DNA of 64,000 nt from Scenedesmus sp. PABB004 (Eukaryota), in contig JABVCE010000037.1 of the NCBI GenBank assembly GCA_014905635.1, forward strand, positions 62,001 through 126,000, in the 5' to 3' direction. How positions within the stretch are numbered: position 1 is the stretch's first letter; each line of letters begins with the position of its first letter. The notes below the pieces were generated by a model. It saw only the letters and a program-made list of their open reading frames with translations, did no database searches and was not told where the DNA came from. Shown here piece after piece: positions 1 through 64,000 of this stretch. Both the position numbers and the translations under genes were made by a program.

Positions 1-105
1 CGGGCGCGGCGATCGCACGTCGCGCGGACGGCCGCGACCACGCGCCGCGCGCGCCCACTGCGGCCCGCGCTCGCCCGCCGGCCGCGCCCCCGCGCGACGC
101 CGCAG

Positions 106-3100
106 GACACCGACGAGCTGCTGCACCGCGTGGCGCGGCTGCAGGCGCTCGTCGCGAGCCGCGCCGCCGCGGGGGAGATGCTGGCGGCGGCGCCGGAGCT
201 GCTCACGCGGCCGCCCGCGGCGCTGGAGGCGCAGCTGCTGCGCCTCGCGGCGTGGCTGCGCCTGCCGCTGGCGGGCGAGGGGGCGGCCCCGCAGCCCGCG
301 CCCGAGGCGGCGGCGGCGGCGTGCGCCGCGCTGGTGCGGCTCGTGCGGCAGCGCCCGGGCGTGCTGTTCCTGGCGCGCGAGCAGGTGGCCGCGCAGCTGG
401 GCGCCGCGCAGCGCCTGCTCGGCCTGCCGGCACTGCCGCCGCTGCCGGAGGACGAGGCGGCGGTGCTGGAGCAGCTGCACGCCGAGGTGGCGGCCGCGCA
501 CGCCGAGGCGGCGGCGGCGCTCGAGGCGCGCGGGCTGCAGCCCAGCGAGCAGCAGCGCGGCGCGCGGCGCGCCGGCCTGGCAGAGATACGCGGCGACCTC
601 GCGCAGCTGCGGGCGCGTCAGGCGGCGTGGGAGCGCGGCGCGGCGGCGGCGCTCGACGCGTGGCGGCGGGCCGAGCAGGCGGCCGGCGAGTGCGCGGCGG
701 GCGCGCCGCCGCACGGGCTGCCGCCGCCGCACGGGCTGCCCCCGCCGCCGCCGGCCGCGGCCGCCGTTGCGCCATCGCCGCAGGAGCCGCTGGAGCTGCG
801 GGAGCTGTCGACGCTGGACGCGTCCGCGGCCAGCAGCGCCGCGCCGGGCGCGGGCGGCGCGCCTGCGTGCTGGCCCGCCGCGCTCGTGTGCGCCGCGCCC
901 GAGTGGCTATTTGTGGACCCGCAGCGCGCCATGCCCCGCCGCCTCGACTACCTACGCCGCCTCTTCTTCGGCGGCGGCGCCGGCAGCGGTGGTGGGCGCG
1001 ACGGCGGCGGCGGACACAGCAGCGGCGGCGGTGGCCTGACCCCGCTCGCGGCGCTGGTGCTGGGCGCGCCGGGCCTGATCGGCGTGAGCCCGCCCCACGT
1101 GCCCGCCAAGCTGCGCGCCCTCGAGGCGGCGCTCGCGGCGCACCCGAGCCTCGCGGGCGCGGGCCTGGCGCCGCGGAGCGGCGCTCGCGGCGCCGCCGGC
1201 GAGCGCCTGTCGGAGCTGGTGTCTGCGGCGCTGCTGCAGAGCCCGCTGCTGCTCACCGCGCCGCCGCGGGTGCTCGAGGCCAACGCGCGCGCGCTCGCCG
1301 CGGCGCTGCCGGCGCTGCCGCTCTACTTCACCCTCCCCCTGCTGCCCCGCCGGGCGCTGCACTGGGCCCACCTGGAGTTTCTGGCCGCCCTCGGTGAGCT
1401 GCCCGGCGGCGGCGGCGGCGCCGCCGCCGAGTGGGGCGAGGAGTCGTTCCAGCTCGCGGCGGCGGCGCTGTCGGCCGAGCCGGGCGCGTTCGAGGCCGCC
1501 CGCCCGCTGTTCCTGCCCTGGCGCGCGGCGCGCGGCGCCGCGTCGGCGGCGGGGCGCGACTGGCGCGCCGGCTGGGGCTGGCAGCGCGAGCTCGAGGGCG
1601 CGCTCGCGGGGCCGGCGCTGGCGGCGTGGCTGCGCGCCATGCGGGGCGCCTGGCACCGCCTGCTGCTGCTGGGCGCGGGCGAGCGCTGGCTCGCGCCCGC
1701 GGCGCCGGCGGCCGGGGGCGGCGCCGGGCGCGGCGCGCGGCGGCGGCTGAGCCTGGCGGAGCTGCCACACGCGCCGGCGGCCGCGCTGCCCTGCCGCCCC
1801 GCCCCCGGGCTGGGGCCGCTTCCGCTGGACCTGGACGACCGGCAGGCGCAGGCCCTGCTGGCGGGCCCGCACGCGGCGCTGGAGGCGGAGCTGGCGCCGC
1901 TCGCGGGGCTCTGGCAGCACCTCGCGGCCGCCGCGGCGCTGAGCCCGGGCTGGCACCGCCAGCTGGACGGCGCCGCGACGGAGCTTCCGCGCGCGCTGAT
2001 CGCCGCGGGCTGGCCGCTGGGGGCGCCCGACGGCGCGGGCGAGGCGCAGCTGGTGGCCGAGTTTGTCGCCGCCGGCGACGGTGCCGGCTGGGACGCCGCG
2101 CTGCTGGAGCCGCGGGCCAGCCCCGCTGCCGCCGCCGCCGCCGCCGCGCGGCGCACCTTCTGGGCGGCGCTGGCGGCGCCCGGCGCGGCGGAGCGCCTCG
2201 CCGAGCGGCTGCGCTTCTTGGACCAGGTGGGCCTGGCGGACGGGCGGGCCGCGCTCGGCGGCGGAGGCGGCGTGCCCGGCGGCGGCGCGGCCGGGGACGG
2301 CACGCCCGGCGGCGCCTGCGGCGGCGGCGCGCCAGACCCCGCCGACCTCTGGGGCGTGCTGGTCGCCAGCGACGCCGCGTTTGCCGCGGGGCAGCCCGCG
2401 TTTGCGGGCTGGCTGCGCGCGCGCGCGCTCACGTCGGGCCGGCCCGCGTGGCGGTCGGAGCTGGAGGCGATGCGCGGCGCCGACCTGCTGTCGTGGCTGG
2501 CCGCCGCGGACGCGCCGGGCGGCTGGGCGCGGCTCGACTTCCTGGCCTCGCCCGGCGGCGGCGAGGGGCGCGGCGCGGGGCTGTGGAGCGCGGTGGGGCT
2601 GGCCGATGCGCTGTCGGCCAGCGGCGAGGCGTTTTCCCAGCTCTTCCCCGAGGCGCGCTTCGCGGCGTGGCAGCTGCTCGCGACGCTGCACGGCGCGCGC
2701 GGCGCCGGCGCGGCGGCGGACCCCCCGCAGCAGGCGGCCGCGCCCGCGCCCGCGCCCGCGCCGGCCGCGCCCGCCGCCGGCGGCGCGCCGGACGGCGCGG
2801 CGGCGGGGGCGCGCGGCGCGGGCAGCCGCGCGCGCGGCGCGGCGGGGCGGCTGCGGCGCGTCGTGTCGCCCGACACGGCGCGCGCGCGGCTGACCGCGCT
2901 GGCGGACTATGCCGGCGCCGCGGCGGCGTGGGAGGCAGAGCTGCGGGGCTGGGGCACCGAGGCGTGGGCGCTCGCGGCGTCGACGTTCACGCCGCAGCGC
3001 GCGCGCCGCCTCGAGTTCCTCCTGGCCATGGCCGACAGCGCCGCCGCGCCGCGCGGGCAGGGCAGGGGCGAAGGCGAGGGCGAGGGCCGGGCCTCGGCGC

Positions 3101-4895
3101 CGCCCGCGCCGAGCGTGCTGCAGTCGCTGTTCACCGCCGTGACGTCGTCCAACAAGCAGTTTGCGACGCGGCACCCGCTCTTTGCGCCCTGGGCGGCGCT
3201 GGCCGGCGCGGCGTCGCGCGTGCCGCGCTGGGCCGCCGAGTGGGCGGGCCTGCGCGGGCCGGAGCTCGCTGGGACGCTGGAGGCGGTGCTCGCGCTGACG
3301 CGGCCGCGCTGCGACGACGTGCGCGCCGCGGCGCGCGAGCGGACGGCGGCGGCGCTGCGCTCCAAGGCCGCGGCGGCGCAGGGCGACGGCGGCCGCGCGG
3401 TGCTGCGCCAGCTGAACGGCGCGGTGCCGCTGGGCGTCACCGCGCCCGCGGCCGCGCCGGGGCCGCGCATGGCTGGCGGCGCCGGCGCGGCGCCGGCACC
3501 AGCGCGCGCCCGCGCGACGCGCGGTGCGGCGCCAGCGCCGGCCCCGGCGGCGGCGCCCGCGCAGCGGCGGGGCGCCGCGCCGGACGACGGCGCGGCGGGG
3601 CTGGCGCTCGCGCTCGCGCGCCTCGCGCACGTGGCGGCTCGCCCGCGCGCCGGCGGCGGCGCCGCGTCGGCGCTCAGCCTGCGCGAGCTGCTCACGATGC
3701 CGCAGGGCGAGCTGTTTGAGCTCGCCCCGGGCGTCGACCCGGTGCTGGCAGCCGCGCAGGCGCAGGGCGCCGAGGAGGGGCGCGCTGCGGCCGCCGCTGA
3801 GGCGCTGCCCTGGCTGGGCGCGCAGGCGCTGCGGCCGGAGCTGGCGGCGGCGCTGAGCCCGAACTGCCGGCGGCTGCTGGCGCAGCGCCCCGGCGACCTG
3901 CTGCTGCTGCAGGCGGCGGCGCACACCTGGCCGGCGTGGGAGGCCTGGCTCTCGCGCGCCACGCCGGCCGGCTTTGAGGAGTGCCTGCGCCACGTTGCGG
4001 CCCGTGGCGAGCGCCTGCAGCTGCTGGTCAGGTGCGCGCGCGTGCGCTGGCGCAACGAGCCGTGCCGCGGGCCCGATCCACCGCGCTGCGCGGCGGCCAC
4101 GCATCGCGCGCGCGCGCGCGCCAAGCGCCCTGCTGCGACCATCGGGGCCGCCGCCGGCCGCCGCTCGCCGCAGGGCGGAGCTGCAGTGCCACGACAGCCT
4201 GCGCGGCGCGCTGACAATGGACGAGGCCACCTGGCGGGCGCGCTACCCGATCGCCCTGCAGGTGTGCGCTCGCGCGCGCGCCCGGCAGCCTCGTCGCACA
4301 CGCAGGGGCCAGCTCAACCGACGAGCTGCGTGCGCTGCGCCCAGCGCCCGGCCGCATAGCACGCTCAGCCCCGCGCGCCGCCGCGCCGCGCGCCGCAGGT
4401 GGCGGAGCTGCAGGCTGCCGCCACGGGCGTGCCCGCGTGGGAGCGGCAGCTCGCGGCGCAGCCGTTGGGGCGGCGGCTGGTGATGTTCATCGACAGGCGC
4501 GCGCGGCGCGCGCGGCGCGCGCGGCGCGCGGGGCACGCCTGGCGCCGTCGCCTCCGCTCGCGGCGTCGCCCTGGCCCGCCGGCGCGCGCGCGCGCGCGCC
4601 TGCGCTGATCCGCACCGCCGCCCGCCGCGCGCGCCGCTGCAGGCTGCACGCGCGGCGCGGGCGGCTGGTGTGGCTGCGCCGCGAGGGCCTCGCCGAGGGC
4701 CGCCCCGCGCTGGGGCTGCTGGCGCTGAGCGAGGCGCGCTTCTGCGAGGCGTTCCCCGACCTTGGCTACCCGGGCGACACCGCGATGGCGGCCCTCATGG
4801 GCTCCGCGGTGGACGGCGGCGCCGGCCGCGGCGAGCCGGCGGGCGAGCAGGCGGCGGAGGAGGGGGAGGAGGGCGCCGGCGGCGGTCTCGCGTGA
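106..4895 (+). CDS. mTERF-like helical repeat protein, 5' end outside window; exons 106-4031, 4174-4261, 4399-4496, 4643-4895
   Basis: Acceptor CGCAG at 101-105 is in frame with ORF 130-4359. mTERF-like motifs: LVRQRPGVLFL, APEWLFVDPQRAMPRRLDYL, LLQSPLLLTAPP. Last exon RLVWLRREG...LLALSEARFCEAFP resembles the mTERF C-terminal motif. Stop TGA 4893-4895. Confidence 0.65.
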
Positions 4896-5800
4896 GCGAC
4901 GCCGCTGTCAGCAACTGTGGGCTGTGCTGTGCCGCAGCAAAGCGTGTTACCCGACTGCACGAAAGCCGCAAGGCGCACGCGCGCTCGATCACATCTTATT
5001 CACATCTCGAGAGATGGGCGGCGGCCCGGGGGTGCCCGGGGGCCGCCGCAGATACGTGCCGCCATCGCAGATACCAGTGCCGCCGTCGCAGGTGCAAGTG
5101 CCGGGAGCCAGGGGAAGGTTGGGGTCGGTCCGCGCGCATCCTGAAGGGATCACTTGATTTATTGGTTTAGTAGTAGAGGGACGCAGCGAGGCAGTTCACA
5201 CACAGCCTGTCAGTACGCCCGGCCACGGGGTTGAGAGATCCTGTCGCACCAGGGTGCGCGCGCGCGCAGGGCAGGGCAGACACTGGCTCCCAGCCGCCAC
5301 CGCGCGCGCGGGGCGCACGTGGGAGCGCGGTTGATGTGATGATAGCCCACACAGCTGATCACTCGCACAGAGGGACCAGAAAGAAAGCAGCCACCGCACA
5401 CGCGCCGTCCCCTTCCCCGAGAACCAGGCGCGTGTGGAGTTGGACATGGCGCACATGCAAGGGGCGCAGACGCGCGGCCCGCAGGCGGGCCCGTGAGGGT
5501 CAGTCAACACGGAAAGCAACAAAGCTGTGACGCGCGGGTTCAGCACTTGCGGCAGGCGGCCCCAAGCATGATCAGAACAACTTGGCCCACCCACCGGGGG
5601 TCGCTGACCCTCCCTCGCCGGGCGCATGCGCAGGCGCGAGGGCGCAGCCGGGGCATGCGCGGCCTCGCTCGACACCCGAGAGGCCCGCGCGCACGCAGGG
5701 GTGCGCCCGATGCCTGGGCCGCCGCCCCCCCCCCCCCCCCTCCCCTCCCCGGCGCGCTGCAGCGCGGCATGCGCCGCACGCGCGCGCGGCGGCGCGCCAC

Positions 5801-8800
5801 CTAGGCCTCGTAGAGCGTGATGGTCAGGTCGTCGATGGCCGCGCCGATGTCCTCGCCGGAGCCGTCGTTGTCCAACGCGTGCAGCATCACGCGCTGGCCC
5901 GGGGTCACCGTCTGCGGGTAGCTGTAGGGGCCGACGGTCTTGCGGAAGTCTGGCGAGTTGCCCTGGCCCGCCCCGATCGAGAGGTTGCAGCCGGACGCAG
6001 GCCGGGCGGGCAACACGTCGATCATACCAAAGTTGGGCGGCGTGTTGGTCGGCGCCGTGCTCGGAGTCGGCGTAGCATTCAGCTGCTCGCCCGCCGCGTA
6101 GGCGCCCCGGACCCGCAGCCAGGTCTTGAGCACGTCGTCGTTGCCGGGCGTGCCGCAGCGCCACGTCTCCACCTGCGCGATGGCAGCCAGCGTCGCACCG
6201 CGCTCAGCTCAGCGCAGAGCGCGAGAGCGCGCGCGCGAGTTCGAGCCGCCGCTGCGGAGCGCGAGCGCGCCCGAGCGCGCCCTAGCGCGGGCACCGCCGC
6301 CGCTGCTGTCTGCCCGCCGCCGCCGCGGCGCGCGCGATTGCAGGGGCGCCGCGCCGCCCCCACGCGGCGCGGCCCACGCCGCGCGCTCCCCACCGCAAAG
6401 GTGACCTCCATGCGCGTCGCTGTGAAGGCCGCGGTGTGCGTAATGGCGGCGCCGTACACGCTGTTGTCAAAGGTGCCAGAGCCGATCGACCCGAGCGCGC
6501 GGTCGGGGCTGCCGGTTTCGCCGTAATTGTAGAAGATCCCCGTGGTGGCCACGAAGCCGCCGCCCCCACCGTTGGTGTTGCCCGTGTTGGTGACGATCGC
6601 GCGGCGATCATAGCCATCGGTGACGTTTTTGGTCCACAGATAATACTGCCCCGCCGGGATGCCACTGAGCAGCACCGTCGCGCCGTTCTTGGCCAGCGTG
6701 TACCGCGCGGTCCCGCTCGTGCCGATGGCGGCGAGGTCGTTGAAGTTGAGCAGATACGTCGCGCAGCCTGCGGGGGGGGGGGGGGGACGGATGCGAGGGA
6801 GTTGGGCTTCAATCGCGCCACAGGCCCCAAGAGCCGCGCGCAGCGCGCCCCGCCGCGGCGCGCCCCGCGGCGCGCTCACCGCGCACGGTGATGGTGAAGG
6901 TCTGCGCCGCGCTGACGGCGTTCAGGCTGTCACGAGCAACGACGCTGACGAGGGTGGAGCCAAAGCTGCTGCCGCTGACCCGGAAGGTCAACGCGCCGGT
7001 GGCGGCGTCGATGGCCGGCCCCGCCTGGAACAGCGCGGGGTTGGCGGCGGTGGCGACAAGGCTCACGGTCTGGCTCGCCTCGTTGGGGCCCGGCGAGACG
7101 CTGGTGTTGTTGACAAATGCAGTGACAGTGATCGACACGTTGTTGCACTGGTGATCGGTCACCGTAGCCGAATAGTTGCTGCCCCAGGCAAAGCTGGGGG
7201 CGTCGTTCACTGCAGGGCGTGCGGGCGCGCGCGCGCGCGAGGTCAGCCAGCGGCACCCCGAGGCCGTGTGGGCGGCGTCAGCGGCGGGCGTGACAAGGCC
7301 CACGCCGCCGCGTGCGCGCACGGGCAGCGCAGCAGCCGCTGCAGCGCAGCCCGGCGGCATGCCGGCGCACACAGCGCGCGCGCGCCGCCGGGCACGCCCG
7401 CCCGCGCACCTGGCGTGACGACGATGGTGAATGGCTTGGTGGTGACGGCTGAGCCGCCGGTGCTGTTGGCGGCGTCATCGGTCGCCTGCACATTGCAGGC
7501 GACGGTGCCAAATGCGTTGGCAGCCGTCCTGAACGTGAGCGTGCGGCTGACGCCGCTGCCGGTGAGAGACGGGCCGGTCGTGAACAGCGGGCTGCTGGTC
7601 GTGCAGGCGCCAGTCAGCACCACCGACGTGATGCTCTGCCCCGCGCCCGGGTCGGACGTGGTCAGGCCGGTCACAAAGGAGGTGTCGGAGTAGGCGGAGC
7701 TGGAATAGGCATCCTCCGCCACGGTCACCACGGCAACGAGCTTGGGGAGTGGCGGTGGGCGTGTGGGCCAGGGAGGGGGTGGGCGGGTGAGTTGGGGCTC
7801 ACAAGCAAGGGGGATTGGAGGCCAGCCGCGGCGGCGCGCAGGGCAGGGCGCTGCCGGGCTGCAGGGCAGCGCTGGCGGCGAGCGCAGCGGCGCGGCGCTG
7901 CGGCACTGGCAGCGCACGTTGAAGTCGGGGGGAGTGTTGGGCGGCCACGCCAGCGTCAGGCGCAGAGTGGCGGTGTCAGTGCCGCCGACGCCGTCCGAAA
8001 CAAGCACGGAGACGTTGAAGGTGCCGGGAGCCAGCCCGGCGGTGGCCGTGTTGAGGCTGACCGCGCCGCCGGCCGGCGCGATGCTGATGCTGCCAGCGGG
8101 CAGGCCGCCTGCGTCTGAGATGTTGTAGGTCAGCGTCTGGCCAGGGCTGTCGGTGGCGGTGGCGGTGGTGACGACCTGGACCATCGAGCGGATGTTGGAG
8201 CTTGCCGATGTAGGAGACAGAGTGAGCACGGGGTTGGCGTTGGCTGCGGGGCGGGCGGCAGAGCACGGGCGTGCGGCGCGCAGCGCAGCGCGAGTGAGAC
8301 CAGCCGTGTACGGCTGGTGTGACAGCGCACACCCAAGCGCCTGCTTGTTGGCCGGCGCTGCAACGCCGCCGTTGCGGCTGTCAGCGGCTCCGCGAGTGAT
8401 CACTCACCCACGGAAATGGTGAAGCTCTGGGTCGAGCTGCTGTCGTCGCCGCCGTTTGCTGTGCCGCCGTCGTCCAGCAGCTGCACAGAGATGGTGGAGG
8501 TGCCAAAGCTCGTCCCCGCAACCGTGAACGTGAGCGTGCCTGCTGCGCTGATTGCCGGAGCCACGCTGAAAAGGCTTGGGCTGGTGAGGGCCGTGATGTT
8601 GAACTGCACGTTCTGGGAGGCCTCGTTGGCAGGGCCGGGCGAGATGCTTGTGGCCCAGCTTGTCCGCGTCTGCACGCCGGTGGCGGTCTGTAGCCCAGCG
8701 ATGTTGGGCCCGACCGCAAAGCTGGGGGGGTCGTTCACTGCAGGCGGGCGCGCGCGCGCGCGAGGTCAGCCAGCGGCACCCCGAGGCCGTGTGGGCGGCG

Positions 8801-11800
8801 TCAGCGGCGGGCGTGACCAGGCCCACGCCGCCGCGTGCGCGCACGGGCAGTGCAGCAGCCGCTGCAGCGCAGCCCAGCCCGGCGGCGTGCCCAGCGCGCC
8901 CAGCGCGTGCGCCGCCGGGCAGGCCCGCCCGCGCACCTGGCGTGACGACGATGGTGAACGCCTTGGTGGTGACGGCTGAGCCGCCGGTGCTGTTGGCGGC
9001 GTCATCGGTCGCCTGCACATTGCAGGCGACGGTGCCAAATGCGTTGGCAGCCGTCCTGAACGTGAGCGTGCGGCTGACGCCGCTGCCGGTGAGAGACGGG
9101 CCGGTCGTGAACAGCGGGCTGCTGGTCGTGCAGGCGCCAGTCAGCACCACCGACGTGATGCTCTGCCCCGCGCCCGGGTCGGACGTGGTCAGGCCGGTCA
9201 CAAAGGAGGTGTCGGAGTAGGCGGAGCTGGAATAGGCATCCTCCGCCACGGTCACCACGGCAACGAGCTTGGGGAGTGGCGGTGGGCGTGTGGGCCAGGG
9301 AGGGGGTGGGCGGGTGAGTTGGGGCTCACAAGCAAGGGGGATTGGAGGCCAGCCGCGGCGGCGCGCAGGGCAGGGCGCTGCCGGGCTGCAGGGCAGCGCT
9401 GGCGGCGAGCGCAGCGGCGCGGCGCTGCGGCACTGGCAGCGCACGTTGAAGTCGGGGGGAGTGTTGGGCGGCCACGCCAGCGTCAGGCGCAGAGTGGCGG
9501 TGTCAGTGCCGCCGACGCCGTCCGAAACAAGCACGGAGACGTTGAAGGTGCCGGGAGCCAGCCCGGCGGTGGCCGTGTTGAGGCTGACCGCGCCGCCGGC
9601 CGGCGCGATGCTGATGCTGCCAGCGGGCAGGCCGCCTGCGTCTGAGATGTTGTAGGTCAGCGTCTGGCCAGGGCTGTCGGTGGCGGTGGCGGTGGTGACG
9701 ACCTGGACCATCGAGCGGATGTTGGAGCTTGCCGATGTAGGAGACAGAGTGAGCACGGGGTCGGCGTTGGCTGCGGGGCGGGCGGCAGAGCACGGGCGTG
9801 CGGCGCGCAGCGCAGCGCGAGTGAGACCGGCCCCAGCGCCACGCGCGCGAGCCCAGCGAAAGCCGACTGCGTGCGGCCGCCGCTCACGTGGGTCGCAGGC
9901 ACCTGCGCTGCCTGGTGAGCTCGTGCTCCACACGCCCGTTGCCGCCACGCACGCAGCCTCTGGCGGCGTCCCACCGTACAGGCAGCTGCCGCTGCAGAAT
10001 GCGCCAGGCGCTGTGGGGCAGGTGCCGTTCCACGCCGAGTAGTTGCCGGGGGGCAGGCTGGTGCTGTTGATGGCTGCGGGGCAGTTGTACGTTGCAGTGC
10101 ATGTGCCGCTGGACTGCACCTCCCAGAGGCCAGTCACGCCGTTGCACCTGGCGACAGGCGCGACGCCAGCGCCGGTGCAGGTGCCAGTGCAGGTCGCGCC
10201 CGTGGACGAAATGGCGCACGGGGCCGCGGACCAGGCGGCGTTGGCATTTGACAGGGTCAGGCTGGATGGCACGACACCTGGGCAGGCACCTGCAGTGCAG
10301 GTGCCGGGCGCGGCGTCGCGCGCAGGCGAGGCGTGTGAGTTGGCGGGGGCTGACCTGCGTGCCCGCCCGCGCAGGTCTGGCACCTCGCACGCGCACGCAC
10401 TCTCGCAGCCTGACGGCGTCGTCACGCTCCACTGGCCAGCAGAAGTGCTGCCGCACGTTGCGATGGGCGCGGTGCCGCTGCTGGTGCCGATGCAGTTGCC
10501 GGCGCACGTCTGGCCGGCTGCTGTGCTGGCGCATAAGGCCGGCCAGGCAGCGTTCTGCCCCGCCGAAGCGAGCTGCGAGCCGATGTTGGCAGGGCAGGGA
10601 GCTGCGTGGAGCAGTCAGCGGCAGGCAGCGTGTGAGAGGAGTTGCGTGAAGCAGCAGCCTGGAGTCTGCAGCTTGCGCGTGCCAGATGCTGCTGGCCCAA
10701 GGCAGCCGACGCGTGCGGCCGCCGCTCACGTGGGTCGCAGGCACCTGCGCTGCCTGGTGAGCTCGTGCTCCACACGCCCGTTGCCGCCACGCACGCAGCC
10801 ACTGGCGGCGTGCCACCGTGCAGGCAGCTGCCGCTGCAGAATGCGCCAGGCGCTGTGGGGCAGGTGCCGTTCCACGCCGAGTAGTTGCCGGGGGGCAGGC
10901 TGGTGCTGTTGATGGCTGCGGGGCAGTTGTACGTTGCAGTGCATGTGCCGCTGGACTGCACCTCCCAGAGGCCAGTCACGCCGTTGCACCTGGCGACAGG
11001 CGCGACGCCAGCGCCGGTGCAGGTGCCAGTGCAGGTCGCGCCCGTGGACGAAATGGCGCACGGGGCCGTGGACCAGGCGGCGTTGGCATTTGACAGGGTC
11101 AGGCTGGATGGCACGACACCTGGGCAGGCACCTGCAGTGCAGGTGCCGGGCGCGGCGTCGCGCGCAGGCGAGGCGTGTGAGTTGGCGGGGGCTGACCTGC
11201 GTGCCCGCCCGCGCAGGTCTGGCACCTCGCACGCGCACGCACTCTCGCAGCCGGACGGCGTCGTCACGCTCCACTGGCCAGCAGAAGTGCTGCCGCACGT
11301 TGCGATGGGCGCGGTGCCGCTGCTGGTGCCGGTGCAGTTGCCGGCGCACGTCTGGCCGGCTGCTGTGCTGGCGCATAAGGCCGGCCAGGCAGCGTTCTGC
11401 CCCGCCGAAGCGAGCTGCGAGCCGATGTTGGCAGGGCAGGGAGCTGCGTGGAGCAGTCAGCGGCAGGCAGCGTGTGAGAGGAGTTGCGTGAAGCAGCAGC
11501 CTGGAGTCTGCAGCTTGCGCGTGCCAGATGCTGCTGGCCCAAGGCAGCCGACGCGTGCGGCCGCCGCTCACGTGGGTCGCAGGCACCTGCGCTGCCTGGT
11601 GAGCTCGTGCTCCACACGCCCGTTGCCGCCACGCACGCAGCCACTGGCGGCGTGCCACCGTGCAGGCAGCTGCCGCTGCAGAATGCGCCAGGCGCTGTGG
11701 GGCAGGTGCCGTTCCACGCCGAGTAGTTGCCGGGGGGCAGGCTGGTGCTGTTGATGGCTGCGGGGCAGTTGTACGTTGCAGTGCATGTGCCGCTGGACTG

Positions 11801-14800
11801 CACCTCCCAGAGGCCAGTCACGCCGTTGCACCTGGCGACAGGCGCGACGCCAGCGCCGGTGCAGGTGCCAGTGCAGGTCGCGCCCGTGGACGAAATGGCG
11901 CACGGGGCCGCGGACCAGGCGGCGTTGGCATTTGACAGGGTCAGGCTGGATGGCACGACACCTGGGCAGGCACCTGCAGTGCAGGTGCCGGGCGCGGCGT
12001 CGCGCGCAGGCGAGGCGTGTGAGTTGGCGGGGGCTGACCTGCGTGCCCGCCCGCGCAGGTCTGGCAGCTCGCACGCGCACGCACTCTCGCAGCCTGACGG
12101 CGTCGTCACGCTCCACTGGCCAGCAGAAGTGCTGCCGCACGTTGCGATGGGCGCGGTGGCGCTGCTGGTGCCGATGCAGTTGCCGGCGCACGTCTGGCCG
12201 GCTGCTGTGCTGGCGCATAAGGCCGGCCAGGCAGCGTTCTGCCCCGCCGAAGCGAGCTGCGAGCTGATGTTGGCGGGGCACGCAGCGACTGCGAGGCGGG
12301 GAGCGGCACACACGCAGGTGGATGGGCGGGACGGCACCACGGTGCGCCAGGCCGCGGCAGCGCCTGAGCCAGTGGCGCCGCGGACCGGCGTCCGGTCAGC
12401 CGCGCCCGCACCTGGCGGCCAGGGGCAGGGCCCCAGGGAGCAGCTCTGCTGCCGCGTGTCGCCATCGGCGCGCGGGCAGGCCGTGCCGTTGAACTGCGGG
12501 GGCCGAGTGATGGTGTACCTCTCGGTGAGTGTGCCGGGCCCGCACGTGGCGTTGCAGGCTTCGCCCGGTGCCGTGGCCCAGCTCCCGACGCAGTCAACGG
12601 GGCAGGGCCGGTCGTTGCAGTCGATCCTGCTGATCTGCCCGTCGACGGCTGTGCACGGCGCGCCGCCGTTGGCGGCCGCGGCTGCAGCAGGGGGTGCGCG
12701 GGTGCGAGGAAGCGGGCAGGGGTCAGGGGAGGGCGGGCGTGTGCAGGCAGGCATGTGCAGGCAGGGGCGCTCAGGGCGGCCGCATGAGCGACCCCACGAG
12801 CAGCCGCAGCAGGCCCTGCCGCCGCGCGTGCGTCCTGCCGCGGCGCAGGCCACTCACTGGTGATCTGAAACGTCAGTGCGCGCGTCCCTGGGCCGCACGC
12901 GGCGCTGCAGCTGCCGACGAGCCACGCGCCGGCGCAGTCCACAGGGCACGCCGCGCTGGCGCAGTCGACCTTGTCGCCCGCCAGGTACAGCCGGCCGCCA
13001 GAGAATAGGAAGCCGCTCTGCTCGTCCGACGCGCCCGCCGGCGCCGGCTTCATGAGGCGGCAGTCAAACGTGCCCTGCCCGACGTCCTCGTTGGGGACGC
13101 CGCTCACGCGCGTGGCGATGACCGCGATGCAGGGCGTCGAGGCGCGCGCGTCGCAGGCCGCCGCGCAGGCGTCAAAGGCCACGCCCGCGAGCGGCTCGGC
13201 CAGGGCGATGGGCTCGCCCAGCACCTGGTCCGTCGCCAGGTTGAACAGGACGCCCGCGAGCCGTGCGACCAGCGTGGCGAGCAGTCGCCGGCGGCTGCCC
13301 GCGCTCGCGTAGGCCCGCGAGGGCACGAACAGGAATTTCTTGTTGCCGTCGGGCGCGCTCTGCGCGCGGCGGCGCCGCGCGGCGGCGGCAGCAGTGGGCG
13401 AGCAGCCGCACGGCGGCGAGCGAGTGAGAAGCGGGCGGGCGGCGCGCGGAGGGCCCGACACGAGCAGCGCCGAGGCCGGCGCACGCGGGCGACGGCCGCC
13501 GCTGAGGCGGGGCGCGCGCGGAGGGGGGCCATCCGCCTCACCTCCAGCAGCAGCTCGCACTTGCCCGCCACAAACCTGCGCGCGCGCGACGGGCGCGCGG
13601 CGGCGGCAGGGGTGTCGGCGCGCGCCCCGCAGCTGCACCCGGCGCGCCCCGCAGCTGCACCACCGTGCGCCGCTGGCTGCTTGGTCAGCGCGCTGCTCCG
13701 CGCCACGCCGTGCCGCCCTCCCCTCTCCCGCGGGCGCCGGCGCACCGGAACATGATGCATCTGGCGTCTGCGGGGCACGCGGCGGCGCACGCGGCGGCCG
13801 TGGCGGCCGCGGGAACGTCGGCGGTTGGGATGTTCACGCTGGTGATGCGCCCGCCATCGAGCACCTGCACCTCCTTCACGCACTGCGTCACACTGGTGGA
13901 GCCTGCGGGCGGGCGGGCGAGCAGCAGGCTTGGCGGCGGCGGGCCCCACCCTCGCCCGTGCGTGCGCAGCAGGCCGGCCGCCGGCGGCGCTGGCCCGCCG
14001 GCAGCGTGGCGGCGCACCTGCAGCCGACACGTAGCCGGCCGGGCACGGCTGACAGGGCCCAGTCTGCTCCGAGTCGGTGTAGGTGTTGGGCGCGCACTGC
14101 GTGCAGCCCGCGCCGGAGACGAGGCTGCCGAAGCCCGCGAGGCAGAGGGAGCAGTCAGACATACTGCCCGCCTGAGGGGCCGGCGTAGTCGACCCGGCAG
14201 GGCAGGCGGTGCAGTTCCCGGACAAGCCGCCTGCAGACCAGGTGCCCTTAGGGCACGGGATGATGCTTTCATCATCAACAGGGTTGTCGCCAAACCCAGG
14301 GGGCAGGCCCCCGTTTGTGGACTCAGCTGCGCAGAGGGGCGGCGACGGCAGTGGGCGGCCGGCTGGGCGCGGCCGTGCGGTCGCGGCGCAGCGCACACGC
14401 CGGCTGACGCGCGCGCCACGCACTGCACTCGTTCTCCGACACCGCTGCGACGCCCTTGGTGGTGGTGTTCCTGGTGCAGGGCTGGCACTGCCGCGCGGTG
14501 TTGAAGCCCGAGGACCAGGTGCCCTTGGGGCAGGGCTCCGCCGCGGCGCTTGCCTTGCGGGTGACGATGCGGTGCCCCGGCGCGGCCACTGCAGAGGGCG
14601 CGCAGGCAGCGGGAGTCAGCGGCGTGCATCGGCCCTCGCCAAGAGGGCGCGCAGCTGCCAGGTGCGCCGCGCTCGGCGCAGCAGCAGCCGCGGCGCTCAC
14701 GGCAGAACTTGGGCCCCGCGTTGGGCGGCAGCATCTCCAGCACGGCGTTGGGCGCCTGGTCCGCGGTCACCAGGTTGGGACCGCTGGCGGCGGCGGGTGC

Positions 14801-15673
14801 AGTGCAGCAGCAGCACGTGTGAGCGGCGCCCGGCCGCAGCCGCAGCCGGCTGCAGAGGGATGGGCTGCAGCGCGGTGGTTAGCTGACCACCGCGCACGCC
14901 CAGCTCACCAGCGTTTGCATTCGATGACCCTCGCCTTGAAGCGTGTGTCGGTCACGCGGCCGTACGTGCCGCCGCGGCACGGCACGACGCTCACGGTGCC
15001 GTTGAGCAGCACGGAGCCTGGCGGTGCACGACGGGGCAGCACACGCACAAGAGTGCGTAGGCGGCTGCGCCCGCAGCCGCGGGGCTGCAGCTCACGCGCG
15101 CCGCGCCCCGCAGCAGCAGCCGTCGGCGCGTGCGCCCACCTGAGCCGGCGGGGAAGTAGCACTCGCCGCGCGGGCGCGTCGTGCCCTCGCCGTCGGTCAG
15201 GAAGTTGGGCCCGCACGACTTGCAGGCCAGGTTGTTCCAGCCGACCTTGTAAGACCCGATCGGGCACTGGACCGGCCGCTCAGGGTCGCCGCCGGGCAGC
15301 AGCTGCCAGCCGGGCGCCGCCCCTGCGCGCGCACGGGCGGGCGGGGGCGGTCAGCGGCTGCGGGCACCGCTCAGCCAGCGCTGGCGGCACCCGCGCAGCC
15401 GCGCCACGCACGGCAGTCGGCGGCGCTCGTCGCGCCGGGGCGCAGCGTGGCCACGATCTCCTTGGGCAGGGTGCGACTGCAGCGCCGCGGCGCCGCCGAG
15501 CCGCCCGGACAGTAGAAGGGCGCCGCGCAGCGCACGCACGCCACGGCGGCGCGGTCGAGCGACGTGCCCGGCGCGCAGGGCGCGCGCATCGGCAGCGCGC
15601 CGCGCGCCGACGCGCCGCTCGCCAGCAGGGCCAGAGCTATGGCTCCCGCGAGCAGGCAGAGCACCGGCCGCAT
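5801..15673 (-). CDS. Giant secreted mosaic protein (about 20+ exons): signal peptide, ephrin-receptor-like Cys-rich repeats, PAN/apple-like segments, thrombospondin type-1 repeats, Cys-rich tandem modules, cadherin/Ig-like repeats, bacterial-type C-terminal domain
   Basis: Start MRPVLCLLAGAIALALLASGASA. CPKGTWS/CPAGSTT/CAPNTY repeats; PVDCVGSW and CSAACGPG TSP1 motifs; VNDAPSF/VNDPPSF Ig-cadherin repeats. GT-AG introns join in frame where checked; stop TAG 5803-5801. Confidence 0.8.
6880..9830. repeat. About 1527-bp intragenic tandem duplication (2 copies) of a three-domain Ig/cadherin block including introns
   Basis: Identical ORF translations offset by 1527 (7742/9269, 7792/9319). Core of about 7400-8300 is nearly identical to about 8927-9828. 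Confidence 0.95.
9869..12273. repeat. 842-bp intragenic tandem repeat, about 2.9 copies, each with exons and introns encoding Cys-rich modules
   Basis: Unit starts GCGTGCGGCCGCCGCTCACGTGGG at 9869, 10711 and 11553; ORFs recur at 10043/10885/11727. Confidence 0.95.
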
Positions 15674-16492
15674 CTCTCGCCGGTGCTGCGTTGTGTGACG
15701 CCGGCGGCGGCCCCCTGCGTGGTTCAATCACGCCACGTGGTCGTGCAGCCGCGCCCTGGCGAGCCCGGGCGGGCTGCAGGGGCGCGGCGGGGCAACACGA
15801 GCGCCCTTCGCCTGGCCCACAACGAGCAGCGTCGCGGACCCACGCACGCTGCAGCTCCGCCGCCAGGTCCAACGTGCTGTCAGCAAGCAAGCTGTCGGTC
15901 GCACGCGGCTCCCGGGCGCGGCGCGCAGCGGGCGGGCGGGCTCGTCGCGCAGGAGTTCGCGGTCGGTCGCCCGAGGAGCTCCGCCGTGGGGCGCGATCGC
16001 TGGCCCCGCTGCGCGCCAAACAGCCTCCCGTGGTCTGTGAACGGCAAAACGCGCGGCCCGCGAGCTCCCAGTCCCGCGGTGAACCGCGGTGTCAGCTCCG
16101 CGCGCGCGCGCGCGCCTTGCGTGCGTTCATCACCTGGGAGCTCGCGGGACTCGGAGCTCGCGGGCCGAAAACAGCAACGGCCCGCCACCTGGCCGGCGTC
16201 CCCAGCGCCGCCGCACGAGCGCGAGCGCGGCGCCCGCGAGCAGCGGCCGGCCGCTGGTGACGCCGCCGCGCTTCGCCCGGCCCTGCCCCGGCCCTACTGC
16301 CGAGCAGAGCCGAGCAGCTCGCGCTGCGCAAGCCGCGAGCAGCGCGCACAGCGAGCGGCAGCAGCGCCGCTGCCAGACTCCCACCAGGACTGCAGATTGA
16401 AGCCGCCTGCCGCTCCACCCGTGGCGCCCGGAGCGCTTCCAGGCTCTGCCGAGAGCGTCGCGGCCGCGGCCGCAGCAGATCCCGGCCCGCGG

Positions 16493-18288
16493 ATGCAGGC
16501 TCGGCGCGCCGCCGCCGGCGCTGCCGCTGGGCCGCGGGCGCCGCCGCCGGCGCGCGGCGCCCGCGGCGCGCGGCCGCCGCGCCAGCGCCGATGCCGGGCG
16601 GCGCCCGAGGGCCGCGGCGGCGGCGGCGGCGGCGAGGAGGAGCTCGACCTGGTCACGCGCTGGGTCGGGAAGCTCTTTGGCGCGGACGTGGTCAACGACC
16701 GCCGCCCCGCGGGCCTCGCCCGCATGGACTGGGACAGCGTGAAGGACCTGGAGGTCACGCTCGACAGGCGCGCCGCGCCGCGCCGCGCCGCGCCGCAGGC
16801 CAGCCGCACCGGGCCCGCGCCGCGCCGCGCCGCAGGCCAGCCGCACCGGGCCCGCGCCGCGCCGCGCCGCGCCGCCGGCGGCCGACGCGCGCGCGCGCCG
16901 TTGCGCCCGCGCCCCCGCGCCGCGCCAGGTGGGCGGAGCCGCTGCCGAGCGACGACCCGCTGATGGCCAAGCTGCGCCCGCTGCTGGCAGGTGTGGGCGC
17001 GTGGCACGCGCGGCGGCGGCGGCGGCGCGCGGCGGCGGCGGCGGTGGCGCCCACGCCCACGCCCGCGCCCACGCCCGCGCCGCTGCGTGCGCCCGTTGAC
17101 CGCCCACGCGCTGCAGGCACGCAGCTGGAGGACGAGGCGCTGCGCTGCGCGTTCAGCGCGACCGAGGACGGCTGGAGCGCGGACGCCTTCCACGACCGCG
17201 TGCGCGCGCGCGGGCGGCCGCGCAGCTGCCTGGGGGCGCACGCGCAGCTGCAGCCGCAGCCGTGCCAGCGTCGCTGACACGCGCTCTGCCTCCTCTGCCC
17301 CCCCCCCTCCCACACCCACGCACACACACCGCTGCCACCACCGCCACCAGGTTGATGGCTACGGCGCGGCGCTGGTCGTGGCGCGCAGCGCGGGCGGCGC
17401 CGTGCTGGGCGGGTACAACCCCCTGGGGTGAGCACACACGGGGGAGAGGGGGGGGGGCTGCGCCGCCGCCGCACTTGCTGCCCTTATCGCCCCCTCTCTC
17501 CCACACACACCCACCCACACACCCACGCCCCGCCCTGCACACCCGCCTGCCGCCAGCTTTGACGGCTACGGCCCCAAGGCCACCATGGGCGCCTTCCTCT
17601 TCACCTGGCCAGACGGCGACATGACACAGCGCCCACACAAGCTCGTGCGCGCGCACGCCGCGCGCGCTCGCGGCGTGCCGCACCGTGCTGCACCGCGCCG
17701 CGCCGCCCACGCCCGCCGCGCCGGCCGCCCACGCTGCGCCGCAGCCCAAGGTCTCCACCGACCAGCTCGCCGTCGTTGACGGCCTAGGCAATGGGGTCCA
17801 ATTTGGCCCGGGCGACTTCAAGGCCTTGCTGTCGCGCGGTGCGGGCGCGGCGCGGCGCGCGCACGGCCACGCGCCGCCACGCCGGGCGGCGCGGCACAAC
17901 AGAAACGCGCGCCCGCCGCCCCGGGCGCGGCCCAGGCGCGCCGACGCGTGCGAGCAGCAAGCTCATTGACTACGCGGCGCTGCCGGGGCGCGTCCGCTCG
18001 CTGTTTGCGCCGGGCGAGGACGCGCGGCGCACGGAGCTGGTCGAGCTGCGCGTCTTTGTGCGCAAGGTGCGCGCGGCGAGGCGCACGCTGGCGCCGCGTT
18101 GCGGCCGCTGGCGCCGCGTGGCGGCCGCTGGCGCCGCGTTGCGGCCGCTGGCGCCGCCGCCTGAGCGCCGCCGCCGCCGCGTCCAGGGGGGGAAGCTGAA
18201 GTACGAGCTCGACGGCCTGCGCTGGAAGAGCAGCTACGCCGACGACGGCAGCGGCGAGGGCCCGCCGCCGGGCATCTTCACGATGTGA
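16493..18288 (+). CDS. TLDc-domain protein with probable chloroplast transit peptide (about 8 exons)
   Basis: Spliced product contains [44 protein letters not shown]...AFLFTWPDG, and ELRVF near the end. Arg/Ala-rich N-terminus; stop TGA 18286-18288. Confidence 0.85.
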
Positions 18289-18426
18289 TCAGCACGGCGC
18301 CGCGCGCCGGGGCGAGGCGGCCGCGGGCCGGAGAGTTCGGGGCCGCCCGTGGGCCGGGGCCGGCCTGCGGGCGGCCGCGCTCGGGCCGGAGAGTTCGCCA
18401 GTTCGCCGAGGGCGCAGCGGCGGGGC

Positions 18427-18784
18427 TCAAGCCGGCGGCGGCGCGGTGACAGCGACGCCCGCCCGCAGAGGCACCCGCTGGCCCGCCCGGGGCTTGCTGG
18501 CCGCCGGCGCGCTGGCCGGCGCGCGCGCGGCCGGGGCCGGCGACGCCCGGCGGTCGGCCGCCGGCGACGCCTGCCCCCGCTGCTGCAGGCGCTGGCGCGC
18601 CTCCCGCACCATTGCGCTGTCACCGTACTGCACGCGCACCTCGTGCAGCGTGCTCGGCTGCGGCTGCGGCCCCGCCGCCTTGGTTGCAGCGGCAGCCGGC
18701 GACACACGCGCCGCCAGCGCCCCTGCGCCGCCGCCGCCGCCGCTGCTGTTGCTGCTGCTCGTGGGGGGCGGCGGCCGCGGCGGC

Positions 18785-18820
<36 letters not shown>

Positions 18821-19396
18821 AAGCTCGCGCCGCCGCTGCCGCTGCTGCTCGCGCTCACGCCGCCGCTGCCGGCACCGCTGCTGCTGGCGCCGCTGCTGCT
18901 GCTGCTGCCGCCACCGGCGCCACCGGCGCCGCTGCTGCTGCTGCTAGCGCTGCTGCCGCGGTGCGCAGCAGCGGCGACCGGCTGCCTGCTTGGCGGCGGT
19001 GGTGGCAGGCCGGCGCACACGTTGACGCCGCTGCTGCCGTGCACGGCCCGCAGGCACGCTGCGACGGTGCGGGCGGACGGCCCAAATATCAGCGTCGCCC
19101 CGGCCGGCGCCCGCGCGCCTCCCAGGGTCTGTCAGCGACCGGACAAACGGGTCTGTTTCAACCACGCCAGGGCGCGCGGCTCGCACGATCTCGCTCCCCG
19201 GCGTCGTCGGAGGCGCCGCCGCCGCCCGCGCCGCGGCGCAGCGCCTCGCCTCGCCTCCGCGGTCGGGCCGTGACGCAGAGCCGCCCCCCGCCTGGCGCAG
19301 CGCGGCCGCACGCGCGCCGGGCGCGCGCTCGCTCTGTGCGGGCGCGTGCTCGGAGCAATGCGGCGCATGCCGCTCTCCTGAGCCCCCCTGAGCCAT
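18427..19396 (-). CDS. Possible two-exon low-complexity orphan gene (19396-19312 + 19058-18427)
   Basis: Coding-like codons (ctg cac gag gtg cgc gtg cag tac); acceptor GTCGCAG ending 19059 with upstream GCTGAT; phase-compatible GTGCGG donor at 19311. No recognisable domain. Confidence 0.35.
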
Positions 19397-19406
19397 CGAC
19401 GCCGCC

Positions 19407-20761
19407 ATGAACTCGCAGCAGGCGCGCGCGGCGCGCCCGGATCTCGGCGGCGGCGGCGCTGGAGCGGGCGGGCAGCAGCAGCGGCGCCCGCAGCGGCAGC
19501 GGCGCCCAGCGGCTGAGCGCGTCGGCGTCGGAGGCAGCGGTGGTGGCCGGCAGCGCCTCGTCGGCGCGAGCTCCGCCGCGCACGCGGTCGCCGCGGCGCC
19601 GCCGCAGCAGCGCGAGCGGCGGCGGCAGCGGGCGCCGGAGCCGGAGCCGGCGCCGCTGGCCGGGCGCGGCGCCTCCGCGTGGGGCGCGGTGCAGGCCGTT
19701 GCCGCGGCGACGGCCTGGCAGGACCTGCGGCTGCTGCTGTCGCTGCACGGCGCCGACCTCGGCCCCGTGGGCGTCGCCGCGGCGGCGAGCCGGCTGGCCA
19801 AGCTCGCGGCGCCGCTGCCGCCGGCGCAGCTGGCGCAGGCACGCGCGCTCACCGCGGAGCAGCTGCTGCCGCTGGTGCTGGCGGCGGCGCCGGGCATGGG
19901 CGGGCGCGGCCTGGCCAACAGCGTGTGGGCGCTGGCCAAGCTCGGCGTCACGCCGGCGCCGGCGGGCGTGGCGCGCCTCGCGGCTTGCGTGGCGCGCGCC
20001 GCGGGCGAGCTGCAGCCGCAGCACATCAGCTCGCTGCTCTACGCGCTGGCGCAGTGGCAGCAGCAGGCGCTCGCGCGGCGCGGGCCTGCGGGCGAGCCGC
20101 AGCGGCAGCCGCCGGCGCTGGCCGAGCTGGCGGCGCAGCAGGAGCAGCTGGAGCAGCAGGAGCAGGCGGCCTCGGCGGTGCCCGGCCAGGCATCGGCGGC
20201 CGCGGCGGCCGCGGCCGCGGCCCGGGCGGCGCTGGGCGTCCCGCCGCCGCTGCTGGGCTGCCTGCTGGGCGCGGCGGCGGCGCAGCTGGTCAGCTTTGGG
20301 CCGCAGGCCCTCGCCAATAGCCTCTATGCGCTCGCCGTCATGCGCGCGCCGCCGCCGACCAGCTGGCTGGAGCGTTTCTGGCCCGCGAGCGCGGCGAGCC
20401 TGGCCGCCGCGGAGCCGCAGCACCTCAGCAACACCGCCTGGGCGGCCGCGCGGCTCGGCGTGGCGCCGCCGCCGGCCTGGGCGGCAGCCTGGCTCGCCGC
20501 CGGCGCGCGCTGCATGCACGCTGCCACGCCGCAGGGTCTCAGCAACAGCCTGTGGGCGGTCGCGCGGCTGGGGCTGGGCGGCGCCGCGCTGGCGCCGGCG
20601 GCTGCCGCAGCTGACGCGGGCGGTGGCGATGCCGCCGCACGAGTGGGCAGCTGGCTGGCCGCCTTCCTGGAGGCGAGCCTCTGCCGCCTGGACGCGTTCC
20701 CAGACCAGGCGCTCACCAACTGCGTCTGGGCGCTCGGCAGCATCGCGCAGCAGCTCGAGCG

Positions 20762-20792
<31 letters not shown>

Positions 20793-22331
20793 GGCGGCGG
20801 CGGCGCGGCCGCCGCGGCCGAGCTGCGCGCGCTGCTAGCGGCCAGCGGCTGGGCGGACCGCGCGCTGGCGCTGCTGCAGCCGCGCCTGCTGGGCCTGGGC
20901 CCGCAGCAGCTGGCCAACGTGGCGTGGGGCCTCGCGGCGGCGGGCGTGGCGCCGCCGCAGCCCTGGCTGTCGAGCTTCTGCCGCGCCTCCGGCCCCAAGC
21001 TGCTCGCCTTCAGGCCCGAAGAGGCCTCCGCCACGCTGGTGGCCCTGGCGCGGCTGCACCACACGCCTGGCCCGGGCTGGCTGGCGCTGGCGGAGGCGCG
21101 CCTGGCGCGGTCGCTCGCGACCTGCAGCAGCCAGACGCTAGCCAACAGCCTGTGGGCGATGCTGGCGCTGGGCCACGCGCCGCGCCGCGAGTGGCTGGCG
21201 GGCGTGGCGCGCGAGGCAGCGGCGCGGCTCGCCACGCACCCCGTCGCGGCCGCGCGCGCCGCCGGCAGCGGCGACGGCGACGGCGCCGGCCTCGGCTTCA
21301 CGCCCCAGGGCCTGGGCATGCTGCTGCTGTGCCTGACCCGCCTGGCGGGCGGTGACCACGCCGGCGCGGCGCCGGTGCTGCCGGCCGCCTTCTGGGAGCT
21401 CGCCGGGGCGCGGCTGCTCGCGCCGAGCCGCGGAAGCGACGGCGCGCCGGGCGAGCCCCCGCTGCTGGCGCTGCTGAGCCCGCAGGGCCAGGCCGCGGTG
21501 GCCAGCGCGGCGGCGCTGGCGGGTGCGGAGGAGGTCGGCGGGTGGCTGGTGGCCGCGGCCGTGTCGCAGCTGGCGGGGCGCGCGGCGCAGCAGCCCGCGG
21601 CGGTGGGCCTGGCCGACCTCGCAATGCTGGCATGGGCGGCCGGCCGGCTGCAGGTGCAGCCCGAGCCGGCGGCGATGGAGGCGCTGGCGGGCGCCGCGCT
21701 GCGGCAGGTGCAGGCGGCTGCTGCGGAGGCGCTGCAGCGAGCCCAAGCAGGGGCAGCAGGGGCGGCAAGGGCAGCAGGGCAGCCCGCACCCGCCGCCGCG
21801 GCCGGCGCCGGCGGCGGCTCGCGCCCGCGTCGCCGACCGCTGTGGGGCGGCGCTGGCGGCCCGCAGGAGCCGGAGCTGGCGGTGGGCGAGGTCGCCGCGC
21901 TGGGGCGCGGCCACAAGCTGCTCGGCGCGCTCGCATCGGGGCTGGGCGCCTCCGGCTTCTACCCCGGCGCGCCCTGGTTCCGCGCCTGGTTTGCCGCCAC
22001 GCAGCCGCTGCTGCGCGGCTGCAGCGCGGCGACGCTCGCGCTGCTGCTGTGGGGCGCGGCGTCGCTGCGCGAGGTGCCGCCCGCGGCCTGGACCCGGGCC
22101 TGGGCGGGCGCGTGGCGCGCGGCCGGCGCGCGCGGCGGCGGCGGGGCCGGCGCGCGCGGCGGCGGCGGCGCCGCCGCCACGGCGGTGCAGGTGGCCGGCG
22201 CGGCCGGGCGGCGCGGCGCGCTGCTGGCGGCCGATGCTGGCGCCGGTGCCGACGCGGCCGCGCTGCTGCCGCTGTGCCGCGCGCTCGCCGCCGCGGCGCG
22301 GCGGGCCACGGCGGCGGCGCCGCTGCAGTGA
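19407..22331 (+). CDS. Octotricopeptide repeat (OPR) protein, Tbc2-like organellar RNA-binding factor, single exon
   Basis: Recurrent motifs PQALANSLYALA, PQHLSNTAWAAARL, PQGLSNSLWAVARL, DQALTNCVWALG, PQQLANVAWGLA, SQTLANSLWAML, several followed by PPxxW. GCCGCCATG start context. Confidence 0.9.
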
Positions 22332-22790
22332 CGCGGGCGCTGCGCGCTGTGTGTGACGGGCGAGAGAGAGCGAGCTCCGGCGGCGCCGCGCGCCGCGGCG
22401 GTCAGCGAGCAGCGGCGCCGCCGGCCGCGCGTGCCCAGAGCGCCCGCCGACCAGCGCTGACCACCCAGATCACCCCGGCTTGAGCCCACGCGGCCGCATG
22501 AGAGCGAGGGAGCCCTGGATGCGCCGGACAGCGCGGGGGTTGCCGGCGAAAACCTAGGGCGCGACTGCCCTGCCTCCTCGCGGTCCCCCCGCTGCCCGGT
22601 TCGCGCCGTGGCAGCACTCCCGACCTCACGCCGCGCGCTCGGCCCGGCGGTGACCCCATTACGCCCGCTGCCGCACGCAAGCGCGCATAAGCCCCCGCAC
22701 CCGCCTCCCCCGGCGCCCGCGCGCCGTGCCCAGGCCGCCAGCGTGACGGCCGCCACCACCTCACCTCGCCACAGCCGCCACCCGGGGAGG

Positions 22791-28537
<5,747 letters not shown>

Positions 28538-29225
28538 GCAGCACGCACGCAGCAGCAGCAGCGCGGCGCGCGCGCGCGGAGAGGGCGAGGGGGCACGGGC
28601 GGGGTGGGTAGCGCAGGCGGGGAGGGAGGGGCCGGCGGGCGCCCGCGGGCGTGGCTGTTGCGGCAGGTACTGCAGCAGGGGGTGCAGCGGCCGGCCGGCC
28701 GGCCGCCGCGGGCGGCCTGCCGCGCGGCGGCGGCGGCGGCGTGACAGGCGGCGGCGGGGAGAGGGGCCGCCGCGCCGCTGCGTGCACGCGTGCACGCGGG
28801 GCGTTGCGTTTTCACAGCAGGGCAGCTGCAGTGCACACTGCAGCTACAACGCGTTGCGGGCTGGCGCGCGAGTAACGTCTGTAGTCGCGGCGCCGTGCGC
28901 GCGCGCGTGGTTTCGGTCTCGTGCGGCGTCACCGCGGCAGCAGGCGCGGCGCGGGACCAGTTGGGCAGCAGGCGGCAATTGACGCCGCGCGCTTGTGGTG
29001 CCGGTTCTCGGCGCCCCGGGTGGTCCGCTGCGCCCTTGGCCCCGCTGCCCGCGCCCCCGCGCCCCCGGCCGCCGCCCCCAACCGCCGGCGGTTCGGGCGC
29101 TGCCGTTCCGCCGCCGCTTCCCCGCAGTCGCCTGCTGACTGGTCGCGGCGCGAGCACTCTCCCCCGACGTTTCACCCCCATCCCCCGGACCAGCAGGCGC
29201 TGCCTGCTGCGACCAGGTCGGCACC

Positions 29226-31514
29226 ATGCAGAAGGGCCTGCTGCTGGCGCTGCTGGCGATCGGCGTGCTCTGTGAGTCCGTCGGAATGATGTGGCGCGGC
29301 ATGCTGTCGCGCACCGGCCAGCTCCCGGGCGCGTCAGGCGGCGTGGCGCGCCGCGGGGCTGGCGTGATGGCCCGGGAAAAGCAGCAGCGCCCCGGCGCGC
29401 ACGCGCGCAGCCGCGCCCCTGCGCCCCGCCCGAAGCGCCCCTGCGCCCCGCCCGAAGCAGTCATTGCAGCCTGTGCCAGCCGCGGGGCCGCAGATCGCAG
29501 CGCCAGCGGCCCGCTGGCGCGAACTCACCGGCCGGCAGCAGCAACGACCAGGCCGAGATGGGGCCCACGGCACCCCCGTTGCCGCGCGGCAGGCCGCCGA
29601 CGCGCCGCCGCCGCCGACGCCACGCCACCGCCGTCACGCAGGCACCGCCGCCGAGGCGCGCTGGAGCTGGGGCGCCGTCGATGAGGCCGCGGCGGGCGCG
29701 CTGCGCCGCCTGACGCAGGCCGCGGCCGCGCCGCTGGCGGCCGCGCCGACGGCGCTGCCCGCCGCCACGGCGGCGCCCACGGCCACCGCCGTCGCGCCGG
29801 CGGAGCCCGCCGCCGCTGCGGTCGCCCCCGCCGAGCCGGCCGCCGCGGCCGTCGCCCCGGCCGAGCCTGCCGCCGCGGCCGTCGCCCCGGCCGAGCCCGC
29901 CGCCGCGGCGCAGCCCGCCGCAGCCGCGGCGCAGCCCGCCGCCGCCGCCGCCGCGGGCGAGGACCCCGCCGCTCCCAAGGTGTTCCGCCCGGGTGCGCGC
30001 CGGCCGCGCGCCCGCGGCGCGGCGCGGCGTGGCGCGGCACGCGAGCGACGGCACCGGCGGCCTCCCGCCGCGCCGGGGCCCCGCCCCCTAAACCCCCGCC
30101 CCGCCCCGCTGAACTAGGCGTGTATGTGATTGAGGACCCCCCGCCCGCGCCCAAGGTCGCGCCGGTCGCGGCGGCCGCCGCGGCGACGCCCAACGTGACC
30201 GGCCCCACCGCGCCCGCGCCCGGGAAGAACCTGATGGTGCGACGCGCCGCGCACGGCACATGGGGGAGGGGGGAGATGAAGGGGCAGGGGCGTGGGACGG
30301 GGACGCAGGGGCGCGGCGCGGCGCTGCGCTGGGGGACGCGGCCCCGGGGCGGGCCGCCGCAGCGCGCGCGCGTGCCGCCGCGCCCGCGCCTCCCCCACAC
30401 ACCCACACACCCCGCCGCGCCGCCGCGCCGCGCCGCCCACCGTAACGCTCACACCCCGAAACCCCCGCCACCCGCCAGGTCGTCATGACGGTGTACGGCG
30501 AGAACGCCAAGGACATCTACCGCAACCAGGGCGCCCTGCGCAGCCAGCTCGCGACCGCCGCGGGCGTCGCGCCGGGGCAGGTCTACTTTTACAACCAGAC
30601 CGCAAACATGGACCCCCGCACCGGCGCGACCGCGATGTCGGTGCGCGCCGCGCGCCCGCGCCCGCGGCGCGGTGGGGAGCCCGCGCTGCGGCCTCGCGCA
30701 TCTCCGTCCACTCGCCGCATCTCCGTCCACTCGCCGCATCTCCGTCCACTCGCCGCGCCGCGCCGCCTTGACTCGGCGCCGCCGCCGCCTCCCTCGCTGC
30801 CCCCCCCCCTTGGCGGGTTGCGATGGGTGTCAGCTGGTGATGAACGTGGACTGCACCGACACGACCGAGTGCGCGCGCGCTGGCGCGACGCTGTACAACA
30901 CCAGCGCGCAGACGCGGCTCACCGACAACCTCGCGCGCAGCAGCATCTCCCTGATTCCCGGCACCTTCCAGGTGGGGCTGGGGGCGCCGGGGGCGGCGCG
31001 CGCGGGGGCGCGTGGGCGCGTGGGCGCGTCGCCTGTCCTGCTAGGCTGCCGCCGCCGGGCCGCGCGACCCCCCCCCCCCCACACACACACACACACACAT
31101 TAACAGGTGTACGGCGTGAACAGCGTGGGCCGCTACAAGGGCAATGACACGCTCTACGAGAACAGGGCCCTCACCGCGCCCGCGTCCGCCACGCCGGCCG
31201 CGCTTGACTACAACGAGACGATGTCGCGCTTCGCGACGCCCAAGCCCCGCCCCGACGGCACCGCGCCGGGGAGCGGGTTTGGCAACTTCACCATCCCAGG
31301 GTTCAAGGTGGACATGGAGAACCTGACCCTCCCCACGCCGCCGTCGCTGCCCGGCGTGCTCGGCAACGGGTCGATGTTTGCCGCGCCCGGCGTGCTGCCG
31401 GGGAGCGTCGCGGAGCCGGTCGAGCCGCCCAAGGCCAAGAGCGGCGCGGGGCGCGCCGCGGCGGCCGCCGCCGCGCCGCTGCTCGCGGCGCTCGCCGCGG
31501 CGCTGCTGCTGTGA
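29226..31514 (+). CDS. Secreted Ala/Pro-rich cell-surface glycoprotein with probable GPI-anchor signal (6 exons)
   Basis: Signal peptide MQKGLLLALLAIGVLC; APAEPAAAAV repeats; many NxS/T sequons; C-terminus [25 protein letters not shown]. Confidence 0.8.
29788..29960 (+). repeat. Coding 30-bp minisatellite (AVAPAEPAAA x4 plus degenerate copies)
   Basis: GTCGCCCCGGCCGAGCC(C/T)GCCGCCGCGGCC-type units visible directly. Confidence 0.9.
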
Positions 31515-32092
31515 GCGGGCGGCTGCTGCGAGCGGGGCGGCTGCTGGAGGCGCCTGTGACGAGGCGCGCACGACAGACACGCGCGCGCGGCGCGGCGGCG
31601 CGCCCTGCCTGCCGGAACGCAGGCGGCGCGCGGGCGCGCGTGCCGCTGGGCGCGCTACGCGGGCGCGCTGCGTGCAGGGGCGGGGCAACGCACGAGCGCG
31701 GGCGGGAGCGGGAGCGGTGGCACGTGATCCGGCACCACGGGCGGCAGGCAGGGAAGCGTGTGACACGATCATGATGGCATGGCACGAAGCAGTTCCATTC
31801 CAAGTGCTTCAGCAAGCTCGCGCGTTAGAAATGCAGCAGAGCCCCCGCTGCGCGATCCGTTCTGAAACCCGCCCCGCCAAGAAAAAAAACGAAACCCCGC
31901 GTGACGCGGCACGGGGGCCGGTCTACACACCCGGGGCGCCGCGCCGTCGCCTCTCCAGAGATCCCCGCCGCGCCTCCAGGCGCGAGCAACGCGCCCACTA
32001 CGCGCTCCGTTGCCCCGTGCCTCGCCCCGCGCCCGCGGCGGCGGGGCGGGGCTGGCTGGCTGGCTGCCGGGTCACACGCTGCTGGTGATGAG

Positions 32093-32164
32093 AAGAGAAG
32101 AAGGGCGTTACCAGGGGTGAACAAGCGCCCACGGCGCAGACACGGACCCCATCACGTGTGTACA
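32093..32164 (-). mobile_element. 72-bp insertion flanked by a perfect 22-bp direct repeat; likely 5'-truncated non-LTR retroelement or SINE
   Basis: GTCACACGCTGCTGGTGATGAG at 32071-32092 and 32165-32186. On the minus strand the insert ends in a CTTCTTCTCTT simple-repeat tail next to the duplication. Confidence 0.65.
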
Positions 32165-32165
32165 G

Positions 32166-35100
32166 TCACACGCTGCTGGTGATGAGGACCGCACAGATGA
32201 CGGCCATGCTGACGATGTAGGCGCCTATGAAAAGGTACCTGCGAGTGGGTGAGTGGGTGACACACAGGGGCGGTGGCGGTGAGTCGGTGCGGCGGGTGGG
32301 GACGAGGCCAGGGGCGCAGCGGGCAGGCGCAGCGCGCGCCGGACGGCCCTCCCCCTCTCTTCTTAAAGCAAAAACACACGCGGGCGCGGGCGCCCACGGC
32401 CCCGGCTCACCTGCTGACGTGGTCGATCATCGATGACAGCAGCTGCCAGCGCCGGTTGAACTCGCCCGCCAGCCGGGCGTGCAGCTCGTGCGGCGCGGCG
32501 CCCGCGCCGTCGGCCACGCCGCCCACATCTGCGCCGCGCGGCAGTCAGTGGTGGCAACACAGCAGGCGCGCCCGCGGCGCCCCCCGCGCCGCGCCGTGCG
32601 CCGCGCCGCGCGTCGTGCCGCACCGCTGCCGCCGTCGGTGCTGCCGCTCCCGCCGGCGCCGGTGAGCGTCGCTTGCAGGCGCGCCGCGACGGCGTCCTCG
32701 CCGAACAGCGCGTTGGCCTTGGCCAGGCGGCGCTGCATCGGCGCGAGCGCGCGCTGCCGGGAGGCGAGGATGGCGGCCAGGTGGACGCGCAGCTCGTCGC
32801 GCGTCGTGCAACTCAGCAGTGCCGCGTCGCGCCGCGCCGCGGCGTCCTCCTCCCCCGGCCGCTCCAGGCCCATCTGCACCCCCACCTCGCCCAGCTCCGC
32901 CAGCACACGCCCGCGCGCGCGCCCGAGCATGCCGCCGCCGCCGGCGCCTCGGGCTGATGATGTCAGCGCGGCGGTCAGCGTCAGCAGCATCTCTGCTGGT
33001 GCGGCGGCCCCTCGGGCTGCCGTTACCGGCGCGGCGAGTCGGTGTGCAGCACTGGAGCAGGCTCGGCGTTATCTGCTTGGTGACCTGCTGCAGGATCAGC
33101 TTGCTGTTCACTCTGTGGCAGATTATGTGATGGACATCTGGAAGATGCGGGACACCGTCCTTAAGGGGCGCGGGACCAATGGGCGCGAGCCTATGGTGTA
33201 ACTATCTTTATCTTATTTTATCTTTTTATCGGCGCTCCCGCCGCCGTCGCTGCCGTTGCCCTCCGCCGGGCGCACGTCCGGAGCTGCGTCGGCCGCGTCG
33301 GCGCCGTCCCGCACCGCGGCCTCGCACGCAAGGCCCGACTTGGCGTGCGCGGTCGGCTGCTTGGACCCGAACTGCGAGCGGCTCGCGAGCCTGCGGCCCT
33401 GCAGCGCACCGAGCTGGCGCCGCACGAGCTCGACCCGGAGCTGGTGCACGCAGCCGAGCAGCTTCACCCACACGAGCTGCTCCCGATAGGCGAGCCCAGT
33501 CGCCGCCAGCACGCGCATGCCCCTGGCGGCCGCGGTGCGGCGGGCGCGCGCGGCGCGGGCGAGTCAGGCTCGCAGCCGGGCGGCGGCGTGTGCCGCGCCC
33601 GGGTCCCTCGCCCGTGCGTGCACACCGCACGCCGCTCGCCTGAAGTAGCCGTGCTCGCTGTGGTGCCAGAGCTGCAGGACCAGCGCGTTCTCCACCAGCA
33701 CCGCCTGCGCCCGCCGGCCGCGGGCGCGCGCGCGGGGCGCCGCGCGGCGCGCGTGGGCGGCGGCATGCGCGCCTCCGGCCACGCTTGCGGCACTGCCCCT
33801 CCCCCCCCTCCCCGCCGCCGCACGCGCCATCGAAAAGAGGAAGGCCATCAGTCCCATCGCGCTGACCAGCGTGACGCGGTTTGAGACGGGGAGCTGGGAG
33901 AAGGTCAGCAGGTCGTACACAGCGACCGCGAGCGGCACCGTGACGGCCAGCCCGAGGCGCTCGCCGCACGCGGGGCTCAGCTGCGCGCGCGCACGGGGCG
34001 CGGCGCGGCGGCCGTCGGCGCGCGCGGCGCGTGCGGCGTGGCGCGCGACAGTGTACGTGTGCGGCGACTGCCGCCGGGGGGGGGGGGGCTGTGCCGCGGT
34101 GGGGGGGCGGCCGCACCCAGAAGGTGGAGAAGGCGATGGCGGTGAGGATGATCTGCGGCACGATGACCTGCGGCGAGCGGCGCGCGGAGCGCGGGCGAGC
34201 GGCGCGGTGGGCGGCGCACGGCGGCAGCCCCGCCATCACCCCCAGCTCGCTCCCTCCCTCTCCCTCCTCTCCCTAAACCCTCCCGCCTGCCCCCAGGGTT
34301 AAGGCGCCCGTGCCTTCATGAGGTAGATGAGGTTCTGGCGTTCCAGCGCGACGTCGATGAGCACGACCGGCCACCCGCTCTCTGCGCGTGCGGTCGGGGT
34401 TCAGGGCCGCGGTTTGGGTTGCTTGACCGCGGTTGACCGCGGTTGACCGCGCCGGCGGCGCGCGCCGGAGCACGCCCCGCCCCCGCCACGCTGACCGTGT
34501 GGGCAGCAGGGGAGGGGCGGGTAGGTGAAGCGCCTTGCCTCGACGCCGGCGATGGTGTACTCGGTCCACACCGTCGACTCGACGCTCGTGATGCTGCCGC
34601 CCACGGTGTAGCCCTGCGCGCCGCGCTCGGCTGATGAGCGTGCCATGCTCACGCCGCATAGCGCGCGCGCGGAGGCAGTGGTGGCAGCGGCAGCGGAGGC
34701 GACGGCGGCGGCGGCGGCCGCGAGCTCGCGCCGACGGCGGGCCGCACCTTGCCCTGCAGGTGCAGGTCGACAGAGCGGGGCCCATAAACCCAACTCCCGA
34801 GCTCAAGGCTGCACCGCACGAGGCCGAAAGGGTACGCGCTCAGACCCTGACCGCAGGGCGAGGCGCGTCGGCGGGCGGCGTCAGGCGGCGCGCGGCGCGG
34901 CCGTCGCCGCACGCACGGCGCGCCGCGGCGGCGGGCGCGGCGCCGGGGGGCTGGACCCGCGCACCCTGAAGTTGCAGGCGACGAGGAAGGTGCCCGGGCG
35001 CGACCAGAAGACGCGGCCGCCCGGGTCGACGGCGAGCGGCTCCTGCCCGAGCGTGGAGGCGATCGGCTGCGCGCCGTTCCACAGCACGACGTCGGGCTGC

Positions 35101-35787
35101 CAGATCTCGGTGTCGCCCTGCTGCGCGTTTGCAAACCAGAGCCTCGACACGTTGAACGCCGCCGCGTCCCAGGTCAGCCGCGGGTCGGTCCACTCGAGCC
35201 GGTGCCACACCGCGATGTTCAGGGTGCCGCCATAGCTGCGCGCCCGGGGCGGCGGCGGGCGCGCGCTTGGGGCGGTGGGCGGGCGCGGCGGGCAGCGGCC
35301 CGGGCGCGCGCGCGCCGCTGCCGGCGCGCGTGCCCCCCCCCCCCTCTCACAGGTCGACGTCGAGGATCTTGTGCAGGGCGAGGTTGACGCTCACGTTTGC
35401 GGGGCCCGCCTCGGCCCAGGGGAACACGTTGGCGTCGTATCCTTCCAGCAGCGACGCGCGCAGCACCGTCTCCGCCACCACCTCGGTCGTGCTGCCGACC
35501 GGCAGCGCTGCCAAGCGTGCCTCCTCCGCGGTCGCGTTACGCGCGGCCGCCGCCGCGCCCGCCGCGAGCAGGGCGCGGCGGCGCTGCTCCGGGGGCGCCG
35601 TCGCCGCTGCCGCCGCCGCCGCGGCCGCCGCGCGCGCCTGCGCCGCCGCGAGCGCCGGCGGCACCTCGTGCTGCTGCCGCTGCTGCTGCTGCCGCCGCTG
35701 CCGCGGCGCCTGGGTGCTCGCTGCCGGCGCGGGCGAGAGCAGCTCTAGCAGCAGCAGGCAGAGCGCCATGCGCGGGAGCGAACGCAT
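32166..35787 (-). CDS. Pentameric Cys-loop ligand-gated ion channel (nAChR-like, about 11 exons); M3-M4 loop exon interrupted by an insertion, so possibly a disrupted allele
   Basis: Signal peptide; LLEGYD; WTDPRLTW; IWQPDVVLWN; CNFRGLSAYPFGLVRC; GSWVY; YPPLPCCP; M1 VIVPQIILTAIAFSTFW; M2 GERLGLAVTVPLAVAVY; M3; IDHVSR plus M4; stop at 32168-32166. Confidence 0.9.
33042..33230 (+). mobile_element. About 189-bp 3' fragment of a putative non-LTR retrotransposon, inserted antisense in a channel exon
   Basis: Abrupt GC drop. Encodes ...RYLLGDLLQDQLAVHSVADYVMDIWKMRDTVLKGRGTNGREPMV*, followed by a (TATCTT)n-like tail at 33203-33230. The host frame is the same on both sides. Confidence 0.7.
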
Positions 35788-36149
35788 GGCGGTCTGGCTG
35801 AGGTGCGCAGCGTCACCGGCGGCGGTCGCCGGACCCGCGCGGCGCGGCGCTGCCCCGGCCCGGCTCAGCAGAATGCGCCGGACCGCTTGCGCGCAGAGAG
35901 CGGGGGGTTCTGGGTGGTATGTAACATGAAAAAGCGCCGCCGCTGCTTCGCCGCTCCGGCGCGCCGCCCGTCGCCTCCGCGCCCTCCCGGCGCCGGCACA
36001 CCACGTGCGCTGGCGTGTGTAAGTATTTTTTACGGAGCGCCGCGCGCAGAGCTGCCCAGCTGCCCAGCGTTTTCCGGAGTGCTCCCGCGCTCGCGAGCCG
36101 CAGCCGGACGCGCGCCTGGCCCAGTGTCGTCGCTCCCTACGCACCCAGC

Positions 36150-37733
36150 ATGTTCCTGCTGGCCGTGCTGCTGCTGGCAGCGGCCGGCGCGCGCGCCGCC
36201 GACGACGCGCCGCTCGCGCAGCCGGCGCACCGCCACAAGCCGGCGCGCGCCGCCGCCAACGGGCTGGTCGCGTACGTCTCCAACGTCACCGGCGAGCTCC
36301 AGGCGCGCCCGGCTCCGCGCGCGGCGGCAGGGAGCGCAGCCCGGCGAGAGCTCAGCCCGCAGCGCGCGCCGCAGCCAGCCTCCGCTCCGCTCGCTGCGCC
36401 GAGCTTGGCACGCCCGCGCCGCGCGCGCCGCAGATCTGGGGCTCCGCGCCCGACGGCTCGGGCGCGGTCCAGCTCACCTCGGCGGCGATGGGCGTCGCCG
36501 CCGCGGCGCACCCGAGCTTCTCCCCAAACGGGAGCGTCATGGCCTTCTCAGCGGCGCCGCCCGGCGGCTCCCAGTTCAACATCTGGCTGCTGCACCTGCC
36601 CACGCGCGCGGCGCGGCAGCTCACGCACTGCGGCGGTGGCGGGCCGGGCGCGCAGTGCATCGTGCCCGCGTTCACCGCCGACGGGCGGCGGGTGGTGTTT
36701 GAGTCGAACCGCGACGGCGGCGGCTCGGGCGCGTTCGAGGTCGGCGCGCAGCGCAGCGCGCACGCGGGTGCCGCACCGGCGCCCGCGACGCCCCCCCCCC
36801 CCCCCCCCCTCACCTGCAGGCCCCTCCCACCCGCTCGCCTGCCGCGCCGCGCCGCGCCGCGCCACAGCTCTACTCGGTGGACGCCTCCACCGGCGGCGAC
36901 CTGCTGCGCCTGACCACCACTCCCGCCGGCCGCTCCAGCATGGGCGGCAAGCCCAGCCCCGACGGCCGGTGCGCGCGGAATGGCGCCGGCGGGGCCGCCC
37001 AGGGCCGGCGGCGCGGGCGGGGCGTGGGCGGGCTCAGGCGGCGCGCCCGCCCTGCCGGCGCACGCGGCCACGCGCGCTGCCCGCCCACCCCCTCGCTGCT
37101 GCGCAGCTGGCTCGTGTACGCGTCGGACGCCGACGTTGCCATGCCGGCGGGGCTGTACGACCTGCACGTCGCGCCGGCCGGCCCCCGGGGTGAGCTCGTC
37201 GGGCCGCCGCGCCGGCTCACGCGCGGCGCGGCCAACCAGTTCAGCCGCGGCTGGGCCCCCGACTCAAAAGCCGTCACCTTCAACAGCCAGGCGCGCCCCG
37301 CAGCGCCCGGGCGGCACCAGCACTCCAGCCAGGCAGAGCGCGTGCGCGCGCGGCCGCGCAGCTGACCGTCCGCCACGCCTGCGCCGCGCGCGCGCAGGTC
37401 GGGTGGAACGCGACCTCACCGGGCGCGGGGCGCATCATGGTGGTGCGCCGCGACGGCAGCGGCCTGCGCGCGCTCACGGCGCCCAACGGCGCGTGGCCGC
37501 CGCTGGCGCAGCCGTTCCCGCAGCTCCGCGGCGACGTCACGCCGGCGTGGAGCCCGGACGGCGCGCGCGTCGCGTTTGCGAGCCAGTCGCCGCCGGACGG
37601 GGCGTTCCAGGTGGTCAGCGTGCGCGCGTCGGAAGGCGGCGGCCGCGTGGCGATCACGGCCAACCCCGGCGCGCTGCACGCGAGCGTGGGCTGGCAGCCG
37701 CTGCCGGCGGCGCGGCACCACCACGGGCGCTGA
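36150..37733 (+). CDS. Secreted TolB-like (PD40 repeat) beta-propeller protein (5 exons)
   Basis: Signal peptide MFLLAVLLLAAAGARA; repeats PSFSPNG, PAFTADGRRVVFESNRDG, PSPDG, WAPDSKAVTF, PAWSPDGARVAFAS. Confidence 0.85.
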
Positions 37734-37755
37734 GGTGTCTCGCGGGACGCTGCCT

Positions 37756-37760
37756 TGTAA
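37756..37760 (+). promoter_or_regulatory. TGTAA green-algal polyadenylation signal of the TolB-like gene
   Basis: TGTAA about 22 nt after the stop; UGUAA is the established chlorophyte near-upstream element. Confidence 0.55.
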
Positions 37761-37789
37761 CTGCACGGTGGTGCGGCGCGGTGAGCGAT

Positions 37790-38442
37790 GCGCTGGCGGC
37801 GGCGCGGCAGCGGCTCGAGGACACTGCGCGAGCTCAACACCTTCCCCAGCCTCCGCGTCGTCGAGGCGTCGCGCAACCCGCGCCTCGGCGGGCGCCTCCC
37901 GCCGGCGCTCGCGCACCTGCGCGGCCTGACGGTGCGCGCCGCGGCGCGGGCGCCGGCCCCCGTGGCGCCCGCACTCTAGGCGTGCGCCAGCTGGCACCCG
38001 TGGGCAGTCGCGGCGCCGCCTCGAGCCGCCGCCGCCGCCGCCGCTGCCACCGGTGCCGCCGCCGCGTCGCAGGAGTTGGATGCCGCGGGGTGCGGCTTGT
38101 CCGGGCCGCTCCCGTTTGCGTGGGCGTCGCTCACCAATCTCACGAGCCTGGACGTCTCAGCCAACGCCCTGACCGGCGCGCTGGTCTCTGAGTACGGCGG
38201 GCTGGTGGGACTGGCAGCTCACGCTGGCCGCCAACCTCTTCACCGGCGCCGTGCCACGCGCGTGGTCGTCGCTGCGGGGCCTGCCCCCGGGCGCGATCGA
38301 CCTGCGCGACAATCCGTGCATGCCGCCGGCCGAGCTGGCCGCGAGCGTGGCCACAGCGGGGCTGGGCGGCGTGGTGCGCCTCGGCGCCCTCGACGGCGGC
38401 GGCAGCTCGCGGCCGTGCCCAGGCGGCGCACGGCGGCGCTGA
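37790..38442 (+). pseudogene. Frameshifted 3' remnant of an LRR gene paralogous to the end of the 39001-44877 gene
   Basis: Same intron position (LAHLRGLT|ELDAAGCGL vs LAYLRGLQ|ELSLAGCGL). Frameshift near 38212 (GLVGL/QLTLAAN). 38250-38440 nearly identical to 44658-44850. No 5' exons; TGTAA at 38462. Confidence 0.8.
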
Positions 38443-39000
38443 TGTTGTCGCACCGTCGTACTGTAAGCGCGTCGCTGGGTGCGCAGCCGGCCTGGGGCGC
38501 AGCCGGGATCGCAGCGGGCGGTCGCCGGCCGACGCTTCCGCGTCGCTTCGCGCCCCTGCCCCGCCAGCCGCTGAGCCTGCGCGTGCGGGCAGTTGTCGTG
38601 CCAGTGCACGCGTGGGACCGGGCGCAAGCAGCGCGGCGCGGCCCAGCGCGGCGGGAGCGGGCAACGAAGAGGGCAGCTTTTTTCACGTGATCCCTGGCGG
38701 CCCGGTTGTCGGCTGCGATCTTACTGGGCTGTCTCAGCACCCGACAGACGTCATATCCACGCCGCCGCCGGGCGCGCGCGACCGCGGGCGGCGCGCAGGA
38801 AGCAGCGCCGGCCGCACCTTGAGGTTGGCGTCCCGGCCCCCTGCGAGCGTCGCAGCAGCCGGCCACTCGGTCGAGCAACGGGAGCGCGGCGGCGGCCAAG
38901 CGCTGGCGGCGGCGTCCCAGCGCAGCAGCGGCGGCCGGGTGACTGCGCCTCGCCTCCTGTGGCGCTGAAGCTCTTGCTGCGGCCTGCCGCGGCCGGAGGT

Positions 39001-42000
39001 ATGCTCCGGCATAGAGCAGCACTGCTGCTCGCGGCAGTGGCGGCGCTGCTGCTGGCCGGCACCAGAGGTGCGCACCGCCTGCCGCAGGCCGCGCGCCGCG
39101 CCTGCGTCCGCTTCCGCTGACGCGCGCTGCCCGCCCGCCCCGGCGCGCGCCCAGGTGTCGCGGGGCAGGGCCTGGGCGTGAGCCCCGACCAGCTCGGCGA
39201 GGGCGAGGCGGCGACGGCGAGCCAGTTTGAGGTGTTTGAGGACGCGCTCGCCCTCGCGGCGCAGTCGACGGGCGGCCGCGGCAACGGCGGCAGGGGCGGC
39301 ACAAACGTGGGCAGCAGCGCGTTCACCGACGCCGACAGACTGCGCACGCTGCAGGTGCGACGGTGTGCGGGCGCGGCGCTGCCGCAGCTCGCGCCGCCTC
39401 GTGCCTAGGTGTGCGCGAGCGCACCTCAATCGCCCGCCCACTTCTGCGCACGCCCGTCCTCCCACCAAACAAACCACAGACGGGTGTGTATTACCTGGCC
39501 GGCGCGGCGGAGGCGTTTGGGACGTGCCGAAGCGGCGGCGCCGGCACGGCGCGGCGCGGGCGCGTGCCGCGCCGCGCGACGTGCAACGCCTTTGTGCCGC
39601 CCCCGCGCGACCAGAAGGAGTGTTCCACGTGTGTGAGCACCGCGGTGGCGACCGCGATGCAGATAGCCGCCGCGACGGCGCTGCAGCAGGACGTACGGCG
39701 CTGGGAGGTCAACCCGGCCTCGCTTCACTACTGCTCTGCTGGCGGCCGCACCTGCCGCACCGGCTGGGACATCCAGCTCGCGCTGAACGCGGTGGTGAGC
39801 GCACGAGAGCGGCTGGTGGGCGCAGCAACGGGCGGGGCGCTCGCGCCTGCCGCGTTTTGGCCTGCCGCCTGACCCGCAGCCGCCGCTGCGGCCGCAGGTT
39901 GACGAGGCGCCGCAGCTCATCCGGCCCGCATCGTGTGTGCGCAACGTGAGCGTTATGGTGGACGCGGAGCTGCAGGGGGGCGTCACGAGCTGGCGCGACG
40001 CGTGCGCGGCCGCGTCTCGCGCCTGCGCGCGCGAGAGCAGCAAGGAGCAGCCGTACGTCAAGTGCAGCTACAAATCACTCAGCAATTTCTGGGAGGTGCG
40101 CTGCCAGGGGGTGGACGAGGCCGTGCCAGCAGCGGCGGCCCGGGCGGCTGGCGGTGGCGCACCCACCGCCCCCCGCCCGCGCCGCACGCCCCCGGCCCGT
40201 CATCGTTTGGCCACTGCGCCCGCCTGTCGCCGCCCGCAGATCCAGCAACACATCCGCAACCACGGCGCCGTGGTGAGCCGCATCAGCATTTACGACGACT
40301 GGGAGGTCCAGTTCAACGCCTCCGCGGGCGCCGTGCGCGGCGAGGAGTGGCCGGCGTACCGATACAACGCGACCGCCCGGCCCCTGTTTGGCCACGCAGG
40401 CGCGGCGCGCGGGCAGGCGCAGCGCGCGGCGCGCAGGGAGGCGGGGCGCTGCGGCGCGCGCCAGGGCGTTCACGCGGCCGCCGCGCGGCGGCGCCGCCGA
40501 GCGCGGCCTCACTCGTGCCGCCGCTGCTGGCACTGTCGTGCCTGTTTGCACAGTGACAATCGTGGGATACAACAACAGCGATTACACATGGTGCGCTGCC
40601 GCGCCCGTGCGCACGCGCAGCACCATCACACCGCCGCCGCGCAAACACGCGCTGACGCCGCGCGCCCGCTCGCCAGGCTGGTGCTGAACAGCTGGGGCGG
40701 CGCGACAAAGGCGCAAGTGCGCACCAAGGGCTTCACCGCTGACGGGCTCTTCCGCATCAAGATGGGCGTTGCTGGTGCGCGGGCTGGCCCGCCACCAGCT
40801 GCTCTCGCGCAGCTGCGCGGTCGGCCGCTGCAGCCGCCTCACCTGCTGCTGCCTGCCCGTGCCCGCTCCTGGCTGCCCTCGGCTGACCGCCCGCCACGCT
40901 CCCTCCCTGCCCACCGCCCACCCTGCCCGTCGCCTGCCTGCAGCGGTGGGCACGCCGGACGAGACGTACGGCCTGGAGTGCACGCCGGTGCCGGGCGCGC
41001 CACAGCACGATCCGCACTCCACGCAGCCCTGGCGCGTGCCACGGCCCGTGGAGCTGCTCGACCCGGTGCGCGACACGCTGGACCTGCGCGCACCGTGCGT
41101 GGGCTACCGCGTCGCGCGTGGCGACACCCTGGCGTCGATTGTTGACTCGTTTGGCATCGACATGCGGCGCTTTGTGCAGCGCGACAACGCGGCGCTCTGG
41201 CCGCGCCAAAACGTGAGCTACACGCTCGGCCCGTCGCTGACTGACGCGGAGCTCGGCATGGTGCTGGCCACGGCGAAGGACGTGCTCGCAGCGCCGCGCG
41301 CGCCGCGGCCGTACGCAGCCTGCACGCACTACGACGCGTCCGGCGCCGCGACGCGCCGCACCTGCGACGCCGTGACCGGGCCGGCGGCGTGCGGGCTCGG
41401 GCGCGGCACCGTGGGCTGCGCTCTGCATTTCACGGACGCAAACCTCACGCGCACGCCGGCGCTGGGCACGCGGCTGGCCATCTGCCGCGCGTCGCAGCTG
41501 GAGGACCCGGCCGGCTTTTACGCGGTCGCGGCGTTTGCGGACCGGGAGGTCGCGCAGGTCCGGGCGCTGCTGGGCCTGGTGCAGGCGGTCGCGCCGGACT
41601 ACACGCCGCCCGCCGAGGCGGCGCGGCTCAGGTGGTGGACATGCGGAACGTCGGCCACCGCGCAAGACGCTACCAAGTCCATCCCGCTTCAGGCGGGCAG
41701 CGGCGACGAGCTGGTTCTCAGCGCGGGCGTGGGGGATTTCTCACGGCCCTTTAACAGCAGCACGTGCGGCACACTGGGTGTGGTGAAATCGGTGGAGATG
41801 TTCATCTTTCGCAACCCGCCGAGCGGGCGCGCGCGCATTGCCTTCACGCCCGCGCTGCTCGCGCCCCTGCTGAGCCTGCGCGGCAGCCTCGCGGGGCTGT
41901 GGCTGGGCGACACTGTCGGCAGTTGGGAACTGCCGCCCCAGCTGGGCTCGCTGGCAGCGCTGAAGATGCTGTTCTTATCACACCCATGCTTCACTGGCAG

Positions 42001-44877
42001 CCTGCCAGCCAAATGGATGGACGGCGGCTGGCGGTCGACGTTGACTGCACTCTCTGTGTTGCCGTTCTTCGCGACCACAACTGCGCCCGGCTGCGGCGTG
42101 ACAGGGACAATTCCGGAGGCCTGGCTGGCGCGTCCCACGGCACTCAAGGAGCTTAGGCTGCTCGACCAGCGCCTGTCTGGCAAGCTCCCGCCCAGCATGG
42201 GGCGCTGGCGGCGGCTGGAGAGCCTGGTGAGCCAAGTGCGGTGCTGCCTTCGCTGCCCGCACCGCCGTTGCTCACCTGCCGCGCAACTGCCTGCCTGCCG
42301 CCGCCCGTGCTGTCGCGCCCGAAAACAGATACTCACGAACAACACCTTCTCGGGGCTCCTGAGCCCAGAGTGGAGCCAACTGCGCTCTCTGTCAAGACTG
42401 TGGCTCGGCGGCAACCGCCTGACCGGCGCGGTGCCGGCGTCGTGGGCGGCGCTGCAGAACAATGTAGACTTGGACCTTAGTGACAACGCAGGCCTGAGCG
42501 GCTGCCTGCCCTTCGACCCCCCGTTTGTGGACAGCGTGGAGCGCAGCGGCACGGCCATCACCGGTGCGTGCAACAGCAACGAGGGCGAGGCTGCCCAATG
42601 GCGCGCGCTCAACACCACCCTGCGCGACGTGCTGCTGTCGGGCGCGGACGCGTCTGTGCACGCCGTGTTTGACCGCATGCTGGCCCAGCTGCGGCCGCTC
42701 AGCAGCGCGCTGGCCGATGGAGATAAAATGCTCACGTACTCGGCAGACGGTGAGCCCCCTGGTGGCGACGGGCCAATCCCCTGGTCCATCAATGTCGATG
42801 TGCAGCGCGTGGACAACGGCGTGGGCGTGGTCGGCATCAACGCGTTTGGCGAGCAGATCCTCGGCATACACACCAGCCTGCTGCCCAAGCTAGCAGCCGT
42901 GCTCTCGGACCTTCAATACTTCCGGTGCAGATCCTGCCGCAGCAACAGCACCGCCGGCGGCCCCGCGCGCCCGGCGGACACGGAGCTGCCGCCGGGCCTG
43001 CCCGCGGCGGCGCCGAAGCTCAAGGTCCTGCACTTAGAAGACTCTGCGCTGCGCGGCACGCTGCCGCCGGAGTGGGGCCGAGGCTGGGCGCTGGAGGCTC
43101 TGGAGCTGACCGGCAACGCGATCAGCGGGTCCCTGCCGGCTGCTTGGAAGGACCTCGCATCGCTCACAACCCTTGACCTTTCAATCAACGCACTGGAAGG
43201 GAGTCTGCCGCCCGAGTGGGGCGAGGGCGTGCTGCCGCCATCGGCATGGATCAGTGTGTCTCAAAACGCTGGGCTCAACGGCACCGTGCCGGCGTCCTGG
43301 GCACGCTTCCAAGGCGTCTCAGTCGAGGGCACTGCAATCGACGGCTGTGCGCCGGGGGGCCTGGATGTGTACGGCACCACCGGCCAGCTGCCATCGTGCT
43401 CAGACCCAGAGCGGAGCGCCCTGGACGCGCTGCAGGCGCTGCTCACCAACGCAAGCCTGGAGCACGGCGCGGCCAACAACCAGTCGCTGGCGTCCTGGTT
43501 TGTGAAGCCTGCATACTCATACCAGATAGGTGGGTGATGCGGGGCGTGGCAGCGGTGGCACAGCGCTGCTTTGCTCGCTGCCGCGCCGCTGACGGCCGCC
43601 CCGCTGTGCCACCGACACCCGTGCTCGCAGTGTTCCCGCATTGTGACGGCTGGGCGGGTGTGGCCTGCGACGCGACCAGCCGCCGCGTGACCAGCCTGGA
43701 CCTGTCGGGCCTGGGGCTGCGCCTTGCGCCGCTGGCGCTGGAGCAGGTGACGTCGCTCGCCGCGCAGCTGCCGAGCCTGCGCAGCCTGGTGCTGGCGGGG
43801 CTGGGGCTGGGCGGGAGCCTGGACGCCGCCGCGGCCGACCTCGTGACCCTGGCCGCGCTGGAGACCCTCAACGTGAGCGGCAACCCCGAGCTCGGCGGCG
43901 GCCTGCCCGCTGACCTGGGCGGCGCGGCGGCGCTGCAGGTGCTCGATGTGTCTGGCTGCGCCCTGGGCGGGCCGCTGCCTGAGGGGTACGTAGCGCTGCA
44001 GCGCCTGCGCGTGCTGCGCGCCAGCGGCAACGTCGGCGTGCGCGGCGCGCTGCCGCTGGCGTGGGGCTGGCTGCAGGAGCTTGAGGAGCTGGACCTGCGC
44101 GGCTGCAACCTTGCGGGGGCGCTGCCGGCGGCTGCCTGGGCCCAGCCGCTCGCGTCCGCGGCGGCGCGCGCGGCGCTGGCCGCGGCGGTGCGGCCCGGCA
44201 GCGCAGCCGGACTGGGCGTCGCGGCGGTGGCGGCGCGCGCGGCGGGCGCGGGGCGGCGCCGGCGGGCCAGGGGCCGCTGATGGCGCGGCTGCGCGTGCTG
44301 CGCCTCGGCAACAGCGGCCTCACCGGTGGGCTGCCGCCCGAGCTCAGCCAGTTCAGCGGGCTGCAAGTGATTGACCTGGCGCGCAGCCCGGGGCTGGGCG
44401 GCGGGCTCCCGCCGGCGCTTGCGTACCTCCGCGGCCTGCAGGTGCGGGCCGGGGGCGAGGGGGAGAGGGGGGTGCTGCTTCGACCGCTACGTGCACGGGT
44501 GCGCCTGCTCACCGCCGCCTCTGTTGCTTCTGCCTCCGCCGCCGCAGGAGCTGTCGCTGGCGGGCTGCGGGCTGGGCGGGCCGCTGCCGACGAGCTGGCT
44601 GGGCCTGGTGAACCTGCGGGAGGGGCTCGACCTCTCGTCCAACGCCCTCACGGGGACCGTGCCACGCATGTGGTCGTCGCTGCGGGGCCTGCCACCGGGT
44701 GCGATCGACCTGCGCGACAATCCGTGCATGCCGCCGGCCGAGCTGGCCGCGAGCGTGGGCGCGGCCGGGCTGGGCGGCGTGGTGCGCCTTGGCGCCCTCG
44801 ACGGCAGCGGCAGCTCGCGGGCGTGCCCGGCGGCGCACGGCGGCGGCGCTGATACGGCTGCACGCAACGTCTGCTGA
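39001..44877 (+). CDS. Secreted papain-family (C1A) cysteine peptidase + LysM + multiple LRR blocks (about 12 exons)
   Basis: Signal MLRHRAALLLAAVAALLLAG; PRDQKECSTCVS (Gln/Cys), FGHAVTIVGYNN (His), LVLNSWG (Asn), GLFRIKMG; LysM-like YRVARGDTLASIVDSFGIDM; plant-type LRRs LxLxxNxLxGxLPxxW; stop TGA 44875-44877. Confidence 0.85.
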
Positions 44878-45037
44878 GCGCGCTGCGCGCCGGCGGCTGG
44901 CCCGGCGCATGCGCGGCGCAGCGTGTCACCCGTGCGGTGTGCGACGCGATGCCGCTGGGCGGCACGTGCTCCAATTGCAACTGCAACCCCTCCGCGGCGA
45001 CTTGCATTGACCACGTCAATTGAACGCCTGCGCGCCC

Positions 45038-48000
45038 TCACCCGTTCTCCTGCTGCTCCTCCCCCGCGCCGCCGTCGCCGCCGTCGCCGCCGCCGCGGGC
45101 CGCCGCCGCCGCCGCGGCGAGCTGCTGCTCCGCGGTCGCGCTGTACGCGCTCGACTTGTGCTTGGGCGCGAAGCGGAAGCCCCGCGGCGCGGGGCCGAGC
45201 AGCATCTCGCTCAGGGCCACCCAGTCGGCCGCGGCCTCGGAGCTCAGCAGCGCCTCGAGCTCGCTCCGCGCCGCGTACGCGGGCGGGCGCCACTGCATCT
45301 GCTGCGGGACGACCTCCAGCAGGCCCACCGGGATGTACCTGCGCCCACGAGGGCGCCGCGCGCGCGCGGGCGGCGGGAGCACGCGCGTGGCCCGCGCCGC
45401 CGCGGCGACGGCGGGCGCGCCGCGGAGGCGAGCGGCGCGCGCCGCGCCCCGGCGCCGTCTTGCCGCCCCGCCTGGCGCAGCAGCGCTGTCCCCCTGCCGC
45501 CGCCGCGCCTGTGAGTGAAGCTGAGCCACTCGAGCAGGAAGCTGCGCGTGGCCTCGACGCCGCGCGCGTCGCTGCCCCAGTGCTCCAGGCCGTGGCCCAC
45601 AAACGTCTTGAGCAGCTCCAGGCGCTCCCCCGCGCTGATGTCCCACAGCCGCTGCTCCCGGATCTCTGCCGCGGACCGGCGCAGCGTGCGGACGGAGCGC
45701 GCGGCGCAGCGCGCGGACGGAGCGCGCGGGCTCTGAGATCGCGCCGCCGCGCGGCCGGTCAGCGCCCGCCGCCAAACCATGCACACGCGTGCGCGCGCGC
45801 GGGCACACACGCAAGGGCGCACCCGTGAAGATCCAGGGCTTGATCAGCGCGGCGCGGCCGATCATCGCCGTCGCGACGCCGCTGCTGCCGAGGCGGTCCG
45901 CCCACTCCGCGTAGCTGAACACGTCACCGTTGCCCACCAGCGGCACGCCCGCGCCCGCCGCGACGCCCGCGCACCGCCTGGCGCGGCGGCGGCGGCGCGA
46001 CCGCGGGCAGGCGCGCGCGCGTGTCGGCCTGCGCGGCCGGCTGGGCTGGCGTGCCGGTCGGGACACGCGCCCCGCGGCCCCCTCGGGTGGCTGCCCCCCC
46101 CCCCTTCTCGGGGCGCACCGGATATAGTCCCAGTCAGCGGCGCGGCTGTAGCGCTGCTGGCGGCTGCGGCCGTGCAGCGTGACCGCCGCCGCGCCCCAGG
46201 CCGCGATCCGGGGGATGAGCTCGTGTGCGACGTCAGCGTCGTCCGCGTAGCCCTTCCTGCGCGCCGCGCGCGCGCGCGCACGGGAGCGGCGGAGAGCGGC
46301 GGAGAGCGGGGGCGAGGGCGCGGGGGTGGTCGGAGCCGGCCACGCCGCAGCGCGGCGCGCCGCCGCGCGGCGCCGCCGGGGGCGAGCCAGCGGCGCCGGC
46401 CGGTCGCCCCGAAGTCCGCCCGCGCCCCAAGGGCCCAACTACACACACGCGCACACACACACACACACACACACACGCGCGCACAAACACACGCACAAAC
46501 ACACACAATGCGGCGCACCGGATCTTGACGATCACCGGCCGGCTCAGCACGCCCGCCGTCGCGCGCACCACCTCCTCGAGCCGCCGCGGCCGCGTGAGCA
46601 GCGCGCTGCCGGCGCCGCGGCCGCAGATGATGTCGATGGGGCAGCCTGGCAGCCGGGGCCGGCGGGCGGCGGGCAGCGCGCGTGGCGGCGTGCGTGTGGC
46701 GGCGCGTGGCGGGCGCACCCCACCGCGCCGCAGCCACCGCCCGCGGCGCCCGCTGAGCTCCCGACACCCCGTGCGCTTTGAGCCCCGCCGCGGCCCCGCT
46801 GAACCCTGAGCCGCGCACCGCAGTTGATGTCAACATAGTCCACGTCGCACGCCTCGTCCACGAGCTGCGCGACGCGGGCCATGGTGTCAGGGTATCCACC
46901 ACACACCTGCGAGGGCGGCGGGTGCGTCAGCGCGGTGGCGGGCCGGAATACCGTTGGCGGCGAGGCCCGGCCGCTGGCCGCACGGCCGCTCCGCAGCGCG
47001 GCGCGCTGCGACCAGCGCCGCTGGCGCCGCCGGCACCGCGCCTGCACGCCAAAGATCTTCTCGCTGGGGTGCCGCTTGAGCAGCGCCCACTCGCTCGCCT
47101 GGCCCTGGCGGCGGCGCGCGCAGGCGGCCGCGCGGGCGCGGCGCGGGCGCGGCGCGCGTCGGCGGCGCGCCCCGGACGCGCCGCGCGCGCCACCCCGCGC
47201 CGCCGCCGCCGCCGTGCCTGCAGCAGGTTGGTCGCGAGCGCCATCTCGCCGCACGTGACCTCGCAGCCCAGCCCCACGCACAGCCGGCGGAACGGGAGGT
47301 TGCCGACCGTGGTCAGCGGGGCGAGGTAGGTCTTGCCGGCGATGTCCAGACCCCGCCGCGCCCGCGGCTCGCCGCGCGCGCCGGCCGCGTCGGCCAGGCC
47401 GCCCACGCGCAGCGGCGGCGGCGGCGCCGGCGACGCCTGCCGCGCCTGCTGCGGCGGTGGCTCGGCCTGCAGCGCCGCGACAAACGCAGCGTCGGCGCCC
47501 GGCTCGGGCGCTGCTGCTGCTGCTGTTGGTATTGCTGCTGGCGCTTCTGCCGCTGCTGCTGCTGCTGCTGCTGGCGCTTCTGCTGCTGCTGCTGCCGCTG
47601 CCTCCGGCGTCGGTGCTGGCGCTGCCTCCGGCGCCGCTGCCGCCGGCTCCGGCGCTGCCACCGCGGGCGCGGGCGCGGGGCGCGGCGGCGGATCGCCCGC
47701 GCCATACAGCGCGTCCAGCTCGTCCATCGCGTCGCCGGCCGCCGGCGCCTGCTGCGCCTCCGTGCCGGCGCCGTCCAGGCGCGGCCGCTTGGCCTCCTGC
47801 GACTCGGCGGCCGCGCCGCGCGCCGGCGCGCCGGCGCCGCGCTCGTCGTCGCGCGGCCGCCCGCGCCCGCCGTCGCCGCGCCCGCCGCCGCGCCCGCCGC
47901 CGCCGCGGGGCGCGCCGCCGCCGCCGCCGGCCTTCTTGCCGCGGCCCTTGCCCGTGACGCCGGGGTCGAGCCCCAGCGCCGCGAGCGCCGCCTCGGCGCG

Positions 48001-48618
48001 CCCAAAGTCGTGCCGCCCCTTCCACAGCGCCTGCTGCAGGGCCTTGTCCAGCACGTTGACCGGCTTGACCAGCTCCGCGATCAGCGGCAGCTGCGCGACC
48101 GGCGCGACCGCGACCGCCGCCGCGCCGGAGGGCTCGGCGTCCGCCGGCGCGGGCGCGGCCGCCGGCGCGGGCCCGCCCTCGCCGCGCGCGTGGGAGCCCG
48201 CCCAGCGGCAAGTCATGCCGTACGGGCAGGCCGGCTGCACAAGGGCAAAGGGGCAGCGCCCGGGCAGGTCGGGCGGCTTGGCCGCGAGGAAGGCGGCGGC
48301 GTCGTGGCTGAACTTGCAGGACTCGCCGTAGCCGCAGCGCCCCATCGCAAAGTTGGTGCACAGCTCGCCCTTTGCCGCCGCGCTGCGCTCCTTCTTGGCA
48401 GCCGCCCGGGACTTGCGCTCCGCGACCTTGGGCTCGGCCGGCGGCGGCGCGGGCGCGCCGGCGGGCCCGCCGCTGCCGCCCGGCTCGGCGGCCGCCGGCT
48501 CGGCGGCCGCCGGTGGCGCCTGGCGCGCCACGAAGGGCAGCAGGAACTGCTTCTTCACCGGCGCGATCCCACGCGCCATCAGCTCCTCCGCGCTGAGCTC
48601 AAGCAGCGACGGCGGCAT
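45038..48618 (-). CDS. DUS3: tRNA-dihydrouridine(47) synthase with N-terminal CCCH zinc fingers (about 8 exons)
   Basis: [94 protein letters not shown]. Confidence 0.95.
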
Positions 48619-49216
48619 CGCGGCGGCGCGGGGCCCGCGCTGCCGTTGCTGCTGCTGCGCCGTCGGCGGCGGCGGCTGCGCGCGCGGCGGCGGCTGTGCC
48701 TACGGGTCACGGGTGTGGAGGGGGCAGGGCAGCCGGCCGGCGGGTCGGCGGCGGCGGTGCGCGCTCCAGAGCGGCGTCCCGGCTGACGGTGTTGTTGCGC
48801 GGCTGCCGCTGTTGCGCGGCTACGAGCTCGCGCCGCGCTCGTCCTCCTCACTCAACGCTCCCGGCGTCGCGCCCCGACGCTGCCTGCGCCTGCGCGCAAG
48901 GCAGGCCGTGCGTTGCGGCCCACCACGCGCAGCAACAGCGGCGCCAGGCCCGGCACGCCCTCTCCCGGAGGCTCACGCGCGTCGGCCAACGCCCACGCGT
49001 GATCGCGGGGCCCGGCGCGCCCGGTCGGCGCGGCAGCAGCACCAGAGCAGCGCCCGCGGCCCTGCTCGCCCCCGCGCCCCGGCAGGAGGCGGCGCGGTCA
49101 CCCCCGGCCAGCAGGCGGCCCCCGCTCGCACCTGAGGGCCAGGCGCCGCGCGCGTGCCGCGCCCGCCGCGCTCGCCGCCGGCGCAGCAGTGCCGTGTGCC
49201 GTTTCCCCTGCGAGCG

Positions 49217-49365
49217 ATGGCGGGCAACGACTCCATGGCCGGCCTCTACCACAGCCCCTACCCGGGCATGGGCATGAGCCCCTCGCCCGTGTTGGACTGC
49301 AAGGGCAACTCGACGTGCGAGAAGACCAACCCGGACAGCATCAACGGCGTGTTCACGGCGTGCGT

Positions 49366-49426
<61 letters not shown>

Positions 49427-50909
49427 GCCGACGCCGCGCCCGCCGCCGCGCGCGCCAGGCTGACGGTCAACGCGATCATCGGCGGCGCGTGCCTGCTGGG
49501 CTTCCTGCTGCTGCGGCCGATCATGAAGCAGTACAGCCTGCGCCTGGTGGGCGGGGCGGGGGCCTGGCGGGCGGGACGGGCCTGGCGGGCGGGGCGAGGT
49601 GGGGGCAGGACGAGGCAGCGGCAGAGGCAGCGGCAGAGGCAGAGGCAGGGCGCGAGCGGGGCGGCGCCCGGGGCAGCGTCCTGCGAGCCGCGGCGTGCAG
49701 GACGCTGGCACGCGCTCGCAGGACGGCGTCGCGCGCCACCGACCCGGCCGTCCCGCCCGCCCGTCCCGCCGCCGCGCCGCAGCACCTGCCTTCCATCACC
49801 ATCCGCCCGCCCCCGCTGCCCACCAAGGGCCTGGGCAAGTACTTGTGAGCAGCGCCCCGGGGTCGCCGCGCGGGCGGCGGGGCGGCGGCGGCGCGCGGCG
49901 GGCAGGGGCGCGGGTGCCCGCGCACGGGCCTGGCCTGGCCTCGCGCAGCAGCGGCGCGCGCGGCGGCGGCGGCGGCGGTGGCAGCCCGGCCCGCCGCTCA
50001 CGCCGCGCCGCGCCGCGCCGCGCGCCCCGCTCGGCGCGCGCAGCGGCTGGATCAAGCCCGTGCTGACCACCAGCGACGGCTTCATACTGCGCTCGGCGGG
50101 GCTCGACGCCCTGGTGCGCCCCACACGCCCGCGCCCGCACGCCCGCGCCCGCACGCCCGCGCCCGCACGCCGCGCCTGCGCGCCCGGCGGCGCGCCCGGC
50201 GGCGCGCGCCGGCCGAGCCCCCGCGTGCCGCCGCCCCGCCGCGTGCGCAGGTCCTGCAAAAGGGGTACGCGCTGGGCGTGCAGATGCTGCTGCCCATGGC
50301 CATCTTTGGCTGCTGCCTGCGTGAGTCGGCGCGCCGGCGGGGCGCCGCCGCGTCGCGCGCCGCGCCCAGCGCCCGCCGCGCGCAGCCCTGCGCGCCCCCG
50401 CCCGGCCGCCACCAACCCGCTTCACCACCACCTGCCCGCCGCGCCGCCGCACCGCCCAGTGCTGCCGCTGCAGACAAGTGAGGCGTTCATCGTCGGCGAT
50501 GCGAGCTACAGCCGCGTGACCATGGCCAACATACGCCCCAACTCCACCATCATGTGGTGCGCCGCCGGGCGCGCCCTCAACACTTTTTTCACCGCGCCCT
50601 AACCCTCGTGCCGCCCCCCCTGCGCGCACGCCGACCAACGTTTGCCCCGACCTCCGACGCGGCACGCCGACCAACACTCGCCGCCGCCCCCCCAACCCCC
50701 CCCCCCCCCTGAACCCCTAAACCCTATCACCACCACCAGGGCCCACTGGGTGAGCTGCTTCCTCTTCCTCGGCTGGACCTTCCTGCTGCTCGAGTACCAC
50801 ACGCGCCAGTACGCGGCCGTGCGCCAGCACTACCTCCGCGGCGGCGACGACCCCAACTACTGGCGCGACCTCCACATGAGCGAGGCCGACGGCACGCACG
50901 TGCGTGCGC

Positions 50910-50941
<32 letters not shown>

Positions 50942-53900
50942 AGGGGGCGGGGGCGGCGGCCGGGGCAGGCTTGCGGCGGCGGCGGCGCGCCGTGCGCGCG
51001 CTGCCGCGGGCCGCCGCCGGCTGGGCTGAGCGCCCGCCGTCGCTCCCCCGCGGCGCGCGCGCAGGTGCACCGCAGTGCCAAGCTGCTGGACGTGCTGGGC
51101 GCGGCGCGCTACGACTCGCTGCTGGACGAGCAGGAGGAGATGCTGCGGGAGACGGTCGGCCGGCGGCGCTGGTGGAACCGGTGCGCCCGCGGCCCCGCCG
51201 CCGCCCGCGGCGCCCGCGCGGCTGCCCGCAGCGTCCGTGCGCCTCCCCGCCCGCTGCGCGCCGCCGCGCTCACGCCGCGCTCACGCGTGCGCGCGCCGCC
51301 ACCGCACGCGGCACGTGGCAGGTGGATGCGGAGCCTGACCAGCTGGACGGGCCAGGAGGGCGTGGAGGCGGCGGCGCGGCACACGGTCGCGACCGACCCC
51401 TCCCACATTGACCTGGCGCATGATGTCATCCAGGTGGGCGGGTGGGCGGGCGGGTGGTGGGCGGGGCGAGAGGTGGCTGTGCGAGGAGAAGGGGGGCAGG
51501 AGAGGAGGGAGCGACAGCGGCTGGCGCAGCGCCGGCGCGCCGGCGCTGACGTGGCGCGTCCGCCGCCGCCGCGTCCGCGTCGGCCGCGGCGCCACAGGGC
51601 GACTTCCACCGCGACGCGGTGAGCTTCAAGTCCCGCACCGCCACGAGCGACGACGTGGTGCTCACCGTGCCCGACGCGCAGTCCGCGACGCGCGGCGGCG
51701 GCGCCGGCGCTGGCGGTGACGGCCGCGCCGGCGGCGGCGCCGACAGCAGCGTGTCCGCGAGCCGCTTCAACAGGTGCGGCGCGGCGCGGGGCTGGCGCGC
51801 GCGCGCGCGCACGGGCGACTCCAGAGCTGGGCAGCGGGGCGGGGCGGCGGCGCGGCGCCGCCGGCGCTGCAGGCCGCCCTCGTGCTGCCGCCGAGCCCGC
51901 GCCCCGCGCGCCGCGCGCCGCGCAGCGAGGAGGACGCGGCGCGGCGCGATGAGAAGGGGGAGGACATCGGCAGCCTGGTGGCCTTCAAGTGGTGGTCCCA
52001 CGTGCGGCCCGCGCCCCGCCGCGCCGCGCCGCCGCGGCCGGCGCAGCCGCAGCGCCCGCCGTGGTTTGTATTTGGGGGGTGCGCCTCGCCCCGGCGCCGC
52101 GCGCCGCGCGCCCGCGCCGCCGTCGACCGCCGCGCGCGCGCGCACCCCCCGGCCCCCCCAGGTGGACCACGTGGCGGCCGCGGACGGCAAGCTGCGCCGG
52201 CTGACGGAGGAGGAGAGCGCTGTGGACACGGTCAAGAAGGTGCGGCGGCCCCGCCCCGAGGGGTTTGGGTTTAGGGTTCAGGGTTGAAGGGGAGGGGCCG
52301 CCGCCGCCGCCGCCGCCGGCGGCCTCCGTCCCTCGCTGTCCCCCACCTCGACCCTCCGCGCGCCGCGCCGCCTCTTTTCGCCTCTCCCCGCCCGCCAACG
52401 CCCACTTGCGCACCCCCCCCCCCCCCGGGCCCGCCGCCAGGTCATGCTGGCCAAGCCGAGCGTGCGCTACCGGAAGACCGTCAACGCTGTCGACCGGCAC
52501 GGCCACCGCACCGCGGTCAACGCGCAGCAGTATGCGGTGCTCGTCACCAACGTCAACTCGCCCTGCTACCCAGAGCACGCGCCCTCGGCGTGAGCCCCCG
52601 CGCCGCGGCCGGGCGCTTTGCGGGGCGCTTGGGGGGCTAGGGGGGCTAGGGGTGAGGCGTGGTGTGGGCTGCCTCGCGCCGCAGCCGCCCCTCACCCGCT
52701 CGCGCGCTCGCGCCTCGTCCCCTCGCTCGCAGCACCTACGTGCCCGGCGCGGGCAAGTGCGGCGCGCTGGGCCCCGGCGCGCTGCCGCCGCGGTGCGCTA
52801 CGAGCTGGAGGGGCCCACCGCCGGCCACGCCGCCGCGGAGGCCACGCCGGGCGGCGGCAAGGATGTGGAGGCGGGCGGGCACGGAGGTGAGGCGTGCTCA
52901 GGGGCGAGAGACATGGCAGGGGGGAGCACGCGCCAGCGCGGCGCGGGGGCTCCGCTGCGCTGGCTGCGCGGGTGCCGCGCGCGACGCGCCCGCCCGTGCC
53001 CGCCCCCAACCCCCGGCCACTGCCGCCGCCCCAACCCCCCGCCGCGGCAGTGACGGGGCCGCCGTCGCCGCGCGGGCCGCCGCGGTCGGGCGCGGAGCTG
53101 TGGGCGCGCGTGCGCCTGCACCGCGAATCGGGCGCGCTGCGCGCGCTGGGCGTGAGCTCCTCATACAGCATGGTCGCCAGCATCTTCAGCGCCCTCTTCC
53201 CGCACGACTTTGACCGGGTGCGTGGTGGGTTGAGGCCACCCTAAACCCTCAAACCCCATCCGCGCCGCGGGGACCCGACGGCGGGCTCGCCAGGGCGTTG
53301 GGAGCGCCGCCCCGAGGCGCAGCCGGCGGCCTGGGCGGCACTGCGCGCGGCGGCGGCGGCGCGCCGCGGCGGCGCGCCCGAGCTCTGAACCCCGCCGCCC
53401 CAAACCCTGCACCCCTACTAAACCCCCGCAACCCCTTAAACCCTCCCCGCAGGTTGTCCCGGTGTTCAACTACCGCCGCGTCGACCTGCTCATGCGCGTG
53501 TGGGACCGCAAGCAGGGCCAGCTCGAGCACGCGCTCTTCATGCTCGAACGCACCGGCAAGCGCCCCGTGTGCAACACCTCCTGCTGCAAGGGGCCCAAGG
53601 TCGCCCGCCGCCGCGCCGCGCCGCGCCGCGCGCCGCGCCGCGCGCCGCCGGGGGGCGTGCGGTGGGGTTGTGGGCGGCGCCGTCCCCCTGGCGCCGCCGC
53701 CGCCGCCGCGGCTGCCGCCCGTGGTCCTAAACCCTGCCTGCCCCTTGCGCCCCTAAACCCTGTCAGGTGGACAAGATCAACAAGCTGCGCGCCGAGATCG
53801 CCGCCCTGGAGCCGCGCATCCTCGCCGAGCGCGCCGCGGCGCTGCAGTACGGCATGACGCCCAGCTGGTTTGTGCTGTTCAGGTGCGGCTGGCGGGCGCC

Positions 53901-56900
53901 AGGGGCGACGATGCGCGCGCGCGCGCGCGGCGCTGTGCGTGTGCCTGGGCGGCCGCGCTGCCGGCGGCCGCGTGCGGGGCCGCCCCGCTCAAGCGCCCAC
54001 GCCCGGCGCCGCGCGCTGCGTGCTCACCCCCCGCCCCGCGCCGCGCGCCGCGCCGCGCGCCGCCCCCCCCCCCCCCCCCCCCCGCCCGGCGCGGCCGCGC
54101 GCAGGAGCCAGACCGCGGCGGCCATCGCGGCGAGCTGCAACATCCTGCCCATGAACCAGGACCTCTTCCAGGTCCGTTGACCGCCGGGCGGGTTTGACCG
54201 CCGGGCGGGTTTGACCGGGGCGTTGACCGGGGCGCTGACCGGGCGATCGCCGCGCGCGCGTCGCCCGCGTCGCGCCCCCGTGGACCCGCCGCGCCGCGCG
54301 CCACAACGCGCCGCGGTCCGCGGTGCGCAGGTGCACCCGCGCCGGGGCCCGAGGAGGTCAACTGGGAGAGCCTGTGGTTCAACCACGGCCAGCGCGTGCT
54401 GCGCGGCTGGCTGACCGTGCCCGCGGTCGTGTTTGTGGTGCTGCTCCCCGTCTCGCTGCTCACCTCGGCCATCTCCTCACTCAACAGCCAGGCGCGGCCG
54501 CGGCGCGGCGGCTGCGGCAGAGGCGGCGGCGCGGCACAGTGTGCAGCGCCCCGCGCCGGCGCCCGCGCCCCGCCCTCTCACCCCCCCCCCCCGACACCCA
54601 CCCACCCACACAGTTCTGCGCCGCCGTCAACTGGGAGTTCTACTGCCGCCGCCAGGCGCGCCGCGCCGCCGCCGCGCTCGCCGCCCACGCGCTCTGCCCC
54701 CCCCCACACCCCCCAACGCCCCCCCCCCACCCCGCACCCCGCGCAGGACTTTGTGGGCAAGGCGCTGCGCGGCCTGGTCACGGGCTTCCTGCCCAGCCTG
54801 CTCGTCACGCTGTGGCAGGGCCTCGCGCTGCCGCGCCTGGTCTACATGATCGCGCAGAGCGAGGGCCGCCACCTCTCACTCTCGGCGGTCGACCGCCGCA
54901 TGGGCGAGATCTACTTGTGAGCCCCTGGGGCTTGGCGGTTTGGGGTTTGGGGGCTGCGTGTGGGGTTTAGGGGGCACAGGGCTGCGTGGGAGCCCTGTCG
55001 CAGGCAAGGGGCTTGCGGGTTAAGGGGAAGGGCTTCGAGGGGCTGGGGCTGGGGCCGCTGGCGCGCGGCGGCCGCCGCGTGCTTGGACCCCCCGCTGAGC
55101 GCCGCCCGCCCCTGCCCCCCTGCCCCCCTGCCCCCCTGCCCCTCCCCCCCTCCCCTCTTGTGTCAGCCTGTGGGACATCTTCAACATGTTCCTCCAGGCG
55201 CGCCGCAGGGGGCACGGCCAGCAGCCCGTGGGGGGGCTCCGCCCCAGCATTGGGGGCACCGCCGCGGCGCCCCGGGGGCACCGCCAGCACCGCCGCGCGC
55301 GCCTACGCGCCCGCGCCCGCGCCAAGCCTCGCCGCGGCCGGCCCGCGCCGCAACTCGGCCTCCGCCGCGCGCACACGCACACACGCACACGCACAACCGC
55401 ACACGCCCACCCGCCAGGGCGTGCTGGGCAGTGCCGCGGTGTCGACGGCGACGGGGGCCAACGCGTTCATGCAGACCAAGACGTTCGCAGAGAACCCGCA
55501 GGAGGTGCGGCGCAGGCGGCGCACGGCGCCGCGCCGCGCCGCGGGCGCTGTGCGCGTGCAGGCTGCTGGGCGCGCGCGCCGGGCCGCTCGCCCCAACCCA
55601 CCGCCGCCCGCCCGCCAACACCACGGCACGCACTCGCGCGCGCCCCCCGCCCGCGCCTCGGCCCCCGCCACCTCTCCACCTCTCACCCCTCAATAATCCT
55701 AAAACCCAAAAGCCTTAAACCCTTAAACCCCCGCCCCACTCACCCCATAAACCCTAAACCCTAACACCCCACCCACCGCCCCGCAGGTCCCCAACCTCCT
55801 CGGCCAGGCCCTGCCCGCGAGCAGCAAGTTTTTCTTCATCTACGTCATCATGCGCACACTGATGACCGTGCCCCTGCGCTTCCTCATCACCCAGCCCGGC
55901 GTCTGGCAGTGCTGGCTGCGGTGGGTGGTGTTGCGGGGTGTCGCGGGGTGTTGCGGGGTCGCGGGGTTTAGGGGGGGGGGGGGGGGGCTGGGCGCGACGC
56001 GGGGGCGCGGGGCCGCGCCACCGGCGCGCGCGCGCCTCGTACACGGTAGCGGTGCGTGATCGCTCGCGCGCACGAGGCGCGCGCGCGGCGCGGGCGCGGC
56101 TGTCGCCGCCGCCGCCGACGGGGGCGCGGGGGCGCGGGGGGCAAGGGCGGCGCGCAGAGCCGCGCCCGCGCCGCGCGCGCGCGCCTCGCTCACGAGCGAG
56201 GGAGACTCCCGCCCGCTGCTGAGCGAGACGCCGCGCGTGCGGCGCGGGCGCGGCTGCACGGCCCCGTCCCTCACGCGCTCCCCCCCCCCCTCCCTCCCTC
56301 CCTCTCCCTCCCTCTCCCTCTCTCCCCCGCCCTCCCTCGTCCCTCTCCCTCTCCCTCTCTCCCCCGCCCTCCCTCTCCCGCCCACCCACACACACACAGA
56401 CACATGCACACACACACCCTCACACACACACACACACCCTCACGCCCTCACACCACACCCACCACGCCCTCACGCGCGTGGCCGCAGGCTCATGGACATG
56501 TTCCCGCCCTGCCGCGGCCCCGTGCCGCCGCGCACGACCTACATGCGCCACGCCATCCGCTCGCCCCGCTACGGCGTCGAGTTTGGGAGCAGCCTGCTGG
56601 TGATGCTCATCTGCCTGTCTTTCAGCATCATCGCCCCCCTCATCGTGGTGCTGGGCGTGGGCTTCTTCGCGGGCATGTGGGCCTTCTGGCGGTGCGTGGG
56701 GCGGAGGGGGGGGGGGGCTGCGTGCGGGCGCTGGCGCGGCGCTGCGTGCGCGCGGCGCGCCCCATGTGGCCCGCCCCCGTCACCCGCTCACCCCCTCAAC
56801 TTCACCCCTCAACCCTCGCTCGGTCGCACGCACCCTGCGCTCAACCCCTTTGCCCCTTGAACCCCTAAACCCTCAAACCGCCCCTCAAACCGCCCCCTAA

Positions 56901-58006
56901 ACCGCCCCCTAAAACCGCCCCCACTCCCCCCTAAACCCCAGGTACCAGCTGATCTTCAACTACCAGCGCAAGTACGAGGCGGGCGGCCTGCTGTGGCCCT
57001 TTTACGCCAACCGCGTGCTCGTGTGCACCTTCATCACGGTCGCCTTCACGGGGTGGGTGGCGCGGGCGGCGGCCCCAGGGACGCGGGCTTGCTTTGGCTG
57101 TGGTTGTGGCTGTGGCGCTGTGTGTGCGTGTGTGGGAGGGAGAGGGGGGGGGGGGTGCAGAGGGAGCGGCGCCGCTCGGGGGGCTGGCGGCCGCACACCG
57201 CCCGCCCACACCGCCCGCCCACACCGCCCGCCCACACCGCCCGCCCCCCCGCGCCCGCGCCCCGCGCGCGCGCGCGCACCACCACCCAGGTGCGTGATGA
57301 TCGTGAAGCGCGCGTTTGTGCAGGCCAGCCTGCTGTGGGTGGGCGGCTTCATCGGCATCATCGCGTTCAGGACGTGAGCCGGCGGCGGCGCCGCACCGCC
57401 GCGCCGCACCGCCACCGCCGCGCGGGCCTTGCCCCCCCCCCCCCCTTCCTCACCCTCCCTCTTCCCGCTCCTTTTTCGAGCCCTCGCCCGCCAAAACTTC
57501 AAACCCTGCCTCCCTGCCCCCCCCCCCCCTAACCCTGCCCCCCTAACCCTGCCCCCTAAACCCTCCCCCCCCCTAAACCCCAGGCGGCTCAACCGGCGCT
57601 ACATGAACGCGATCGCGGAGATGCCGCTGATGCTCGCCGCGCTCGCCCCGCGCGCGCGCGTGCCGCCCACGGCCTACGTCCCGCCGCCGCTGCAGGCCAA
57701 CGGCCTCGGCTGGTACCCAGAGTTCAACAAGGTCTGGGAGTGGTTCGGTGAGCCGCGCGGCGCCCCGGGTGACTGGCCTTGGTATGTTGTTGTTTTGTTG
57801 TGTTGTTATTATGTTACATGTGTTATGCCTTCCTGTTGGGTGGAAGCAGGGCGGGGGGCGGGGTTGGGGGGCGGAGGAGGGAGGGAGGGAGGGCGTGGCG
57901 GAGGGCGCGCGGCGCGGCGCGGCGCGGCGCGGCGCTGACGCCGCCGCCCCCCGCGCGTGCCCCCGCGCGCGCCGCCGCCGCAGGCATGCCCGGCTACAGC
58001 TACTGA
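49217..58006 (+). CDS. OSCA/TMEM63/CSC1-like (ERD4) calcium-permeable stress-gated cation channel (more than 20 exons)
   Basis: SAGLDAL; CLVLPL; SRVTMANI; QYAVLVTNV; SWFVLFRSQTAA; APGPEEVNWESLW; LVTGFLP; FFFIYV; FSIIAPLI; YQRKYEAGGLLWP; stop TGA 58004-58006. Confidence 0.92.
49368..49423. repeat. (CCG)n microsatellite in first intron of the OSCA gene
   Basis: About 18 uninterrupted CCG units. Confidence 0.95.
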
Positions 58007-59105
58007 GCGACTGAGCCCCTGGCCGGCGGCGCCGGGGGAGGACAGGCGGTGGTGGTGGGGGGGGCGGGAACAGGGGGGAGGGGAGGGGGCCCCCAGGCGG
58101 CGCGTGCGCGGCGCGCGCCCGGCAGAGGGCGGCGGCCGCCGCCGCCGCGGGCGGGGGGGGGAGCAGGGGCCGGGGCCGCGCGCGCGCGCGCGCGCTCTCT
58201 GATCAGCGGCGCCCGCGGCGCGGCGGGCCGACGCACGCACAACGCATGCCCCTGCCCTGCACCGCGGCGTGGCACCTGGCCACGCGCGCGACGGCACGGC
58301 GGCGACCAAGCGGCGGCCTCTCTTCACACATACAAGCACGCGACGCACATCCACGCACACACGCGGCGTGGGCTGGCGCGCGCGCACGGGGGAGCAGCTT
58401 GGGGCACAACCGGGGGACGGGGGACGGCGGCGCGCTGGGGGTGGGGGTGGGGGTGTTTGCCGGCCGCGCTCGCCCGGGCGGCGGCGCGCGCGGCGCGGCG
58501 CCTGGGTGAGAGTGCTGTTCGGCGTCTCTGCTTGACTAGGGCCGTGGACTGCGCCCGTGACCGGCGGACGGCGCGCGTGTGCGCGTGCTCTTGGCCCCGC
58601 GTCCTGCAACGGCGGGGGGCGGGGCGCGCACGCGGCCGCGCGTCGACGCCCAACAACAACGCACGCCCGCCGAACGATCGCGGGGAGACTAACTGAGAGC
58701 GCTGTGCTGCCGTGGTAATGGTGGTAATGGATGGATGGCGGCGCTGAGGCGGCGGCAGCAGCGCGCTGACGCGGCGGCTGTGCGCGGCCCGCTGCGCCCG
58801 ATCCAGCTCGCGCGCGGGCTCCCACGCGTTGGCGACTGATTGAGCAGCGTCTTGGTGCACCAGCCGGGCAGCACGCGCGGCGCTGCAGTTTGCGCAAACG
58901 CCGGTCGGGGAGCGGAGCAGCCGCGAGCCCCCGGCCCGGCACCCCCCGCACGCGCACGCCACACATTGCCTCGCGGGTTGTTTTGGGCTCGTGGGACGCT
59001 TTTTGGGAGTGCCTCTGGGCCGCGGCCAGCCCGGAGTCGCGCGACTCCGCCCGAAAACGCGCGGAGCTGCCGGGGCCGCGGGCGGGGCTCCCCGACGCAG
59101 CGCAC

Positions 59106-62100
59106 ATGGCGCAGCGTTGCCATCTTGCGGTGATGCTGCGCTGGCTGGCGCTGGCGCTGGCGCTGACGCTGCTGCAGGGCGCGGCAGGTGGGTGATGTCT
59201 GGCCGCAGTCAACGCCGCCGCGCGCGCCCGCCGGGGCCCTGAAGGCAGCCGTCGGGTGTCTGACGGTGTGATAGGGTAGCGTTGCGCACCAAGAAGCAGC
59301 GGCAACGACGCCTGACGCGCCGCCGCCGGCGCCGCACAGGCCAGGACACGATCGACCCGGGCACGCCCGAGCCGGCCACGCCGTGCACGCCCAAAGGTAG
59401 GCGGGCGCTCCGGCACGGGCTCCCCGTCTCGTTCTAGCAAGGACGCGCAGCGGGCTCACGCCGCGCATGCCGCTCACGCCGCCGCGGCGCGCTGTGTGCG
59501 CAGTCGACCTCCCGGCCTCGATTTCAAACGCCGGCAAGCCGCCGCTGGAGGCGGGGCAGAAGCCCAACGTCGTACTCATCGTCACGGACGACCAGGTGGG
59601 CCGCCGCGCTGCCGAGCAAGGACGCGCCACCGACACTGGCGCAGCTCCGCGCCGCCCGCTGGCGCGCCCGCGCGCGCCCGCGCGCGCACGCCCCCCGCCG
59701 CCGGCGCCGAGCGCTGGCGCTCCTGCTGCTGCTGTCCCTGCCGCTGCCGGCGCAGGGCTGGGACGACATCGGCCTGCACAACCCCAAGTGGCTGGCGACG
59801 CCAAACCTCGACCGCTTTATGGCGGGCGGCACGACGTTCACCAACTTTTACGTGTCCCCGCAGTGCGCGCAGACGCGCGCGAGCATCTTCACCGGCCGCC
59901 ACCCTGCGCGCACGAGCACGCTGCGCGTGCACAGCGGCTGGGATTTCATCCACGAGGGTGCGTGCTCGTGTGCGTTTGTGTGCGTATGAGCGTGTGTGGG
60001 TGTGTGGGTGTGGGTGTGTGGGTGGGTGTGTGTGTGGTGGGGGGGGGGGGGGGGGGGGGCGCTGGGCCCGCTCAGCCGCGTGCGTTCATCCGAGAGGGCT
60101 CGGACGGCGGCGGCGGCGGACGCTCCGCGTGACGCCCGCCGCCGCCCGCCGCCGCGCAGACGAGACGTACCTGCCGGAGCGCCTCGTCACCGCGGGCTAC
60201 GCGACGGCCCACGTGGGCAAGTGGCACAACGACAAGGCGAGCCCCTGCGCGGGGGCGCCAGCACGGGGCGCAGCGAGGCGGGGCCGGGCCGCGGCCGCGG
60301 CCGCGCCGCCTCCGCGGAGCTGGGGCGAAGCTCACCCCGGCTGCACAAACACACGCACGCCCCCCCCCCCCCCCACACACACACACAGGTCATGGGCTAC
60401 GAGCCCTGGAACCACGGCTTCCAGGTCGCCTGGGCCTCGCCCAGCAGCTCCGTGAGCGAGGCCGAGGCACCCCGCGGCGTGGCGAGCGCCAACCGGATCA
60501 TGCGGTGCGCCCGCGGGTCCAGCAGGCCCCGCCAGGCCGCCGCGCAGCGCAGCGCTGCCGCGTCGTTGGCCGACATTCCGCCCGCCGCCGCCGCCGCCGC
60601 GCGGGCCGGGCCGGGCCGTGTCCGCAGGCTCAACGGCGCGTACGTCGCGGCGCGGCGCAACACGGGGGGCGGCAAGACGCTCGACGACGCGCTCAACTCC
60701 CGCAGCATCACCTTCCTGCGCCGCCGCGAGATTGGGGGCGTGTCGACGCGCGCCGACGCGCCGTTCTTCATGCACTACGTGCGTGCGTGTGTTAAGCCCC
60801 ACTTGGCCAGGGTTAAGGGTTTAGGGAGAGGGCTCGCGGCGGGGGCAGGGACAGGGCAGGGCTGATCGCAGGGCGAGGGCGTGCGCAGGGCCTGACCGCC
60901 GCGCCGCGCGCCGCCCGCCGTCGCGCCCGCCGCCGCCGGTCGCGCAGGCGCTGCACAGCATCCACCAGGTCACGCGCATGGCGTCGGGGCGGCCCACCAA
61001 CCCCAACCGCGCCTACCCGGCCTCCTACATGGACCGCCTCCGCGCCGATCCGCGCATGGCCGGCGTCACGCCCCAAACGCTCGACGTGAGAGAGCCCTCG
61101 GGGAGCCGCCGCGGCTGCGCCTCGCGCGCCGCCGCCCCCCTCAAACCTAAACTCTGGACCCTGACACGCCTCCCCCCTGTCGCCCGCGCCTCCAGGCGTG
61201 GGCCAACATCATGTACCTGGACGACCTGCTGGGCAACATCTTCACCGCGGTGCGCGCCCCCGCCGGGCCACCACCGCAGCTCGCGGCCCCCGGCCTGTTA
61301 GCTCGGCACGCGCCGCGCGGGGCGCGGCCGACGCGCTCGCCGCCGCGCCGCGCCGACTCGCCCGCCGCCGCCGCCGCGGCGCCGCCTCGCTTCCCCTTCC
61401 GATTGCCCAGATTGACTCTGACCCGGTGCTGCGGAGCAACACTTACGTCATGGTCATGAGTGACAATGGCGCAGCGCTGTTCGGGGACGAGAAGAAACAG
61501 CCCGCGCGGCGGGTGAGGCGCCGCGCGCGCGGCCGCGCACGCGACGCCTGCGTGCGCCCAGGCCGCGCCGGCGCGCGCGCGCGCGCGCGCCCGCGCCGAC
61601 GCCGCCCGCCGCCCGCCCCCGCACGCGCGCGCGCGCGCGCGCCCCGCCGCAGCGCCGCATGCCCTCTCTCATGCGCGGCGGCAAGCACGCGGTGACGGAG
61701 GGCGGCATCCGCAACTTCCTCACCGTCCAGGGCCCCGGCGTCGCGGCGGGGGTGCGCGACAGCACGCTGCTGGACGTGACAGACCTGGTCCCCACCATCC
61801 TCGACCTCGCCGGCATGACGCCCCTCCGCGCGGCGGGCGGCGCCGAGCCCGCGGCCGCGGCGGTCGCGCCGGCGGCGGGCTTTGACGGCGTGAGCTTCGC
61901 GGGCCTGCTGCGCCCCGGCGGCAGCGCCGGCGCGGCGGGCGGCGACCGCATGCTCTATTTCCTGGGGCCCTACTGCTGGGACGCAGATTCGGTGCCCGAG
62001 CTCGACGAGACGCGGTGCGGCGGCGGCGGCGGCGGGGCGGCGGCGGCTGGGGCGGCGCAGCGCACGCGCGTGCACGCAGCACGGGCCCCTTCCCCTGAGC

Positions 62101-63876
62101 GCGGCGCGACCGCCGCCGCCCACGCACGCCGCCGCGGCGCCGCGCGCCGCAGGTCGATCATCCGCCCGCAGCTGCTGCTGGACTACGACAAGGGCGCGTA
62201 CAAGGGCGCGCCCAACTGGCGCCCGGGGACGCGCCCCGGCTTCCAGGACTGCCTCGCCATCCGCTGGAAGGACCTCAAGTGGGTCGGCCTGACCAACAAG
62301 GTCTATCGGTGAGCGGGCGGCGCCCGCGCGGGGCGGGAGGGCGGCGCGCGGCCGCCGAGCAGCCGCGCCGCGGCGGCGCAGCACTGCCACTGCTGAGCGC
62401 GGCGCGGGCGCGGGCGTGGGGGGCGCCAAGCGGCGCCGTGTACCCGCCGCTCGCTCAACCGCCGCTCGCTCGCGCACCGCGCCCACACCAGGCTCAAGCC
62501 CGGCACGATGCACGTAGAGGCGGTGTGCAGCGAGGTGCCTGAGTCCGAGGCGGCTGGGCTGCGGACCGTGTTTGACCGCGCCGCGCGCGAGTGGTGGGCA
62601 GACGTCGTGGCGGACCCGCACAGCTTCAGCAAGCCGCTGTTCTTCATGGGCCTGGGGTCGGCCAACGTGACCAACGTCCTCGCCGCGGGCGCGCACGACC
62701 GCACGCCCGGTCGCGTGCGCCTCATCGCCAACGGCCTGCACGGCTTCTCGCAGCCAGGCGACCGCGCCTGCTACAAAGTCAAGGTGCAGCGGCCCGCCCG
62801 CCCGACCCCCGCCGGCGGCCTGCCCGCCCCGCGCGACGCCGCGTGTGGCCGGCCTCGCCCGCCGGCGCCGCGCCGCGCGCGGCCGCCCGCCTCAAGCGCC
62901 ACCGCCGCCGCCGCGGCCGCCACTGCCTCGCGCGCCGCCGCCAGGTCCTGTCGGGCGGGACGTACAGCGCTGTGCTCATGTACACCGCGCCCGCACCGGC
63001 CACGTTCCGGCTCTCCCTCGGCACCTGGGCCGCCATCCGCGACGGCTCGGCGCCGAGCCTCACGGCGCAGCTCCCGGCGCAGGTGCGGCCGCGCGCCGCG
63101 CGCCGCGCACACCATCAACGCCGTCACGCGCCTGCATGCTCGCTCACGCGGCCGCCCGCCCGCCGCCGCCGCTCGCGTCGCAGGCCAAGGAGGCGGGCGT
63201 GGACTTTGGCGCGTTCACCGGCCTGCCCGTGACGCCGGAGGGCACCAAGCACGAGATGTGCCTGGAGCTGGTCACGGCGCCAGAGGGCAGCAGCGGCGAC
63301 GTGCTCACGCACCTCGCAAACATCCGACTCACGCGCCGCGACGACCTGCCCACCACGCTCACGCCCGCTGGCCCGCCGTTGCCGGCGCCCGCGCCGGCGC
63401 CTGCGCCGGACGCGTCGCCCGCGCCCGCACCCGCGGCGTCGCCCGAGCCCGGAGCGCCGGACGCGTCGCCCGCGCCGGACGCGTCGCCCGCGCCGGACGC
63501 GTCGCCCGCGCCTGACGCGTCGCCTGCGCCGGACGCGTCGCCCGACCCGGGCGCGTCGCCCGACCCGGGCGCGTCGCCCGACCCTACGCACACCACGCCC
63601 GGCGCGCCCGACGTGCCGCCCGGCAGCGTGACCGCCGCCGTGGGCGCGCCGCGCAGCTCGCTGCCGATGGCGAGCAAGGCGGCGGGCATCGACATCGCGT
63701 CGCACGGCTGGCTGCGCAGCGTGGTGCCGGGCGGCGCGGCGCGGCGCGACCCGTGGGGCGCGCTGCGTCAGATGTACGGCTGGGTGGACGGGCAGGACGT
63801 GCTGGAGTCCATGTTCTCTCCCTTTGACGCCGAAGACATCATGGAATGCGATGAGTGCCTGCCGACCATCGCCTAG
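59106..63876 (+). CDS. Secreted formylglycine-type (S1) sulfatase with C-terminal extension and Pro-rich repeats (about 14-15 exons)
   Basis: Signal peptide; KPNVVLIVTDDQGWDDIG; TPNLDRF; FYVSPQCAQTRASIFTGR; GYATAHVGKWH; PFFMHY; NTYVMVMSDNG; RGGKHAVTEGGIR; DLVPTILDLAG; stop TAG 63874-63876. Confidence 0.92.
63403..63585 (+). repeat. Coding 18-bp minisatellite (APDASP / DPGASP hexapeptides)
   Basis: GCGCCGGACGCGTCGCCC units seen directly. Confidence 0.9.
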
Positions 63877-64000
63877 GCGGCCACTGCCTAGGGGCCAGGC
63901 TCAGAGGCAGGCCTGGACGCGGCGGCGCAGTGCCGCACCGCAGCGGCTCGCTCGATTGATTGATTGACTGACTCGCACAGAGCGGGAGCAGCGGCCGCGG

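What the first reader, a model, noticed from the sequence alone, without database searches (positions are those of the whole stretch)
39001..44877. Secreted papain protease-LysM-LRR fusion: candidate extracellular sense-and-cut defence protein
Seen: after splicing, one polypeptide carries a signal peptide, a C1A peptidase with Gln/Cys (DQKECSTC), His (GHAVTIVGY) and Asn (NSWG) intact, a LysM-like motif (about 41104-41190) and several LRR blocks, with no transmembrane or kinase domain. Known: LysM binds GlcNAc polymers (chitin, peptidoglycan), plant-type LRRs are receptor ectodomains, and in land-plant immunity papain-like proteases and LRR receptors (Rcr3/Cf-2) act as separate proteins. Inference: the three functions are fused here, giving a microbe-targeted or ligand-gated protease. 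The Trp normally after the catalytic Cys is Val, and no I29 prodomain is evident, so activity or regulation may be unusual.
Basis: partly seen in the sequence, partly recalled or inferred. Interest (0 to 1): 0.8.

Follow-up and report, generated by a model that had tools for sequence, protein, structure and literature searches.

The report
Algal secreted protease with hypervariable LRRs
A green alga carries a family of secreted proteins that join a protein-cutting enzyme and a sugar-binding module to fast-evolving recognition surfaces like those of plant immune receptors, which suggests a targeted defence weapon not yet described in algae.

Summary
One gene (about 1,540 aa) encodes a signal peptide, a papain-family (C1A) domain with an intact Gln/Cys/His/Asn site, a LysM, and about 25 plant-type LRRs in three blocks, with no membrane anchor or kinase. 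It is one of a family: 13 of 17 other loci examined in this genome show the same order, and relatives occur across Sphaeropleales green algae.

Corrections: the LysM appears interrupted by an 83-residue inserted domain; a conserved non-I29 prosegment is present; Val after the catalytic Cys is family-typical (0 of 83 have Trp); and 'intron 10' probably patches a 1-base frameshift.

New here: exposed residues of LRR blocks 1-2 are hypervariable (16 of 70 differ from a near-identical copy, versus 14 of 527 other sites), while the protease and block 3 are conserved. Plant resistance-gene LRRs show the same signature.

Best reading (about 0.5): a secreted, LRR-addressed defence protease. Activity, ligand, enemy and ligand gating are untested. 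C1A-LysM fusions are already listed for Chlamydomonas; I found no report of the LRR-tailed, hypervariable form.

The parts
39001..44877 (+). Whole gene. Exons 39001-39067, 39155-39354, 39480-39794, 39898-40095, 40240-40399, 40554-40590, 40677-40774, 40944-42226, 42329-43529, 43631-44187, 44271-44441, 44548-44877; 1,538 aa as modelled
   Evidence: same chain in public model P0001
39001..39165 (+). Signal peptide, aa 1-26 (spans intron 1); cleavage before Gln27 inferred
   Evidence: hydropathy peak 1.99; GQGL motif follows the leader in relatives; no SignalP run
39166..39503 (+). Conserved non-I29 prosegment, aa 27 to about 97 (GQGL motif, helix, Gly-rich linker, helix)
   Evidence: the model of homolog P0036 aligns with pro-cathepsins from residue 47-50 and with most mature enzymes from about 126-128
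39504..40984 (+). C1A papain-type domain, aa 98-372: Gln134 (39612), Cys140 (39630), His312 (40393), Asn330 (40687)
   Evidence: Pfam PF00112 above cut-off; fold of homolog P0036 Z about 20
40400..40553 (+). GC-AG intron 5, splitting the His motif
   Evidence: the motif is contiguous in 8 paralogs lacking this intron
41096..41194 (+). LysM first strand and two helices, aa 410-442
   Evidence: Pfam 17.5 bits, below cut-off; family LysM profile
41195..41443 (+). 83-aa domain with four Cys inserted into the LysM between helix 2 and strand 2 (strand-helix-strand-strand-short helix-strand)
41444..41485 (+). LysM closing loop and last strand with terminal Cys, aa 526-539
   Evidence: best match to the tail profile of 32 compact family LysMs
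41501..42574 (+). LRR block 1, aa 545-868, 8 repeats; exposed residues hypervariable
42575..43399 (+). LRR block 2, aa 869-1143, 6 repeats; exposed residues hypervariable
43400..44874 (+). LRR block 3, aa 1144-1538, 11 repeats with a Cys-Trp-Gly-Cys N-cap and an Ala-rich linker; exposed residues conserved; the 3' part from about aa 1280 is recombinant relative to the nearest paralog
44188..44270 (+). Suspect 'intron 10': probably a coding Ala-rich linker with a 1-nt frameshift; if real and unspliced, translation stops at 44278-44280 and the last five LRR units are lost
37785..38442 (+). Orphan, frameshifted 3' tail (last LRRs) of another family member; travels with the gene in the duplicated segment

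Best explanation
A secreted, LRR-addressed defence protease, one of a diversifying repertoire.

Shown in sequence: signal peptide, prosegment, intact C1A catalytic residues, interrupted LysM, three LRR blocks, no membrane anchor; conserved protease, hypervariable concave surfaces in LRR blocks 1-2, conserved block 3.

Inferred: (1) it is exported as a zymogen whose GQGL prosegment lies along the active-site cleft, as in procathepsin B, and is removed outside the cell; (2) the LysM tethers it to a GlcNAc polymer such as chitin or peptidoglycan, possibly with altered specificity, because the insertion sits in the loop that forms one wall of the LysM sugar groove (LysM structure recalled); (3) LRR blocks 1-2 bind fast-evolving proteins of a parasite, bacterium or grazer (adhesins, wall-degrading enzymes, effectors), as PGIP-type secreted LRRs bind pathogen enzymes (recalled); (4) the tethered protease cuts the captured protein; (5) block 3 is a spacer or binds a constant self partner. 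It works by proximity targeting and has no signalling domain of its own.
For: Fusion: exon 8 alone joins the protease C-terminus, LysM and LRRs. 12 of 17 fetched loci are colinear C1A-LysM-LRR and a 13th (L033) has the same order. P0056 (923 aa on a 3,164-nt contig) and P0108 (827 aa on a 4,498-nt contig) carry all parts in one reading frame.

Protease kept: Cys/His/Asn in 48 of 53 members covering all three columns; C1A dN/dS 0.23-0.28 against four close copies.

Arms-race signature: against copy L021, whose introns 1-9 differ at 11 of 950 sites, 16 of 70 exposed xxLxLxx residues of blocks 1-2 differ versus 14 of 527 other residues. dN(exposed)/dS(same block) is 14 and 8, Fisher p 3e-6 and 1e-3. 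Against L023, 50 of 67 exposed residues differ versus 112 of 511 others and 14 of 275 in C1A. The pattern repeats in a Tetradesmus pair: exposed identity 5/19 and 13/30 in blocks 1-2 versus 64% and 70% elsewhere, but 43/54 versus 81% in block 3. The same signature marks plant resistance-gene LRRs (PMC3113787, passages).

Tail swapping: the C1A-LysM core also carries C-type lectin, fibrinogen-like, ephrin/TNFR-like, PSI, PLAT, BTRD1 or RCC1-like tails. A related alga up-regulates LRR- and LysM-containing genes during aphelid infection (PMC8657485, passages; these genes were not shown to be of this family).
Against: No activity, ligand, localisation or induction data. Diversifying selection shows a changing partner, not that the partner is an enemy.

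The selection test is a Nei-Gojobori count on two independent DNA comparisons; L020, L021 and L022 are 99.4-99.7% identical to each other. Pooled over all three blocks and using the exposed codons' own synonymous sites, dN/dS was 0.76 (L021) and 0.53 (L023). The signal above 1 needs blocks 1-2 separated from the recombinant block 3. For L023 the exposed codons' own pS (0.59, 0.76) exceeds their pN.

The LysM is below the Pfam cut-off and interrupted. Its tail ranked first in 15 of 16 members with the Cys column but only 9 of 16 without it. The window protein's own protease model was low-confidence (pLDDT under 50 for residues 1-374). This copy may be frameshifted near its 3' end.
Confidence: 0.5

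Rival explanations
1. Ligand-gated sensor-protease. The LRRs hold the protease off until a foreign ligand binds; the protease then cuts a self substrate (wall protein or pro-peptide) to release a danger signal, or block 3 recruits a separate membrane receptor.
For: Variable blocks 1-2 plus a conserved block 3 resemble the variable N-terminal and conserved C-terminal LRRs of Cf-type receptors (recalled). Chlorophyte receptor kinases carry protease-like ectodomains (PMC12757656, passages).
Against: No membrane or kinase domain. A prosegment already offers a way to keep the enzyme latent. The same protease core carries many unrelated tails, which fits modular targeting better than a dedicated allosteric gate.
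Confidence: 0.17
2. Self/kin or mate recognition. The variable LRRs read strain-specific wall glycoproteins, and the protease opens the wall for autospore or gamete release or for colony formation.
For: Reproductive and allorecognition proteins also diversify (own knowledge). A Volvox cysteine protease with chitin-binding repeats is induced by sex pheromone and by wounding (recalled; paper not held).
Against: The variation is between paralogs within one genome, 13 or more loci, which fits a repertoire against many foreign ligands better than one self mark. Lectin and fibrinogen-like tails point to non-self glycans.
Confidence: 0.15
3. Guarded-decoy pair (Rcr3/Cf-2) in one chain. The protease is bait for parasite inhibitors and the LRRs sense the inhibited protease.
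For: The two domain types are those of Rcr3 and Cf-2 (PMC7468133, abstract). Some members have lost catalytic residues: 5 of 53 and L033.
Against: The protease is under purifying selection and nearly invariant among close copies, and the chain has no signalling output.
Confidence: 0.08
4. Housekeeping wall-remodelling protease whose exposed LRR residues merely drift under relaxed constraint or gene conversion.
For: Gene conversion is evident: the 3' part of block 3 and introns 10-11 differ from L021 at 23/69 and 27/87 sites. Own-site dN/dS pooled over all blocks is below 1.
Against: In blocks 1-2 amino-acid change exceeds the neutral rate of neighbouring introns and synonymous sites about ten-fold and is largely confined to the concave face. 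The equivalent positions of block 3 are conserved.
Confidence: 0.07
5. Annotation artefact: neighbouring protease and LRR genes merged, or a pseudogene.
For: The public model does merge the upstream gene. There is a probable frameshift at 44188-44270, and sister copies show 1-2 nt indels.
Against: A single exon spans the junctions; the order is conserved in 13 loci and in Tetradesmus; single-frame relatives exist; the protease is under purifying selection.
Confidence: 0.03

Closest known systems
Chlamydomonas C1A/LysM proteins (PMC6362431, text and Supplementary Table 3)
   Same: C1A peptidase followed by LysM; some also carry galactose-binding, SRCR or C-type lectin modules.
   Different: They have 2-3 LysMs, and none of the five C1A rows has an LRR. 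They are listed, not characterised. Whether they belong to this Cys-Val/Thr subfamily was not tested.
Volvox pheromone- and wound-induced cysteine protease with chitin-binding repeats (recalled; paper not held)
   Same: Secreted green-algal cysteine protease joined to chitin-binding modules.
   Different: No LRR array is recalled; sequence not available here for comparison.
PGIP-type secreted LRR proteins and Cf/Hcr9 receptor-like proteins (recalled; selection signature as in PMC3113787)
   Same: Plant-type 24-residue extracellular LRRs with a Cys N-cap and hypervariable xxLxLxx residues; PGIPs are soluble.
   Different: They have no protease or LysM. RLPs have a transmembrane segment, absent here. 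Three LRR blocks here rather than one array.
Rcr3/Cf-2 (PMC7468133, abstract)
   Same: A papain-like protease and an extracellular LRR act in one recognition context.
   Different: Two proteins, with signalling through a membrane receptor; the protease is a bait. Here one soluble chain with a conserved protease and variable LRRs.
Cathepsins B, C, H and Xylellain (solved C1A enzymes)
   Same: Fold (Z 18.6-20.1 over about 190-245 residues for homolog P0036); catalytic residues align.
   Different: About 20% identity; Cys-Val instead of Cys-Trp/Tyr; own prosegment; long C-terminal modules.

Membership tests
Peptidase C1A (PF00112) | Pfam score above the curated cut-off | tested here: met
   29 bits vs 20.7 on the spliced public model; family profile hits cathepsin C at E 3e-26
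Peptidase C1A (PF00112) | Oxyanion Gln and catalytic Cys, His, Asn in order | tested here: met
   Gln134, Cys140, His312, Asn330 align with cathepsin columns; 48 of 53 members keep C/H/N
Peptidase C1A (PF00112) | Papain fold | tested here: met
   shown for close homolog P0036 (pLDDT 77.7; Z 20.1, rmsd 3.1, 225 aligned); the window protein's own model was low-confidence in this part
Peptidase C1A (PF00112) | Proteolytic activity, E-64 sensitivity | not testable with these tools
   needs a bench assay
Cathepsin L-like / plant PLCP zymogens | I29 (ERFNIN) prodomain and Trp after the catalytic Cys | tested here: not met
   no I29 hit; Trp in 0 of 83 members; a different conserved prosegment is present
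LysM (PF01476) | Pfam score above cut-off over the whole motif | tested here: not met
   13-17.5 bits vs 20.9, positions 1-24 of 43
LysM (PF01476) | Homology to a full LysM at the same position in relatives | tested here: met
   P0090 scores 38.4 bits over 1-42 of 43; 32 compact family LysMs; the N-half matches their profile and the tail is found 83 aa later
LysM (PF01476) | Closed beta-alpha-alpha-beta fold with paired strands | tested here: inconclusive
   secondary-structure order fits at moderate confidence (block pLDDT 46-87); strand pairing could not be read from the output; weak Foldseek row to a LysM protein, E 0.27
LysM (PF01476) | Binds GlcNAc polymers | not testable with these tools
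   needs a binding assay
Plant-type extracellular LRR | LxxLxLxxNxLxGxIP repeats with a Cys N-cap | tested here: met
   25 registers assigned; Pfam LRR_1/4/8 above cut-off; cap before block 3
Receptor-like protein / receptor-like kinase | Transmembrane segment, with or without kinase | tested here: not met
   hydropathy; Pfam
PGIP-like soluble recognition LRRs | Soluble, with diversifying xxLxLxx residues | tested here: met
   the protein works like this class but is not a PGIP, having extra domains
PGIP-like soluble recognition LRRs | Binds or inhibits a pathogen enzyme | not testable with these tools
   ligand unknown
Rcr3/Cf-2 guarded-decoy system | Separate secreted protease sensed by a membrane LRR receptor | tested here: not met
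   one chain, no membrane segment

The most novel reading that the evidence does not exclude
Sphaeropleales green algae have an antibody-like extracellular repertoire. A constant prosegment-C1A-LysM warhead is coupled to exchangeable recognition tails, and in the LRR-tailed branch tandem LRR cassettes are diversified by duplication, recombination and positive selection to aim, and perhaps switch on, the protease against specific parasites. That would be an effector-coupled variable receptor system in a unicellular alga, with a domain-inserted LysM as a second novelty.
Probability: 0.33. Interest if true: 0.9.

Novelty: new variant of a known kind. Interest (0 to 1): 0.74.

Why it matters
How unicellular green algae recognise parasites is largely open, and Scenedesmus-type cultures are lost to aphelid and chytrid infections (own knowledge; PMC8657485 for a related alga). 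This family gives named candidate genes whose sequence carries the arms-race signature known from plant resistance genes, coupled directly to an enzyme rather than to a signalling domain. The variable residues mark the binding surface, so ligand pull-downs and allele swaps are straightforward. If confirmed, it shows a route to specific extracellular immunity without membrane receptors, and a natural scaffold for retargetable proteases.

Tried and rejected
Expression: no RNA holder was listed. This is no evidence either way, and it left no reads with which to test the splice model or the 44188-44270 frameshift.

Structure of the window's own N-terminal 523 aa from a 6-row alignment: mean pLDDT 40.7, protease part unusable; I used homolog P0036 instead.

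Fold of the LysM insert: best Z 5.5 among 48,161 chains, no Foldseek match at E <= 0.001, no usable Atlas hit. This shows neither a new fold nor a known one.

Viral origin: 80 pattern matches in viral contigs, none confirmed.

Targeted, adenine-biased hypermutation as the source of LRR variation: not supported; the 24 substitutions at differing exposed codons fall into 11 types. Conversion from the L023-type copy as the sole source: rejected, as most L021 alleles differ from L023.

N-cap and C-cap alignments from P0056/P0108 gave low scores, not clearly above chance hits, so the caps of blocks 1 and 2 are read by eye.

The tree is the quick version only (64 rows, SH-aLRT, midpoint root). It places the inserted-LysM/LRR branch as a 10-row clade (96) and compact-LysM/LRR members in three other places, but it cannot order gains and losses.

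The third word-indexed homolog search returned only 6 proteins at E <= 1e-20 among 8,000 candidates. Earlier findings of this scan: none returned.

Literature: searches found no description of a C1A-LysM-LRR protein. The library lacks most subscription journals, and the supplements of PMC12757656 and PMC8657485, which may list such genes, were not read.

Full report
1. The gene. The window is 70-84% GC with short introns. Splicing at 11 introns gives an open frame of 1,538 aa from 39001 to 44877. A public model, P0001, labelled as a Scenedesmus species, has the same chain. It adds six residues at the exon-4 acceptor, which the paralogs lack, and fuses the upstream PD40-repeat gene to the 5' end, which I treat as a merge error because the gene has its own signal peptide. 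Intron 5 is GC-AG and splits the His motif; the motif is contiguous in 8 paralogs without that intron. The weak point is 'intron 10' (44188-44270). It has no branch-point-like motif and the lowest pyrimidine content of the 11 introns. Of 9 paralogs examined, 5 had both flanking LRR motifs, and in all 5 the linker is in-frame coding, whereas the window's spacing is 209 nt. It is most likely a 1-nt frameshift. Sister copies at contig ends show similar 1-2 nt indels, so an assembly error is plausible, but a real mutation that removes the last five LRRs is not excluded.

2. The fusion is real. Exon 8 alone carries the end of the protease domain, the LysM and five LRRs. A search of G000 with exon 3 gave 19 matches among 27 candidates. 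I fetched the 17 loci other than the window. Twelve are colinear C1A-LysM-LRR, three of them cut short (L020, L022, L023). L033 has the same order with a compact LysM and Ser in place of the catalytic Cys. L031 and L034 carry Cys-rich repeats and a fibrinogen-like stretch, and L031 also a C-type lectin domain; only L031's tail was scanned with Pfam. L035 has a weak RCC1-like hit, and L036's tail was not scanned. Tetradesmus obliquus has full-length homologs. P0056 and P0108 hold signal peptide, protease, compact LysM and LRRs in single reading frames on contigs of 3,164 and 4,498 nt; whether those contigs come from RNA is not known.

3. The family. A profile of the N-terminal 520 aa found 845 representatives at E <= 0.001 and 268 at E <= 1e-10 among 1.84 billion; only the best 150 were seen. 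Of 30 looked up, 17 carry an organism label: Tetradesmus, Scenedesmus, Enallax, Hariotina, Monoraphidium and 'Chrzof1'. Reading the last label as Chromochloris, and placing all six in Sphaeropleales, rests on my own knowledge. In 35 longer proteins scanned with Pfam, the tails include LRR, C-type lectin, ephrin/TNFR-like, fibrinogen-like, PSI, PLAT and BTRD1 modules. The constant core is prosegment-C1A-LysM.

4. The protease. Pfam C1 passes its cut-off. Gln134, Cys140, His312 and Asn330 align with cathepsin columns. Of 155 proteins aligned, 53 cover all three catalytic columns and 48 have Cys/His/Asn. Of 83 covering the position after the Cys, 54 have Val, 14 Thr, 10 Ala and none Trp. Cathepsin C has Tyr there, so Trp is not obligatory. 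The window's own model failed in this part. Homolog P0036 (69-row alignment, pLDDT 77.7) is papain-fold: Z 20.1, rmsd 3.1 over 225 residues. Against pro-cathepsins its alignment starts at residue 47-50, and against most mature enzymes at about 126-128, with some 20 more residues aligned to the pro-forms. I infer that the conserved GQGL prosegment lies where the cathepsin B propeptide lies. Per-residue alignments were not shown, and Xylellain and Cwp84 also align from residue 47-48.

5. The LysM appears interrupted. Pfam matches only positions 1-24 of 43 at 13-17.5 bits. Most other family members have a compact LysM at the same place, and one passes Pfam well (P0090, 38.4 bits). A profile of the last 14 residues of 32 compact LysMs (one tail mis-cut) ranked the segment at 41444-41485, or its equivalent, first in 15 of 16 LRR-type members. 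Without the terminal Cys column it ranked first in 9 of 16, and four members were scanned over only 150-176 residues. The predicted order is strand, helix, helix, an 83-residue insert, strand, and the insert behaves as a separate small domain. It sits in the helix 2-strand 2 loop, which in known LysMs lines the sugar groove (recalled), so chitin binding should not be assumed. Members with the insert fall in one clade of 10 rows in a quick tree (SH-aLRT 96); that clade also holds two shorter rows whose LysM is incomplete.

6. The LRRs carry an arms-race signature. I assigned 25 repeats in three blocks from the printed model. The gene lies in a segment of 10 kb or more that recurs inverted at the end of the same contig, at the start of C8 and as contig C73. 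Against the same-contig copy L021, introns 1-9 differ at 11 of 950 sites, C1A at 5 of 275 residues and LysM plus insert at 1 of 131. In blocks 1-2, 16 of 70 exposed xxLxLxx residues differ versus 14 of 527 others. dN at exposed sites is 14 and 8 times dS in the rest of the block (Fisher p 3e-6, 1e-3). Against the older copy L023, 50 of 67 exposed residues differ versus 112 of 511. Among distant paralogs and Tetradesmus homologs, exposed identity is 10-21% in blocks 1-2 versus 31-48% elsewhere in those blocks, but 39-63% versus 44-58% in block 3. A Tetradesmus pair repeats the pattern.

Against this reading: the three closest copies count as one comparison. Pooled over all blocks with the exposed codons' own synonymous sites, dN/dS is 0.76 and 0.53. 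For L023 own-site pS exceeds pN. The split at block 3 was made after seeing the data, though its recombinant 3' end shows independently in introns 10-11 (23/69 and 27/87 differences). No likelihood site-model was run. Positive selection confined to xxLxLxx is the pattern reported for plant resistance genes (PMC3113787, passages).

7. Mechanism. The most likely reading (0.5) is a secreted zymogen, tethered by LysM to a GlcNAc-rich surface, whose variable LRR blocks capture fast-evolving proteins of an enemy for cleavage by a conserved protease, with block 3 as spacer or constant-partner site. The architecture, the conservation pattern and the absence of a membrane segment are shown. Secretion, activation, sugar binding, the identity of the partner and any gating are inferred. 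Rivals: ligand-gated signalling protease (0.17), kin or mate recognition with wall opening (0.15), fused guarded decoy (0.08), housekeeping with drift (0.07), artefact (0.03).

8. Comparison and novelty. It is a member of C1A, not of the I29-bearing subgroup, not a receptor-like protein or kinase, and it works like a PGIP-type soluble LRR with an attached enzyme. C1A-LysM fusions are already listed for Chlamydomonas; none of the five C1A rows has an LRR (PMC6362431: passages and rows of Supplementary Table 3). Protease-like ectodomains are reported in chlorophyte receptor kinases (PMC12757656, passages). LRR and LysM genes respond to aphelid infection in Graesiella (PMC8657485, passages). Rcr3/Cf-2 is a two-protein guard system (PMC7468133, abstract). 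The Volvox protease with chitin-binding repeats is recalled only. Eight searches found no account of the LRR-tailed form, the inserted LysM or the selection pattern; the library is incomplete. Verdict: a real feature and a new variant of a known kind; interest 0.74.

Noticed in passing
window 36150-37733 (+): Secreted PD40/TolB-like beta-propeller gene directly upstream; public models merge it with the protease gene, and it is duplicated along with it.
   Followed up: partly
window 37785-38442 (+): Orphan frameshifted 3' tail of a family member, 91% identical over 190 nt to the gene's own last exon and about 90% to the 3' end of copy L021; a remnant of an earlier tandem copy.
   Followed up: partly
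window about 32530-44350; G000:C32 about 258-268 kb, C8 1-10 kb, C73: Recent segmental duplication of 10 kb or more at 97-99% identity; two copies end at contig ends. On C8 the segment joins directly onto a diverged family member (L023) just after its intron 9.
   Followed up: partly
L031 and L034 (G000:C5 about 1,063 kb; C18 about 249 kb): Sister genes with C1A, compact LysM, Cys-rich repeats and a fibrinogen-like stretch; L031 also has a C-type lectin domain and a second LysM with protease-like sequence before it. The module mix recalls animal innate-immune lectins.
   Followed up: partly
L033 (G000:C5 about 655 kb); P0098, P0131: Probable pseudo-proteases (catalytic Cys to Ser, His lost) that keep a compact LysM; L033 also keeps LRRs.
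   Followed up: no
L035/L036 (G000:C36): Pair of family members; L035 has a divergent LysM-like stretch and an RCC1-like tail (Pfam E 0.0012, below cut-off).
   Followed up: no
window 45038-48700 (-): tRNA-dihydrouridine synthase 3-like gene (Dus plus CCCH zinc fingers), convergent with the protease gene.
   Followed up: partly
window 7376-11852: Near-identical long repeats: three copies spaced 842 nt from 9869 and two copies spaced 1,527 nt from 7376, at 99% identity.
   Followed up: no
window 26624-27940 (+): Aconitase C-terminal-type domain hit, probably part of a small-subunit dehydratase gene.
   Followed up: no
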